Below, piece by piece: positions 1-64,000 of a stretch of DNA of 64,000 nucleotides (its first letter is position 1; the number at the start of each line of letters is the position of its first letter). The translations under genes and the position numbers were made by a program. This stretch comes from Octopus sinensis. Its lineage: Eukaryota. Location of the stretch: positions 21,267,140 to 21,331,139 of the forward strand of contig NC_043023.1 in the NCBI RefSeq assembly GCF_006345805.1, given 5' to 3'. Below the pieces are notes generated by a model, which was given only the letters and a program-made list of their open reading frames with translations, did not search any database and was not told where the DNA came from.

Positions 1-58
1 CGGTGCTCCAGCATGGCCGCAGTCAAATGACTGAAACAAGTAAAAGAGTAAAAGAGTA
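1..58 (+). mobile_element. 3' tail of tRNA-derived SINE (family B)
   Basis: GCTCCAGCATGGCCGCAGTCAAATGACTGAAACAAGTAAAAGA matches the tail of the fuller copies at 14092-14486 and 30420-30805. Confidence 0.8.
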
Positions 59-166
59 TATATGTGTGTGTGTGCGTATGTGTGTGTACACATATACATA
101 AGAAGCCCGTCATATATATATATATTATATTTATATGTATATACATATAAATATATGAGCCCTGGT

Positions 167-202
<36 letters not shown>

Positions 203-213
203 CACACACACAG

Positions 214-259
<46 letters not shown>

Positions 260-536
260 TATATATATATATTATATATATATATATATATAATGTTACT
301 ACATTGGCGTTGGCCATTAAAACAGACAAACACATTTAACAAAAACGGTGATGTGAATGCTTTTATTACTCAGAAGATACAAAGAGATTCAATGGGTTTA
401 ATCGACATACGTGGGCCTCTCTCTTTCTCTCTCATAGTTTTTCAAACAACTATGAAAAATTTAGGTCACACCAAATGAACTGAATTAGACTTTGAGCGGG
501 TAAATAGTACAAACACCATTCAGCTTAAAATCGATA

Positions 537-636
537 NNNNNNNNNNNNNNNNNNNNNNNNNNNNNNNNNNNNNNNNNNNNNNNNNNNNNNNNNNNNNNNN
601 NNNNNNNNNNNNNNNNNNNNNNNNNNNNNNNNNNNN
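537..636. other. Assembly gap (100 N)
   Basis: Run of N. Confidence 1.
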
Positions 637-800
637 GGCGTATCAATCGGTCATCTAGCAGTCGGAAGCGATGAAATAGAAGAGGTGGACAGCTATGTCT
701 ATCTCGGTCAAGAAGTGACTAGAGGTGAAAGATGGAGAATGAGATGTTGCGAAGGTTAAGAGCAGGATGGAGAGCTTTCACCTCACTGAAGGATTTGCTG
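637..800 (+). mobile_element. Degraded RTE-type LINE fragment (post-RT region)
   Basis: Translates to EIEEVDSYVYLGQEV...RRLRAGWRAF, typical of the region after RT in RTE-clade ORFs; differs from the adjacent element. Confidence 0.6.
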
Positions 801-829
801 AAGGTATATTTATATATACATATACAAGT

Positions 830-3800
830 AACACACTCACAGGCAAGGAACACAGGTACAAGATTTTTGGGCAGGGAACACTGACGGGGTCGGGGGCGTG
901 GGTATACTTCTTGCGGAGAAATGGGTAGATAAGGTAATCGAGGTAGTCAGAGTAAGTGACAGAGTAATTAAAATTAGATTAGTCATTCACCATAGTTCAG
1001 CTACCATCATCTCGGCATATGCCCCTCAACCAGGGCTACCGGAAGGACAAAAAGACCAATTCTATGACACCCTATTGCGGACTACCTCGTTGACATATGA
1101 CAGTGACCTTCTCTTCGTGGCAGGGGATTTTAATGGACATGTTGGTCGGCATGTCGGGGGCTTCCATGGCGTTCATGGAGGCTACGGTTTTGGCTCTCGT
1201 AATGAGGAGGGAACCAGGCTGCTGGAGTTCTGCGATGCAAATGACCTTATGGTCTGCAATACCAACTTCAGGAAACCCACCTCTCACCTAGTCACCTACC
1301 GTTCTGGCAGACACACTAGCCAGATTAACTACATCCTTGCCAGAAAAAGGGAAAGAGGGCTGCTTACAAATGCCAAAACCTTTCCAGGCGAAGAATGTAC
1401 TCCTCAACATAGATTAGTAGTTAGCGACTTCAGGATCAGAGCTAAATGGTTGCCCAGAAGAAGACCAGCTTGGAGGAGAAGGGTCTGGAAGCTTAAAGAT
1501 CCTGCAAATGGACAGAGATTTAGAGACATATTACTCGAAGCCTTTGACAAAATAGAAGGGGATATAGCTTCATTTAATGTGGAAGACAACTGGAGATTTC
1601 TACGGGACAATCTGCTGACAGCCACTGACCAGATCTGTGGATGGAGCAAAGTACCAGCTCGACCCAGAGTAACATGGTGGTGGAACACTGTGGTTGACAG
1701 GGCTATTAGACAAAAGAGACAGGCTTGGAAGGACTGGAAGAACGGTGGTAGCAGGGAATTGTATCAGACAGCCAGAAGGGAAGCTAGGAGACAGGTTTAT
1801 TTAGCCAGAGGGGAAGCGGATAAGAAAAAATTTGCCAATGTTCTGAGCCGTGAGGATAAAAGACTTGAGGTATTTCATGTTGCAAGACAGTGTGTGAGAG
1901 AGAATCGTGATGTGGTAGGAGAGAAGTGTGTTCGCACGGATGATGGTTCACTTGCGCTAAATGAGGATGCAAAGAGAGAGGTTTGGAGATGCCACTATGA
2001 AAGGTTGCTGAATAAAGAAAATGAATGGGATAAAGAGAGTCTGCCGAATGTCAACCCAACAGAGGGACCAGCCATCCGAGTTGAAAATTCTTTGGTAGTT
2101 AAAGCAATTAGAAGCATGAAGACAGGGAAAGCCCCAGGCCCATCAGGAATTACTGCAGAGATGCTCAAAATATCTGGCAGTGTCGGCTATAACCTAGTCA
2201 CCCGTATAGTCAACCAGGTGATACACGAAGGAGTCATACCGAATGACTGGTGTGGCAGCATACTAGTCAACTGCTACAAAGGTAAAGGTGATGCCCTAGA
2301 TACAAATAATTACAGAGGTATCAAGCTGTTGGATCAGGTGATGAAGGTTACGGAGAGGGTCATAGCCCAACTAATTAGAGAGAGAGTTAGTTTAGATGAG
2401 ATGCAGTTTGGGTTCGTGCCAGGGAAAAGTACCTCTGATGCTATATTCCTGGTAAGGCAGCTGCAGGAGAAATACTTAGCCAAAGATAAGCCCCTGTACC
2501 TGGCTTTCGTTGACATGGAGAAAGCCTTTGATAGGGTCCCCCGATCCCTTATCTGGTGGTCAATGAGGAAACTAGGGATAGATGAATGGCTGGTGAGGGC
2601 TGTGCAAGCCATGTACAGAGATGCCGTAAGTAAGGTTAGGGTTGGCAACATGTACACAGAAGAATTCAAAGTAGAGGTTGGGGTCCACCAGGGTTCAGTG
2701 CTCAACCCCCTCCTATTTATCATAGTCCTCCAGGCAATTACGGAGGAATTCAAGACAGGTTGCCCCTGGGAGCTCCTCTATGCTGACGACCTTGCTCTAA
2801 TTGCTGAGTCACTATCAGAACTGGAGGAGAAGTTCCAGGTGTGGAAGGAGGGCCTAGAATCGAGGGGCCTTAGAGTCAATCTAGCTAAAACCAAAGTCGT
2901 AATAAGTTGGAAGGTAGACAATCCACAAATGTCTTCAGGAAGATGGCCCTGTTCAATCTGTAGAAAAGGTGTGGGTAGAAACTCTATAAGATGTACCCAG
3001 TGTAAGCTATGGACACATAAGAGGTGCAGCAATGTCAAAGGTAGGCTAACTGGGAAGATAGTTTTTGTATGTGGCAGATGCTCGGGAGCATTAACCTCCG
3101 AAAATCTGCAGAAAACAACTTCCGTCACTTTCCAGGGGAAAAAAACTATAAGTTGTTGATAGCTTCCGTTATCTAGGTGACCAAGTCAGTTGTGGGGGTG
3201 GGTGCGCTGAAAGTGTAACTGCTAGAATAAGAATAGCCTGGGCAAAGTTTAGGGAGCTCTTACCTCTGCTGGTGACTAAAGGCCTCTCGCTCAGAGTAAA
3301 AGGCAGACTGTATGATGCAGGTGTACGAACAGCCATGCTACATGGCAGTGAAAAATGGGCCGTGACTGCTGAGGACATGCGTAAGCTTGTGAGGAATGAA
3401 GCCAGTATGCTCCGATGGATGTGTAATGTCAGTGTACATACTCGACAGAGCGTTAGTACCTTGAGAAGCATTAGTTGTACCTAAGAAGCATCAGTTGTGG
3501 TGTGCAAGAGAGATGATTGCTCTGGTATGGTCATGTGGCGAGAATGGATGAAGATAGGTGTGTGAGAAAGTGCCAATCCCTAGCAGTTGAGGGAACCCGT
3601 GGAAGAGGTAGACCCAGGAAAACCTGGGACGAGGTGGTGAAGCACGACCTTCGAACTTTAGGCCTCACTGAGGAAATGACCAGCGACCGAGACCTTTGGA
3701 AATATTCTGTACGTGAGAAGACCAGGCAGGTCAAGTGAGCCCAGCCCACTTATGCATGCCTTTCCTCCCTTGGACACAAAGACCTGTTGAGGCAAGCGAA

Positions 3801-4240
3801 GTCGATATAGAACCTCATCCGATGACAGACACCCATGCCAACCCCCTTTGCTTGCGAAGACATGTTGGGGCAAGCGAAATCGAAATAGAAATCGAATTGA
3901 ACCAGCCAGGATCCCTGGTCTGGTGGTACGTAAAAAGCACTATCCGACTCGTGGCCGATGCCAGCGCCGCCTCGACTGGCCTCCGTGCCGGTGGCACGTA
4001 AAATACACCAATCCGACCGTGGCCGTTGCCAGCCTCGCCTGGCACCTGTGCAGGTGGCACGTAAAAAGCACCCACTACACTCATGGAGTGGTTGGTGTTA
4101 GGAAGGGCCTCCAGCTGTAGAAACATTGCCAGATAACACTGGAGTCTGGTGCAGCCTTCTGGCTTCCCAGATCCCCGGTCGAACTGTCCAACACATGCTA
4201 GCATGGAGAACGGACGTTAAACGATGATGATGATGATGAT
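830..4240 (+). mobile_element. 5'-truncated RTE-clade LINE with APE, RT, PHD-like finger, 3' UTR and (GAT)n tail
   Basis: ORF 898-3159 has APE motifs (SAYAPQ, AGDFNGHVG), RT motifs (FVDMEKAFDRV, GVHQGSVL, LLYADD) and a C4HC3 finger. Frameshifted continuation at 3272-3484 and 3517-3738 (GRGRPRKTW); tail ends at 4240. Confidence 0.95.
898..3159 (+). pseudogene. RTE endonuclease/reverse transcriptase ORF, 753 codons, frameshifted near 3140
   Basis: ORF track plus motif inspection; the conserved KLEVVDSFRYLGD continuation shifts frame in the G4A7 run near 3135-3146. Confidence 0.9.
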
Positions 4241-4267
4241 CACACACACACACACATATATATATAT

Positions 4268-5311
4268 ATCATCATCATCATCATCATCATTTAGCGTCCG
4301 TTTTCCATGCTAGCATGGGTTGGACGGTTCAACTGGGGTCTGGGGAGCCCGATGGCTGCACCAGGCCAGTCAGATCTGGCAGTGTTTCTACAGCTGGATG
4401 CCCTTCCTAACGCCAACCACTCCGAGAGTGTAGTGGGTGATTTTATGTGCCACCGACACAGGTGCCAGACGAGGCTGGCGAACGGCCACGCTCGGATGGT
4501 GTTTTTATGTGCCACCGACACAGGTGCCAGACGAGGCTGGCAGACGGCCACGCTCGGATGGTGTTTTTATGTGCCACTGACACAGGTGCCAGATGAGGCT
4601 GGCGGACGGCCACGATCGGATGGTGTTTGTTACGTCCCCAAAGCACGGAGGCCAGTCTATGCGGTACTGGCTACAGCCACGTTCGGATGATTTTCTTGTG
4701 TGCCACCGGCACTGGTACCACAAAGATACAAATTCCATTGATGTTCATCTATTTTGATTTGATTTGATTTGATTTGATTTGATTTGATTTGATTTTCACT
4801 TGCCTCAACAGGTCTTCACAAGTGTCACAGGAAGGAAGGAAGGTATGCACAGGTGGACTGGTACCACAAAGATACAAATTCCATTGATGTTCATCTATTT
4901 TGATTTGATTTGATTTGATTTGATTTGATTTTCACTTGCCTCAACAGGTCTTCACAAGTGTCACAGGAAGGAAGGAAGGTATGCACAGGTGGACTGACTA
5001 CGTCCCAAGTAGGGGCCACGGGTTATGGCCTGACTAGTCTTGCCGGGTCTTCGGTTGGTGTTTTTATGTGCCACCGACACAGGTGCCAGATGAGGCTGGC
5101 GAACGGCCACGATCGGATGGTGTTTGTTATGTGCCCACGTCACAGAGGCCAGTCGATGCGGTACTGGCTACGGCCACATTCGGATGGTTTTCTTGTGTGC
5201 CAACGGTACTGGTACCACAAAGATACAAATTCCATTGATGTTCATCTATTTTGATTTGGTTTGATTTGATTTGATTTGATTTGATTTGATTTTCACTTGC
5301 CTCAACAGGTC
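4268..5311 (-). mobile_element. Non-coding RTE-3'UTR-derived element with internal 62-bp and ~330-bp tandem repeats
   Basis: (CAT)n then reverse complement of the RTE tail; 62-bp units start at 4445, 4507, 4569; (GATTT)n blocks; closely matches 31722-33311. Confidence 0.85.
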
Positions 5312-5329
5312 TATATAATCATGTAGTCA

Positions 5330-5545
5330 AATGATCAAATACACTGTCAGATGTTACACATCACTTGTCACAATGTGCTTTGCATCGTTTTACGTTTTGA
5401 ATGATGCCACTCCACTGGTTAGGAAAGGAGGCGAACATTCGGATGTCTTGGGAAAGGAAGGGCATTGCAAGAATCAAACCCACGATCTAGCTATTGTGAG
5501 GGTAACACCCGAATCACTATGCCATACAGCTACTCACACATGCAC
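5330..5545 (-). mobile_element. Degraded SINE (family A-like)
   Basis: Similar to 15198-15490 (TCAGATGT..TTACACATCACT..GTCACAATG..GAATGA.GCCAC). Confidence 0.5.
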
Positions 5546-6770
5546 ACGAGTATACACATACATAGACTTATATATGTACGTTTATGCATATAAAGCAATC
5601 ATTTTACACCTTTTCTCCATACTACCATGGGTTGTATGAGTATATTATCAATCCATTCTTTTTGCATATGGATCCCCTTCATTTTATTAACCCTTACCTG
5701 TTGTTCAAGGGATCCCTTATTCCAATGGTTTGTCTATTAACAGGGAAAATGATAATCTAATCGTTCATAGCTGAGCAATTTTCAGTAAAAGCAAATGGAA
5801 ACATACAAACACACACACATACACACAAACACACACATATATATGTATGCACACATACACACACACATATATGTATGCACACGTACACACACACACACAC
5901 AAGCACTTCATTTTGGCAGTTTATTTCACTGGTCCTCAGATTTTGTCCAGCAGTGTACGATGTGCTTCTCACAGATTATCTCTATTTAATCCACTCAGAA
6001 GTCTTGATTAGTCATGGGATTTAGAAGAAGGTACTTGCCCAAGGTGTCATACAGTGGGTCAAAACTTTTGGTTGGCGTTTGGAAGGTCATCCAGCAGTAA
6101 AATACCTGATAAAATAGACAGTAGCCCAGGGTAGTTTTTTCTACCTGTATGGCTCCTGTCGTCCATCTTACTCATGAAGGCATGGAAGGTGGACGGTATG
6201 CGGTTATGATGATGATGATGATGTTAGTATATATATATATACGTATACACATAATGGAAATTTATTAAATAATTATGAAGTAGTCATAAAGATATTTGCA
6301 AAAGTTTATTAAGTAAGCGCTTGTTGATAGTGTCTGTCGAAATATTAGCAAAGTAGATGAGATCAAATCAAAGATCAATACAGGACGTTTTATTGAACAA
6401 ACTCCGTTTCATTGATTCTTTTACTAGTTTTCATAAATTTGCTTTTCTTTAGAGAATCAATTTGTTTTTTTATATAAAGTGTCCCCCACCCTAGCTGGAG
6501 TATGATCCACAGATTTATAGCTCAAGATGTAAGCAGAGGAATGTAGCTAACCTAAAGACACAACTCAATGACTGTTGTTAGGCTTATTAGTGTCAAGAAG
6601 AACATTCAGCTATGAATAATACTTTAGATAAACTGAAGTTTACAATATCAATGTTATCTTATGCAAGATTTTAGAACCATCAACTTCTGTTTATTGTTGT
6701 TTAACTTATTTTATAAGTTTTTTTAAAACTGTTTTGTTTTCTTTCTTTTTCGACTGATTTTATTCAAAAG

Positions 6771-6850
6771 ACATAGCGAATATCAGACAGAAAATTTCGG
6801 AGGATGACATTGAAGGGTTTAAAAAATTAATAAGAAAGGATCCAACAATA
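6771..6850 (+). CDS. Ankyrin-RING-Death protein, first detected exon (DIANIRQKISEDDIEGFKKLIRKDPTI)
   Basis: AG at 6769-6770 after a pyrimidine tract, GTAAGT at 6851, open frame, phase 1 to 0; joins 11336 to give KDPTI-LDIRNKNKMTPL. Confidence 0.7.
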
Positions 6851-7020
6851 GTAAGTTGTTCTGTTTATTGCCTTCTCAAATTTGATTGTTTATTATTTTA
6901 TACACAATATGAAATGTTTTATACACAATATGAAAAGTAGCCACATATATTGTTCCATGATATTTCATTTCTTTCTTCACTCTTTTCTCTAATCCTCATC
7001 ATCGACATTTTTCCCTGTCA

Positions 7021-8290
7021 TCTGTAGTGGAGGAATTTAAAGTAGCAAAATGTAATGTAATGATGTACAGAGTCTCTAAGGACGAGCTTGTCAGACATGC
7101 AGGTATTACCACAAGGTGTGGGTAACTAGCACCGCTGTCGCTCAGGCTGAAGGCATGCTGGAGCTACGCGTCATAATTGGAGCTACATGTTGGGGTCGCC
7201 AGGGACTTGGCTCTTCCTATTTCCAACAATGGAAGAAAGCAGACACCAGGGAGAGGCGGGCTATGACTCAGAAAGCAATGTGGAACCAGGAGGAAGATAA
7301 AAGGAAATCAAGAGCTGTGGAGTTGGTATCTCTGGGTGCATGGACTAAATGGGATCTCCCTAAGAGGAAGCTCACATGGACTGACCTGTGGAGGCTGGAA
7401 CCTTTGCACATCTCCTTCCTGCATGGAGCGGTGTATGACACACTCCCGACGCCAACAAACCTGCACAGATAAGGTTTGAGGGAAGACCAGCTGTGTAGAC
7501 TTTGTGGGAAAGGGGCACTCTGGCACACATCTTGGCAGGGTGCAGAATAACACTTTCTCAAGGCAGATACAAATACTTGCTCACACCCTGGAGCAGTAAA
7601 GGTGTAAGAAACATCATCACCAAGGGAAGATAACTGCCACAATTAAGTTCGTGAAAGAGGGAGAGAAACCAGTAAAGCCAGCAAAAGCAAAACATAGCTT
7701 GCTGCAAGGGTCTCAACCATGGGATATGAAGGTAGACTTAGGGAAGAGATTGCAGTTTCCCCAGGTTGTCCATACAACCCTGAGGCCTGATGTGGTCCTG
7801 TGGTCTGAAAAAGCTGAGAAAATTATCATAATTGAACGAACAGTCACGTGGGGAGCGGGTTGTAACGAGGCCCATGAACGGAAGTGTGACAGATATAAGA
7901 ACATTCTGCAGAATTGCAGGGAGAAGGTATGGCAGGTATGGATTTTCCTAGTGGAGGTTGGCTGTAGGGAATTCTTTGTCCAGTCGGCATGGAGGATTTT
8001 TACAGCAACTGTAATGAGAGGTAAGGAGGGAAGAGTGGGTGTGCACGGATGGGAGAGGCAACTGAAAGAGCCTTTTGCTGGCTTTGGTGTAAGAGAGAAG
8101 ATTAACGCTGGAAGGCTTGAGGAGTTGAGGAGCAGTGAATTGGCCACCTCTGTTGACCCACCAATGGTAGGTGTTACGTTTCAGAGTCGAAACATCCGAT
8201 GAACGAGGGATAACATCTGACAACATTGGTTTCTCCTGGACAAGGCAACCATTCACTTTGGTGAATAGATAAAGCACATCCTTATGGGTG
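7021..8290 (+). mobile_element. HERO/R2-like non-LTR retrotransposon, 3' part (CCHC finger + restriction-like endonuclease), decayed
   Basis: GRQGLG, YDTLPTPTNL, CRLCGKRGTLAHILAGC, TTLRPDVVLWSE, EVGCR motifs over several broken frames. Confidence 0.85.
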
Positions 8291-8301
8291 TTATTAACTC
8301 T

Positions 8302-8332
<31 letters not shown>

Positions 8333-8399
8333 GTGTGTATACTGCCAAGCAGATGTGTGTGTATTATTGAGTGGGGTTTGTGTGTATGCATGTGTATCT

Positions 8400-8586
8400 A
8401 TGTTAGTGTGTGTCCCCAACTGCTAATTGATAACCGGTGTTGGTGTATTTGCATCCCTGTTACTTAGCACTTAAGCAAAAGAGGGCTAGAGGTTGCTGCT
8501 CATCAGACAGAAAAGGTACCACACATAAAAGACAAAATCAAGGAGGAGCCCCAGCATGGCCACAGTCTCATGACTGAAACAAGCAG
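8400..8586 (+). mobile_element. Degraded SINE family B body and tail
   Basis: ACCGGTGTTGGTGTATTTGCATCCCTGTTACTTAGC...CCCCAGCATGGCCACAGTC..ATGACTGAAACAAG. Confidence 0.7.
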
Positions 8587-9905
8587 AAGAGAGAAAGAAA
8601 AAGAAAGAGAAAAAAGAAGAGAGGAAGAGAAAAATAGAAGAAAGAAAAGAAAATATAGAGAGAACTATAGAGAAGACGAAAAGAGAAAAGAAACAGAGAA
8701 AGAGAGAGAGAAAAAAAGAGAGAAAAGATAAAGAGAATGAGATTGGAAAAAGAAAACGAGAGAGAAAAGAAAGAGAGAAATGAATGAGTGGGAGAGAGGA
8801 AGAAGGATAAAAATAAAACGAGAGGGAGAAAGAAGGAGAGAAAAGCGAGAAAAGAAAGAGAGAAAAGAAAGAGAGAGAGAAAAAGAAACAAGAGGAAGAA
8901 AGAGATGAAGAAGGGGGGGGGAGAAAGAGAGAAAAGAAAGAGAGAAAAGAAAGAGAGAAAAGAAAGAGAGAGAGAGAGAAAAAAAGAGAGAAAAGAAAGA
9001 GAGAGAGAAAAGACAATGAGGAAATGAGAGAGAAAGAGAGAATAGACAAAGAAAACGAGCGAAAGAGTGAAAAGAAAAAGATAGAGAGAGATAGGGAGAA
9101 GGAAAAGCAGAAAATAAAAAGAGAGAGAAAAGAAGCAGAGAGGGAGAGAGCGAGAATAGAAAAAGAGGAAGAGAGAAAGATGGAAGGTAAGAGAAGAAAA
9201 AGGGACTGAGAGAAATAAAGAGAGAAAAAGGGAGAGAGAGAGAGAGAGGAAGAAAGAGGAAAAACAAACAGTGAAAGAGAGAGAAATGAGAAAGAGATGG
9301 ATAACGAGACGAAAAAGGGATAAAGAGAATGAGAGAAAAGAAAGAGGGAGAAAGAGAGAAAAGAAAGGGAGAAGGCAGGAGAGGAGAGAAAAGAAAGAGG
9401 GAGAAAGAGAGAAAAGAAAGTGAGAAGGCAAGAGAGGAGAGAAAAGAAAGGGAGAAAGAGAGAAAAGAAAGTGAGAAGGCAAGAGAGGAGAGAAAAGAAA
9501 GAGGGAGAAGAGAGAAAAGAAAGTGAGAAGGCAAGAGAGGAGAGAAAGAAAAAAGTAAGTCCCTTAAAGGGAGAAAAGGAAAAGAGGGAAAGAAAAGAAA
9601 AAGGAAATGACAAAGAGACAGAGAAAGAGAGGGAGAGGGAGGAAGAGAGAAAAAGAGAAGAGAAAAATTGCCAGAGAAAAGAGATAACAGAGAGAAAGAG
9701 GAAGAGAGAGACAAAGAGAGAAAGAGGGGGAAAAAAGGAGAGAGATAAAGAAGAGAGAAAAGTAAAGCAGGAGAGAAAGTGATAAAAGAAAAGAGAGATA
9801 AAAAGAGAGGAAGGAAAGAAAGAGAAAGAGAGAACAAATACTAAGAGACATAGAGAGAGAGAAAGATAGAAAGGAAAATGTGAGAGAGAGAGGAAAAGAA
9901 AAGAG
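8587..9905 (+). repeat. ~1.3-kb GA-rich polypurine tract
   Basis: Almost only A/G on the plus strand, with a ~45-nt unit (GAAAGTGAGAAGGCAAGAGAGGAGAGAAAA...) repeated about 9355-9545. Confidence 0.95.
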
Positions 9906-9949
9906 AAAAGCGTTTCTACATATTCACTGAAACCACGGGTCTCCCATAA

Positions 9950-10160
9950 ATATGAAAGAATTTGCCTCGGCTACTCTAGCAATAACATCCCCACGTCATC
10001 CAACGAACTATACACCCGTATGCAGCTGGAAAAGCTATTGGACGTGATTAGGCGTATGAGGCGAAGGGCTTTTCTACCCTCCATATTTAGAAGAGGTCTT
10101 AGGCCAACAGGTTTTGGGGTCTAATGATACGCCATGAAGCTAAATCCTTTTTGGACCGGA
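9950..10160 (+). mobile_element. Penelope-like element N-terminal fragment
   Basis: Frame reads LGYSSNNIPTSSNELYTRMQLEKLLDVIRRMRRRAF, resembling the GYS.KNIP...RMRWKAFF motif recalled from invertebrate PLE ORFs. Confidence 0.55.
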
Positions 10161-11335
10161 GACCAAGGGTAATCCCGGAAACTGGCCTTCCCCGGTTTTA
10201 AAATATACACTGCTCTACATCTTAGAGTGTGCTTCTTCTCCGGATTTATCTTTTCTGCAAACAAAACAAATATATACGTAGGTATGTCATTATTCAGTTT
10301 ATTTCCAGATATTCTATTTTTCACTTTATGTCAACATCCGCTGGACAGCTAATTCCCACAACTGTGAACAGTTTCTCTATATATGTATGTATGTATGTCT
10401 GCACACACACACACACACACGTTGTGATATAATTGTCACTTAGTCTACCTCAGGAATTTCAGGGTTTTTTGAGTTTTATTACAAATGGGGGATTGGGAAA
10501 TGGAGTATTGACCCATTTTGCATCGGACCCTTGTGGTTTGGATGTGTTGCATCCTCCGGTACAGATTCATTGCATCTGGTGTCTTGTTTTACAGAAGAAA
10601 CCTCACTAAATATTCTCGGTTTCGCTTGGCATGTTGTTGCCAGGAGGTTGTTGGCTATAATGCTATAATCCAAGAACCTACTGACAACAACAGCATACCA
10701 AGCGATACCGAGAACTCTCCCACCCACAAGGAATCGATGCAAGATGGGTCAAACCAATTGTTGTGATGAATAAATTTTCTCGTGAACTTCATTTTACATA
10801 TTCCTCATTCAACATATATATTTATATATCCAACAGTAATGTATATAAATCTCTCTCTCTCTCCTATATATATATATATATATATATATTTGAGTGTGTT
10901 TCTGTGTATGTGTGTGTGCACACGCATTAATTTCATGGGGGTGGACACTAACCACCTCAACAGTTTTATGAACTTCTTATTAATTATAACAACATCAAAA
11001 GTATACTTTAGAAATTTTAATTCTTCTTTACTAGTCTTGATCTGTTAATCATGTGTTCACTCGTGTTCAGCTCCCCTAAAACTTACTATAGTTAGGAATA
11101 AAGGTAGATTAAGCTGAAACAATCTATTTAGGACATCTTTATCCTGTCTAGAACACATTCTCAAAGCAACATCTAGAGGATCTTACGAAGGTTGATTTTA
11201 CGGGCAAACATCAAATGTACATGATCAGTTTGATCAAGTATACAGTAGAAGACAATAATGACACATTGATATCCATCCTGATTTTCATGTAAATTTTCAT
11301 TTTCTATTTTTACTTCCACAAAGGGTTCACTTCAG

Positions 11336-11533
11336 TTGGATATTCGGAACAAAAATAAAATGACACCATTGCTTGAAGCCGTTTCCCGGGGTCACCTCGG
11401 AATGACACACAAGCTAATAGCCCTGGGTGCAAGCATAAATGCTGTTGATGGTGAAGGTAACAGCTGTTTGCACCTTGCCATGGAAACAGAAGTGTTTAAT
11501 TCCGAGGGTGCACCCATGGATTTACTAAACGAA
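11336..11533 (+). CDS. Ankyrin-RING-Death protein, ankyrin exon
   Basis: LDIRNKNKMTPLLEAVSRGHLGMTHKLIALGASINAVDGEGNSCLHLAM... (two ankyrin repeats); CAG at 11333-11335, GTAAGT at 11534; phase 0-0. Confidence 0.9.
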
Positions 11534-11622
11534 GTAAGTTTTTAAATTGTTTGTGTGTGTATATATATATCATCATCATCATCATCATCATCATTTAACG
11601 TCCGATGATGATGATGATGATG

Positions 11623-11678
<56 letters not shown>

Positions 11679-13202
11679 ATATGTGTGTGAATGTGTGTAT
11701 TTGTGAGTCTTTGTGGGAGTGTGTGAGAGAGACAGACAGACAGACAGACAAGCTTTGCGTGTCACGTATCAATTCTCCCCTATCAACCCCATCCTCCATT
11801 ACCATTCCGGGATCTAGTCTCCCCTTGTGACCCGAGTGATATTATGTAACAAACAATATTCCATCTCCTTTCACTCTCAAAGATGTCATCTCACCACGGT
11901 CGAGAGGTGACCCTTCTCAGTTGTTGGACATATAAACACAGCCATCACAATGAGACGGAGAAGTGGACTATTTAATAGAGGAGATATTATTCTCAATTAA
12001 CAATGATGCAGGATAGAAGAGATGTCTGAGCTTTATAGTGCTGGTGCCATGGTAAATACAGCCAGTCCATTCTATGAAGTATTCTGAGTGAAACTGCTCT
12101 CTATCCTACTTCTTGCACACGACATGAATCCACTGACTTCTTGTGGACATGTCATAAGAATGTTCAATGTTAGGACACTAGAGAATGAATACAATAAAGC
12201 ATGGTCCTTAGTGAGATTTCATGTATTTAAGTTCTGTACTTAGGCACACACACACTCATGTACACATACACACACAAGTAATGATTTTGAGTTTGAGTAT
12301 ATATCTTGTAAAATGCTGTTTAAAGCCCGTTCACTGTATTCGGCTATCTGATGTCAGCAACAGTATGGACTTCAATTCTACTGGACTTTTTGCTGTCATC
12401 TCAAAAATGAAGCAGTTTTTTATAATTCTTATATTTTTCAAAATTAAGATAAACAAAGTACTTTTTTCTGTTAATCTAAAACATGTTCTCCTTCATTTTC
12501 TACAATGCTCTTCCATCTATCTGGTAGACTTGCGAGTCGCCTCTTCCAAAATTCACTTGTCCGTGATTAAAAATACTCCTCCATTACTTTTCTGACTTGA
12601 CACTAATTCCTGCTTCCTTTACTTCACCGTCATCATTCAAAGATGCTTCTTGCTTAATTATGGAAACATTATTGATATGTTTGGTCATGTCTGTGTGGTA
12701 TTGACTTTGTTATGTTATAGGTGTTTTTGTTTCTGATATAACTTATGTTCTATCTTCTCATGTTGTGTTATATTTATATATACAATACTCTTTCTTATGG
12801 CCACACGGTCGCCTTTATCAAGCCAATTATATAGATAGGTTCTTGTTGGTTTGTTCTTCCTATATTTGACTTTTCTATTGAATATATTGTGATATTTGTG
12901 ATTGACAAGTAAATATTTACTCATTAATTATCAATGAGCTTGATGTTAATCAATACGGTTTGTCCTGCTCAATGTAATGACAATATATTTAGAGGGTGTC
13001 TCAGTGTTGAAAATAAAGTAAAAGCATAAAAATGGGAAATGGACTCAATTAAAGATTATGTAGGAACTCAATACTTTGTAATTGCTTTAATTAGTGGATA
13101 AACAACCTATGAGTAAATTTAGATGAACTTTTGTGTAATTAGGGGCATTTGTTATGAATCTTTGTGTAATATTGTCATCATTTTATATTTCATTATTTGT
13201 AG

Positions 13203-13378
13203 TGCTGCACTGCCACCAACCTAAAAAAGAAAAGAAGTCTCTCTGGTATAGTGGTTGCGAGATATCTCGCCAGCCAGGGAGCTGACTTTCACCATAAAAA
13301 CAACAAAAATAACAGACCATTGGACCTCATTAAGGACCCAAATTTGAGAAAAAACTTAGAAACATTTTTACAACCACA
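13203..13378 (+). CDS. Ankyrin-RING-Death protein, last ankyrin exon
   Basis: CCTATNLKKKRSLSGIVVARYLASQGADFHHKNNKNNRPLDLIKDPNLRKNLETFLQP; AG 13201-13202, GTAAGT 13379; resembles the final MIB2 ankyrin. Confidence 0.88.
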
Positions 13379-14091
13379 GTAAGTATTTCCTGGCTATGGA
13401 ACGGATAAACCAGTACATTTCCTATTTTGTATATAATCATATTTATATGTTTATTTCGTTTCAATTCTACGATATACATTATACTGTCGCTAGTGTCTTT
13501 GTCAAAGGCCACACAATAAACAATATGCAGTTGTTAGGAGATCAAAGAAAGAACACGATTTTGATTACATTCACATGATTCGTAGTGTTGACATTTATAC
13601 TTCACTGTCCACCCCCACCTACTCCTCTTCGTTCCCTATTTTAAAGATTTGTGATCAATAGGAAAATATAGATCTAAATAATGAAGTGAATGAATTCCAT
13701 TTTGAAACTGTTACTTAGAATTAAGTGGAATTTATCTGTCTACCAACAACTTTTTCTCACTCTTCTAAGTCCGAATCAGTCAATATTTCAAATGATTTCA
13801 TAGAAAAATAACCTACAAACACACACCAACAGTGTATATATTATATTTCTGCAAATACTGATGGAATATTGCCACATATCTTCATAGAAGAAAAAAAACT
13901 GCCTGGAAACGTAAATAATTCAAGTAACACATATACCATTACTAGGTGTTTTAGTCGCCTTTCACTCCCGTATTTTATAAGATTTGGCAATTTCTTTGCC
14001 ATACATCTCTCTGTATTTGCTACTTAAGAAGCAGACACATTTCCCCCTTAGTGAATATACAAAGCTTTCTTTGTCTGTTGAAATTCAAATA

Positions 14092-14292
14092 TTACTTTTT
14101 ACTTGTTTCAGTCATTTGACTGCGGCCATGCTGGAGCACTGCCTTTAGTCGAAAAAAACGGCCCCAGAACTTATTATTTGTAAGCCTAGTACTTATTTGC
14201 CGAAACGCTAGATTACGGGAATATAAACACACCAACATCGGTTGTGAAGCGATGGTGGAGGGACAAACACAGACAGACAAATACACACACAA

Positions 14293-14330
<38 letters not shown>

Positions 14331-14486
14331 GTGCGACGGGCTTCTTTCAGTTTCCCTCTACCAAATCCACTCAAAAAGCTTTGGTCAGTCCGAAGCTACA
14401 CGTGCCCAAAATGCCACTCAGTGGGACTGAACCCAGAACCATGTGGTTGGTAAGCAAGCTACTTACCACACAACTACTCCTGCGCC
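14092..14486 (-). mobile_element. Full-length tRNA-derived SINE family B with central microsatellite
   Basis: Head GGCGCAGGAGTAGTTGTGTGGTAAGTAGCTTGCTTACC from 14486, tail ...GACTGAAACAAGTAAAAA near 14095. Confidence 0.85.
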
Positions 14487-14734
14487 TATTGTTCATAGAT
14501 ATTGATTTTTGGATTGTATAAATATTGATCTGTTTTCTTCAATTGACAAGCTTCAGAAGATTTTATTTGCTTTTACAAATAATCGTTTATATGAATGTTG
14601 TTATTATAATAATAATAATAATAATAAGAAGAAGAAGAAGAAGAAGTCTACAGAGCGCAGCTGATATTATTGGAAAGGGGCAAAATAAGGGACAGAAAAC
14701 TAGAACTACATGCACGATACATATAATAAAGCCT

Positions 14735-15050
14735 CCCAAAATCATGGTGGAAAATATCTCATCAGCATTGCCCAAATGATGTTTGCATCAGCTTTAAGAT
14801 ATACCCAAGGCCTGGGCCCTGTATTATCTGCCCACAGCATAAATCAAACTCGCATCACTTAACAACAATACGGCAAAATTATTTCCCCTCAAGTGGACCC
14901 ACTCCATTTAGCATTACACCAAAATACATTAAAGCAGAAAAAGACCCCCATAAAGTTCAAGAAGTATTTTGAAATATCCTTCAAGAAATCCCGGATAAAA
15001 CACCAACACCAGGATATGTCCCCGTAAACAGCAACTCTCTCCTCGAGTGG
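14735..15050 (+). mobile_element. CR1-like LINE 3' fragment
   Basis: Homologous to the 3' end of 61925-63810 (HQHCPNDV..FKIYP, PTPGYV..NSNSLLEW). Confidence 0.75.
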
Positions 15051-15141
15051 GTTATGTTGTCCGCATCCTGATTCGCCCGGTAGTGGGATTACGTTAAACA
15101 TGACCTGCGCTAATACTGGCCGAAACCTATCATGCATACAC

Positions 15142-15197
<56 letters not shown>

Positions 15198-15490
15198 CAA
15201 GTGATCACGTGACCGACCAGTCCATCAGATGTAGTTACACATCACTGGTCACAATGCATTCACATTGTTTTAGCCTTCGAATGACGCCACCCCGCTGGCT
15301 AAGCGAGCAGGCCAACAGAAGAAAGAGTGGTGAAAGAGTACAGCAGGGATCACCACCCCCTGCTGGAGCCTCGTGGAGCTTTTAGATGTTTTCGCTCAAT
15401 AAACACTCACAATGCCCAGTCTGGGAATCAAAACCGCGATCCTACAACCGCGAGTCTGCTGCCCTAACCACTGGGCCATTGCGCCTCCGC
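15198..15490 (-). mobile_element. tRNA-derived SINE family A
   Basis: Head GGCGCAATGGCCCAGTGGTTAGGGCAGC with A box TGGCCCAGTGG and B-box-like GGTTTTGATTCCC. Confidence 0.85.
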
Positions 15491-16219
15491 ATATATATAT
15501 ATATATGATAGATATATCATCCTCATCATCATCATCGTTTAACATCCGTTTTCCGTGCTAGCACGGGTTGGACAAAAATATATATAAGTAATATTCGTAG
15601 GCACGCCAACATGAATATCTGTTCGAATGGACTCTACTGTGAATGTTTAACCCCAAGAGAACACCTCCTCTAGCTAATTAACGATGCAAAGGTGCATCCG
15701 ATTAATTGCGAGCAGGGGATCAAACCCCTACCATCTTATAGCAACAGGACCAGCAGACCAGGTCTGGTTTCGGGCTATTCCTGCCACTCTACAGTACTGG
15801 AACCTTCTTCTGCTAATCTGTGGTGACGAAATGTATATAATAAAGTATGTGTATATAAAGAAACCTGTGTAGATATATTTGTTCAGAAGAAATGAGTTCG
15901 ATGTTAGAAGTGAAATATATTTCTGGAATATATGTAGTTCACTGTGTGTCAACCAATTTCTATGATGTATCAGGGTCAAGACAAACATTTATCAATGTAT
16001 GTATGCATGTGTGTGTATGTATGTATGTGTGTGTGTGTGTGAGCATGCCATTTAACTACACAAATATCTGTATGTATGTAATTGTTTAAAGAAGAATTTC
16101 TGCTCTACTCTTGGTAGTTACTGATGTATCTTATAATATTCTCTATTCCGAACATGTAAATAATGTAATATTTGTTATAAATGAATGTTATTGATTGGAT
16201 GTTTCTGTTTTGTCCACAG

Positions 16220-16362
16220 ATGTTTGCTGTGCAGAAATAAAGCGGCCACAACAAAAGTTCATCCCTGTGAACACCTTCTGACATGTGAAGAATGTTCAAA
16301 CATTCCACTTCAACAATGTCTGAAGTGTTTAAAACCTGTAATAACAGGCAGAGGTCGAGTTG
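16220..16362 (+). CDS. Ankyrin-RING-Death protein, RING-HC exon
   Basis: CLLCRNKAATTKVHPCEHLLTCEECSNIPLQQCLKC = C-x2-C-x11-C-x-H-x3-C-x2-C-x7-C-x2-C; CAG acceptor, GTAAGA donor; phase 2 to 1, matching the previous exon. Confidence 0.92.
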
Positions 16363-17457
16363 GTAAGAATATTCTTTGCTGATCTGTCTGTTTGTCCTCA
16401 TTGTCCCACTGCCCTTATTGTGTAGAATAATATACTTCATGTTGTTATGTAGGCAGAGGTCTGCCATAATCTGGCAGATTTATGATAAAAGGTGTTCCTA
16501 GTGTCTGTTCTCTGTAATAGTATATCTCTCACACTACATACACTAAACATTGACCTTATCCAAGTAGGAAACATGTCACACTTCAAGAGGGTTGTAGTCT
16601 GCAACATAAAGATAATGGAGGATTCTGCAAGATAATTAGTGAGTAACTGAAGTATCAATAAATCTCCATCAACACTATAATTAATTATGAGTTGTTAGAA
16701 GATAAGTAAATACAACAGTACTTACAAGGACATCAGTGTCATCTTTGGTAAAGTATTAAATTCAGTAGAATATTTTAAAGGAGTAAAATTAGATGTCACT
16801 AGTTTGAGAGACTTTAACACACAATTCCATGTTGTTATGTTTGTAATTGGAGGATATTAAGGCTAATAGAGACAGTTTTGTTTGTCAAGCAACCAGATCA
16901 TGAAACCTTCAAATATATCCTGAATGAGATGACATTCTGGTGAACTGTGAAGTTAAAATTAGGAATTATCAGCAACAATGTTTAACAAAGAGATTAGGTG
17001 TATGTTTCTCCTTCTTGAAGTGGTTGTGACATGTGTTTGTTGTTATATCTTTGATAAATAAATTTGTTGACACTGGAATTAAACAGGTTGTTAGTGAAGA
17101 TCAGGGTTTTGAAAATGCAATAGATTTGGCATAGATATAAGCAAGGAAACCAAAACCTACAGATAAACTGTTATTAAGTGATAATTAAGTGATATAATTA
17201 CAGCATTGTTAGATTATGTAGGATATCTTAACAGAGAGAGGAAATTTACAAAGATCAACTAGAGTTCGTTTCGGAGCTAAATATTGGCTATAACATGGGT
17301 CCACTGTTGAAAGTATAAAAATATTGACCAAAAGCATTATGATCGCTTGTTGGCCATTGATGATATGAATGTCTCTCAATAATAAAATATAGATTATTAA
17401 TAAATATAAAGGGATTGTGCTATAAATAAATATAAAACTTGGAAACACATATTTCAG

Positions 17458-17508
17458 AGAGTCCAAAGTTTGAAGAGAAGGGAGTGCAGACTGTGGCAGA
17501 GACAGTTG
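17458..17508 (+). pseudogene. Exon copy 1 (ESPKFEEKGVQTVAETV); homologous donor reads AT
   Basis: Acceptor ...CATATTTCAG intact; 51 nt, open, phase 1-1; followed by ATGAGTTT where paralogues have GTGAGTAT. Confidence 0.7.
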
Positions 17509-18944
17509 ATGAGTTTAAAATTAGAGAACTTAATTAATTTCTATAGATTTTATATTCACCTCAGCTATTTTGCTTATTAGAATGGTGGAGAACAAATCCC
17601 ATTTCTAATTTCCATTTGAAAGGTTAGCTCTAAAGTAATTGTATTAAAAATATTACCGAAATTTCATAAAGTCGGGGTTAACATGTTTGGTAAAATGGAT
17701 AAATTAAAAGCCACAATAGAGTTAATATTGTCTTCTGGAAGAGGGAACTATAATTTATTATTATTTTTAGGTGTAAACTCGTGAGTTAAGATAGTTGTTT
17801 GTTTTTCTACTAAGATCTTTCGTAAGTTTTCTGATAGGTTATTCTTGATGTTGTTATGTAGCCAGATGTCTGTCGTAATATGTTGTATTTTCTGGGGCTG
17901 TGTACCCTGAATGTCTGTGGTAAGAATACATTTTGTTGTTGCAAATTAGAAAATTCTAATTAAATATTAACTCTGTATAAGAATATTCATCATGAACTTA
18001 ATTTTATTAAATGTTAAATTTGGTATTGAACCGTGAACATCTGTTTGCATTTAAACAAATTATTGGTGTTTATACAAAATATACAAACGGAAATTGAATA
18101 TAACTTGAATGCACAAATCCTTGTTTGTAACTATATATAATATACACTTATTACATTGTTTGAACAACATTTACCATCCATATAGTCATTCTTTTTCTCA
18201 CTCTTGTTAGATTTTAGATGATATTAATGCTAAAAGAGGCACAGTTTTCTGAGTGTTTCACCCTTTGGTCTTGATTGTTGCGTTCAAATTATTTAATGAA
18301 AGATAGTCATTGTTATTTGACCAGGAAATGAATTAATCATTAGTATTTGGCAGTGGACTTGGTTATATCTTTCTTCGTTTGCTCATGGAACTACCATAAT
18401 ATTAGCTGTGCTGAGACACAGTCATATTCATAGTAATGAAGGCTATATGTTCTTTACTCAGATTATATACAATCTATATTGCTATCTAGTATTGCACCGT
18501 CAAGCACAGTGCCATTGTATCACATATATACCCAATTATCATGATAATTAATAAGCTATAATTCATTAACTCTCTTACATTTGTATGTATGAAATGTAAA
18601 CTTATTTTGTCATAGGGACATCGTGTACCATCACATTACATTTTATATCTTGTTAGGGATCTTGTTGGGGAAGGGTGTATGGAATTTGGCTTGTGGAGAT
18701 GTTTTGTAGGGGACAGATTGTGTGCGGGGTGGAGGGTATGCACATAAAGGACATGTCTTTATGGGCTCAGTTTTACTTAATTAGAGAGGAATGTTGATTA
18801 GTGAATTCTAGAGATGAGAGGACAGTGCCATGCCATAGATTTGGCAGAGTTATAAGAAAAGAAAGACAATGCTAAGAGAAAACTCTTATCAAGTGTTAAT
18901 TAAATGAGATAATTGGTACATTGTTAGAATATTTAATGTCTTCT

Positions 18945-18981
<37 letters not shown>

Positions 18982-19201
18982 GGTGGATTTAGAAATGTTA
19001 GTCTGTTTTATTGTGGACATATTGGGCTATTACATGGGACCACTGTAGAAAGTACAGAAATATTGACCAAAACCATAATGGTCAACATTTGACCAGTAAC
19101 GACAGGAATTGAATGTCTCACAATAACAAGGTAGTGCTTAATAAAAATAAAGATAAAGAAAGTTTATTTTTAAATGTAAAACTTGGAAATATTTATTTCA
19201 G

Positions 19202-19279
19202 AGGCTCCAAAGTTTGAGGACAGGCGTGTAAAAACAGAGGCTACATGTCAGGAATTAGGGGCTGCATCTCAGGTAATAG
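19202..19279 (+). CDS. Exon copy 2 (EAPKFEDRRVKTEATCQELGAASQVI)
   Basis: TATTTATTTCAG acceptor, GTGAGT donor, 78 nt, phase 1-1, no stop. Confidence 0.75.
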
Positions 19280-19534
19280 GTGAGTATAAAATAATAGTTC
19301 CCAATTGATTTCTGTAAGGTTTTCTTCCCTCGAGTATATTGTGCTTGAAAGAATAACTGAAAACAGCTTCCATTCCTATTTTCCAATTGAACGATTATCC
19401 GTATAATAATTGAATTAAAGATATCGATTTACTGATAGTTTATGAAATACTCATTGAGGTTAATGCTGTTGGTAATAATGTTCAAATTAGAAGACACGAA
19501 TAGAGTTAATATTGTCATTTGGTGACGGAACGCA

Positions 19535-20372
19535 TCTTCATCATCATCATCATCACCATTGTTTAACGTCCGTTGTTATAGTAGCATGGGTCGGACGATT
19601 TAAATGGCAAGGCAGTAGGCTGCGCCAGGCTCCAATGTGATCTGGCAAGGTTTCCACATATGTATGCCATTCCTAACGCCAACCACCCCGAGAGTGTGGT
19701 GGGTGCTTTTTACATGCCACCGACACAGGAGCCAGTTGAAGTGGGGGCTGGCATTGACCATATTCAGATGGTACTTTTTACGTGCCAACGGCACAGGGAA
19801 CCAGTCAGGCGGCACTGGCCACAAACAACGTTTGATTGTTACTTATTACGTGCCACCGGCACGGGTGCCAGTCAGGCGGCACTGGCATCGGCCATAATTA
19901 CAATTTGCATTTTGATTTCGATCTTCATTTGATTTTGATTTGTGATTTCTGGTTTTTGGTTTTACTTGATTCAGAAATTCTTCTTAAGCGCAACTTATCA
20001 CTCTGTGATTCAAGGGTACTTCTAAAAGGGTCTGGTTATGCGACACTGGTATCGGCTATAGCTGTGATCTCACTTCACTTGCCGGGTCTTCTCAATCACA
20101 TCATATTTCCAGAGGTTTCTGTCTCTTGCCATTGCCTCTGCGAGGCCCAACGTTCGAAGGTCGTTTCACCACGTCATGCCCTGTCTTCCTGGGTCACCCC
20201 TTTCCACAGGTTCCTTCCACTGTTAGGGTGTAACACTTCTTCCCACAGCTCTCCTCATCCATACACATGACCATACCAGTGCAGTTGTCTCTCTTGTACA
20301 CCACATCTGATGCTTCTTATGTCTAACACTTCTCTCAGGCCTCTTCACTCTGCCTTGTGTGCACACTGACAT
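19535..20372 (-). mobile_element. 5'-truncated RTE LINE (ORF end + 3' UTR)
   Basis: (CAT)n tail near 19540; reverse strand encodes IRCGVQERQLHWYGH-like residues; homologous to 3400-4240. Confidence 0.85.
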
Positions 20373-21280
20373 CGTTGCGTTCAAATTATTTAATATAATA
20401 TAGTCATTGTTATTTGACCAGGAAATGAATTAATCATTAGTATTTGGCAGTGGACTTGGTTATATCTTTCTTCGTTTGCTCATGGAACTACCATAATATT
20501 AGCTGTGCTGAGACACAATCATATTGATTGTAATGAAGGCTATATGTTCTTTACTCAGATTATATACAATCTATATTGATATCTAGTATTGCACCGTCAA
20601 GCACAGTGCCATTGTATCACATATATACCCAATTATCATGATAATTAATAAGCTATAATTCATTAACTCTCTTACAGTTGTATGTCTGAAATGTAAACTT
20701 ATTTTGTCATAGGAACATCATGTACCCTCACCTTACATTTTATATTTTGTTAGGGATCATGTTGGGGAAGGATGTGTGCAATTTGACTTGTGGAGATGTT
20801 TTTAGGGGACAGATTGTGTGCGGAGTGGAGGGTATGCACATAAAGGACATGTCTTTATGGGCTCAGTTTTACTTAATTAGAGAGTTGATTAGTGAACTCT
20901 AGAGATGAGAGGACTGTGCCATGCCATGGATTTGGTAGTTATAAGAAAAGAAAGACAAAGCTAAGAGAAAACTGTTATCAAGTGTTAATTAAATGAGATA
21001 ATTGCAACATTGTTAGAATATTTAATGTGTTTTTAGAGAGAGAGAGAGAGAGGAGGGGAGGGTGGATTCAGGAATGCTAGTCTGTTTTATTGTGGACATA
21101 TTGGGCTATTACATGGGACCACTGTAGAAAGTACAGAAATATTGACCAAAACCATAATGGTCAACATTTGACCAGTAACGACAGAAATTGAATGTCTCAC
21201 AATAACAAGATAGAGTTTAATAAAAATAAAGATAAAGAAAGTTTATTTTTAAATGTAAAACTTGGAAATATTTATTTCAG

Positions 21281-21358
21281 AGGCTCCAAAGTTTGAGGAC
21301 AGGCGTGTAAAAACAGAGGCTACATGTCAGGAATTAGGGGCTGCATCTCAGGTAATAG
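21281..21358 (+). CDS. Exon copy 3, identical to copy 2
   Basis: Nucleotide-identical 78-nt exon with intact AG and GTGAGT. Confidence 0.75.
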
Positions 21359-21642
21359 GTGAGTATAAAATAATAGTTCCCAATTGATTTCTGTAAGGTT
21401 TTCTTCCCCGAGTATATTGTGCTTGAAAGAATAACTGAAAACAGCTTCCATTCCTATTTTCTAATTGAACGATTATCTGTATAATAATTGAATTAAAGAT
21501 ATCGATTTACTGTGAGTTTATGAAATACCCATTGAGGTTAGCACTGTTGGTAATAATGTTCAAATTAGAAGACACAATAGAGTAAATTTTGTCATTTGGT
21601 CACAAGTATAATCAAGTATAATCTTGGAAATATTTATTTCAG

Positions 21643-21690
21643 CAAGGCCAATATTTGAAGACAAAGAGGTCCAGACAGTAGAAGAGCCAC
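21643..21690 (+). CDS. Exon copy 4 (ARPIFEDKEVQTVEEP), weak donor
   Basis: TATTTATTTCAG acceptor; the homologous donor is CTGAGT at 21694, but a GT at 21691 keeps phase 1 (48 nt). Confidence 0.5.
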
Positions 21691-22639
21691 GTGCTGAGTA
21701 TAGAATGACATTACATAATTGATTTCTATAAAGTTTAGCTTTTACTGAGCTATTTTGGTCAATAGAATGACCGAGAACAGATACCACTGCTACATTTTAT
21801 TTGAATGCTTAGCTATAAAGAAATTCTGTTCTTCTACAACAACATGAATATCCAATAAATGTACTTTATGCAAACATCTGTTACTCATTCACTCGCAGAA
21901 AGAAAGATACAAACATTAAATATAAACCCTGAAACGGTTCTCTCCCGTTAAGGAGAATATTCGCCCTGTTTGTCATCTCATTGTACTCATTCATTCTCTC
22001 TCTCTCACTCATGCTCTTTCTCTCCGTCTTTTCAAGAAAGATGCTGGTTAAAAGTTTCAATACAATAAATGATATCATCTTCATCTTTTCTCATCTGCTC
22101 TCCATGCTCCCATACACTAGGTGGGTCATCACTGTCCAAGTCAGTTGTATCTGAAATTACTGCCAACCGTCATTTGTTGAGGAAAACATCTCACTTAAAC
22201 ATTGCAGCTTTTCTAAGGTGGTAGACCCTTTCTAACCCCAACCACTTTATAAAGGGTCCTGGGTATATTTTATTGTTGCACAAGCATTAGAAATGATCAT
22301 CAATTCCCCAACAATATCAAACGTTCCTTTCAAACTTGTGGTGTCATCTTTCCTAGTTTCCACCAACCACTTCCTAGTGTGTTCTGGGAGCATTTAATTA
22401 TAGCACAAGTAGTAATCAAGTTGTGTTACATTCTATATAATTAGACGGTCCTCACTATTCTATGATGTTTTGGTTCACTGAAGCTGATGACATTTTCAGG
22501 AGGTGAGAAGGGAATGTGATGACAAAAGTATCAGGATGCGGGGAGAGAAATTTGCAATACCCCCTCTCCTGGCTGTGGGGTCTTTGTCTTACATGTCTTT
22601 TGGCTAAATATGCCAGTACTTGTGCTTTATAAAAAGGGG

Positions 22640-22817
22640 CCACGTACACTTTGTGAGGTGGTTGGCATCAGTAAGAGCATCCTACAGTAGAAAACCATGC
22701 AAAAGAAACCATCTGGGGCCTGGTGCAGTTGTCTGGCTTGTCAGATCCTGTCAAGATTTCCAACCCATTCCAGCTTGGAAAACAAATTTTGAATATTGAT
22801 GATGAGGATGATGATGC
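22640..22817 (+). mobile_element. Degraded RTE-type 3' tail
   Basis: GAGGTGGTTGGCATCAGTAAGAGCATCC..GTAGAAAACCATGC...(GAT)n. Confidence 0.6.
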
Positions 22818-23721
22818 TGTCTTCCAGTAACTCATCATAATTCTTTGTCTTAGATTGTTACAGTAGTTTCCTGTCTGGTATAACATATTAGCTCAGTATA
22901 ATAATATTGATTGTGAAAACCGGTTCAGTGATTTTGATAACATTCATATTGAACAGAGAACATATGTTCACATTTGAACAAAACATTGATGCTAGCATAT
23001 GCAATACATGGAAAGGAATGAACGTATGAGATTCCAGTGTGACTTGAACTTACAACACTTTTCTAACTATATATATATAATTATCGCTTGTTACGATGTT
23101 TGTATAACGTTTACTGTCCATATATAGACATCGTTATACTGAAAATTGTTGGCTTTGAGATGGTTTCAATTGTAAGAGAGTCACTGTTTTCAGTCTTCCA
23201 CATTTTGGTTTTACTTCCGACTTGATTGTTCTGTTGAAATTAGATCATGGAACCTGGTCATTGTTATTTGACCAAGAAAAGAATTCATCATTAGTATTCA
23301 GTACTGGAAATGGTTACATTTTTCTATGGTTTCTCATGGAACTACCATAATATCAACTGTGCTGAGACACAACCATATTAATTGTAACAAATGTCACATG
23401 TTCTTCACACAGATTTTATACAATCTATATTGATAGTTAGTGTTTATACGCTGCATTAACATGATAATTAATCAGCTATCATCCATTAACTCTCTTAAAC
23501 TTGTCTGTCTGAAAGTTTCATAGCATTATCTTGTACCCTCATCTAATATTTTACACCTTATTACCCTCAAAGTAAACATAACTTTTACATGGGTACACAA
23601 CCACATCCCTACGAACTAGTTTTACAGCTGTATGCCCTTCCCACAATAATAAAGTGTTGATTATCAATAACTATAATGAAATTATACTATAAAACGTAAA
23701 GCTTGAAAATATTCATTTCAA

Positions 23722-23769
23722 AGACTCCAACTTCTGTGAAGGATGCCTTAACAACATCACAGCCAGTTA
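23722..23769 (+). pseudogene. Exon copy 5 (ETPTSVKDALTTSQPV); homologous acceptor reads AA
   Basis: ATTCATTTCAA instead of ATTTATTTCAG; donor GTGAGT intact at 23770; 48 nt, open. Confidence 0.65.
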
Positions 23770-24649
23770 GTGAGTAGCAAATAACAGTACCTCATGGATT
23801 TCTATAAATTTAACCTTCACCTGAGTATTTGTAGTTTATCAGAATGACTGAGGACAAGATCCATTCCTAATTTACATCTGAAATATTAGCTGTATAATAA
23901 TTCTATTAGACATTTTGATATCAATGGAATTTCACAAAATATCCAACGGGGTTGGCATGGTTCGGAAAATGGATAATTTAGAAGACAATAGAATTAATAC
24001 TGTATCTTAAAACGGAAGACTAAAATATGTAGTTACTAAGTTTACTGATAGGTTATTGCTGTTGTTGCTATTTAGGCAAATATCTCTCATAATGTGACAG
24101 ATTTACAATGAAATGTGTTCCTTGTGTGAACACCCTGCCTTTTTTTTTTGACTGATAATAAATTTATCATTACATCCCCTAAACATTGTCTTTATCCATG
24201 TAAAAGTATTAGGTTTGATGTTGAGACAACCGTCCTCTCTCTCTCTCTCTCCAAGATAGACACTGATGACCCTCATCATTTATCATCTGATGTCTATGCT
24301 CCTATCGATTGGATGGATGATTCCTATCCATGTCAGTTCTTATTAACAAATACTGTCCGCCTCGATTGGATGAGGAACACATTCCGGCTTTTCTATGGTG
24401 ATGTGCCTTTCCTAACATCAACCACTTTAAAAAGGGCCTTGGGCACAATTTTGCTCCAAAAGCACTAGAAAAATTGTCGTCAACAAAATTAACGCTCCTC
24501 TTTAACTTCTACACGGAAATTCTGTTTGCAGATACTGAAAACAGAAAGCTAACATACAATAAAGATGAACTGGATGGATATATGCTGGAGATCCAAAGCA
24601 AAAGCAGTGATTCCCATTCATAGACAGTTTGAAATGTCCATTGAAACCA

Positions 24650-25420
24650 GCAATCAAATACCGATTGATTAGTTCAGACTAATTTCAACCTTGAATATAA
24701 ATGGCGAGATTTACAAGGTTGTACTCACAAAGAGATCAACTGTAAATCTACAGAATAATGAATATGGGACTAAAAGTATCTTGAAGACTGGAATCCTCTG
24801 GCATTCCAGGCTGTGTGGAACATGTGTCTTAAATCTTGGATGTGATACAAGACGGAAAGAAGAATAAAAGGGATTGAATGTTGTGTGATTTGATCTGGTT
24901 TATGGTTCTCTAGCAAACAAATTGTTGATGGAAGCAGTGGACCTGTTTTATATATGAGAAAAGATTAAGGATCTGATGAGGAGCTGCTATAACAATTTCA
25001 ATATGCAGTTCATGAGGAAAACTTTCTCGATAGACTGGTATCATTTTGAAACGGGAATTGCTGTAGTTTCTACAAAATCAGTCATTTGGTTTGTGATTGT
25101 TATGGAGATGTTACTTAAATCAGCAGATTGATAAGAAATGGCTCAAAGGAAAACACTCGAGAAGACATTAATGGATTACATAACAATAGTAACAACAAAT
25201 AAAAGGATATGCAAATAGTTCTGGATTAACTGGGTAGACTGAGGAACTTGGTGAAGAATGTGCTTCAATGCAAATGGGTAATGAAGCCCGTCATTTGTGA
25301 AAGGTCAGCAGAAACAAGTGAAGGTCAAAATAGCAGGAGAAACCCTGATGAAGTTTAAAGGGAAACTTGAAAAACTATTACGACGATGGTAAACTACCTA
25401 ATTTTGCAATAATAGTAAAG
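24650..25420 (+). mobile_element. Old HERO-like RT domain remnant
   Basis: Decayed GIP.HS..CGTC, NVV.FDLVYGSL, KIKDLMRSCYNNF, DWYHFETGIAV, TLMDYITI motifs in RT order. Confidence 0.6.
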
Positions 25421-26286
25421 GCATTGAGATCATGTCACAGAACGAAGATGGGTTAAAAGAAATAAATATGCCAAACATTCTGGAAAATAAAAGATTTGGA
25501 GCTCGCACTTTGTATTCCCGTGTTTCTTATATATTTTTGAGTATCAGTCCTTTTGTACCATTTCAGATGTCTTCACTGCATTAATGTGTAGATGTCCAGT
25601 TGTATGTAGTTAATGGGGTTTTGTACAAGTGTGCAGTGTTTTAGGACACCTGATATCACTTTTTGTTTCATCTGTGGAGAACTGATCATTGCTCACCTTT
25701 ATTAAGGAGTCTTAAAATATTCCCTGCATCTGATAATGACCAGGTGATCTGGGATGTAGGATGATAAAATTCAAGATTTTCCAACAGCAAAGAGAACTGG
25801 TATTACGTTTATTTTACTTGAAGTGGTGTGTCATGCATTTGTGACGAGATCTTTGGAGACCACATTGGATGATATTGCACTTTAGCAGAAGATGAGGAGA
25901 ATGGTGGTTAGTGAAGTCTAGAGTTTAGAGGACAGTCGCATGTCATAGATTTGGTTCAGATATATGAAAGGAGAGATAGAACTATGAGAAGAAACAGTCT
26001 CATGAAATGATAATTAAATGAAATAATTGCAACATTGTTAGATTATGTAGGATGTCTCTGTTAAAGAGAAACAAAGTTTCGGAAAGTTAGTCTATTTTGT
26101 TGCGGGCCTAAATATTGAGCTATTACCTGGTCCCACAATGGAAAGTATAAAAATACTGAGCAAAACCCTAGTGGTCACCAGCCAACCACTGATGATAACA
26201 ATGTCCCACAACAATAAACTACAGAATATTTATAGAGATAAATAAGTTTTACAATAAATTGTAAAACTTGGAAATATTTATTTCAG

Positions 26287-26358
26287 AGAGTCCAGTTCTG
26301 AAGGAGAGGAATCTGATGAGAGTGGCTAAGAGGTTAGGAAGTGATTGGTGGCAAGTGG
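26287..26358 (+). CDS. Ankyrin-RING-Death protein, Death domain exon 1 (ESPVLKERNLMRVAKRLGSDWWQV)
   Basis: TATTTATTTCAG acceptor, GTGAGT donor, 72 nt, phase 1-1; supplies the L..VA..LG.DW..V motif. Confidence 0.88.
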
Positions 26359-27229
26359 GTGAGTATATTTGATTTCTATATATTTTACTTTCACCTCATC
26401 TATTTTATTTGTCAGAATGAATGAGAACAAGTTACATTCCTCATTTCCCATTGATAGGTTATCTGTATGACAATTTTATTTACGATATTCCTGATATTTC
26501 ATAAAATATCCACTGAGGTTAGCATGGTTAGTAATAATGGATAAACTAGAAAATAGAAATGGCGTTTAATATTATCTTTTGGAAGAGGGAACTAAAATCT
26601 ATTGTTTAAGGGTAAACAGGTGAGTGAATTTGTTTTACATTTTCTTTAGGTTCACTGTTAGGTTATTGTAATGAAGGACAAGTACCAAAGTTAACATCTA
26701 AAACAAAGCATCTTTCTTCAAACAGAAGACTTTGAGTTTGGTTCTTCTTGCAGCCATTATTTATTGGGTTATTGTGTTGGAAGCTGATAATTCCAATTTA
26801 GATTGTCATTTTGTAATGACTTTACCACATGACATATGTCTGTAAATGCTTCAATAAAAAGAGATTTAATAAAGGTGACACAGCGAAATCCTATCATTCT
26901 CCTCAGGCGAAAACAGAGAATTCCTTTAAGGGAATTTACCAGAAAATGAACTGGAGGTGGCATCTCTCATTGAGACTGACATAATAATAACTGAATAGGC
27001 TCTGTAGAATTGATTGAACCTGGAGTTCATTGGAGAAGTTTGAAATGGGTTGAATTTGACTTAGAATTATCGACTGTTGGACAATCACTGATCATTCGAT
27101 TTTTAGTGTCCTCTTGGGAACTTTGCAAGGTAGTAGATGGCACAGAGGGACAGTACTTTCATGACCCTTTGAATACCAGGTCTGAAATCTACCAGAATAA
27201 GACAGATATATGGGATTCCTCTAAAGGGT

Positions 27230-27560
27230 CTTTGGAGTAATGTTACTCAATAGGATTTATAGTTCAGAGATCTGGGAGTCTCTCCAGGTTGAGCCACGTC
27301 TCCTCCACATCTGTGGTACCTCGGACATGTGATCAGGGTGTTGCAGGAATGAATTACAGGACATGTTCTCAAAGTCAAACCAATGGAACAGGATACCGAG
27401 GGGGAGGCCAAGAAAGAAATGGTTGGATGATATCCATAGTCTTAGTTCTTCACATCATAGAATACAAGCAGAATGTCTAATGATGGATGCTTCTGATAGG
27501 ACCCTATGGAGGAGGTGCCTGAGGACTCTTTCCCCACAGCCCTTTCAAGAATATTGAGCA
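27230..27560 (+). mobile_element. Decayed RTE-type LINE C-terminal fragment
   Basis: LWYLGHVIRV ... PRGRPRKKWLDDI. Confidence 0.65.
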
Positions 27561-27908
27561 GAGGAAATGGATGGATCATATGCTTTCACTGTTGGAGGTC
27601 AATGTTAATTCTTGAGGTTCTGATATACTTTTGCCTTCACAAAAGTTTTCCTGCCCTCGTTTACCATATATTTTCTCAAGTATAATTTTCAATTAATTTT
27701 CTTTAAAAATCTCGTTTAATTCAAACTCTTTGTTATTTTTGTCAATAGAAAACAATGTCTTATATTTTTCCTGTTTCTTAGCTATTTCTTTTTTGATTTC
27801 TCTAATGATAAAGTTTGTTTGTTATATTCATAACAACCTACAGTACACAGCGTTTTATGTTATTGTCAGTGTTGTTGCATTTATTTCTTATTGTTGTGTC
27901 TTTTGCAG

Positions 27909-28108
27909 CTATTTTTTTAGGAGTTGATACAACTGAACTGAAAATTGATGATGAGTCTATTGACACTGTAAAACAAGGCTACCTGATGCTTCGCGAATGG
28001 TTCAAAAATTGCGACCCAGAAACACGGACACACGCAACATTACGTGCAGCTCTTGAAGAAGCTGAATGTTTCACTGCGATGGAATGTCTGTCATTAGACG
28101 CAAAGTGA
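27909..28108 (+). CDS. Ankyrin-RING-Death protein, terminal exon (AIFLGVDTTELKIDDESIDTVKQGYLMLREWFKNCDPETRTHATLRAALEEAECFTAMECLSLDAK*)
   Basis: TTTTGCAG acceptor at 27907-27908; Death-domain signatures FLG, Q.Y.ML..W, T...L..AL; TGA at 28106-28108. Confidence 0.9.
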
Positions 28109-28347
28109 ATTTCCATGTAACTGTTGTTTAGCTTCAGATTAACCTTGACCAAACAGAGTCTTTTGATCAAACGCATTCCAGCCAGGACCATCATGCCTAT
28201 TTACAAAGAGAACCCACAACCATCTCGTCCAATATGCCCTTCTGTACAGTGATATCGTGTGAATTTAGCTACTAATTCTAGCAGGTATATCAACCACATT
28301 GTGATCCCATCACTGGTTTTGCTCCTTTGTTAAAAATTCACTTTTAA

Positions 28348-28353
28348 AATAAA
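28348..28353 (+). promoter_or_regulatory. Candidate polyadenylation signal
   Basis: AATAAA ~240 nt after the stop; other AATAAA hexamers lie further downstream. Confidence 0.4.
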
Positions 28354-30419
28354 GACAAAGTTTGAAATGTTCATTTATTGTTGTTGCTGTTGTTGTATAT
28401 CTAATCCCATCCCTATATTGTTATATAGACAGCTTTAATATCTTCTCCTATATTGATAGTTATCTACCTTCATTTTTAGCTGAGAGTAGAATGCCTGGTA
28501 TATATATATTGATGTCTTTTCCCTTTATATATCCTATAGAGATAGTATTTCTATATAATACATGATGTATCTAAGGATATATCTCACTTTGTCCTGTTGT
28601 GGTTTAAGACAGGCCTCTCCAAAGTGGCGGTGGTTGAATAAAAATTCAGGGGGTTTTGAGTGCAATATACAATATTTTAATTTTATATTCTTACTTTATG
28701 ACCTTCGTTATTTACTAATGACTGCAATTTTCGTCAGTAAAAATAAACTTCACTATTATACATATGAAAATAAATCAAACAAATTAAAATTAAACAATAG
28801 CTGTGCTGAAAAATTGTGAGATAATAAAATAATGACACAACATTTGTTGTTTTAATTGCATGTGATTGTGGAAAAGCCACAGTGTCTCCCTCTTTTTAAG
28901 TAACTTCAGATAAAGGAAGAGTACAATTCTTCCCTACAATATTTACCTTCATATTACTCCACTGTTATTACATGTTATTTTAATTTGAAATTAGATTTCA
29001 AGTTCTTACAGCAGAGACCAAGATTAAATAAGTAAAATACATGAGACCTTTATGTACATTATAAGATGTGACAGGAAGCTCTACCGAGCAGACTTTTGTG
29101 GAATTGGAAAGGAAGACTCATAAGTATTCTCCACTTTTTATTGGATTCTTTTGTGATAGAAGTGAACAAACCTGATTGTTTTTAAATTAAATAATCAAGA
29201 TATTTAAATTAGATAAAAATAAACTTTATTCAGAAATTGATAATTACTTTTAAAGCAAACCGAAATTTTACCGGTGAGTGTGTTAAATAATAAGGCACTA
29301 AAAGAGAATGACTCTCCCCAGACACAACAAAATTATTTTGTATCAAACTTTGTACAAAATTATTCCAAATAAATTGATAACATAAGTTTCTGATTTTTTT
29401 CTTGGATAACTTGGGGAGAAATGCTTTTCACACATTATATGCAATGTAAATACACAACAAAAAAATAAAGCTGTCCAAAGCTATAGGTTACTGTTTATAT
29501 AGACCAGCTGGAGCAAATTTAGTTTAACATTTAATGCGTAGCAATAAACTCATTTATATAAGTGTTAGTTTTCTATAAATTGAGAAAACGTAAGACTTTT
29601 AGTGACTTTATAAAACTAAAAAGAGTAACTTCAAACTTTGGTGACCCCAGACAAATTCCTTTACTGACGGAGATATTCGTCTTGTTTTGGTCAATGACTG
29701 TCAAAGTAATTTTCATATTTTAAAAGCATCAAAAGGAAAATATGTTGCCCAGAGAAGAGAGGTTGAATTTGTCAAATTATAAAAGCACAGAGAATAATGA
29801 TGGACTGGACATTTTCTTTAGGTTAATGATCAGAGGATCCTTAAACAGATGCTATATGCTAAACTTCTGTATGGAGAGAGCCCCCAGCAGAAACGAAGAC
29901 TACGATTTAAGGACTGTGTATGTATATATATATATAAACTGAGCGGATACTTACCAGGCTGAAAAAATGTACTTTAATGAGGTCAATTGGTTCGACTAAA
30001 AATCCTGCAAGGCGGTAACCCAGCATGGCCACAATTCAATGACTGACAAAAGGAAAAAAAAAAGAGGCAATATACGAAAATTCTCATCGATGTCAACAAG
30101 TTCCCCGTCGCTCTTTCACAAATTCAGCGAAGCAGAAATGAAAGCACACACACACACACTCATACACTTTCTTCAGAATGTCACAGTTTTATGGTCAACA
30201 TTTTTAAAGCATAAATAGCTACGAGTGTGCGTCTTTGCATGTATCTATATGTGTGGGTGATAGGACGGGTGGGTGTTTGAGCACAGTCCACCCATACCCA
30301 AGGTGGTCGCATCGTCTCATGTGACCCAGCCACGAGTGTTCCGGATCCCATTAATGAACTCATTTGCATACAACCAGTCAGAGCTCACCTTCAACTTGTT
30401 GTCAGGTTAACAAACAGGA

Positions 30420-30579
30420 GTGTCTGTAGGGGAAGTAGCTCGCTTACCAACCACATGATTCCAGGTTCAATCCCACTACATGGCACCATGGGCAAATGTT
30501 TTCTACCATAGCCTCGGACCGACCAAAGCTTTGTCAGTGGATTTTGTACACGGAAACAGAAGGAAGCCCGTCGTATATA

Positions 30580-30628
<49 letters not shown>

Positions 30629-30805
30629 GTATGTTTCTGTGTCTGTGTTTGTCCGCCCAGCATAGTTCCACAACCAATGCTGGTGTGTTTACGTCCCTGT
30701 AACTTAGCGGTTCGGCAAAGGAGACCGATAGAATAAGTACTAGGTTTAGAAAGAATAGGTCCTCTGGTCGATTTACTCGACAAAAGTCGGTGCCCCAGCA
30801 TACAA
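30420..30805 (+). mobile_element. SINE family B, near full length
   Basis: Same head, body and tail as 14092-14486, with a central (TA)n. Confidence 0.85.
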
Positions 30806-30809
30806 CCAT

Positions 30810-30814
30810 ATATG

Positions 30815-30863
<49 letters not shown>

Positions 30864-30896
30864 TATGTATATATATAATATATATATATATGTATG

Positions 30897-30927
<31 letters not shown>

Positions 30928-30987
30928 GTATGTATGTATATATTATGTATGTATATATATATATATGATATATATATATATTATATG

Positions 30988-31026
<39 letters not shown>

Positions 31027-31126
31027 TATATATATATATCTTTAATATATATATATATGTATATATATCTTATATATATATATGTATATGTATATATATA
31101 TCTTTATATATATATATATATATGTA

Positions 31127-31161
<35 letters not shown>

Positions 31162-31262
31162 ATATATATATGTATATATATATATATATATGTATATATA
31201 TGTATGTATGTATATATATATGTATGTATATATATATGTATGTATGTATATATATATGTATG

Positions 31263-31324
<62 letters not shown>

Positions 31325-31721
31325 GTATATATATCTTTATATATATGTATATGTATATATATCTTTATATATATGTATATGTATATATATCTTTATATAT
31401 ATATATGTATATGTATATATATCTTATATATATATATATATGTATATATATCTTTATATTATATATATATATATATGTATATATATATTATATATATATA
31501 TATATATGTATATATATGTATATATATCTTTATATATATATATATGTATATATATCTTTATATATATATATATGTATATATATCTTTATATATATATATA
31601 TGTATATATATCTTTATATATATATATATATCTATATATATATATATACCTTTATATATGTCTATATCTATCATTATATATATCTATATCTATCTATCTT
31701 TATATATATATATATATATAT
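30810..31721. repeat. Degenerate (TA)n/(TATG)n microsatellite, ~0.9 kb
   Basis: Direct inspection. Confidence 0.97.
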
Positions 31722-33308
31722 ATCATCATCATCATCATCATCATCATTTAACGTCCGCTTTCCATGCTAGCATGGGTTGGACGGTTCAACTGGAGTCTGG
31801 GGAGCCCGAAGGCTGCACCAGGCCAGTCATATCTGGCAGTGTTTCTACAGCTGGATGCCCTTCCTAACGCCAACCACTCCGAGAGTGTAGTGGGTGATTT
31901 TATGTGCCACCGACACAGGTGCCAGACGAGGCTGGCGAACGGCCACGCTCAAATGGTGTTTTTTATGTGCCACCGACACAGGTGCCAGACGAGGCTGGCA
32001 GACGGCCACGCTCGGATGGTGTTTTTATGTGCCACCGACACAAGTGCCAGATGAGGCTGGCGAACGGCCACGATCGGATGGTGTTTGTTACGTGCCCACA
32101 GCACGGAGGCCAGTCGATGCGGTACTGGCTACGGCCACGTTCGGATGGTTTTCTTGTGTGCCACCGGCACTGGTACCATAAAGATACAAATTCCATTGAT
32201 GTTCATCTATTTTGATTTGGTTTGATTTTCACTTGCCTCAACAGGTCTTCACAAGTGTCATAAGAAGGAAGGTATGCACAGGTGGACTGACTACGTCCCA
32301 GGTAGGGGCCACGGGTTATGGCCTGACTAGTCTTGCCGGGTCTTTGGATGGTGTTTTTATGTGCCACCAACACAGGTGCCAGATGAGGCTGGCGAACGGC
32401 CACGATCGGATGGTGTTTGTTACGTGCCCACAGCACGGAGGCCAGTCGATGTGGTACTGGCTACCACCACGTTCGGATGGTTTTCTTGTGTGCCACCGGC
32501 ATTGGTACCACAAAGATACAAATTCCATTGATGTTCATCTATTTTGATTTGTTTTGATTTGATTTGATTATGATTATGATTATCACTTGCCTCAACAGGT
32601 CTTCACAAGTGTCATTTGATTTGATTAGATTAGCACTTGCCTCAACAGGACTTCACAAGTGTCATAAGATGGAAGGTATGCACAGGTGGACTGACTACAT
32701 CCCAGGAAGGGGCCACGGGCTATGGCCTGACTAGTCTTGCCGGGTCTTCGGACAGGTGCCAGATGAGGCTGGCGAACGGCCACGATCGGATGGCGTTTGT
32801 TATGTGCCCACAGCACGGAGGCCAGTCGATGCGGTACTGGCTACAGCCACGTTCGGATGGTTTTCTTGTGTGCCACCGATACTGGTACCACAAAGATACA
32901 AATTCCATTGATGTTCATCTATTTTGATTTGGTTTGATTTTCACTTGCCTCAACAGGTCTTCACAAGTGTCACACACTTGCCTCTGCCTCAACAGGTCTT
33001 CACAAAGTGTCACACACTTGCCTCTGCCTCAACAGGTCTTCACAAGTGTCACACACTTGCCTCAACAGGTCTTCACAAGTGTCATAAGAAGGAAGGTATG
33101 CACAGGTGGACTGACTACGTCGCCGGGTCTTCGGATGGTGTTTTTATGTGCCACCGACACAGGTGCAAGATGAGGCTGGCGAACGGCCACGATCGGATGG
33201 TGTTTGTTGTGCCCACAGCACGGAGGCCAGTCGATGCGGTACTGGCTACGGCCACGTTCGGGTGGTTTTCTTGTGTGCCACCGTCACTGGTACCACAAAG
33301 ATACAATT

Positions 33309-33311
<3 letters not shown>
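31722..33311 (-). mobile_element. RTE-3'UTR-derived element with nested tandem repeats (about four higher-order units)
   Basis: Same 3 x 62-bp block as 4268-5311 (31902, 31965, 32027), then recurring GATACAAATTCCATTGATGTTCATCTATTTTGATT...CACTTGCCTCAACAGG units. Confidence 0.88.
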
Positions 33312-33367
<56 letters not shown>

Positions 33368-33754
33368 CATACGTACATACATACATACATAAATACATAC
33401 ATATATAGGTGTATATACCCACACACGCATATATACTATCTAAAACAAAATAATCACCTGATCAAGTCCAAAGGTTTGTACTAGATATTGTTATTACTTT
33501 ATATAGTTGTGGCGTGTAATTAAATGTAAAATATAAGCTAGTCAATGTTTATTTGTTAAAGGTATCAGCAGAAGCTTGCATGCGTATGTGTGTCTGTTGG
33601 TGCGCCAATGCTCGTGTCCCCTTCGCAAGCGAAAAACGAGCCCGTTTCAATTCGAAACTGTCACGTCGGTTTTATATGACTAAGATGTTATTTTTTAGTT
33701 ATCTCCCTTAATTAAAGAATATACACTTTTGGCACTATTTGCTCTTTTAATCTC

Positions 33755-33885
33755 TCACTTGTTTCAGTCGTTTGACTGCGGCCATGCTGGTGCACCACCT
33801 TTAGTCGAGCAAATCTACCCCAGGACTTATTCTTTGTAAGCCTAGTACTCATTCTATCGGTGTCTTTTGCCGAACCGCTAAGTTG
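33755..33885 (-). mobile_element. SINE family B 3' half
   Basis: Reverse complement of the family B tail. Confidence 0.8.
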
Positions 33886-33889
33886 CATC

Positions 33890-34590
33890 GTGTGGCGTTG
33901 CTTTTACAAGGCAAGTTTGATGTGAAGGTATGGAAGGAAGATTTTTTCTGGGTTTACCAGCGGCACATGCTGCACATTGTAGGGACCAATTATGCGCTCA
34001 TCTCTTTTAGAGCAGTCTTTTACAGTGCAATGGTTGCTGTCATCACGACTGTTCCAAAAATACAAGAAGTGCATATTTTTTATGTATTCCAGCTGCAGTC
34101 CTAGGAGGAGGAAAATCATCTTTAAATCACCAGAAATATTTCACTTATGAACTGAGTAATTAACTCCTTTCAGAATGAGTTCCATCGATTCATAAGTTTC
34201 TTCCATACCGATAGCATGACCCACAGGAATGGAAGGTTTTTCATTACCATTATGTAACAGCACAGCTTCGAGGCTAACCTTACTCGAGTCTTTAAACATT
34301 CTCCATTCGTTAGTCACATACACTTGTCGTAGTTTTTGCATAAGTGCATTAACGTTAGTGCAGAAACAAGCATTATTTTCTTGCTTGAAAAAGACAGATA
34401 AGCCTTCATGGCGAGAATGGAAAATAGAAATTTTCGCACCTTACTGTTGGAGATTCCGTTGCTGTAGTCTGGATCCCAAAACTTCTGCCTTCTCCTTTGA
34501 CAATGGTAGGTCTTTTACTAAATCATTCAAATCTTCTTGATTAAACAAGCTTGGCTCACTTTTCTTAGAATCAACTACGTACTCTCCATT
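33890..34590 (-). mobile_element. DNA transposase fragment, Chapaev/Chapaev3-like (CMC), decayed
   Basis: LNDLVKDLPLSKEKAEVLGSRL, EWRMFKDSSKVSLEAVLLHNGN, GDLKMIFLLLGLQ, IFLPYLHIKL; superfamily name from recall. Confidence 0.7.
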
Positions 34591-34641
34591 ATTTACATCA
34601 TTTACATTTGACGGATATTTGTCCTCATCTGGTTTGTTGTT

Positions 34642-34687
34642 AACACAACATTTCGGCTGATATACCCTCCAGCCTTCTTCAGGTGTC
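34642..34687 (-). ncRNA. Degenerate minimal hammerhead motif
   Basis: GACAC-CTGAAGA-A-GGCTG(10 nt)CAGCC-GAAA-TG-TT/GTGTT; stems I and II pair, stem III reads TG where CG would be self-complementary. Confidence 0.5.
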
Positions 34688-34756
34688 TTGGGGGAATTTG
34701 AAACCTGAGTTCACATTCCTAAGGTATTTTTCAATGTTGTTGTTATTATTATCGTT

Positions 34757-34787
<31 letters not shown>

Positions 34788-35028
34788 TCATCATCATCAT
34801 TATTATTATATTATTATTATCATTATTATTATTATTATTATTATTATCTTTATATATATATATATTATATATATATATATATGTTAAAGTTTCAGCCCAG
34901 AGCTACGGCCATGCTGATGACAGCATTTATATGTACCTGTATCTAGAGTTATATTTCTCTCTCTCTCTCTCTTTCACTCTCTCACTCTCTCTCTCTCTCT
35001 ACTCGCTCACATATATGTATATATACAA

Positions 35029-35171
<143 letters not shown>

Positions 35172-35682
35172 GCATAAAGACGAGAAATGTGTATATTCCT
35201 ACATTTCTGAGGTCCTACATAAGTAGCAGGCAACAACACAAGCCTACATAAGCACAGACATAAACGAAGAGAAAGAGAGAGAGGGGGAAAGAAAGAGAGA
35301 AAGTGAGCGAGAGCGAGATAGAGTGAGAAGGGGAGGGTTACGGAAAAGAAAGACTGAGTGAAGAAAGGTTTGGGGTGAGAGAGAGAGAGAGAAGAAGAAA
35401 AGAGGTGAAAATGACTAACACTCATTTTAAATCAATTTTTCCTTATGACGTCATAATCTCTCTGCCTGACATCGTCCGACACCTTAACATTCAGTCGAAT
35501 TATCTGTCTATACACACACATAGACAAGCTTTATAGATATAGGTGTGACTGTGTGATAGAGATTTCAGGTTCAGTTCCACTGCGTGACACCTAGAGCGAT
35601 TTTTTTCCGTTTTTTTTTGCCATAACCAAATACCTGTTTGTGGGTTTCAGAGATGGTCAGTGAAAGAAGCGTACGATATGTG

Positions 35683-35837
<155 letters not shown>

Positions 35838-35854
35838 ATATGTGTGTGTGTGTG

Positions 35855-36090
35855 GAGACGCAATGGCCCAGTGGTTAGGGCAGCGGACTCGCGGTTTCGA
35901 TCCCCAGACCAGACGGAAACTGAAAGAAGCCTGTCGTATATGTATATGTATATGTGTGTGTCTGTGTTTGTCCCCCCAACATCGCTTGACAACTGATGCT
36001 GGTATGTTTACGTCCCCGAACTCACAACGTAACGACAAACGAAATACCGCAAAGCATTTCGCCCGGCGTGCTAACGATTCTGCCAGTTCG
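35855..36090. mobile_element. Chimeric SINE remnants (family A head, family B body, inverted family C head)
   Basis: GGAGACGCAATGGCCCAGTGG; CGGAAACTGAAAGAAGCC; reverse complement of GGCGAACTGGCAGAATCGTTAGCACGCC. Confidence 0.65.
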
Positions 36091-36099
36091 CCACAAATC

Positions 36100-36600
36100 T
36101 GTAAACTCTGTTGTTGAAGACATGGGAATTGCCGATTATCTGGTTGAGTTCTTAAACTCACTGGATCCACAACGAGCTCCCCCTCGTTGCCTTCGATTGA
36201 AAATGAGCGCTCCAATCATGCCTCTGCAGACCTTTTCCCAACCGAAGCTGTGCAGTGGTACAAGAATTGTTGTGAAGAAATTAACGAGAAATATCATAGA
36301 AGCCACAATAATTTTTGTCTTTGGAAAAGGTGAAGATATATTTATGCCTCACTTAATTTTAATACCTTCAAATATTCGCATCGAATTCAAACGACTTCAA
36401 TTTCCAATACGTCAGTCTCTTGCGATGTCCATTGATAAGTACCAAGATCAGACTTTCAAAGTTACTGCTTTGCAATTAGAGAAGGGTTGTTTTTTTACAA
36501 AGACATATGCTGGGGTTCCAGAGTGGGGAGCAAAGACAATTTTATCATTTTCACCCCTACAGGTAAAACTCAAACCAATGTCTGTTAGGACGTTTTTAGC
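36100..36600 (+). mobile_element. Helitron PIF1-like helicase C-terminal fragment
   Basis: EFLNSLDP..PP..L.LK, KLCSGTRIVVKKL.RNIIEATI, EFKRLQFPIR.SLAMSIDK.Q motifs in ORF 35996-36631. Confidence 0.85.
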
Positions 36601-36847
36601 ATGGGATCAACGAACAAGATTTGCAGAATGAATAAAAACTTTGAATTGAAATTGTCAACGCAACACTATATTCGCATAAGAAAATGTATTTCTATTTTTT
36701 GCTTGTTGTAATACTTAAGTTCAATAATTCTGTTGTTTCTGGAGAGAATCCTTTTCGTTTTGTGCCTTATTATGTAAAACACTCACCGGTAAAATTCCCA
36801 CTTTTTTCTTATTTTTATTGTCCTAAAATTTTCGTTGCGTCTTGCAA

Positions 36848-36887
<40 letters not shown>

Positions 36888-36914
36888 CCGGTGAATGTGT
36901 TATATTATAACATC

Positions 36915-37562
36915 CGAAAGGATGAAAGGCAAAGTCGACCTCGGCGGAATTTGAACTCAGAACGTAACGGCAGACGAAATACCTATTTCTTTACTACCCA
37001 CAAGGGGCTAAACACAGAGGAGACAAACAAGGACAGACAAACGGATTAAGTCGATTATATCGACCCCAGTGCATAACTGGTACATATTTTATGGACCTCG
37101 GAAGGATGAAAGGCAAAGTCGACATCGGTGGAATTTGAAACCAGAATGTAACGGCAGACGAAATACCTATTTCTTTACTGCCCACAAGAGGCTAAACACA
37201 GACGGGACAAACAAGGACAGAAAAGCGGATTAAGTCGATTATATCGAGCCCAGTGCGTAACTGGTACTTAATTTATCGACCCTGAAAGGATGAAAGGAAT
37301 TTGAACTCAGAACGTAACGGCAGACGAAATACCTATTTCTTTAGTACCCACAAGGGGCTAAACACAGAGGGAACAAGCAAGGACAGACAAACATATTAAG
37401 TCGATTATATCGAGCCCAGTGCGTAACTGGTACTTATTTAATGGGCCCCGAAAGGATGAAAGGCAAAGTCGACCTCGGCGGAATTTGAACCCAGAACGTA
37501 ACGGCAGACGAAATACTGCTAAGCATTTCGCCCGGCGTGCTAACGTTTCTGCCAGCTCGCCA
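36915..37562 (-). mobile_element. SINE family C: one tRNA-like head followed by ~3.5 tandem ~180-bp bodies
   Basis: Head at 37520-37562; GAAAGGATGAAAGG unit recurs near 36918, 37101, 37283, 37450. Confidence 0.85.
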
Positions 37563-38302
37563 CATTAATAAAAGCGAAATTCCCATGTGCCTGTGACCCC
37601 TGTCCCTCTGTCTACATAGACATATTCTACCTTTTTGGAATCAGGATGATCCCAGGATTGAAACTCTGCTCTACATTTGGTTCTTGACGATCCAGCATTG
37701 GGATCTGGCTCAAAACCATTTTGGCTGCTATTTCTAGCAGTTGAAGCCAGTGTGAGGTACAAGAGTTACGTCCCTTAGCTTAACGTGTAACTGAGGAATT
37801 TTGTAGTTTTTTTCACATTTTTCAGTTACTAGACTGCGGCCACGCTGGGGCACCGCATTGAAGAATTGTAATCTAAGAAATTGACACAAGTTATTTCTTA
37901 CTTCTGTCTGGTAGATTTTATTGGCCTCTTATAGCGAACCGCTAAGTCACATGGAGATAAACGTAAACGACAGACATACACACAAAGCCACTATACACGC
38001 ACGCACACACACACACATACATACATACATACGTACATACATACGTATATACAGACGTACATACGTACATACATACATACATACATACATACGTAATACA
38101 TGCATAATACATATATACATACACACATATATACATACATACATACGTACATATTTACGTACGTACATACATACACACATACACGTACATACATACATAC
38201 ATAATACATACATACGTACGTACGTACATACATACCACATACATACACACAGAAATGTATGTGTGTATATATATATATATATATATGTATATAAATATAT
38301 AT

Positions 38303-38930
38303 ATCATCATCGTTTAACGTCCGTTTTCCATGCTAGCATGGGTTGGACGGTTCGACCGGGGTCTGGGAAGCCAGGAGGCTGGCAACGGCCACGATCGAAT
38401 GGTGTTTTTTATGTGCCCCCAGCACGGAAGCCAGTCAAGACGGCGGTGGCATCAGTCACGTTGAGATGGTGTTTTGAAAGTGCCATTGGCGCGGGTATCA
38501 GAACTACAATTTCCATTTGATGTTGATGTACTTGACTCAATAGGTCTCCTCAAGCACAGCAGGTCACCCCACGATCCAAGGTAACCACAGCAGGCCGTCC
38601 TGCGATCCAAGGTATTTCCGATGGGTTGGGGCTGTTATGTGAAGCTGCTGCAGGAAACAGCCTCACGTTATTTGTCGGGTCATCGCAGTTACAGCATATC
38701 TCCAGATGTCTCGGTCTTTCGTCATTGCCTCTGTGAGGCCCAACGCTCGAAGGTCATGCTTAATCACCTCATTCCATGTCTTCCTGGGTCTACCTCTACC
38801 CCGGATTCCTTCAACTGTTTGGGAGTGGCACTTTTTCGCACATCTCTTCTCATCCATCCGGAGAACATGACTATACCAGCGCAAACATCTTTCTTGCCTG
38901 CCACATCCGATGCTTGTTATGTCCAGCATT

Positions 38931-38937
<7 letters not shown>
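38303..38937 (-). mobile_element. 5'-truncated RTE LINE
   Basis: (CAT)n tail; reverse ORF ...WYSHVLRMDE...GRGRPRKTWNEVIKHDLRALGL. Confidence 0.88.
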
Positions 38938-38970
<33 letters not shown>

Positions 38971-39090
38971 ACAATCAAGGAACGACCATAATAGGCCATT
39001 CACCCACTAGAAATAACAGCCAAAGCTTCAACCGCAAATAAAGATTAATTCCGTAAACAGGAGAAAATTTTAAAAAACATTTACCCTGTA

Positions 39091-39197
39091 ATTTCTTGTA
39101 CGATGTACCGTTTCATCTGCTGTTTAATGGTAAACTAACCTGATTAAATTAAATCAAGCCAATCTTCCATAGGCCCTCAGATTCTTCAGCAAGAAAT
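39091..39197 (-). ncRNA. Type I hammerhead ribozyme (inverted copy)
   Basis: Reverse complement of 39634-39740; predicted cut between 39099 and 39098. Confidence 0.85.
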
Positions 39198-39633
39198 AGC
39201 CAAGTCGGAACAGATATTTTCACGAGGCATTTCCGACCCTGCCAAGGCAATATCTGACCTAAAATTTTCAAATCGTCGCACTGTTTACGGAATTAATCTT
39301 TATTTGCGGTTGAAGCTTGGCTGTTATTTCTAGTGGGTGAATGGCCTATTATGGCCGTTCCTTGATTGTTGATGTTGAACTTAAAAATGGTCTGTGACTA
39401 TTTAATTTTTTCCCACTAGGTCGCTGGTGGCAAAAGGAATTCTACAAAATTTTTTTTGCCACCCTATATTGATTAATTATGGATTTTCTGTTAATTCCGT
39501 AATGGAATCGGCGGCTTATATTTATTTGCTGCCGATAAATTTGGCGCGAGTGCGACGATTTGAAAATTTTAGGTCAGATATTGCCTTGGCAGGGTCGGAA
39601 ATGCCTCGTGAAAATATCTGTTCCGACTTGGCT

Positions 39634-39740
39634 ATTTCTTGCTGAAGAATCTGAGGGCCTATGGAAGATTGGCTTGATTTAATTTAATCAGGTTAGTTTA
39701 CCATTAAACAGCAGATGAAACGGTACATCGTACAAGAAAT
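39634..39740 (+). ncRNA. Type I hammerhead ribozyme
   Basis: Stem I ATTTCTTG/CAAGAAAT (8 bp), CTGAAGA, stem II ATCTG/CAGAT, GAAA, stem III ACG/CGT with GTACAT loop, GTA triplet; cut after 39732. Confidence 0.88.
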
Positions 39741-40124
39741 TACAGGGTAAATGTTTTTTAAATTTTCTCCTGTTTACGGAATTAATCTTTATTTGCGGTT
39801 GAAGCTTTGGCTGTTATTTCTAGTGGGTGAATGGCCTATTATGGCCGTTCCTTGATTGTTGATGTTGAACTTAAAAATGGTCTGTGACTATTTAATTTTT
39901 TCCCACTAGGCCGCTGGTGGCAAAAGGAATTCTACAAAATTTTTTTTGCCACCCTATATTGATTAATTATGGATTTTCTGGTTAATTCCGTAATGGAATC
40001 GGCGGCTTATATTTATTTGCTGCCGATAAATTTGGCGCGAGTGCGACGATTTGAAAATTTTAGGTCAGATATTGCCTTGGCAGGGTCGGAAATGCCTCGT
40101 GAAAATATCTGTTCCGACTTGGCT

Positions 40125-40231
40125 ATTTCTTGCTGAAGAATCTGAGGGCCTATGGAAGATTGGCTTGATTTAATTTAATCAGGTTAGTTTACCATTAAAC
40201 AGCAGATGAAACGGTACATCGTACAAGAAAT
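40125..40231 (+). ncRNA. Type I hammerhead ribozyme (second tandem copy)
   Basis: Same as 39634-39740; cut after 40223. Confidence 0.88.
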
Positions 40232-40462
40232 TACAGGGTAAATGTTTTTTAAATTTTCTCCTGTTTACGGAATTAATCTTTATTTGCGGTTGAAGCTTTG
40301 GCTGTTATTTCTAGTGGGTGAATGGCCTATTATGGCCGTTCCTTGATTGTTGATGTTGAACTTAAAAATGGTCTGTGACTATTTAATTTTTTCCCACTAG
40401 GCCGCTGGTGGCAAAAGGAATTCTACAAAATTTTTTTTGCCACCCTATATTGATTAATTATA

Positions 40463-40494
<32 letters not shown>

Positions 40495-43400
40495 AAATAT
40501 TATTAGAGACAAAACCACTATTTTGCAAAGCAAACAAGGAAAGACTTAATCAATACATAAAATTTTAATAAATAGTCAAAAAAACCGCCACTACAATCGT
40601 TTCTTGTCTTGATCGACAATCTTCAGGTGGACTTCCAATCTAAAAAATCAAAATTTTAAAATATAAAAATAATAATTTTAAATAATTAAAGTATAAATGA
40701 AAAAATATAAGTATATAATCCATATATAACCTATATATAATCCATATCGAAAATATAGACAAATTACCACGAATTCCCTAAAAAAAACCATGATAAAACA
40801 AAACTCTTAAAAACATATAACGATAAAATCTCCCTTTGCTAAATTCTAAAACAAACCTATATAGTAATCCCCCTAACCTAAACATTCACACACAAATACA
40901 CACACGTAAACCACAGACCCACGACTTATACACATACCTATACTAACTTATAAACCTCAATATACACCAAAACCCACTCCCTCCCCACACAGACAAATTA
41001 ACACATACATCCCAAAACCTAAATAACAAACCCATATACACATTCACACACAAACACACACACACACGCAAAACACGCACACACAACAGATACATATACT
41101 CCCTCACATATACGCATATACATACTCACTAAACTCGACATATACAACAATACTTACACACCCACAAAAATCATTAAATACATTTATGAGCTTTAACTCA
41201 GCTTAGCAGCTCTAACAAACAACTTGCAGTAACCCAATCCCATTCTCTATGCCTACCTCACTACTACACTATTCCATTCACATTCCAAGCAACGCTAGTC
41301 CACCACCCGGTTATGCACGTGGCAAAACGAACACCACTCAAAAATTATGAATGAAACAATGTAAAAAAATAACCAACATCGAAAATAGACAAATTACCAC
41401 GAATTACCTAAAAAAAACCATGATAAACCAAAACTCATAAAAGCATATAACGATAAAATCTCCCTTTGCTAAACCCTATAACAAACTTATATAGCAATCC
41501 CCCTAACCTAAACATTCACACACAAATACACACACGTAAACCACAGACCCAAGACTTATACACAAACCTATACTAACTTATAAACCTCAAAATACACCAA
41601 AACCCACTCCCTCCCACACAGACAAATTAACACATACATCCCAAAACCTAAATAACAAACCCAAATACACATTCACACACAAACACACACACACGCAAAA
41701 CACACACACACAACAGATACATATACTCCCTCACATATACGCATATACATACTCACTAAACTCGATATATACAACAATATTTACACACCCACACTCATAC
41801 AGATAAATAAATTAATTATACAACTAAAAACTCACAACCAATCTCATATACATAAACACTCCTATGAAAACAACATTAAATACATCGTAATTAACCAGAA
41901 TATCAAAAATAACAATATGACATAAGGATAAATCAAATACATACTTACAATTCAGTTACAAATTATGAAGTGAAATTAAATTCTTAGCCGTTAAAAAACC
42001 AAACAAAAATTACGTTACCATAGAAATAACTTATGTAAAAAAAGAATACGCGCCATAGAAAGTAAACGTCATTCAAAATATGAATGGAGAAATATAATAA
42101 ATGGAACTAAAAACTATATCACGTAGCAAACCAACGCTACTTAAAAAAATTTATTATGAATGGATTCTATAAAAACTACCATGAAAATCATTATATACAT
42201 TTATGAGCTTTAGCTCACCCTAGCAGCTCTAACAAACAACTTACAGTAACCCATAACTATTCTCGATGCATACCTCACTACCACACTAATCCATTCACAA
42301 TTCCAAGCAACGCTAGTCCACCACCCGGTTACAATTCCCAACTCCACCTATTCATTCACAATTTAAACGACGTTCCCTTCCACAACGCTACATATAAGCC
42401 TCAACATATACACCGGAGATACACTTACACATCCGTGCGGATGGGTGAGAGTATACATTAAGTGTAGTGATGGGGCTCCCATTTCTAAACAATTTGTACC
42501 TATGTGGTAGTCTCCATGTGTATATTCACGCACGGGTATAAATGCAGGGGGTACACGCTCACTTCATTTGCGTGTACCCCTCACATGTACATATGCATAC
42601 TATTTTGGCTCGATATATGCAACAATGTAATCGCGCCCGTGTGTGTGAGCATTCACTGGTTGTGCAATTCACCCATCTGGGTGTGAGTGGGTGTAAACGT
42701 ATCGCTGTGGAGGTCGAGCTTGATACGTATATATTAGTGTGTATTAGGGGTTGTACGTACTAATTATGTGCATGTGCTTCACGCACTTGCGTCCATGTAT
42801 GGATGAATATATTGGGATTACTATGTGGGTGTAAATAGGGTATGGGGGGGAGTTTTGTCATTGTATGGGTGTGGGTTTCATTTATGATGGTGGTTAGTTG
42901 GTGATTATTAGTATGTTCTGTATATTTGGGTTAGTTATATATTATTCTAGTGTGTATAATTGTATACATATAATTGGTGTGAATGGGATTACTCCCATTT
43001 TTGGGGATGTATGTGTTTATTTATCCATGTGGGGCGGGAGTGGCCGTTAGGTGCATATGCTGAGGCTCACATGCAATCCCAAGTACAACGAATGAAGTGG
43101 GCACTTATATTTGTTATGGGTGTGTGTACTTTATTATAAAAGACAATACCCAAATAAAATCTGTCAATTCAACATACAATAAAAAACAAAATACAAAGGG
43201 ATCTTAAACATTCACACATACATACAAAACTCAATAAAAACACCACTAAATAACACCCAAAACATATAAATATATCCTCCAATACATATAACAAATGCAA
43301 AATAAAAATACATAATAAAATAAAATAAAAATAAAAATAAAAAAATAAAAAAATCTAATATAAATTATTAAAGTTTTAACGTACCATAAACTGTTAAATT

Positions 43401-43800
43401 AATATACATTAAAAATGAACTAATTAAAACAAAGAAATATCAATAAAGACTAACTATAATTAAAGCCTAGACAACATAACCAAAAATATATTATCTAAAC
43501 TAATTTAAACTAAACTAAAGTAACCTAAAAGGGAACTATTATTGCTATTTATCATGAAACTTATTATATAGGTAAAGTAACTTGTGTCTGCATTTTATTT
43601 TGCGCTCTTCACCAGTATTAAGTAAATTATCATACTTATAAAATAAAATTTCTTTAAACTCATTAGAGCATAAATAACAACAATTAGCTCCTATATTATA
43701 AATAATATTTTATAATATTTTATAATATTTTATAATATTTTACTATAAAATTGGATTTAATCCTAAATCTGATTTTTTTCCCTGTAAATTTGGATTTATT
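40495..43800 (-). mobile_element. Non-coding, strand-skewed repeat with internal direct and inverted duplications; Penelope-like or retrozyme-like
   Basis: Direct repeats ~40750-41165 vs ~41385-41795 and ~41166-41330 vs ~42185-42325; diverged inverted copy near 42980-43090; hammerhead at its minus-strand 3' end. Confidence 0.5.
40588..40630 (-). ncRNA. Minimal type I hammerhead ribozyme
   Basis: CCAC-CTGAAGA-TTGTC(gatcaa)GACAA-GAAAC(gatt)GTA/GTGG; all core nucleotides present, stems I and II perfect. Confidence 0.8.
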
Positions 43801-43813
43801 CCCTAATATTTAT

Positions 43814-43875
<62 letters not shown>

Positions 43876-43939
43876 TATATTATTTTATTTTTATTTTATC
43901 TAGTTTCATCTCACGAGCTGTGGCCATGCTGGGGCACCG

Positions 43940-43985
<46 letters not shown>

Positions 43986-44195
43986 TGTTGAAATGGAAAG
44001 ATGAATTATCTTGTTACAGATTATTTAAAAGTTTAACCGATACCTGGGTAGCAAAAATCACAGCAGAAAAAACATGGTTGGAGTTATGACCATAGGGTGT
44101 TGCAACCGTGCGTTTGTGCGGGTAATTGAAGTTTAATATAATTAGTGAATGGAAGAAATGGAGTTGAACGAAGACTGTACAGAATTCCTTTTATT

Positions 44196-44281
44196 ACATT
44201 CTACACATGTTTCAAAGGCCACAATTTTCCAAATTCTGATTGAATAAGGATACCATATTGCAGCTTTCTCTTCAGGAAAAT
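44196..44281 (-). ncRNA. Hammerhead-like motif with imperfect stems
   Basis: ATTTTC-CTGAAGA-GAAAGCTGCA...TGTGGCCTTT-GAAAC(ATGT)GTA/GAATGT; core intact, stem I only 3 contiguous bp. Confidence 0.55.
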
Positions 44282-45049
44282 CCAGGAATTACGATGTCCA
44301 AACAAAAACAAAGGCGCAGCAAGCAATTCGAACAATAACGCTCCTTAAGAGCCCATGTATTGGGGCAAACTGTTTCTCAATATACGTTGAAATCGGGGGG
44401 TTGGTGGAGGCCGACAAAAAGGTCCGTTGGAATAAATCAAGGTCAGGCCGCGGTCAAATCTAGTAGGTGAGGAATTAATGAAAACAAGGGGTGTGAAGAT
44501 ATTCTGTGTAACCAAAATTAAAGCTCTGAATATTTTAAGAATTCAGGGTGTATTATTTAGGTGCGAGACACTACCTACCTACATGCATGTGTGTGTATGC
44601 TAGCCTGTGTATGCGTGGGGCGCGAGATAGTGAGCACTGCTGAAAATAGCCGGTCAGGCGGCTGAAATAATTCTGTGTTCGTGTGTCCGTCAGTGGCCTG
44701 CTTATCTAAATTAACATCGCCAAAAATCAGAGGGGTATATAACTCCTGCCCTTGCTTCTAAAAACCGACCAATCGCCCAAGGGGAGTAATTTCCCCTTGC
44801 AAAAATTGTTCAGAGATTTTTTTCAAAAAAAATTTTTTCAAAATTTATTTCCTTTTATTAGGATATCAAGGTGTTAATTGTCTTAGGTATCATTTATATG
44901 TAAGAAACGTATGACGCCGCCAATGGGGACATCGAAAAGCAGTCTGTAAAAGCCCGTTTACCAAACGGCCTCTGGCGAACAATATGTGGAAAAGCTCAGA
45001 GTTACAAAGATTACATATCCTTTATTCCATTCACTAATTATATATATAT

Positions 45050-45135
<86 letters not shown>

Positions 45136-45167
45136 ATATAGGTATATAGAAAGATAGATAGATAGAT

Positions 45168-45261
<94 letters not shown>

Positions 45262-45475
45262 TCATCTCTCTGTCTATATATCTACCCTCTTTGTAATGTT
45301 GGAAAATGGAATAAGTATAAAAATGAATATTGTCGATTTAATTTAAAATGTCCATATGTGGCTGAAGCGTGCTCTACATTTTAAAACTGACGTAATATTT
45401 ACATTGTTTAATTAAATGAAGTAGCATGAAACGAGTAAACTACACTACCTTTGGATATTCTCGTTGCTTATATTG

Positions 45476-45517
<42 letters not shown>

Positions 45518-45912
45518 GACTCCGGCACTCGGGCTGTTCGAGCTTAGCCCGAATATAAATGTAATAAGGTGGACGTGTATTTATAAGCTGATTTCATTTC
45601 TGCCAACACTGACTTCAAGTATGTAATTGCAGCCAATAACTCGTGCTCCTTTTATTGAGCCTGGTCGCTGTTGGTTTATTTTCGTTCACCGTCTGTGTCA
45701 AAATATCATTCGTAGCAGACGTTCTCTCGACATCGTTCACACGCGCCTGACTCGGTCTCAGAAGTTACATCCCGAGTTCTTATCAATAATCGTAAAAATT
45801 AAAATTAATTCAAATGCAATGTTTTCTTGAAACTATAAATTTTTAGAGAGATTAATATTTAAATTAAAATCCATGAAAAGTTTCCGTTCTGTAATATTCT
45901 TAAAGGAACGAA

Positions 45913-46327
45913 GGATCTTTTCGGTTTGAACGGCAGTTTTTTTCTAGCGGTGGCATATGAAATTGTCACCCATAGTTATGACCCTAGTATCGATCTATTG
46001 CATTTCAATCTGTTTTAGGGTTAGGGGTGAGGGAAGGGTATCTGTTTTTCTTCAGAAATGTAAATAAACCCAATCTGTTTCTTAAACGAGGGACATATTC
46101 ATACGGCACAGAATGTTTTTTTACCTCAATAGACGTCAATGATTGGTTGAAATTGCAGAAATTGAAGAAAAAAACAACAACAAATATCTTACATACTATA
46201 GAATTTTCTCAATAAAGCCAAGAGAAAAAGATGTTTTATAAACACATTCTATCAGTATACGAAGTTTAAAAGTGTTTAGTTACGTGGAAATTATTTTAAA
46301 AAACTGCCGTTCAAACAGAAAAGACCC
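45913..46327. mobile_element. MITE with ~30-bp TIRs and 8-bp TSD
   Basis: TIRs GGATCTTTTCGGTTTGAACGGCAGTTTTTT / AAAAAACTGCCGTTCAAACAGAAAAGACCC; GGAACGAA at 45905-45912 and 46328-46335. Confidence 0.9.
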
Positions 46328-46705
46328 GGAACGAAAATTTATCCAGCAACTCGGGCTAATAGGAACGAGCCTGGAAGGTGTAAAGGAGAAACTGGCATCT
46401 CTTGTCAAGATTACAAGCGACAGTCAGATCGCTGGTGTTTGCTTGTGCACTCTGCTGTCGTAATTTGATTGCTGTTATTCTGTGCATTTGTGCGCAAAAA
46501 TCAGTTGTGTTTTGCAGGGTTGCTTTCTTGTAATCCTTAACTTAGAAACGGAGAAAGACATAGCGTTAGATGTGAAAAAATAAGCCATTTGGGGCTAGAA
46601 ATAAAGCGGGAAAACGTGAAATTCTTCGAGTAGAAATGTGTCTTGTATGAAATCTGTGATGAGCCCGTGTGACACTGAATCGCCTCTGAGATATATATAT
46701 ATAAA

Positions 46706-46751
<46 letters not shown>

Positions 46752-46770
46752 TCATGAACGTATGCGCGTG

Positions 46771-46826
<56 letters not shown>

Positions 46827-47541
46827 GGTCCATAAAGACACACCCGATGGTTTTGATATCACGATGGGAAGATCTGCTTCAGCACAAGTAACTGATTTGG
46901 TCTGAATATATATACTTTCTGAAATGGCAGACCAGTTCCCAAACATCAACAGAGGTCTATATCGTGTTGATTGTTTACTTTACCTCAAAAATGTTTCTGA
47001 CCAAAAAGTACAAAATGTTAAGAATACTTCAGTTAAGTTTTTTTTTCCGTAGAATGGGTTTAGGCATTGTCTTTAGGATGATGTAACGAAAGCCAACTTA
47101 ACTTACGCAATAATTCTTACGTCCCATACCACAAACAATCGACCAACCTTAAGTATATTAGCCAATTAAATAATCATTCTAAGGCGATCACTAAGAACTT
47201 AGTTAAGAATATTTCATTTAGATTTTCTAAGTTCTCTGCCTATGTAGGCACTTTTAACGACAAGGCTCAATTTTGTACCCCTGCCTTACTTAAAGCAGTT
47301 TATACAGATAAAGTTATCTACATTGATTGCATTCAATCTTATTCTACCTTTAGTAAGGGAGACATGAAATCTAGCTGTAAGGATATAAACGATATCAGTT
47401 TTAATTTATACACCAACTCCAAACAGAGGAAGGGAGATAACCGTTATTTAAACCCCTTTTTTCAGTCTAAAGGTAAGTCGATGTCTTTCAAAGGTGGTTA
47501 CACTAAAAATAAGGCACTAATAGCAAAACAATTTGGTTGAT

Positions 47542-47626
<85 letters not shown>

Positions 47627-47727
47627 GAATTTGCATATCGGAACTGAAATATTTCTGTCTGTGTGTACACATCATTGTATATATCTATCTATATAAACAC
47701 ATTCAAGCACATAAAAAGACAGTCACG

Positions 47728-47761
<34 letters not shown>

Positions 47762-47911
47762 CGGGCACGCACACGCACACACACAAACACACAGACATAT
47801 ATATATGTTTGTGTGTGTGTGTGTGTGTGTTTGAAATTAAAGTAGAACAAACGCCGAAATGTTACTCAATAAAAGTCAGAGAGCCAAACGATTTTTTGAT
47901 TAAAATAACCT

Positions 47912-47921
47912 TTTATTTATT
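47912..47921 (-). promoter_or_regulatory. Polyadenylation signal(s) of the EMI-EGF gene
   Basis: Overlapping AATAAA hexamers ~240 nt after the proposed terminal stop. Confidence 0.55.
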
Positions 47922-48157
47922 AATTAATATATTCAATTAATATAATGATCAGAGAAAGCTAAATTACGTTAATATAGTACTAAGATATAATTGAGATATT
48001 TGGATGAGGGGATAGTCTTCTCTGTAAACTTCATCGAAGATAACCTGGTAATAACTGGCGATGTAGGTCATACGGAGATAAATCAGGCGGGAGATGTCTT
48101 GCTAGGAATGTGACCGACAGATATTTCCTGCTGGGAATATTTTAAAATTCGTTAAAA

Positions 48158-48168
48158 TTAGCCGATAC
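48158..48168 (-). CDS. EMI-EGF protein, probable terminal coding exon ((R)IG*)
   Basis: TCTTATTTTCAG acceptor; phase 1 gives R-I-G-TAA; 3' UTR with AATAAA follows. Confidence 0.5.
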
Positions 48169-48572
48169 CTGAAAATAAGACACAAATAAATAAATATAAG
48201 CAAAAATTTAAAAAATATGTAACAATATACAAAAATGTAAGAAGCGAACGCTATACTAATGGAGCATCCCACAAAAGGGTTTATTATAATCTTGCGTTCA
48301 GGAGGTCAAGATAAGAAACGCTCATTTGAATAGTTCAGGGGTGGCGGGATATGTTACTGTTTCCTTTCCCTGGTAAACAGAATTTTCAGAACCTTCTGAT
48401 GTTCAGCTAAGTCTGTTCTACTCTGACAGACTCCACTTAATGTAATATTGTGCGGTGGGTTCTTTCAGGATCCATACATATCTTGCCAAAGCAGTGGTGA
48501 TGATATCTCTCCTGCATATTACTTGAGAAGAAAATTTTAGTAGATATACTGAAACGTCAAAACTTAGAACCA

Positions 48573-48612
<40 letters not shown>

Positions 48613-48977
48613 GGTGAAGGCGGTGAGATGGCAGAGTCATTAACACGCCGGGTAAAATGCTTGGCGACATTTTGCCCGTTCATTTAACGTACTGATTTCA
48701 AATTCCACCGAGGTCGACTTTTCCTTTCAGCCCTCCGCGGTCGATAAAATAAGTACCAGTCAAGGACGGACGAATCGTTAACACGCCGGACAAAATGCTT
48801 GGAGGCAAGTCGACCGTATTAATGTTTTGGGTTAAAATCCCGCCGAGATCAACTTTGCCTTTCGTCCTTCGGGATCGATGAATTAAGAACTAGTTCTAGA
48901 CTGGGGTCTATGTAATCCACTTCACCACCTCCTCCACAAAGTTCAAGCCTTGTTCCCATAGTAGAATGGCTTATTAC

Positions 48978-49092
<115 letters not shown>

Positions 49093-49125
49093 TATTATTA
49101 TTATTATTATTATATTATTATTATT

Positions 49126-49445
49126 GAGTTAGAGAGCAGTGCATGCCATCAAAGTGACACTGGGGTAAAATATAAGAAGCCAAGTATACCCATCATGAAT
49201 ACCCGTCTGATAAGGGTAGACCAGGCATATGCATCACAACCATATGTGCGCGACATGGTGACCTCATATGAAGATAAATAGCACCTGACCTTTCTGGGGA
49301 GGGGAGGGCCCAGTTAGAATTTTCTTTTGGTCGAGTAGCCTATCCCTTTAAAAAATTTCCTGAATAAGGGTTGTTTAAGGATGTTGAACGAAACACCCAC
49401 GATTCCAAAGGTGAATTATCCAAACCCCGAAGAATTCAACCCAAT
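49126..49445 (-). mobile_element. (TAA)n-tailed retroelement 3' end, family unassigned
   Basis: GAGAGCAGTGCATGCCATCAAAGTGACACTGGGG.. abutting (ATT)n; same family at 53151, 54431, 57933. Confidence 0.75.
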
Positions 49446-49489
49446 TACTTATACTTACACGTTTTGTTGTTGTTGTGTGCTTTATCTAC

Positions 49490-49609
49490 GAACACATGTT
49501 CTCCCATTGAAACGGAACCCTGGTTTACACAAACATTTGTAGGACCCTATTGTGTTGACGCATTTCCCGTATCTACCGCATCGAAAACTCCTTCTACACT
49601 CGTTTACAT
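49490..49609 (-). CDS. EMI-EGF protein, EGF4 (calcium-binding type)
   Basis: [40 protein letters not shown]; 120 nt, phase 1-1; donor GTAGAT is weak, read-through gives RR* at 49482. Confidence 0.9.
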
Positions 49610-49914
49610 CTGCAAATGAAAACAAATTTATTGCACTTAATTGCATGTATATAAAACAGATGCATTATTTGGGGTTGGGTCAATGTAATAAGCACCAGTT
49701 ATACTCTGGGGTCGATGTAATCGACTAGACCGATTCCCCCAAAAGTTTGTGACATTAAATATGTTCGTTGTTACACTGATTTTTACACGGATTTTTCAAA
49801 CGGAAAAACACTTTGTAACTTTAGTCCTGTGTTTTGTCCCTTTATGGTATAATTGATTTTTGTTAGCCCTTGTGGCGAATAAGCGAATTAATTATTATTA
49901 TCTTTTTTCTTCTT

Positions 49915-49986
<72 letters not shown>

Positions 49987-50077
49987 TATTATTATTATTA
50001 TTATTATCTCCCAGCCAATTGCTTATAGATATACGTGTGTATATTGTTCTTGTAGCTGCTGTTTGTCCTTTACTTAC

Positions 50078-50197
50078 CAACACATGTTCTTCTATTGAAA
50101 TAATAGCCCCGTCTGCAGTAACAAGTGAAAGAGGTTCCTCTCTTGACGCATCTACCATTTCTCCCGCACCGATTCCATCTGCACGGTCCTCCGACGG
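50078..50197 (-). CDS. EMI-EGF protein, EGF3
   Basis: AVGGPCRWNRCGRNGRCVKRGTSFTCYCRRGYYFNRRTCV; TTTCCAG / GTAAGT; 120 nt, phase 1-1. Confidence 0.92.
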
Positions 50198-50481
50198 CTG
50201 GAAAGCAGAACAGAAATAACACAATTATATATAACAATCAGAATTCTTTCATCATCATCATCATCATCATGATCATCATCATAATGACAGATAGTTACCA
50301 CACCGGGTGTCATTTCGACAGCGTCTGTTCTTTCTAAGTTCAAACACCACAGACGTCAACTTTGCCTTTCATCGCTTCCGGGTCGATTGAATAAGTAACA
50401 GATGTTCACTGGGGTCGATGTAATCGACTTATCCCCGACCCAGAATTACTTGCCCTCTGTGGCAATTTGGAAATCATCATT

Positions 50482-50533
<52 letters not shown>

Positions 50534-50655
50534 ACATCATCATCATCAATCATCATCATCATCATCATCATCATCACACATCATCATCATCATCATTATC
50601 ATCATTATGATCATCAACACCAACATCATCATCATCATCATCACCATCATTATTA

Positions 50656-50705
<50 letters not shown>

Positions 50706-50714
50706 TATTATTAT

Positions 50715-51850
50715 TATTATTATTCATATACACACAACCAGCCAGACTGTTAGAAAAGAAAAGACCCAAACAGGGGTCTACAAGCCGCCTTAAATATCAA
50801 GAACCCACCTATTGGGTTGCAGCAAGTAACCTTAGATGCCAAGATCCCTCCTAAGCTTCTTAGCTGTCCATAATAACACTGTTTTCTGGAGCTGTACGAA
50901 ACTGGGTTTTCTGCCTATGTCCTCTCTCCATCTGTTCAGACCTTTAGGGATAGTTTCCAATGCTCCTATAACTACTGGGACGCATTTTACCCGCACTTTC
51001 CATAGTTTCGGTAATTCAATGGCTACGTCCTGGTACTCTGCTATTTTTTCTATGGATGGAAGCACTCCGTTGGTTACGACGATGATGGTTCCGGTTGATC
51101 CGAATCAATGGAACAGCCTGCTCGTGAAATTAACGTGTAAGTGGCTGAGCACTCCACTGACACGTGCACCCTTAACGTAGTTCTCGGGGAAATTCAGTGT
51201 GACACTGAGAGTGACAAGGCCGGCCCCTTGAAATACAGGTACAACAGAAACAGGAAGTAAGAGTGAGAGAAAGTTGTGGTGAAAGAGCACAGCAGGGATC
51301 ACCACCATCCCCTGCCAGAGCATCGTGGAGCTTTTTAGGTGTTTTCGCTCAATAAACACTCACAACGCCCGGTCTGGGAATCGAAACCGCGATCCTATGA
51401 CCGCGAGTCCGCTGCCCTAACCAGTGGGCCATTGGGCCTCATTTTTTTTCTATACTTCCCATATTAATGTTTTCATCATTTGGGACCGTAAAGTCGGTTA
51501 TCTGGCACTTTCTATTCTCTTTATCTTCTGCTACCAAATCAGGCCTTCTAGCTTCTATTACTGTCAGTCTGAATGACGAACTCCCACAACATCTTATATT
51601 TCTTACTTTCTAATACTTTTCCAGGTTCGTGTTCATACCATTTGTCAGCATGTTAAAAATCCTAGATGTCCACACAAATCCCAGTGGATTACTCTACCGA
51701 AGATGTCATATATTTTCTTGAATTCTTTCTGTGACGTCATGCTATATTCAATTACTATATGAGAAATGCCTTCTTCCTTTGATTTGCATAGGCTACATTT
51801 GGAATCTAATTGGTTTTTGTATATCTTGGTGTTTATCCAATTAGTCCTTA
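50715..51850 (-). mobile_element. R4/Dong-like LINE 3' part (restriction-like endonuclease), interrupted by a SINE
   Basis: IHWDLC...KWYEHEP, IEARRPDLV, EKIAEYQDVAIEL..LW, VPVVIGAL, LQKTVLL; (TAA)n tail. Confidence 0.8.
51130..51440 (-). mobile_element. SINE family A
   Basis: Head GAGGCCCAATGGCCCACTGGTTAGGGCAGCGGACTCGCGG from 51440. Confidence 0.85.
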
Positions 51851-52254
51851 AAACTTGATCCCGTGCTGCTACTAAAAAATTTCTCCCATTTTAAACTTCC
51901 TTTATGCAACCGTAGCCATGTCTCAGTTATTATTATTATTATTATTATTATATTATTATTATTATTATTATTATTATTTTTATTAAGGTCTCGAGCTGGC
52001 AGAGTCGTTAGCGTGCGGGGCGAAATCTTTGCGGTATTTCGTATGTCGCTACGTTCTGAGTTCAAATTTCACAGAGGTCGACTTTGCCTTCCATCGTTTT
52101 GGGGTCGATAAATTGAGTACCAGGTGAGTAGTGGGGTCGACGTAATCGACTTACCACACACCAAAATTCCAGGCCTTCTGTCTAGAGTAGAAAAGATTAT
52201 TACTTATACATAAACGTGTGTTGTTGTTGTTGTTGTCTATTCTGCTTCACTTAC

Positions 52255-52374
52255 CAACGCATGTTCTCCCATTGAAACGGAAACCTCGACGACAGAAACA
52301 TCTGTAGGATCCTGGGGTGTTGATGCATCTCCCGTATCTTCCGCACACATACTTCCATCTGCACTCGTTTCTGT
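52255..52374 (-). CDS. EMI-EGF protein, EGF2 (cbEGF-like)
   Basis: (Y)[39 protein letters not shown]; TTTCCAG / GTAAGT; 120 nt, phase 1-1. Confidence 0.92.
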
Positions 52375-52417
52375 CTGGAAAAGTAAAACAAATTCATTGC
52401 ATGGATGTAACACTTAT

Positions 52418-52940
52418 GTATCATCATCATCACCATCCTCATCATAACCATCATCATCATCATCGTCGTCATCATCATAATCATCATCATCATCACCACT
52501 ACCACCACCATCATCATCTTCATCATCATAATCATCATAATCATCATCATCATAACCATCATCATCGTCTTCGTCATCATCATCATCATCACCACCACCA
52601 CCATCATCATCTTCATCATCATTATCATCATCATCATCAACATCCTCATCATTACCATCATCATCATCGTCGTCATCATCATCATCACACCACCATCACC
52701 ACCATCATCATCATCACCACCATTATCATCATCATCATCATCCTCATCATAACCATCATCATCATCTTCATCATTATCATCATCATCATCATCATCACCA
52801 TCATCTTCATCATCATATCATCATCATCATCATCACCACCATCATCATCATCATTATCATCATCATCATAACCATCACCACCATCATCTTCATCATCATA
52901 ATTATCATCATCATCAGCAGCAGCATCACCACCATCATTA
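52418..52940. repeat. Degenerate (CAT)n microsatellite
   Basis: Direct inspection; intronic. Confidence 0.95.
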
Positions 52941-53095
52941 TTGATATTGATGTTTTGGTTGGTGTTATTCTTCAGGTGGTACGCTGGGAGGATTGTAACA
53001 AAAACCACTGAAACAGTGGCGGGAGGGGAGCGATGTGATCGACTATCCCCCACCGCTAAAATTTCAGGCCTTCTGCCTACAGTAAAAGGGATTAA

Positions 53096-53150
<55 letters not shown>

Positions 53151-53660
53151 GAGAGAGAGAGAACAGTACTTGTCATCAAAGTGACACTAGGGTAAAATAT
53201 ACGAAGCCCAGTATACCCATCATGACTACCCGTTTGATAAGGGTATACTAGGCACATGTTTCACAACCACATGTGTGCCACATGATGATCTCATTTCAAG
53301 ATAAACAGCACATGACCTTGCAGGTGGGGCCCAGTTGGAAATGTCTTCAGTTGGAGTAGCCCATCCCGCTCAAAACGTCCCTAAATAAATTGTTTAAGGA
53401 TGTTGAACAAACCACCCATGTTTCCAAAGGTGAATTATCCAAACCTCCAAGAATGCCTCTCAACACGTGGCTATGATGCTCCCCCACTACTTCTGCTCAT
53501 GATCAGAGATGCACAAATCGTCAGCCACTAAGGGACATGCTCAAACTGGTTAAGGTCAAACAAATGACAAGCAAATCTGTTGTACTGAGCAGAATATGTG
53601 CTGCAGCCCAAAACTTCGAATCAGTTAAGATCAGAAACCATGAAAGCCACTGTGGGGCAT
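53151..53660 (-). mobile_element. (TAA)n-tailed retroelement 3' end, longest copy
   Basis: Same family as 49126-49445. Confidence 0.75.
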
Positions 53661-53699
53661 TTATTATTATAATTGTTATCATTATTATTATTATTGTTA

Positions 53700-53752
<53 letters not shown>

Positions 53753-53786
53753 GTTGTTGTTGTTGTTGTTGTTGCTGTTGTAGTTG

Positions 53787-53822
<36 letters not shown>

Positions 53823-53901
53823 TATTATTATCTCCCAGCCAATTGCTTATAGATATACGTGTGTATATTGTTCTTGTAGCTGCTGTTTGTCCTTTACTTA
53901 C

Positions 53902-54021
53902 AAACACATGTTCTTCTATTGAAATAATAGCCCCGTCTGCAGTAACAAGTAAAAGAGGTTCCTCTCCTGACGCATCTACCATTCTTCCCGCACCGATTCC
54001 ATCTGCACGCTCCTCCGACGG
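53902..54021 (-). CDS. EMI-EGF protein, EGF1
   Basis: AVGGACRWNRCGKNGRCVRRGTSFTCYCRRGYYFNRRTCV; TTTCCAG / GTAAGT; 120 nt, phase 1-1. Confidence 0.92.
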
Positions 54022-54086
54022 CTGGAAAGCAGAACAGAAATAACACAATTATATATAACAATCAGAATCCTTTCAACATCATCATT

Positions 54087-54124
<38 letters not shown>

Positions 54125-54379
54125 AATTATCATCGTGGTCGTCGTCGTCGTTAGCAGAATCGTTTGCACGACGGTAAAAATGTTTGGCGGCATTTTGTCC
54201 GTCTTTACATTCTGTGTTCAAATCCGCCTTTCTTTCAGGGTCAAGAAAACAAATTTATTGCGCTTAATTGCATGTATATAAAACAGATGCATTATTTGGG
54301 GTTGGGTCAATGTAATAAGCACCAGTTATACACTGAGGTCGATGTAATCGACTAGTCCCCTTCTCCAAAATTTAGTGAA

Positions 54380-54430
<51 letters not shown>

Positions 54431-54613
54431 GAGTGAGAGAGCAGTGCATGTTACAAAGTGACACTGGGATAAAATATACGAAGCCCAGTATACCCATCAT
54501 GACAACCCGTCTGATAACGGTACACCAGGCACATGCATCACAACCATATATGTGTGACATGGGGATCTCATATCAAGATAAACAGTACATGACCTTGCAG
54601 GTGGGGCCCAGTT
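54431..54613 (-). mobile_element. (TAA)n-tailed retroelement 3' end
   Basis: Same family as 49126-49445. Confidence 0.75.
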
Positions 54614-55217
54614 ATAATATTTTGTACCATACTCATCATCATCATCATCATTGTGGTTGTTATTATTAAGGCGGTGAGCTGGCAGAGTCGTGAAAACGCC
54701 GGACAAAATTCTTAGCGTTATTTCGTCGTAACGAGTTCAAAATCTGCCAATGTCGACGTTGGAATCCATCGTTTCGGAGTCGATGAAATGAGCACCATTG
54801 AAATATTAGGCTCAATGTAATCGACTGACCCCCACCTGACCCTAAAATATCAGGCCTTTTGCCTATTGTAGAATAAGTTAGATGCACCATGTTCTTTTAA
54901 CAGAAGTCAGACCTTTCTCAGCTCAGTTGCTGTGGCAAAGGGATTACATACATCAAAATGCACTCCATCTGATCAAATATGGTGGAAGGAAGACGAGACG
55001 ATACGACGCTCATTTGCATATATTACAATATAAAACAGGAAAAATAAAATGGAAGAAATAGCGATGTCTTTCTTCAAAGGATTGTGATACGAAAGAAAAA
55101 GGAAATTTGAAACGAGACCATTGGATGTCATATTTGGATATAAAATAGAAAATATCAAGAAAATATTAGGCCTTATCTACACATAACATCCGGAGAGAAC
55201 TGAACACATGTTCTTAC

Positions 55218-55294
55218 CTCTGCACCTTCCAGGCGTGCCGGTCCATCCTCTGCAGCATCTGCGACAGGTTGTAAGGATTCTCCTGGAAGCTGTA
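55218..55294 (-). CDS. EMI-EGF protein, exon 3 (TASRRILTTCRRCCRGWTGTPGRCR)
   Basis: TTAACAG / GTAAGA; 77 nt, phase 2 to 1; CCxGW motif typical of the EMI domain end. Confidence 0.88.
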
Positions 55295-55477
55295 CTGTTA
55301 AATGAGAGAAGGATAGAATAAAAGGATATATAACCAGAAGGATATATAACACAATGATGGTAAGTTCAGACAACCACACAAACACATACATACACACATA
55401 CAAGTTACACTTTCAGAATATACGACTGTGTAGTCTGAAAATGCGATTATCCTAAATAAAGTGCTTTTCACATTGAA

Positions 55478-55558
55478 GGCTCTGATGAAGCTAGAGCATG
55501 ATATCCTGGTACTCAACTAATCCTCCACCACAACCTACATCAGAAACAGCTGTTAGCC
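55478..55558 (+). ncRNA. Degenerate hammerhead-like motif
   Basis: GGCT-CTGATGA...GAAAC(AGCT)GTT/AGCC; stem I and palindromic stem III present, stem II unpaired. Confidence 0.35.
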
Positions 55559-55814
55559 AATGAAGTGCGTTACATAACCTTTGTTTTTGCCGGTGCCATT
55601 TCTTTGCTTTCTCTTACCATTTTACACTTATCTACAATTGAATTCTGGATCACACCTAGATTGAGTTCTACACCATATTGTTATTTTCGCTATGCCCAAG
55701 CGAAATATTAAGATATTAATGTGCGAGGGTAATGAATACTTTGTCATCGGTGGATGCCGTAATATTGAAAGTTTACTCTGTATAGAAAATCCGGAAAGGT
55801 GGCTTCGTATTTAC

Positions 55815-55907
55815 CGGTATTTTGTACACCGTCTCAAAAACCAGCACCAGCTTCTTCGGGCCCTTTTGTAGGTCACGGTTTTATAACATCTCACTCGACA
55901 TATTCCC
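55815..55907 (-). CDS. EMI-EGF protein, exon 2 (GICRVRCYKTVTYKRARRSWCWFLRRCTKY)
   Basis: Long pyrimidine tract + CCAG, GTAAAT donor; 93 nt, phase 2-2; frame fits both neighbours. Confidence 0.88.
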
Positions 55908-56049
55908 CTGGAAAAAAAGAAAGAAGGAATATATAAGTGTGTGTGTGTGTATAAATATATATACATATACATATAAACGCATATAACACTATAAAAATAA
56001 AATCCCTTGAAGGAATGGGTGGGGGGTTCCAGAGATATAAAAAGACGAA

Positions 56050-57830
56050 TATACAAAGAACTGACTTGCGATCGCCTTGGAAACAAGGCCACTACTCAAC
56101 GACATTAGATCACTAAGTGTCGATGTAATCGCCATCAGTGAAACTAGACTTTCCGACCGACATGCTTTCTTGCCATCTTTCGCGGGATACGAGAAGTATT
56201 TATCTCCATGTCAACCGGGAATCGGAGGTTGAACGGCGGCGTTGATCCGTAGGGGCATGGATCTCAACATAAGGACTATCTTCCTGGATCCAGAAGGAGA
56301 GATGATGGTCCTGGATGCGAATTGTAGTGACGGGGGTACTTACAGACAGGTACCTGTTTATACTCCGATAGAAGCAGGGAAGCCGTATATCTTCAGACAT
56401 CGAGAGGTATTCCTAGGAATGCCTCGAAATTTAGAGTTAGTGGGCAACTGGTACGGTGCCTTAGAGATACAATTGGACTGTGTGGGTCTAGCGAATAGAA
56501 AGCGGATGGTAAAAGCCTGTATGGGGTCAACCAGGTCGTATTTTGATGAGGAACGGGGTTCTATAGGCAAGTAGATTAACGTTAGTAGAAGTTGTTAACC
56601 TAGATAGGCTTAGAAGGCAGGGATCCGGTTACTGGAGGCTGAAAGCGTTGCTCCCAAAGTGCCAATCCAACAGAGACCGAATTAGACAATTAACTAAGAT
56701 GGCGTTGATGGGGCTAATCGTCAACAACAAATGATGGTTGGCGTTAGGTAGGTTTATTAAAGCATTAGTGGTAGAGATGGATAAAACAGAAGGGAATTTA
56801 GTCAGTAACTTCGAAATGGCGCTTTGGAAGAACATTGCAGCTGACCTGCTTGCTGCAAGATTAGCTCTGGACCATTTGCTCAAAGATAAACACGAAGGTT
56901 GCCTTGTCAGATCTAAGGTGCACTCTGTAAGAGAAGAGGGAAGGAAAGCCCCATAATGGGGGTCGAATGACAGACGCACAACGTCAAAGCAAAGTCACTA
57001 TTCAGTCTTTGGTGGACCAAAATGGGCGCAAGGAACTCCAACCGGAGAAGATGTGTGAGGTATTTCAAGATCCCTTTGGCAAATGTGTGGAACGTAAAGA
57101 TATCCAGAACGTAGGATGAACAAACGGATTAAGTCGATTATATCGATCCCAGTGTGTTACTGGTACTTATTTAATCGATCCCGAAAAGATGAAAGGCAAA
57201 GTCGACCTCGGCGGAATTTGAACTCACAACGTAACGGCTGTCGAAATACCGCTAAGCATTTCTCCCGTCGTGCTAACGATCCGCCTTTGTTTGACAGCCT
57301 TCTAGTAGATCTGCCAGAACTGCTACCGTAACTGGTACCAGAACAGGCCATTTCCCAATTCTGTGAGTCTAGGAGCGGTGGCACTGCTAAAAATGGACCC
57401 AAACAAGGGAGATGAAATAGAAAACTAGGTTCATAACGCTGCTGAACACAGACATCAAACTTTCGAGCAGGCTGTTAGCAAAGGGGTCGGCGCTTATCAT
57501 CGAAGAACTGCTCCCACTTGGAGGACGGATTCGGATTTCAGCTAAGTTATTGGTAAGGATCAGCCCGCTGCTTTCTTCCAACCGGGAGGGACAGGCATCT
57601 TTGCTTAGTCTAGTGGCCATAGCGAAAGAGGTTGCCTGGTGGACCTTGCTGAAAGGGCTGAAGACAGACACTTTCCTCTTTACCCAGAATCTCAAAGTGA
57701 GGGTAAAGAGGGAAGTGCTGCCACCTAGCAATTTTGTTAAAAGATGGGTGAATGTAGCTCGAATGGCCCTAGTGAATGGTCTTTCTAGAAGTACGCGCCT
57801 GTACATTAAGGGCACATGAAGTGAAGAGAG
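56050..57830 (+). mobile_element. Tx1/L1-like LINE, internally deleted and decayed, with a SINE C insertion at ~57110-57276
   Basis: VDVIAISETR, FLDPEGEMMVLD, VGNWYGAL (APE); ITLLNTDIKL (RT start); AKEVAWW..LKGL..FVKRW (C-terminus). Confidence 0.7.
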
Positions 57831-57932
57831 CATACACCCTAGATGTCAGAGTGATCGTTGTTTTTGTGGGGTTTCAATGAGCAGCCCCTTTTGTGTAAAC
57901 CCTTAGTGGCGAAAAAAGAAATTATTATTATT

Positions 57933-58200
57933 GAGTGAGAGAGCAGTGCATGCCATCAAAGTGACACCGTGGTAAAATATACGAAGCTCAGTATACCCAT
58001 CATGACTACCCGTCTGATAAGGGTACCCCAGGCACATGCATCACAACCATATGTGCGGGACATGGTGATCTCATATCAAGATAAATAGCGCATGATCTTG
58101 CAGGTGGGGACCAGTTAGAATTTTCTTCTGGTCGAGAAGCCCATCCCACTCCAAAGTTCACTGAATAAGGGTTGTTTAAGGATGTTGAATAAGGGTTGTT
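57933..58200 (-). mobile_element. (TAA)n-tailed retroelement 3' end
   Basis: Same family as 49126-49445. Confidence 0.75.
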
Positions 58201-58621
58201 TAAGCTATATTTGACCCGTCGCTCCGTTCTGATTTCGAATTCCCCAAAGTGCACTTTGCTTTCTTCCTTTCAACGTCGAGAAAATAACAGACTAGGCTCT
58301 ATGTAATCGACTCGCCCTCACCTCACCCCAAGCTGCTCTTGTGGCAGAAATTTGAAATCACACTAATTATCATTATTATTTGAAACAGTTTTATTTGGGC
58401 CCCTTCAGGTTCGTCGCTCCGTTACAGGAATCTGGCTTGTTGAAGATTGGCGCAACAGAACCAGAATATATCCAGAAAGTTGGTGGAACATCCCAATAGA
58501 ATCAGCAAACAGGATTAAATACAGCGGACCCTATATTGATGCAAGGATCAGGAAAACAAGTCAAGTACTTTTAGGAGAGATCGTCTGCCCAGTCGTATGT
58601 CAATATCTCATCGTATTAAAG

Positions 58622-59010
58622 AAGCGAGCTGGCAGAAACGTTAGCACGCCGGGCGAGATGCTTAGCGGTATTTCGTCTGCCGTTACGTTCAGAGTTCAAA
58701 TTCCGCCGAGGTCGACTTTGCCTTTCATCCTTTCGCGGTCAATAAATTAAGTGCCAGTTACACACTGGGGTCGATAAAATCGACTTAATCCCTTTGTCTG
58801 TTCTTGTTTGTCCTCTCTGTGTTTAGCTCCTTGTGAGTAGTAAAGAAATAGGTATTTCGTCTGCCGTTAGGTTCTGAGTTCAATTTACGCCGAGGTCGAC
58901 TTTGCCTTTCTTCCTTTCGGAGTCGATTAAATATGTACCAGTTACGCACTAGGGTCGATATAATCGACTGGCCCCCTCCCTCCAAATTTCGGGCCTTGTG
59001 CCTCAAGTAG
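58622..59010 (+). mobile_element. SINE family C: head plus two tandem bodies
   Basis: GCGAGCTGGCAGAAACGTTAGCACGCC head; GTATTTCGTCTGCCGTTA unit recurs near 58668 and 58852. Confidence 0.85.
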
Positions 59011-59430
59011 AAAAGAATATCTCATCATATATTAAAGAAAAAGAGGGATCTATGGAGAACTGTTTGAAAAAATACAGTTATGATATACAGGCTATGGGTT
59101 TTCATTTCTACCTACTGACAGAGATGCACTGGGCTAAGTAAAAACAGATCGACATAAAAACTACAAATGCTGGGGTAATTCAGGTACCCTGAGTCCCTTC
59201 TGTTGCAATCGTTAGGGCCAAGCCCCACCTCACCCATTGCTTCCCACATATGCCAGGGGCCCTGAACAGAGCTACGGGCTCAACTCCTCTCTTTTCACTA
59301 AAACACTTAAAACATTCACACGAAGATAGACACGGTCCGATTATTTAATAAGAAAAAAGTAAAAAACCACAAGAAGCCCCGAAGAGGAAAGTGGCGATGT
59401 GAAACCGGGTGGAATGAAGCATTAACTTAC

Positions 59431-60167
59431 CGAGAACTGGACACAGCAAGGCTTTCTCCTTCGGTTGTTGAGTTTCCAGAATCAAGCGTTTCGCTAGAAA
59501 CCGACGTTCCATTATTCAGTAAGAGACTCTCAGTCGCTGCTTCATCTTCACTCTCGGAATCTGCTTCATCCGCTGACTCCTCCAATTCCGCCGACTCGTC
59601 GTCACCCACTGATTGTCCTCCATCGTTTGATTCTTCATCCGCTGACTCGCCTTCATCCACTGACTCGTCTTCGCTCACTGACTCGTCTTCGTTCACTGAC
59701 TCGTCATCACCTACTGATAGTCCTCCATCGTTTGAGTCTTCATCCACTGACTCGCCTTCATCCACTGACTCGTCTCCGTCCACTGACTCGTCATCGTCCA
59801 CCCATAGTCCTCCATTGTCTGAGTCTTCACCCTCTGACTCGTCTTCATTCACTGACTCCTCTCCATCCACTGACTCGTCTTCACCGTCCTCTGACGACTC
59901 GTCATCCACCGGGACTCCGTCCTCCTCTGATTCCTCTCCACCCTCAGACTCTCCTTCATCGCCTGATTCTTCTCCACTCTCTTCTTGCTCTTCATTCTCC
60001 GATGAAACATCATTTACCGACGGGTCTTTGTCGCCTAACGTCACATTCCGCCCTTCACTATTCACTGACGGTCCTTTAGTCACAACTGACCCATTATTCA
60101 CCCGTTGTCCTTCAGTCACCCAAAGACCAACGACGAAAAGAAATAAGAAAAGAACGAGATTCTTCAT
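59431..60167 (-). CDS. EMI-EGF protein, exon 1: signal peptide + Asp/Glu-rich repeat region
   Basis: GCC-ATG start; MKNLVLFLFLFVVGLWVTEG hydrophobic leader; ESVD repeats; ends SSSR at a phase-2 GTAAGT donor (59430). Confidence 0.9.
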
Positions 60168-60407
60168 GGCTGTTGTCTTCTTTTCGGTGCTTCGCCTGTT
60201 TACTGACACACAGACAGCTTCTAATATCAGAAGGAACAGATTTGGTTAGTGCAGAACACAGAGTATAAATGTCTAGAACTTCTTGTTTGAGTTGTCTTGT
60301 CTTGTGGTGGTTCCTGCAGCGCAAAGTCTTCAGTAGCGGGAGTCACAGCAGCAGAGTCCCGTTGCACAATCGGCCTGGCTCTGTCACATCTCGACCAAGA
60401 CACTCGC

Positions 60408-60414
60408 ATTTATA
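60408..60414 (-). promoter_or_regulatory. Candidate TATA box of the EMI-EGF gene
   Basis: TATAAAT ~240 nt upstream of the ATG in otherwise GC-richer sequence. Confidence 0.5.
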
Positions 60415-61002
60415 ACAAATTACCTGCACCCTCCTCTGCAATTCCATTGGCACCAAAGAAGTGTTGATGTCATCGAATCCGGGAGGTGAAATCGAAAACA
60501 ATGGAGTTCCTTTAGCTTCTATTGTCCAGCAATAAGGAAGCAAAACTAATTCATTGTCAGGTAAAAGATGGCCGGTGAGAACAGACAATCACTTATGCAA
60601 AACAAATGCACAAAACAGGAACCACAACCACGACCATCACGGTTAGGTGTGTGTGTGTGTCCAATACACACACACACGTATAAACGAATACAAATAAATA
60701 TGTGTGTGTACGCGTATCGGTGAGTGAGTTTTTGTGTGTGTGTGTGTGTAACAAACTCGTTTTTCGACTTCTTTTGCATTGAAACAATATCGATGCTGTT
60801 TAACTATATTACAATGTTTTCTTGGGAAAGTGTGTTTCCGCCTCTCTCTCTCTCTGTGCGTGTGTGTGTGTAGGTGCATTGTTGCAAGGTGAGTTCCCAT
60901 AGAGCGGTAACTTGTTCAATTGCCTTCAAAGACTGTCTCGGGCTGACGAAAACCTTGACAGTCATTTTCTGACGGAAGCTGAAACGAGCGAGTCATTTAT
61001 AA

Positions 61003-61009
61003 ATATGTG

Positions 61010-61067
<58 letters not shown>

Positions 61068-61202
61068 CATACATATAAAATATATATATATATACACACA
61101 CACATATATATAATATACATACATACATATATAAATATATATATATATATTATATATATATACACATATATATACATATATATATACACACATATATATA
61201 TA

Positions 61203-61242
<40 letters not shown>

Positions 61243-61597
61243 TATATATACATATATATATATATATACACACACGTATATATGTACATATATATCTATA
61301 TACACACATATATATACACATATATATATATATATATATATACACAGACATATATATATATACATATATATACGCATATATATACATATATATATATACG
61401 CATATATATATGCACACATATATATATATACACACTCATATATATATATAGACATATATATACGTATATATATATATACACATATATATATGCACACATT
61501 TATATATATACACACTCATATATATCTATACATATATATATACACACATATATTATACCAATATATATATATATATATATATATTATATACACAGAT

Positions 61598-61628
<31 letters not shown>

Positions 61629-61925
61629 CACGTATATATGTACATATATATCTATATACACAATATATATACACATATATATATATATATATATATACAC
61701 AGACATATATATATATATACATATATATACGCATATATATACATATATATATATACGCATATATATATGCACACATTTATATATATACACACTCATATAT
61801 ATATATAGACATATATATACGTATATATATATATACACATATATATATGCACACATTTATATATATACACACTCATATATATCTATACATATATATATAT
61901 ACACATATTAATATACACATATATA
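61003..61925. repeat. (TA)n/(TACA)n compound microsatellite with internal block duplication
   Basis: Direct inspection. Confidence 0.95.
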
Positions 61926-63810
61926 TAACTTAGAATAACTTAGAAAGGTTTTGGCCAGTATTGGCCCAGGCCATGTCTAACTTATTAGCACTACCTGGCG
62001 AAGTCTTTCAATTCAGGATTTGGGCACCAAGGCCGATTCGAGCAGAGAGTTATTGTTTGCGGAGACATATCCGGGTGTGGGTGGTTTGTCCGAGACTGTT
62101 TGAAGGAATTTGTCCAAAGACTTCTTGAATTTTGTGTGGTCAGTTTCTGTTTTGACGTGTCCTGGTGTAATGTTGAAGAGAGCGGGTCCAATTGAGGTGA
62201 AATAGTTGTGCCCTATTGTCGTTATGTGATGCGATTTAGATTTTTGTTGTGGACGGATGGCACGTGGTCCAAGCCTGGGATGTATTTTGAAGGTGATGCC
62301 AACATCATTCGGACAGTGCTGATGGTTATTTTCCACATCATACAGATAATGTAGCGTTCACGGCGTCGTTGGAGTGAATACGGTTTCAGCTTCTCTAGTC
62401 TACCCCAGTAGTCAAGGTCTGACATGCCATCTATCATTTTTGTGATTGACCTTTGGGGAGCTTCAATTCTCATAATATTTTGTTTTGTGTAGGGAGACGA
62501 CAGTGGACAGCAGCATTCAAGGTGGGGTCGGGCAAAAGTGGAGAAGAGAAGGATAATAGTGTGGGAATGTTCGTCTGGAAGGTTCCGAGAATCCAGGAAC
62601 ACATTCTGCGGGCCATGTCAACTTTGCTGCTTATATGTGTAGCCCAGCTTATGTTGTTGTCCACTGTTACTCCCAAGTCTCTGATGTTGTTGGATGCCAT
62701 GAAAATTTCTCCAGAAGGAAGAGAGTAGGGGAGTTTCAGAGCGTCCTCCCTTCCAAAGTGGATCAGTTCGAATTTGTCTTCATTTAGCAACATGTTATTC
62801 TTTTCCGCCCATTGGACACAGCCAGTAGGTCTGACTGAAGGTTATTCGATCATCCACGCCATTGATGACCTTCTGGAGCTTGGAATCATCAGCGAAGGTT
62901 CTGATGTTACTGTGTTTGATGGTGTCAGTAATATCACTTATGTAGATGATGAAGAGAAGTGGGCCCAACACAGTGCCTTGTGGGACACCACTGCTGACTT
63001 TGGCTGGGCTGGATTTGGCTCCTTCGACTACAACATGTTGGGTTCTGTTAGACAGGAAGCACTTGATCCACTGCAGAAGCTTTCCAGTGACACCAATATT
63101 GGACAGCTTTCTCAGAAGGATCTTATGATCAACCCTGTCAAAGGCCTTGCTGAAATCAAAGTAGATGACATTAGTGTTGGAACCCTCTCCCAAGGCTCTC
63201 AAAATGTCATCAAAATGATGCAGTAGCTGCGTCAGGCAATCTCTCCCATTACGGAATCCATCCTGGTTGGAGTTCAGCATATTATGACTCTCAAGGAAGT
63301 GAGTCATGCGTGATCTCAGCACTCTCTCAAATACCTTAATGATATGAGAGGTGAGAGTGAGATTGGACGGTAATTCACGGCAAGCGATTGTTTCCTTTTT
63401 TGAAAACTAGGACAACAGACTGGGATAGAAGGTCTCTGGTATATATCCAGCATCCAGTGAGTTCCGCCACAGTTTGGCTAGAGGGGTGCAAGTTGGTTTT
63501 GACACATCTTCAAGACACAAGCAGGGAACCTATCGGGACCTACTGCTGAATTATGCTTCATTTCCTTTATTGCTGCTAAGACATCAGGAGCCCCAAAGGT
63601 TATGTCCGATAAAGTGTATTGGGGAGTAACATCACTGATACAGCCCAGATCAGTCATATCAGGATTGCTGAAAACAGAGGCAATATGTTTCTGCAATATC
63701 TCTCCCATGGTTTTGGCATTGTCTTGAAGAGTACCATTTTCATCAATCAGAGGGCCAACAGTAGAACCAGTGACTCTGTGTTTTTTTGCAAATGAAAAGA
63801 ACACTTTGGA
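61925..63810 (-). mobile_element. 5'-truncated CR1-like LINE (RT + 3' end)
   Basis: IYFDFSKAFDRVDH, SGVPQGTVLGPLLF, FADDSK, IRDLGVTVDNN, RPHLE.C, LQRRRERY; short CTAAGTTATT repeated tail. Confidence 0.92.
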
Positions 63811-63824
63811 TTGAGTTTGATCTT

Positions 63825-64000
63825 CTCAATGGCTCAGGCCTCTTCAGCGGTCGGTGGATCGCGTTTCGATTCCCAGACTGGGCGTTGTGTGTGTTTATTG
63901 GGCGAGAACACCTTAAAAGCCGACGAAGCTCCAGCGGGGCTGGTGGCGATCCCTGTTATACTCTTTCGCTCCAACTTTCTCTCATTCTTTCTTCCTGTTT
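63825..64000 (+). mobile_element. SINE family A (head and body, runs off the window)
   Basis: CAATGGCTCAG...GATCGCGTTTCGATTCCCAGACTGGGCGTTGTG. Confidence 0.8.

What the first reader, a model, noticed from the sequence alone, without database searches (positions are those of the whole stretch)
16363..26660. Array of phase-1 exons copied from the first Death-domain exon, between RING and Death domains
Seen: six paralogous intron modules share AAACTTGGAAATATTTATTTCAG and long flanks; each has a 48-78 nt symmetric exon starting E/A-S/A/R/T-P. Copy 6 encodes Death helix 1-2 (ESPVLKERNLMRVAKRLGSDWWQV); copies 1-5 align to it (e.g. ESPKFEEKGVQTVAETV) but have turned polar and lost the Trp core, with no stops. 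Inference: exon duplication converted a domain exon into a modular linker whose length could vary by splicing, tuning RING-to-Death spacing.
Basis: partly seen in the sequence, partly recalled or inferred. Interest (0 to 1): 0.8.

Follow-up and report, generated by a model that had tools for sequence, protein, structure and literature searches.

The report
Duplicated Death-exon cassettes forming octopus linker
In an octopus ankyrin-RING-Death-domain gene, the small exon that starts the Death domain was copied several times within one intron, and the copies now encode a floppy spacer of variable length between the two domains; this is a clean but ordinary example of tandem exon duplication.

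Summary
The repeat array is real. Six homologous intron-exon-intron modules lie between the RING exon (16220-16362) and the second Death exon of an Octopus sinensis 'MIB2-like' gene (XP_029652189.1, which maps 100% to the window). The sixth module carries the genuine first Death-domain exon (26287-26358). BLAST alignments run through the exons, so the mini-exons descend from that exon.

Only copies 2 and 3 (19202-19279, 21281-21358) have intact AG/GT sites, and both are already in the RefSeq model. Copy 1 has an AT donor, copy 4 a CT donor and copy 5 an AA acceptor.

A 98-99.5% identical inverted twin locus about 40 kb away has four A-type copies and five predicted isoforms. Many Octopus paralogues have isoforms that differ by exactly one 16-18 or 26 aa cassette.

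Cassette bodies change about as fast as the intron, while the splice flanks are nearly invariant. AlphaFold2 predicts the cassette stretch as disordered next to a confident Death fold.

Verdict: tandem exon duplication turned a fold-encoding exon into frame-neutral linker cassettes. The idea that this tunes RING-to-Death spacing is untested. It is a new member of a known kind, of moderate interest.

The parts
11360..11533 (+). First annotated coding exon (ankyrin repeat) of the gene, XP_029652189.1
   Evidence: tblastn of P0003, 100% identity; Pfam Ank and Ank_4
13203..13379 (+). Second ankyrin-region coding exon
   Evidence: tblastn of P0003, 100%
16220..16362 (+). RING (zf-C3HC4_3-type) exon. 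It ends in phase 1 with donor G|GTAAGA. The 9.9 kb array intron starts after it
   Evidence: Sequence; tblastn; Pfam PF13920 at 25.9 bits, just under its cutoff of 27
16907..17762 (+). Module 1: intron flanks plus copy 1
   Evidence: Aligns with the copy 6 module 25711-26606, E 4.5e-93 for the 670 nt core
17458..17508 (+). Copy 1, 51 nt, ESPKFEEKGVQTVAETV. Acceptor CAG is intact but the homologous donor is ATGAGT, so it is probably a dead pseudo-exon in this gene. It is in no RefSeq model here or in the twin locus
   Evidence: The same AT donor is present in L002 and L001. Related exons with GT donors are used in other paralogues (VGPNSSKMEVQMVAGPV)
18274..21600 (+). About 1.6 units of a ~2.08 kb tandem duplication (18274-20370, then 20371-~21600), each with one A-type cassette. 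The first unit also holds a SINE-like insert at about 19524-20370
   Evidence: the repeat finder families D1, D3, D4, D5, D10 and D12, 93-100% identity, spacing 2078-2097. The twin locus has two more units
19202..19279 (+). Copy 2, A-type cassette, 78 nt, EAPKFEDRRVKTEATCQELGAASQVI. CAG acceptor, G|GTGAGT donor, phase 1-1. It is a coding exon of the RefSeq model
   Evidence: P0003 residues 165-190, 100%; splice sites
21281..21358 (+). Copy 3, A-type cassette, identical in sequence to copy 2. It is a coding exon of the RefSeq model
   Evidence: P0003 residues 191-216, 100%
21643..21693 (+). Copy 4, B-type cassette, 51 nt, ARPIFEDKEVQTVEEPR. Acceptor is intact, the homologous donor is CTGAGT, and an alternative weak donor C|GTGCTG gives 48 nt. 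Its upstream flank is truncated to about 25 nt. It is not in this gene's model
   Evidence: The same exon with the same CT donor is annotated in isoforms X1, X3 and X5 of the twin locus. Paralogue L004 has GTGAGT here
23722..23769 (+). Copy 5, C-type cassette, 48 nt, (E)TPTSVKDALTTSQPV. The acceptor is mutated to CAA and the donor GTGAGT is intact. It is probably a dead pseudo-exon
   Evidence: The CAA is shared by L002, L004 and L005. The intact CAG version in L001 is in model P0016, and a C-type exon is in O. bimaculoides P0021
25711..26606 (+). Module 6: the parental-type module around the real first Death exon
26287..26358 (+). Copy 6, the first Death-domain exon, 72 nt, ESPVLKERNLMRVAKRLGSDWWQV (helix 1 and the start of helix 2), phase 1-1
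   Evidence: Pfam Death match starts at residue 226 of P0003. PDB profile hits to the RIPK1 and PIDD Death domains start at profile position 3. AF2 helix 223-244
27909..28108 (+). Last coding exon, holding the rest of the Death domain and the stop codon (28106-28108). A second in-frame AG lies 12 nt downstream, which would start the exon at 27921

Best explanation
This is a tandem-exon-duplication array in an Octopus sinensis ankyrin-RING-Death-domain gene. A module of about 0.9 kb was duplicated repeatedly inside the intron between the RING exon and the Death domain, probably by unequal crossing-over. The module holds the phase 1-1 first Death-domain exon with its branch-point/3' splice-site region and its 5' splice site. 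The original exon still supplies helix 1 of the Death fold, so the copies were freed from fold constraint. They lost the Trp and part of the hydrophobic pattern, became acidic and polar, and diverged into 26-aa (A), 17-aa (B and copy-1 type) and 16-aa (C) cassettes.

Every copy keeps phase 1-1 and a length divisible by three, so any subset can be spliced in without changing the frame. The result is a disordered RING-to-Death spacer that grows in steps of 16-26 residues.

In this gene the two youngest A copies (copies 2 and 3) are the working cassettes. Copies 1 and 5 are decayed pseudo-exons, and copy 4 is damaged at its donor and of doubtful use. Copy number is still changing through a 2.08 kb unit: two A cassettes here, four in the twin locus.

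Shown: the homology, the splice-site states, the RefSeq models and isoforms, the predicted disorder and the Death fold. Inferred: that inclusion really varies in vivo in this gene, and that spacer length matters for function.
For: The modules are homologous through the exon.

In paralogue L001 the A, B, C and Death-exon modules all have canonical CAG...GTGAGT sites and all four exons are in model P0016. There the Death exon aligns end to end with the A cassette.

P0003 maps 100% to the window and includes copies 2 and 3.

Isoform sets:
- The twin locus has X1-X5, with cassette sets A'A'A'AB, A'A'A'A, A'A'A'B, A'A'A' and A'B.
- The L005 gene has isoforms for all seven non-empty combinations of three A cassettes.
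- In other genes, single-cassette differences of 16-18 or 26 aa separate the isoforms.

Splice flanks are conserved while exon bodies are not:
- Between module types: 83% and 78% identity in the acceptor and donor flanks, 51-56% in the exon, 58-64% in the distal intron.
- Within the A type: 1 of 45 splice-flank columns is variable, against 17 of 78 exon columns and 44 of 262 upstream intron columns.

A cassette in L005 carries a -2/-1 compensated frameshift and is still annotated.

In the AF2 model, residues 160-217 have pLDDT below 50 and no secondary structure, while the Death domain scores about 90. The Death domain is confirmed by profile hits to the RIPK1 and PIDD Death domains (2.9e-8 and 1.5e-7) and by Foldseek (TM 0.74 to 6ac5).

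The cassettes are acidic, 15-24% hydrophobic and lack Trp. The Death exon is 38% hydrophobic with two Trp.
Against: All evidence for inclusion comes from computed RefSeq (Gnomon) models, and I saw no transcript reads. The paralogues are so similar that RNA-seq reads could be cross-mapped. The B cassette of the twin locus is annotated with a non-canonical CT donor, while a paralogue with an almost identical exon has GT.

Cassette bodies diverge at or above the intron rate, with pN/pS roughly 0.1-1 on very few sites. There is therefore no sign that the peptide sequence itself is selected.

Three of the five extra copies in this gene have mutated splice dinucleotides.

The window is the last 64 kb of the scaffold, behind a 100-N gap, so it may be an uncollapsed haplotype of the twin locus.

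The Pfam Death score of this protein, 18.5 bits, is below the 22.6 cutoff.
Confidence: 0.75

Rival explanations
1. The array is real but is not an adaptation. The copies are included only because they inherited good splice signals. Inclusion is tolerated because the peptide is disordered and frame-neutral, and the array drifts in number and decays copy by copy. Linker length has no selected role.
For: Exon bodies evolve at about the intron rate. Copies 1, 4 and 5 carry splice-site mutations. One intact A module in L005 (28033) is in none of that gene's eight isoforms. Open frames of this length are common by chance.
Against: The splice flanks are almost invariant across old and young copies. 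Every annotated cassette preserves the frame, including one with a compensated frameshift. Cassette arrays persist in many paralogues of three Octopus species.
Confidence: 0.3
2. Annotation or assembly artefact. Copies 2 and 3, or the isoform diversity, come from a mis-assembled tandem repeat or an uncollapsed haplotype, together with RNA-seq reads cross-mapped from paralogues. The real transcript of this locus has a fixed structure.
For: The window is a terminal piece behind an N gap and is 98-99.5% identical, in inverted orientation, to a locus about 40 kb away. The twin locus has a CT-donor intron in its annotation. The paralogues share near-identical exon junction sequences.
Against: Arrays with different copy numbers and copy-specific substitutions occur on separate contigs and in three species. 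Isoforms differing by exactly one cassette recur in at least nine genes. Copies 2 and 3 have textbook splice sites.
Confidence: 0.1
3. The cassettes are short interaction motifs rather than an inert spacer. Splicing would then produce a repertoire of binding valencies or specificities in a family of immune or apoptosis-type adaptor E3 ligases.
For: The A peptide is highly conserved in 18 distinct versions across 29 proteins, with variation concentrated at positions 1, 3-5, 9 and 11-12 and two conserved Cys. All combinations of cassettes are annotated in one gene.
Against: The conservation is explained as well by recent amplification and gene conversion, because the flanking introns are equally or more conserved. 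The cassettes have no Pfam match and no predicted structure.
Confidence: 0.1

Closest known systems
Internal tandem duplication of symmetric exons that encode disordered, alternatively spliced segments (Schad, Kalmar and Tompa 2013, PMC3632108)
   Same: The exons are phase-symmetric, arise by internal tandem duplication, encode predicted disorder and are alternatively included.
   Different: Here the parent exon encodes part of a folded domain (Death helix 1-2), and the copies became disordered afterwards. The array also sits in a lineage-specific octopus family with ongoing copy-number change.
Tandem duplicated exon substitution, i.e. mutually exclusive homologous exons (Martinez-Gomez et al. 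2022, PMC9741552; Dscam-type arrays, from my own knowledge)
   Same: Adjacent homologous exons have conserved splice contexts and are used alternatively.
   Different: These exons are not mutually exclusive: up to five cassettes occur together with the parental exon in one isoform. The copies do not keep the structural residues of the parent. No docking or selector RNA pairing was found.
MIB1/MIB2 E3 ligases (the RefSeq name of the gene)
   Same: Ankyrin repeats are followed by a C-terminal zf-C3HC4_3-type RING.
   Different: Pfam finds no MIB/HERC2 or ZZ domain. There is a single RING and a C-terminal Death domain, which MIB proteins lack. The name reflects partial similarity only.
Death domains of RIPK1, PIDD, ankyrins and FADD
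   Same: The C-terminal 90 residues match in sequence profile and in predicted fold.
   Different: The Death domain is coupled to a RING through a cassette-encoded linker. The Pfam score of this particular protein is below the cutoff. Its first exon is itself skipped in some paralogue isoforms (P0027).

Membership tests
Tandem-exon-duplication-derived alternative exons | Neighbouring exons in one gene are homologous to each other | tested here: met
   BLAST alignments run through exon and flanks, E down to 4.5e-93. MAFFT alignments agree.
Tandem-exon-duplication-derived alternative exons | Same intron phase on both sides and a length divisible by three, so inclusion is frame-neutral | tested here: met
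   All six copies are phase 1-1, with lengths 51, 78, 78, 51 (or 48), 48 and 72 nt.
Tandem-exon-duplication-derived alternative exons | Functional splice sites on each copy | tested here: not met
   This holds only for copies 2, 3 and 6. Copy 1 has an AT donor, copy 4 a CT donor and copy 5 an AA acceptor.
Tandem-exon-duplication-derived alternative exons | Alternative use in transcripts | tested here: inconclusive
   RefSeq predicted isoforms of the twin locus and of many paralogues differ by whole cassettes. This gene has a single model that includes copies 2 and 3. No reads or cDNA were available to me.
Mutually exclusive exon arrays (Dscam-like) | Exactly one member of the array is present in each transcript | tested here: not met
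   Models contain 1-5 cassettes together with the parental exon.
Death domain (Pfam PF00531, death-fold superfamily) | Significant profile match | tested here: met
   P0003 scores 18.5 bits, below the 22.6 cutoff, but paralogue P0016 scores 27.7 bits. The family profile hits the RIPK1 Death domain at 2.9e-8 and PIDD at 1.5e-7.
Death domain (Pfam PF00531, death-fold superfamily) | Helical-bundle death fold | tested here: met
   In the AF2 model, residues 218-306 have pLDDT about 86-93. The best Foldseek hit is the RIPK1 Death domain 6ac5, TM (target) 0.74 and rmsd 3.1. The E-value is weak (0.07) because the query has several domains.
MIB1/MIB2 E3 ligase family | MIB/HERC2 and ZZ domains plus several C-terminal RINGs | tested here: not met
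   Pfam finds only ankyrin repeats, one zf-C3HC4_3 and Death.
Exonised transposable element | The module is dispersed outside the gene as a repeat family | tested here: not met
   The 23-mer and the modules occur only inside this intron of the window and in the same intron of the paralogues. This was not tested genome-wide.

The most novel reading that the evidence does not exclude
The cassette arrays may be a selected diversity generator. In an octopus-restricted family of ankyrin-RING-Death adaptors, unequal crossing-over would keep changing cassette number. Recombination inside the array would swap RING-side and Death-side halves between paralogues. Combinatorial splicing would then produce a repertoire of tether lengths or binding valencies used in innate immune or cell-death signalling.
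Probability: 0.1. Interest if true: 0.7.

Novelty: new member of a known kind. Interest (0 to 1): 0.4.

Why it matters
The case shows, with intermediates preserved, how an exon that encodes part of a folded domain can be duplicated, released from fold constraint and turned into frame-neutral disordered linker cassettes. What stays conserved is the splice signals and the reading frame, not the peptide.

It also flags an apparently Octopus-restricted ankyrin-RING-Death family. Its members differ in cassette number, appear to splice the cassettes combinatorially and look mosaic around the array.

That makes a practical system for asking whether linker length between an E3 RING and an oligomerising Death domain matters. 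The general mechanism is textbook, and the gene models are already in RefSeq.

Tried and rejected
- Intronic RNA gene hidden in the conserved downstream flank: Rfam at E<=1 gave only a sub-threshold mir-297 hit on a (TG)n microsatellite at 16009-16080. RNAalifold on eight downstream flanks gave no consensus pairs.
- Docking or selector RNA pairing between acceptor and donor flanks: considered by eye only, and at most 6-7 AU-rich pairs were seen, so it was not pursued.
- Tandem Repeats Finder found nothing, because the period of 2.08 kb exceeds its 500 nt limit. The repeat finder was used instead.
- Other genes in the region: no ORF of 90 aa or more on either strand other than TE-like or intronic noise.
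- Cassette peptides against Pfam: no match.
- 'No stops' as evidence of selection: rejected as weak.
- MAFFT's first alignment placed the copies' donors opposite the SDW codons of copy 6. This was rejected after L001 showed that the donors are homologous and that copy 6 has about 16 nt deleted just after GTGAGTATA.
- Loci for P0001, P0005 and P0008 were not on record, so the O. vulgaris orthologue's DNA could not be examined.
- Literature searches for this octopus family or for Death-exon duplication found nothing specific.
Full report
**What the window is.** A protein search with the RING exon, the candidate mini-exons and the Death exons returned only Octopus proteins. XP_029652189.1 (P0003, 'E3 ubiquitin-protein ligase MIB2-like', Octopus sinensis, 306 aa) maps to the window at 100% identity. 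Its exons are:
- 11360-11533
- 13203-13379
- 16220-16362 (RING)
- 19202-19279
- 21281-21358
- 26287-26358
- 27909-28105, with the stop at 28106-28108

The gene lies at CM016885.1:21278499-21295247, and the window is the last 64 kb of that scaffold. Pfam finds ankyrin repeats, one zf-C3HC4_3 RING and a Death domain. It finds no MIB/HERC2 or ZZ domain, so the RefSeq name reflects only partial similarity.

**The observation.** The quoted 23-mer occurs five times with at most 3 mismatches, against 0 expected. A sixth, more diverged copy is at 23699. The module around the real Death exon (25711-26606) gives BLAST alignments that run through the exon:
- copy 1 module: 670 nt, 69.7% identity, E 4.5e-93
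- copy 2: E 4.9e-58
- copy 3: E 2.7e-62
- copy 5: E 6e-33
- copy 4: two pieces only, because its upstream flank is truncated to about 25 nt

Copies 2 and 3 sit in a ~2.08 kb tandem unit that is 93-100% identical. All six stretches are open and phase 1-1.

Only copies 2, 3 and 6 have CAG...G|GTGAGT at the homologous splice positions.
- Copy 1 has G|ATGAGT. No GT in phase 1 occurs before the next stop.
- Copy 4 has G|CTGAGT. A weak C|GTGCTG three bases upstream would give 48 nt.
- Copy 5 has CAA for CAG. The next AG, two bases on, shifts the frame into a stop.

Open frames of these lengths are not rare in this intron: 35-37% of stretches at 48-51 nt and 21% at 78 nt are open.

**Origin from the Death exon.** In an older paralogue (L001, P0016) the A, B, C and Death-exon modules are all intact. 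Each has the same AAAACTTGGAAAT.TTTATTTCAG acceptor context and the same GGTGAGTATAAAAT...TTGATTTCT donor context, and all four exons are in the model.
- There the Death exon (DILTLEVKHLHRVSKKLAGKWQQL) aligns end to end with the 26-aa A cassette..AAGTTGGCGGGTAAATGGCAG.. opposite ..GAATTAGGGGCTGCATCTCAG...
- In the window's copy 6, about 16 nt have been lost just after the donor. This misled the first MAFFT alignment.
- The B and C types lack 27 nt of the A type.
- One paralogue protein (P0077) carries a 24-aa cassette, ESLNLEENRAHSTSKKVAVKQQQV, directly before its real Death exon, ETPKLEERCLQDVAKLLGANWQQV. It looks like an intermediate stage.

The cassettes are acidic, 15-24% hydrophobic and lack Trp. 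The Death exon is basic, 38% hydrophobic and has two Trp.

**The Death domain.**
- P0003 scores 18.5 bits on PF00531 (cutoff 22.6), and P0016 scores 27.7.
- A profile of six family Death regions hits the RIPK1 Death domain (2.9e-8), PIDD (1.5e-7), ankyrin-3, FAS and FADD in the PDB, starting at profile position 3.
- AlphaFold2 with a 20-sequence family alignment gives pLDDT of about 86-93 for residues 218-306. Residues 160-217, which are the RING tail plus copies 2 and 3, score below 50 with no secondary structure.
- Foldseek's best PDB hit is the RIPK1 Death domain 6ac5 (TM 0.74 normalised to the target, rmsd 3.1). PIDD and FADD Death domains also appear.

**Are the cassettes spliced in?** In this gene's only model they are: copies 2 and 3 are coding exons.

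A locus 98-99.5% identical to window 8365-31106 lies about 40 kb away in inverted orientation (L002). It has four A-type cassettes instead of two, and the same copy 1, B, C and Death modules. It also has five RefSeq isoforms, with cassette sets A'A'A'AB, A'A'A'A, A'A'A'B, A'A'A' and A'B.

The gene on L005 has eight isoforms, which cover every non-empty combination of three A cassettes. In other paralogues of O. sinensis and O. bimaculoides, isoform pairs differ by exactly one 16-18 aa cassette. In some genes the 24-aa Death exon itself is skipped.

From my own knowledge, Gnomon proposes alternative isoforms only with transcript support. I could not see the reads, and cross-mapping between near-identical paralogues is a real risk. 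The B cassette of the twin locus is annotated with the non-canonical CT donor, while LOC115230672 (L004) has an almost identical B exon with GT.

**Sequence evolution.**
- Between module types, the 30 nt before the exon are 83% identical and the 14 nt after it 78%. The exon bodies are only 51-56% identical and the distal intron 58-64%.
- Among ten A-type copies from four loci, 1 of 45 splice-flank columns varies, against 17 of 78 exon columns and 44 of 262 upstream intron columns.
- Pairwise pN/pS is about 0.1-1, on very few sites.
- One A copy in L005 has a -2/-1 compensated frameshift (75 nt..CVKKSYMSGLGAASQAI) and is still in four isoforms.

What is conserved is therefore splice competence and reading frame, not the peptide. 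This fits a spacer, and it fits tolerated neutral inclusion equally well.

**Dynamics.**
- A-cassette number is 2 in the window, 4 in L002, 4 in L005, 1 in L001 and 0 in L004. Across family proteins it ranges from 1 to 4.
- Against L001, the window is 93-96% identical over the RING exon, the copy 1 module and the A module. It is only 66-73% identical over the B, C and Death modules. The paralogues are therefore mosaics with a junction inside the array.
- The window lies behind a 100-N gap (537-636) at the scaffold end. It may therefore be the other haplotype of L002, in which case 2 versus 4 cassettes is allelic variation.

**Distribution.** A word-indexed search with the Death profile found only Octopus proteins. 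An exhaustive phmmer search of 1.84 billion representatives with the cassette-less isoform P0020 found 58 proteins at E<=1e-3. Of the ten new hits I looked up, nine were from O. bimaculoides, O. sinensis or O. vulgaris. The tenth was a protein from Argonauta that matched only in the Death region. Many family members have long runs of 17-aa cassettes before the Death exon.

**Mechanism and rivals.** The best explanation is unequal crossing-over that duplicated a symmetric Death-domain exon with its splice signals. The copies then lost fold constraint and are used as frame-neutral disordered linker cassettes. Copies 2 and 3 are active here; copies 1 and 5 are decayed and copy 4 is damaged at its donor.

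The claim that linker length is functionally tuned is inference only. The main rival is that inclusion is merely tolerated. Artefact and interaction-motif readings are less likely.

**Comparison with what is known.** Symmetric exons that arise by internal tandem duplication, encode disorder and are alternatively spliced are a described class (PMC3632108). Mutually exclusive tandem duplicated exons are a related class (PMC9741552), but they do not fit here because the cassettes co-occur. Searches found no paper on this octopus family or on a duplicated Death exon. It is a new member of a known kind. The instructive twist is that the parent exon encoded part of a fold.

**Dead ends.** Rfam found nothing but a microsatellite artefact, RNAalifold found no consensus structure, TRF found nothing and there are no further ORFs in the region. 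Three paralogue loci were not on record.

Noticed in passing
window 8365-31106 versus L002 (CM016885.1:21214252-21241060); N run at window 537-636: The whole gene region has a 98-99.5% identical inverted twin about 40 kb away that differs by two extra 2.08 kb cassette units. The window is the terminal 64 kb of the scaffold, behind a 100-N gap, so the pair may be uncollapsed haplotypes rather than paralogues.
   Followed up: partly
window 16220-21600 versus 21600-28105, compared with L001: Mosaic relationship. The RING exon, copy 1 module and A module are 93-96% identical to paralogue L001, but the B, C and Death modules are only 66-73% identical. This suggests recombination or gene conversion with a junction inside the cassette array.
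   Followed up: partly
window 19273-19274 and 21352-21353: Copies 2 and 3 contain a second good donor (CAG|GTAATA) 7 nt upstream of the annotated G|GTGAGT. Using it would shift the frame into a stop in the next exon. The A' copies of the twin locus lack it (..CAAGCAATAG).
   Followed up: no
window 27905-27921: The last exon has two in-frame acceptors 12 nt apart (gcag|CTATTTTTTTAG|GA). RefSeq uses the upstream one, which adds AIFL.
   Followed up: no
L004 (LOC115230672) and other paralogues; proteins P0027, P0033: In some predicted isoforms the first Death exon itself is skipped. Such a protein would lack helix 1 of the Death domain.
   Followed up: partly
L005 28033 and 32738: One A module with intact splice sites (..ELGDTSQAI) is in none of the gene's eight isoforms. 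Another A module has a compensated -2/-1 frameshift and is used.
   Followed up: partly
window 832-3156 (+): A 775-codon open frame with endonuclease and reverse-transcriptase domains (RVT_1, 2.9e-30), which is a non-LTR retrotransposon. Further TE-like ORFs lie around 7.1-8.2 kb and 56-58 kb.
   Followed up: partly
window 35990-36628 (+): Open frame with a Pif1 helicase 2B domain (1.9e-8), probably a Helitron-type fragment.
   Followed up: no
window ~8400-9900: Strongly purine-rich low-complexity stretch (GC skew 0.59, AT skew 0.61) that reads as K/E/R-rich frames.
   Followed up: no
window 4240-5260, 19524-20370, 31750-33480, ~38320-39000: Copies of a SINE-like repeat that begin with (CAT)n...TTTAACGTCCG. 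One copy is part of the 2.08 kb cassette unit.
   Followed up: no
window 16009-16080: Sub-threshold Rfam mir-297 hit (33 bits against a gathering score of 90) on a (TG)n/(TATG)n microsatellite, almost certainly spurious.
   Followed up: yes

What the first reader, a model, noticed from the sequence alone, without database searches (positions are those of the whole stretch)
39282..40461. Tandem ~490-bp repeat with an intact hammerhead in each complete unit: candidate retrozyme / circular-RNA element
Seen: each complete unit has an 8-bp stem I, CUGAAGA, a 5-bp stem II closing a structured 58-nt loop, GAAA, a short stem III and a GUA triplet; units are near identical and lack an ORF. Cuts after 39732 and 40223 would release a 491-nt monomer. 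Known: animal non-LTR retrozymes are tandem non-coding repeats with type I hammerheads that yield circular RNAs and are thought to be moved by Penelope-like elements. Inference: this is a young family, possibly undescribed in this lineage.
Basis: partly seen in the sequence, partly recalled or inferred. Interest (0 to 1): 0.92.

Follow-up and report, generated by a model that had tools for sequence, protein, structure and literature searches.

The report
Octopus hammerhead retrozyme in TA microsatellite
This is a real 491-bp non-coding tandem repeat in an octopus genome in which every unit carries an intact self-cleaving hammerhead ribozyme motif. The way it is inserted shows it was copied from a circular or multi-unit RNA into a TA microsatellite, probably by Penelope-like retrotransposon enzymes: a new member of a known class (animal retrozymes) in a lineage where I found none described.

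Summary
The array 39281-40461 has a 491-bp period, 2.4 units and 99% identity. It carries two complete type-I hammerheads, and no such motif is expected by chance.
- an inverted, 5'-truncated copy (38967-39282, minus strand) with a third hammerhead;
- that the whole 1.5-kb insertion sits inside a (TA)n microsatellite, with both outer ends being sense 3' ends;
- a second, compact hammerhead on the opposite strand at 40588-40630.

The host is Octopus, 97-99% identical to an O. sinensis contig. A second, independent copy of the family in O. vulgaris is also flanked by (TA)n, ends within 5 nt of the same unit position, and also reads across the ribozyme cut site. A paralogous O. sinensis locus keeps the (TA)n tract without the element. 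Other octopus hammerhead elements, and a Penelope-like element relic (RT, CX4CxxC linker, GIY-YIG), likewise end in (TA)n.

Best reading: a non-LTR retrozyme, reverse-transcribed from a circular or multimeric RNA by twin priming in (TA)n. Cleavage, RNA circles and genome-wide copy number remain untested. Novelty: new member of a known kind.

The parts
38937..38968 (.). Left half of the target (TA)n microsatellite, (AT)16
   Evidence: TRF. The homologous (TA)n tract is present, without the element, in the paralogous O. sinensis locus L048.
38967..39282 (-). Inverted, 5'-truncated copy of the unit (unit positions 308->491->131). Its 3' end ...GTTGAT abuts the left (AT)n with 2-nt microhomology.
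   Evidence: Inverted repeats I1-I5, BLAST and piece-by-piece alignment. It differs from unit 2 by one 1-nt insertion and one C>T.
39091..39197 (-). Third hammerhead copy, on the minus strand; predicted cut between 39099 and 39098
   Evidence: Descriptor scan. The arm 39065-39282 is 100% complementary to 39549-39766.
39281..39732 (+). Unit 1 of the direct array, 5'-truncated (unit positions 38->491). It joins the inverted copy with CT microhomology.
   Evidence: Three differences from unit 2: two 1-nt deletions in short runs and one C>T.
39634..39740 (+). Hammerhead 1: stem I 39634-41/39733-40; CUGAAGA 39642-48; stem II 39649-53/39712-16; GAAA 39717-20; stem III 39720-23/39728-31; A17 at 39732, cut after 39732
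39654..39711 (+). 58-nt extension of helix II: an imperfect hairpin with a tandem A-G/A-G internal loop, a 4x4 internal loop, a 14-bp stem and a hexaloop
   Evidence: MFE folds. This stem forms in every fold tried.
39733..40223 (+). Unit 2: one complete 491-nt monomer from cut site to cut site
   Evidence: Linear fold -159.9 kcal/mol, z = -7.2; circular fold -153.6 kcal/mol with 64% of bases paired.
40125..40231 (+). Hammerhead 2, identical to hammerhead 1; cut after 40223
40224..40461 (+). Unit 3, partial (unit positions 1->238). Its 3' end ...GATTAATTAT merges into the right (TA)n.
   Evidence: 238/238 identical to unit 2. The independent O. vulgaris copy ends 5 nt further on.
40459..40494 (.). 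Right half of the target (TA)n microsatellite, (TA)18
   Evidence: TRF

Best explanation
The locus is one compound insertion of a non-autonomous, non-coding retroelement of the animal non-LTR retrozyme class, in an Octopus genome.

Proposed life cycle:
1. A tandem master copy is transcribed (inferred).
2. The type-I hammerhead in each unit cuts after GUA and releases 491-nt monomers with 5'-OH and 2',3'-cyclic phosphate ends (inferred from an intact core and three helices; not assayed).
3. A host RNA ligase closes the monomers into highly base-paired circles (inferred by analogy with coral and mussel retrozymes).
4. A PLE endonuclease/reverse transcriptase with a preference for (TA)n nicks a TA microsatellite.
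5. The TA-ending DNA 3' end anneals to a UA-rich stretch of the RNA (...AUUGAUUAAUUAU, unit positions ~238-243) and primes reverse transcription. Synthesis runs round the template more than twice, giving 1181 nt and crossing the cut/ligation site twice.
6. The 3' end of the second strand break primes at another site (...UUGAUUGUUGAU, unit position 131), giving the 316-nt inverted copy that crosses the cut site once.
7. The two cDNAs are joined at a 2-nt microhomology.

Shown by sequence: the motif, the unit structure, the inverted-plus-direct geometry with both sense 3' ends on (TA)n, continuity across the cut site, re-use of the same 3' end in an independent copy, and a paralogous locus that has the (TA)n tract without the element.

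Inferred: catalysis, circularity (as opposed to an uncut multimer) and which enzyme did the copying.
For: Motif:
- All conserved core bases are present, with stems of 8, 5 and 4 bp. Chance expectation is 0.005 per window and 0 of 5000 unit shuffles.
- The best Rfam family in a narrow search is Hammerhead_1, matched over the full model.
- Stems I and II are part of the MFE of the 151-nt, monomer and circular folds.

RNA-like unit:
- The hammerhead strand folds to -159.9 kcal/mol (z = -7.2). Its complement reaches only -108.2 kcal/mol (z = -5.0). The structure is therefore strand-specific.
- The unit is non-coding and 37% G+C.

Insertion geometry:
- The inverted copy covers unit 308->131 and the direct array covers 38->491, 1->491, 1->238. 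Both outer ends are sense 3' ends fused to (TA)n, and the inner junction has no TA remnant. This argues for one event.
- It is not a fold-back artefact, because the two sides of the inner junction are not mirror images.

Independent copy: L046 12518-12782 (O. vulgaris OX597819.1) is about 94.5% identical. It spans unit ~476->491->243, so it crosses the cut site. It has (TA)n on both sides and ends ...GATTAATTATGAAT, 5 nt beyond the end of the window array.

Pre-insertion state: in the paralogous O. sinensis locus L048 the LINE tail and (TA)n align with window 38780-38968 and then diverge. Homology resumes at window 45236.

Machinery:
- Published PLE insertions are partial tandems, often with an inverted 5'-truncated copy at the 5' end, and clades with the CX2-5CxxC linker show a (TA)n bias (PMC8557442).
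- In the octopus DNA I fetched, a PLE relic (weak RVT_1 match; CARPNCGTC linker; GIY...YVGQT; Pfam GIY-YIG E = 0.014) ends ...TTCCTTGCTA|(TA)n.
- Family B (compact hammerhead) shows the same outward-facing 3' ends on (TA)n in L047.
- Two further hammerhead elements end in (TA)n.
- O. vulgaris is reported to hold 336 recently active PLE insertions (PMC13282606).
Against: - No Rfam match reaches gathering score. The narrow-search match is 16.1 bits against 34.
- The 10.1-11.1 pair is A-U instead of the usual G-C, and Perreault et al. (PMC3088659) call this the most conserved pair after 15.1-16.1. Activity could therefore be reduced.
- Stem III is not in the MFE of the monomer. In an 800-nt transcript the MFE does not form stem I either, so the active fold must compete with alternatives.
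- Helix lengths (I = 8 bp, II = 5 bp plus an internal loop) differ from the 6/4 canonical metazoan layout. No loop-loop contact could be identified.
- Only two loci of the family were seen, so copy number is unknown.
- There is no transcript or circle evidence.
- No PLE ORF lies in the window, and the unit shows no sequence similarity to the one PLE relic examined.
- A circular template cannot be told apart from an uncut multimeric transcript with these data.
Confidence: 0.78

Rival explanations
1. A hammerhead-bearing satellite or tandem repeat spread at the DNA level. A break in the fragile (TA)n tract was repaired by microhomology-mediated template switching, or by capture of extrachromosomal circular DNA from an array elsewhere. 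No RNA or reverse transcriptase was involved, and the ribozyme is a passenger.
For: All three junctions have only 2-3 nt of microhomology, which also fits replication-based repair. Long AT-rich repeats are known break-prone sites (general knowledge). Satellites of about 500 bp with hammerheads exist, such as pDo500 (PMC2837043).
Against: Two independent insertions use nearly the same unit position as their 3' end and both lie in (TA)n. The same outward-3'-end geometry recurs in an unrelated hammerhead family and at the 3' end of a PLE relic. This matches published PLE behaviour. Random template switching would not re-use an end. The L046 copy looks like a classic 5'-truncated cDNA.
Confidence: 0.1
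2. The 491 bp is not an element of its own. It is the terminal (pseudo-LTR or 3'-UTR) part of a longer autonomous or non-autonomous PLE, seen here as a heavily 5'-truncated compound insertion.
For: PLE pseudo-LTRs carry hammerheads, and PLE insertions are truncated, tandem and inverted. In Xenopus, retrozymes are sister to PLE pseudo-LTRs.
Against: The repeat period is 491 bp, with two exact cut-site-to-cut-site passages. A truncated copy of a 3-4-kb element would repeat with the element's own length. No RT or GIY-YIG sequence lies between the hammerheads or anywhere in the window. The unit has no similarity to the PLE relic's 3' region.
Confidence: 0.08
3. A chance motif in an ordinary tandem duplication, or an assembly artefact (collapsed or chimeric long reads).
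For: There is no Rfam hit at gathering score. Tandem or inverted structures are known to trouble assemblers (PMC8557442).
Against: No shuffled unit out of 5000 yields the motif. A diverged copy exists in another species' assembly with its own (TA)n flanks. The inner junction is not a mirror-image fold-back.
Confidence: 0.03

Closest known systems
Animal non-LTR retrozymes (Acropora millepora 220-245 bp, Mytilus galloprovincialis 350-390 bp, axolotl; Cervera & de la Pena 2020, PMC7229834; vertebrate survey, bioRxiv 10.64898/2026.07.22.740005)
   Same: Head-to-tail non-coding units, each with a type-I hammerhead. Less than 50% G+C. A highly self-paired monomer RNA. Co-occurrence with PLEs. The 491-bp unit length falls within the 51-972 bp reported for vertebrate families.
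   Different: - Longer than the 170-400 nt reported for invertebrates.
- Helix II is a 68-nt imperfect hairpin instead of about 4 bp plus a loop.
- Helix III is 4 bp (a monomer-competent look) rather than 1-2 bp.
- The 10.1-11.1 pair is A-U.
- No expression or circle data exist here.
- I found no cephalopod example in the searchable literature.
Penelope-like elements with hammerheads in their pseudo-LTRs, especially clades with a CX2-5CxxC linker and (TA)n preference (Neptune, Nematis, Naiad, Hydra; PMC8557442, PMC4209133)
   Same: Partial tandem plus an adjacent inverted 5'-truncated copy. Insertion into (TA)n with no discernible target-site duplication. A hammerhead near the 3' side. An octopus relic with RT, CX4CxxC and GIY-YIG ends in (TA)n in the same way.
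   Different: There is no RT/EN ORF. The period is 491 bp, not 3-4 kb. The hammerhead has three well-formed helices, unlike the minimal PLE type. No sequence similarity to the one PLE relic compared.
Hammerhead-bearing satellites: pDo500 of Dolichopoda cave crickets (~500 bp), newt satellite 2, Schistosoma Sm-alpha
   Same: Non-coding tandem units of a few hundred bp with one type-I hammerhead each. The pDo500 unit length is almost the same.
   Different: Those form long arrays and mostly have a weak helix III that needs dimers. This locus has 2.4 units plus an inverted piece, bounded by a microsatellite, with retrotransposition-type ends.
Plant LTR retrozymes (PMC4918200)
   Same: Non-autonomous, hammerhead-processed elements that yield circular RNA and are mobilised in trans by an autonomous retroelement.
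   Different: Plant elements have type-III hammerheads inside LTRs, a PBS and PPT, 4-bp target-site duplications and Ty3-type partners. None of these applies here.
Twin priming of L1 insertions (Ostertag & Kazazian 2001; recalled from memory, not read here)
   Same: An inverted 5' segment joined to a direct 3' segment at a microhomology, with both cDNA start points at the target.
   Different: The template here has no poly(A) and is longer than one unit. Priming seems to rest on TA/UA microhomology.

Membership tests
Hammerhead ribozyme, type I | Conserved core C3-U4-G5-A6-N7-G8-A9, G12-A13-A14, A15.1-U16.1, and H17 (not G) at the cut site | tested here: met
   CUGAAGA, GAAA, an A-U closing pair of stem III, and GUA followed by the cut, in all three copies
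Hammerhead ribozyme, type I | Three helices around the core, helix I open, helices II and III closed | tested here: met
   Helices of 8, 5 and 4 bp. Stems I and II appear in the MFE folds.
Hammerhead ribozyme, type I | Match to the curated covariance model RF00163 at gathering score | tested here: not met
   No hit at gathering score or at E <= 10 in 1.9 kb. In a narrow search, 16.1 bits against 34, full-length alignment, best of 4227 families; the alignment carries inserts of 58 nt and 6 nt in loops II and III.
Hammerhead ribozyme, type I | G10.1-C11.1 pair (usual, not absolute) | tested here: not met
   A10.1-U11.1. Natural variants at this pair are documented (PMC3088659, PMC2837043).
Hammerhead ribozyme, type I | Tertiary contact between helices I and II | tested here: inconclusive
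   Internal loops lie 8 bp up helix I and 5 bp up helix II. No known contact motif was recognised.
Hammerhead ribozyme, type I | Self-cleavage | not testable with these tools
   Needs in vitro transcription
Animal non-LTR retrozyme | Head-to-tail repeats of about 50-1000 bp, each with a type-I hammerhead | tested here: met
   491-bp period, 2.4 units, 2 complete hammerheads plus 1 in the inverted copy
Animal non-LTR retrozyme | Non-coding; no LTR, PBS or PPT; low G+C | tested here: met
   ORFs of at most 72 aa with no credible Pfam match and no relative in the protein search; 37.5% G+C
Animal non-LTR retrozyme | Monomer RNA predicted to be highly self-paired | tested here: met
   z = -7.2; 64% of bases paired as a circle; strand-specific
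Animal non-LTR retrozyme | Dispersed multi-copy family | tested here: inconclusive
   Two independent loci were found (the window, and L046 in O. vulgaris) in about 300 kb of octopus DNA. The whole genome was not searchable.
Animal non-LTR retrozyme | Expressed as linear and circular RNA of unit length | not testable with these tools
   No RNA data. Unit ORFs are absent from the protein collections, which says little either way.
Animal non-LTR retrozyme | Co-occurrence with autonomous PLEs | tested here: met
   A PLE relic in L047; PLEs reported as recently active in O. vulgaris (PMC13282606). None lies in the window itself.
Autonomous Penelope-like element | ORF with RT and GIY-YIG endonuclease | tested here: not met
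   No such domain between or near the hammerheads, or elsewhere in the window
Autonomous Penelope-like element | Insertion signature: partial tandem, inverted 5'-truncated copy, microsatellite target | tested here: met
   compared with PMC8557442
Hammerhead satellite DNA (pDo500 / newt Sat2 type) | Long homogeneous arrays maintained by DNA-level turnover | tested here: not met
   Only 2.4 units at this locus. The second locus is a single 5'-truncated copy.

The most novel reading that the evidence does not exclude
This locus, its O. vulgaris sibling and the neighbouring family-B elements would be fossil records of one mechanism. A cephalopod PLE enzyme that targets (TA)n primes on UA-rich stretches of circular hammerhead RNAs from both sides of the break (twin priming). 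It copies them by rolling-circle reverse transcription.

That would be direct structural evidence for circle-templated retrotransposition. It would also be the first cephalopod retrozyme. In addition, it would point to a lineage-typical hammerhead design with a 50-70-nt helix II.
Probability: 0.4. Interest if true: 0.62.

Novelty: new member of a known kind. Interest (0 to 1): 0.55.

Why it matters
Retrozymes are the main known way for animal cells to make abundant small circular RNAs through a ribozyme. How they are copied back into DNA is still argued mostly from co-occurrence with Penelope-like elements.

This locus shows the copying event itself:
- both cDNA start points sit on a TA microsatellite;
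- more than two template lengths were copied across the ribozyme's own cut site;
- the same 3' end is used in an independent insertion;
- the same geometry appears in an unrelated hammerhead element and at the end of a PLE relic.

It gives a concrete, testable model (UA-microhomology priming on a circular or uncut template) in a lineage with good genomes and tissue RNA data. Hammerheads with long helix II also turned up at roughly one per 60 kb in the extra octopus DNA I held. That suggests a large, unannotated ribozyme-bearing repeat population in octopus genomes.

Tried and rejected
- Rfam at gathering score on the whole window, and at E <= 10 on 1.9 kb: no hammerhead hit. The weak RalA, psbM and miRNA hits are chance matches to hairpins.
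- Exact and gapped DNA patterns of the hammerhead against metagenome, viral and prokaryote contigs: 43 loci, none similar to the unit. The two that passed the descriptor (L005, L006) differ from each other mainly at every third base, so they are coding DNA. Chance.
- Unit ORFs as handles to find other copies: two exact look-ups and one homology search found nothing.
- LINE RT (898-3159) as a species marker: best hit only 54% identical, uninformative. Host ankyrin/MIB2-like exons then identified Octopus.
- True orthologous empty site: the O. sinensis contig VCDQ01005432.1 is collinear at 97-99%, but the fetched stretch (L045) stops at window 37754, 1.2 kb short. The O. vulgaris locus L044 diverges after window ~37.5 kb because of other insertions. 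Look-ups of flank ORFs failed. Only the paralogous site in L048 could be read.
- Helitron link: the Pif1-like fragment at 35990-36628 is conserved at the same place in O. sinensis and is separated from the element by other repeats. Rejected as unrelated.
- PLE ORF in the window: six-frame stop-free segments of at least 85 aa were scanned with Pfam. Only two LINE-type RTs, one ankyrin exon and the Pif1 fragment were found.
- tRNA-like parts: none.
- Conservation of the core against the flanks within the locus: all 5 differences lie outside the hammerhead. With 22% of the unit being hammerhead this is not significant (p about 0.3).
Full report
**Observation**

Tandem Repeats Finder reports 39281-40461 as a 491-bp period, 2.4 copies and 99% matches. 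Reading the sequence and running a hammerhead descriptor on both strands of the window confirm the motif in each complete unit.

Using the first copy as reference, the parts are:
- stem I: ATTTCTTG (39634-39641) with CAAGAAAT (39733-39740), 8 bp
- C3-A9: CUGAAGA (39642-39648)
- stem II: AUCUG/CAGAU (39649-53 with 39712-16), closing 58 nt
- G12-A14 and A15.1: GAAA (39717-39720)
- cut site: GUA, cut after 39732

The second copy cuts after 40223, so a 491-nt monomer would be released.

The same relaxed descriptor gives 0.005 hits per dinucleotide-shuffled 64-kb window and none in 5000 shuffles of the unit. Rfam gives nothing at gathering score. Searched alone, however, the 136-nt stretch has Hammerhead_1 as its best family of 4227. 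The alignment is full-length (16.1 bits, E = 0.19) and carries inserts of 58 nt in loop II and 6 nt in loop III.

One deviation from the usual consensus is an A-U pair at 10.1-11.1.

**The RNA**

- The 58 nt in helix II form an imperfect long hairpin in every fold tried.
- The monomer folds to -159.9 kcal/mol (z = -7.2). As a circle it folds to -153.6 kcal/mol with 64% of bases paired, and stems I and II are part of the MFE.
- The complementary strand reaches only -108.2 kcal/mol. The structure therefore belongs to the hammerhead strand.
- In an 800-nt transcript the MFE does not contain stem I, so the active fold competes with alternatives.
- The unit is 37% G+C.
- Its ORFs (at most 72 aa) have no credible Pfam match and no relatives in the protein search.

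Immediately left of the array, 38967-39282 is a reverse-complement copy of unit positions 308->491->131. It holds a third intact hammerhead at 39091-39197 on the minus strand.

The direct array covers unit positions 38->491, 1->491 and 1->238. The whole 1.5-kb block lies between (AT)16 (38937-38968) and (TA)18 (40459-40494).

Both outer ends are the 3' ends of sense copies (...GTTGAT|ATAT and ...AATTAT|ATAT). The inner junction shares 2 nt (CT) and contains no TA remnant. This argues for one event rather than two.

The two sides of the inner junction are not mirror images, so this is not a fold-back assembly artefact.

The copies differ at only 5 positions in about 1000 nt, and units 2 and 3 are identical.

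**Host and comparative loci**

Putative host exons (ankyrin/MIB2-like) hit only Octopus proteins.
- O. sinensis contig VCDQ01005432.1 (L045) is collinear with window 21.6-37.75 kb at 97-99%, but it stops 1.2 kb short of the element.
- O. vulgaris loci L044 and L046 are 93-97% identical.

Three results from this extra DNA matter.

1. *A second copy of the family.* L046 12518-12782 is about 94.5% identical and spans unit ~476->491->243. It is 5'-truncated inside the hammerhead, reads across the cut site, and has (TA)n on both sides. It ends ...GATTAATTATGAAT, 5 nt beyond the window array's end.
2. *A paralogous site without the element.* In the O. sinensis locus L048 the left flank and its (TA)n align with window 38780-38968. 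The sequences then diverge, and homology resumes at window 45236. The (TA)n tract is therefore older than the insertions now inside it.
3. *The neighbourhood is a nest of hammerhead elements.*
   - A compact hammerhead (CCAC CUGAAGA UUGUC-GAUCAA-GACAA GAAA CGAUUG UA|GUGG) lies on the minus strand at 40588-40630. No shuffled window out of 1000 yields such a motif. It is 94 nt from the right (TA)n, inside a partly tandem non-coding element at 40495-42331.
   - The relatives of that element in L047 (50796-53893) keep the core. They form two inverted arms whose 3' ends face outwards onto (TA)n, and they carry no ORF of 90 aa or more.
   - Four more hammerheads, with long helix II and a 6-nt near-palindromic helix III segment, occur in the other 236 kb of octopus DNA. 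About 0.02 would be expected by chance.
   - Two of those four end about 35 nt downstream in (TA)n. The window's own copy of one of them (about 45358-45445) has a decayed core.
   - A PLE relic on L047 has a weak RVT_1 match, a CARPNCGTC linker and GIY...YVGQT (Pfam GIY-YIG E = 0.014). It ends ...TTCCTTGCTA|(TA)n.

**Mechanism**

Published PLE insertions are partial tandems, often with an inverted 5'-truncated copy at the 5' end. Clades with the CX2-5CxxC linker insert into (TA)n (PMC8557442). Retrozymes are thought to be their non-autonomous passengers (PMC7229834; bioRxiv 10.64898/2026.07.22.740005). The locus fits this in detail.

I therefore read it as a retrozyme cDNA made by target-primed reverse transcription from both sides of a break in (TA)n:
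- One primer annealed at the UA-rich ...AUUGAUUAAUUAU. The same site was used in the O. vulgaris copy.
- The other primer annealed at ...UUGAUUGUUGAD-like sequence ...UUGAUUGUUGAU (unit position 131).
- The template was continuous across the ribozyme cut site three times, so it was either a ligated circle or an uncut multimer.

Catalysis, circularisation and the identity of the enzyme are inferences.

**Rivals**

- *DNA-level repair or eccDNA capture at a fragile TA tract (0.10).* Disfavoured by the re-used 3' end and by the recurrence of the geometry in other hammerhead families.
- *A truncated piece of a longer PLE (0.08).* Disfavoured by the exact 491-bp period and the absence of any RT/EN sequence.
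- *Chance or artefact (0.03).* Disfavoured by the shuffles and by the diverged copy in another assembly.

**Comparison and novelty**

The locus works like, and passes every sequence-testable criterion of, an animal non-LTR retrozyme. It differs in four ways:
- unit length: 491 nt against 170-400 nt in described invertebrates, though within the 51-972 bp of the vertebrate survey;
- the 68-nt helix II;
- the 4-bp helix III;
- the A-U pair at 10.1-11.1.

It is not an autonomous PLE, because it has no ORF. At this locus it is not a long satellite array either.

Full-text searches found no relevant paper linking octopus to hammerhead ribozymes or retrozymes, and the 2026 O. vulgaris repeat annotation does not mention ribozymes. 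I rate it a new member of a known kind.

Its value lies in the unusually legible insertion architecture, and in the hint that hammerhead-bearing, (TA)n-targeted repeats are common in octopus genomes.

**Limits**

- The whole genome, RNA data and the true orthologous empty site were out of reach.
- The family is documented by two loci only.
- With so few copies, no covariation test was possible.

Noticed in passing
window 40588-40630 (minus strand), inside 40495-42331: A second, different hammerhead motif lies 94 nt from the right (TA)n: CCAC CUGAAGA UUGUC-GAUCAA-GACAA GAAA CGAUUG UA|GUGG. No shuffled window out of 1000 yields it. It gets no Rfam hit and only stem II forms in the MFE, so it resembles the minimal PLE type. 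It sits in a non-coding, partly tandem element with periods of ~630 and ~1017 bp. The element's L047 relatives (50796-53893) keep the core, have a U-U at 10.1-11.1, and form inverted arms ending in (TA)n.
   Followed up: yes
window 45262-45478 (+); L048 20305-20392: A third hammerhead element ('C') lies between (ATAG)n and (TA)n. It is intact in the O. sinensis paralogue: UGUGG CUGAAGA GUGCU-[51 nt]-AGCAU GAAA CGAUUG UA|CUACA, with tail ...CTTGTATTGATTA|(TA)n. In the window it has decayed (CUGAAGC; GUA changed to AAA).
   Followed up: partly
window 38968-45039 compared with L048 19774-20211: Relative to the paralogous O. sinensis locus, about 6 kb of the window lies inside one old (TA)n(ATAG)n tract. 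It includes the retrozyme and family B, so the tract is an insertion hotspot. L048 has a SINE-like insert there instead.
   Followed up: partly
L047 30850-33206 (minus strand): A Penelope-like element relic with, in order: RT (weak RVT_1); CARPNCGTC (a CX4CxxC linker); GIY-YIG motifs; a 3' region holding CUGAAGA and a decayed ...GAACAAUCAUUA half-site; and the tail ...TTCCTTGCTA|(TA)n. L046 ~41300 (minus strand) has another possible YIGQT motif with no Pfam support.
   Followed up: partly
L047 42120-42211, L046 35088-35178, L048 15061-15161 (minus strand): Three further type-I hammerhead candidates have long helix II (up to 15 bp plus a loop) and a 6-nt palindromic helix III segment (CGAUCG, CAAUUG, CGUACG). 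Several tails share CCTTG(TT)GCT or TTGATTA before (TA)n. This suggests about one hammerhead per 60 kb in these octopus regions.
   Followed up: partly
window unit positions 113 and 179 (38985 in the inverted copy; 39421 in unit 1): Both base substitutions among the retrozyme copies are the same change, GGCCG to GGTCG, at two different places in the unit. Neither is at a CpG. Possibly coincidence.
   Followed up: no
window 11282-11542 and 27812-28105 (+): Host exons of an Octopus-specific ankyrin/RING (MIB2-like) gene family. Up to 95% identical to O. sinensis LOC115230672 and O. vulgaris proteins. The retrozyme lies about 11 kb downstream of the second exon.
   Followed up: partly
window 898-3159 (+), 62798-63406 (-), 38373-38937 (-): LINE copies. 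The first is an RT with a weak PHD-finger match (E = 5.5e-4, below Pfam's cut-off) and a weak AP-endonuclease match, next to a 100-N gap at 537-636. The second is a separate RT. The third is a 5'-truncated LINE 3' tail (...GRPRKTWNEV...) that abuts the left (AT)n.
   Followed up: partly
window 35990-36628 (+): A Pif1-type helicase 2B-domain fragment, probably a Helitron remnant. It is conserved at the same place in O. sinensis, where it is annotated as a gene. Not connected to the retrozyme.
   Followed up: partly
window 36918-37516; 58614-58969 (inverted); 4436-4628; 31898-33312: Other tandem repeat families (184-bp; 62/63-bp; 380-bp with (TTTGA)n), also present in the O. sinensis and O. vulgaris loci. 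Probably SINE-related. Not examined.
   Followed up: no
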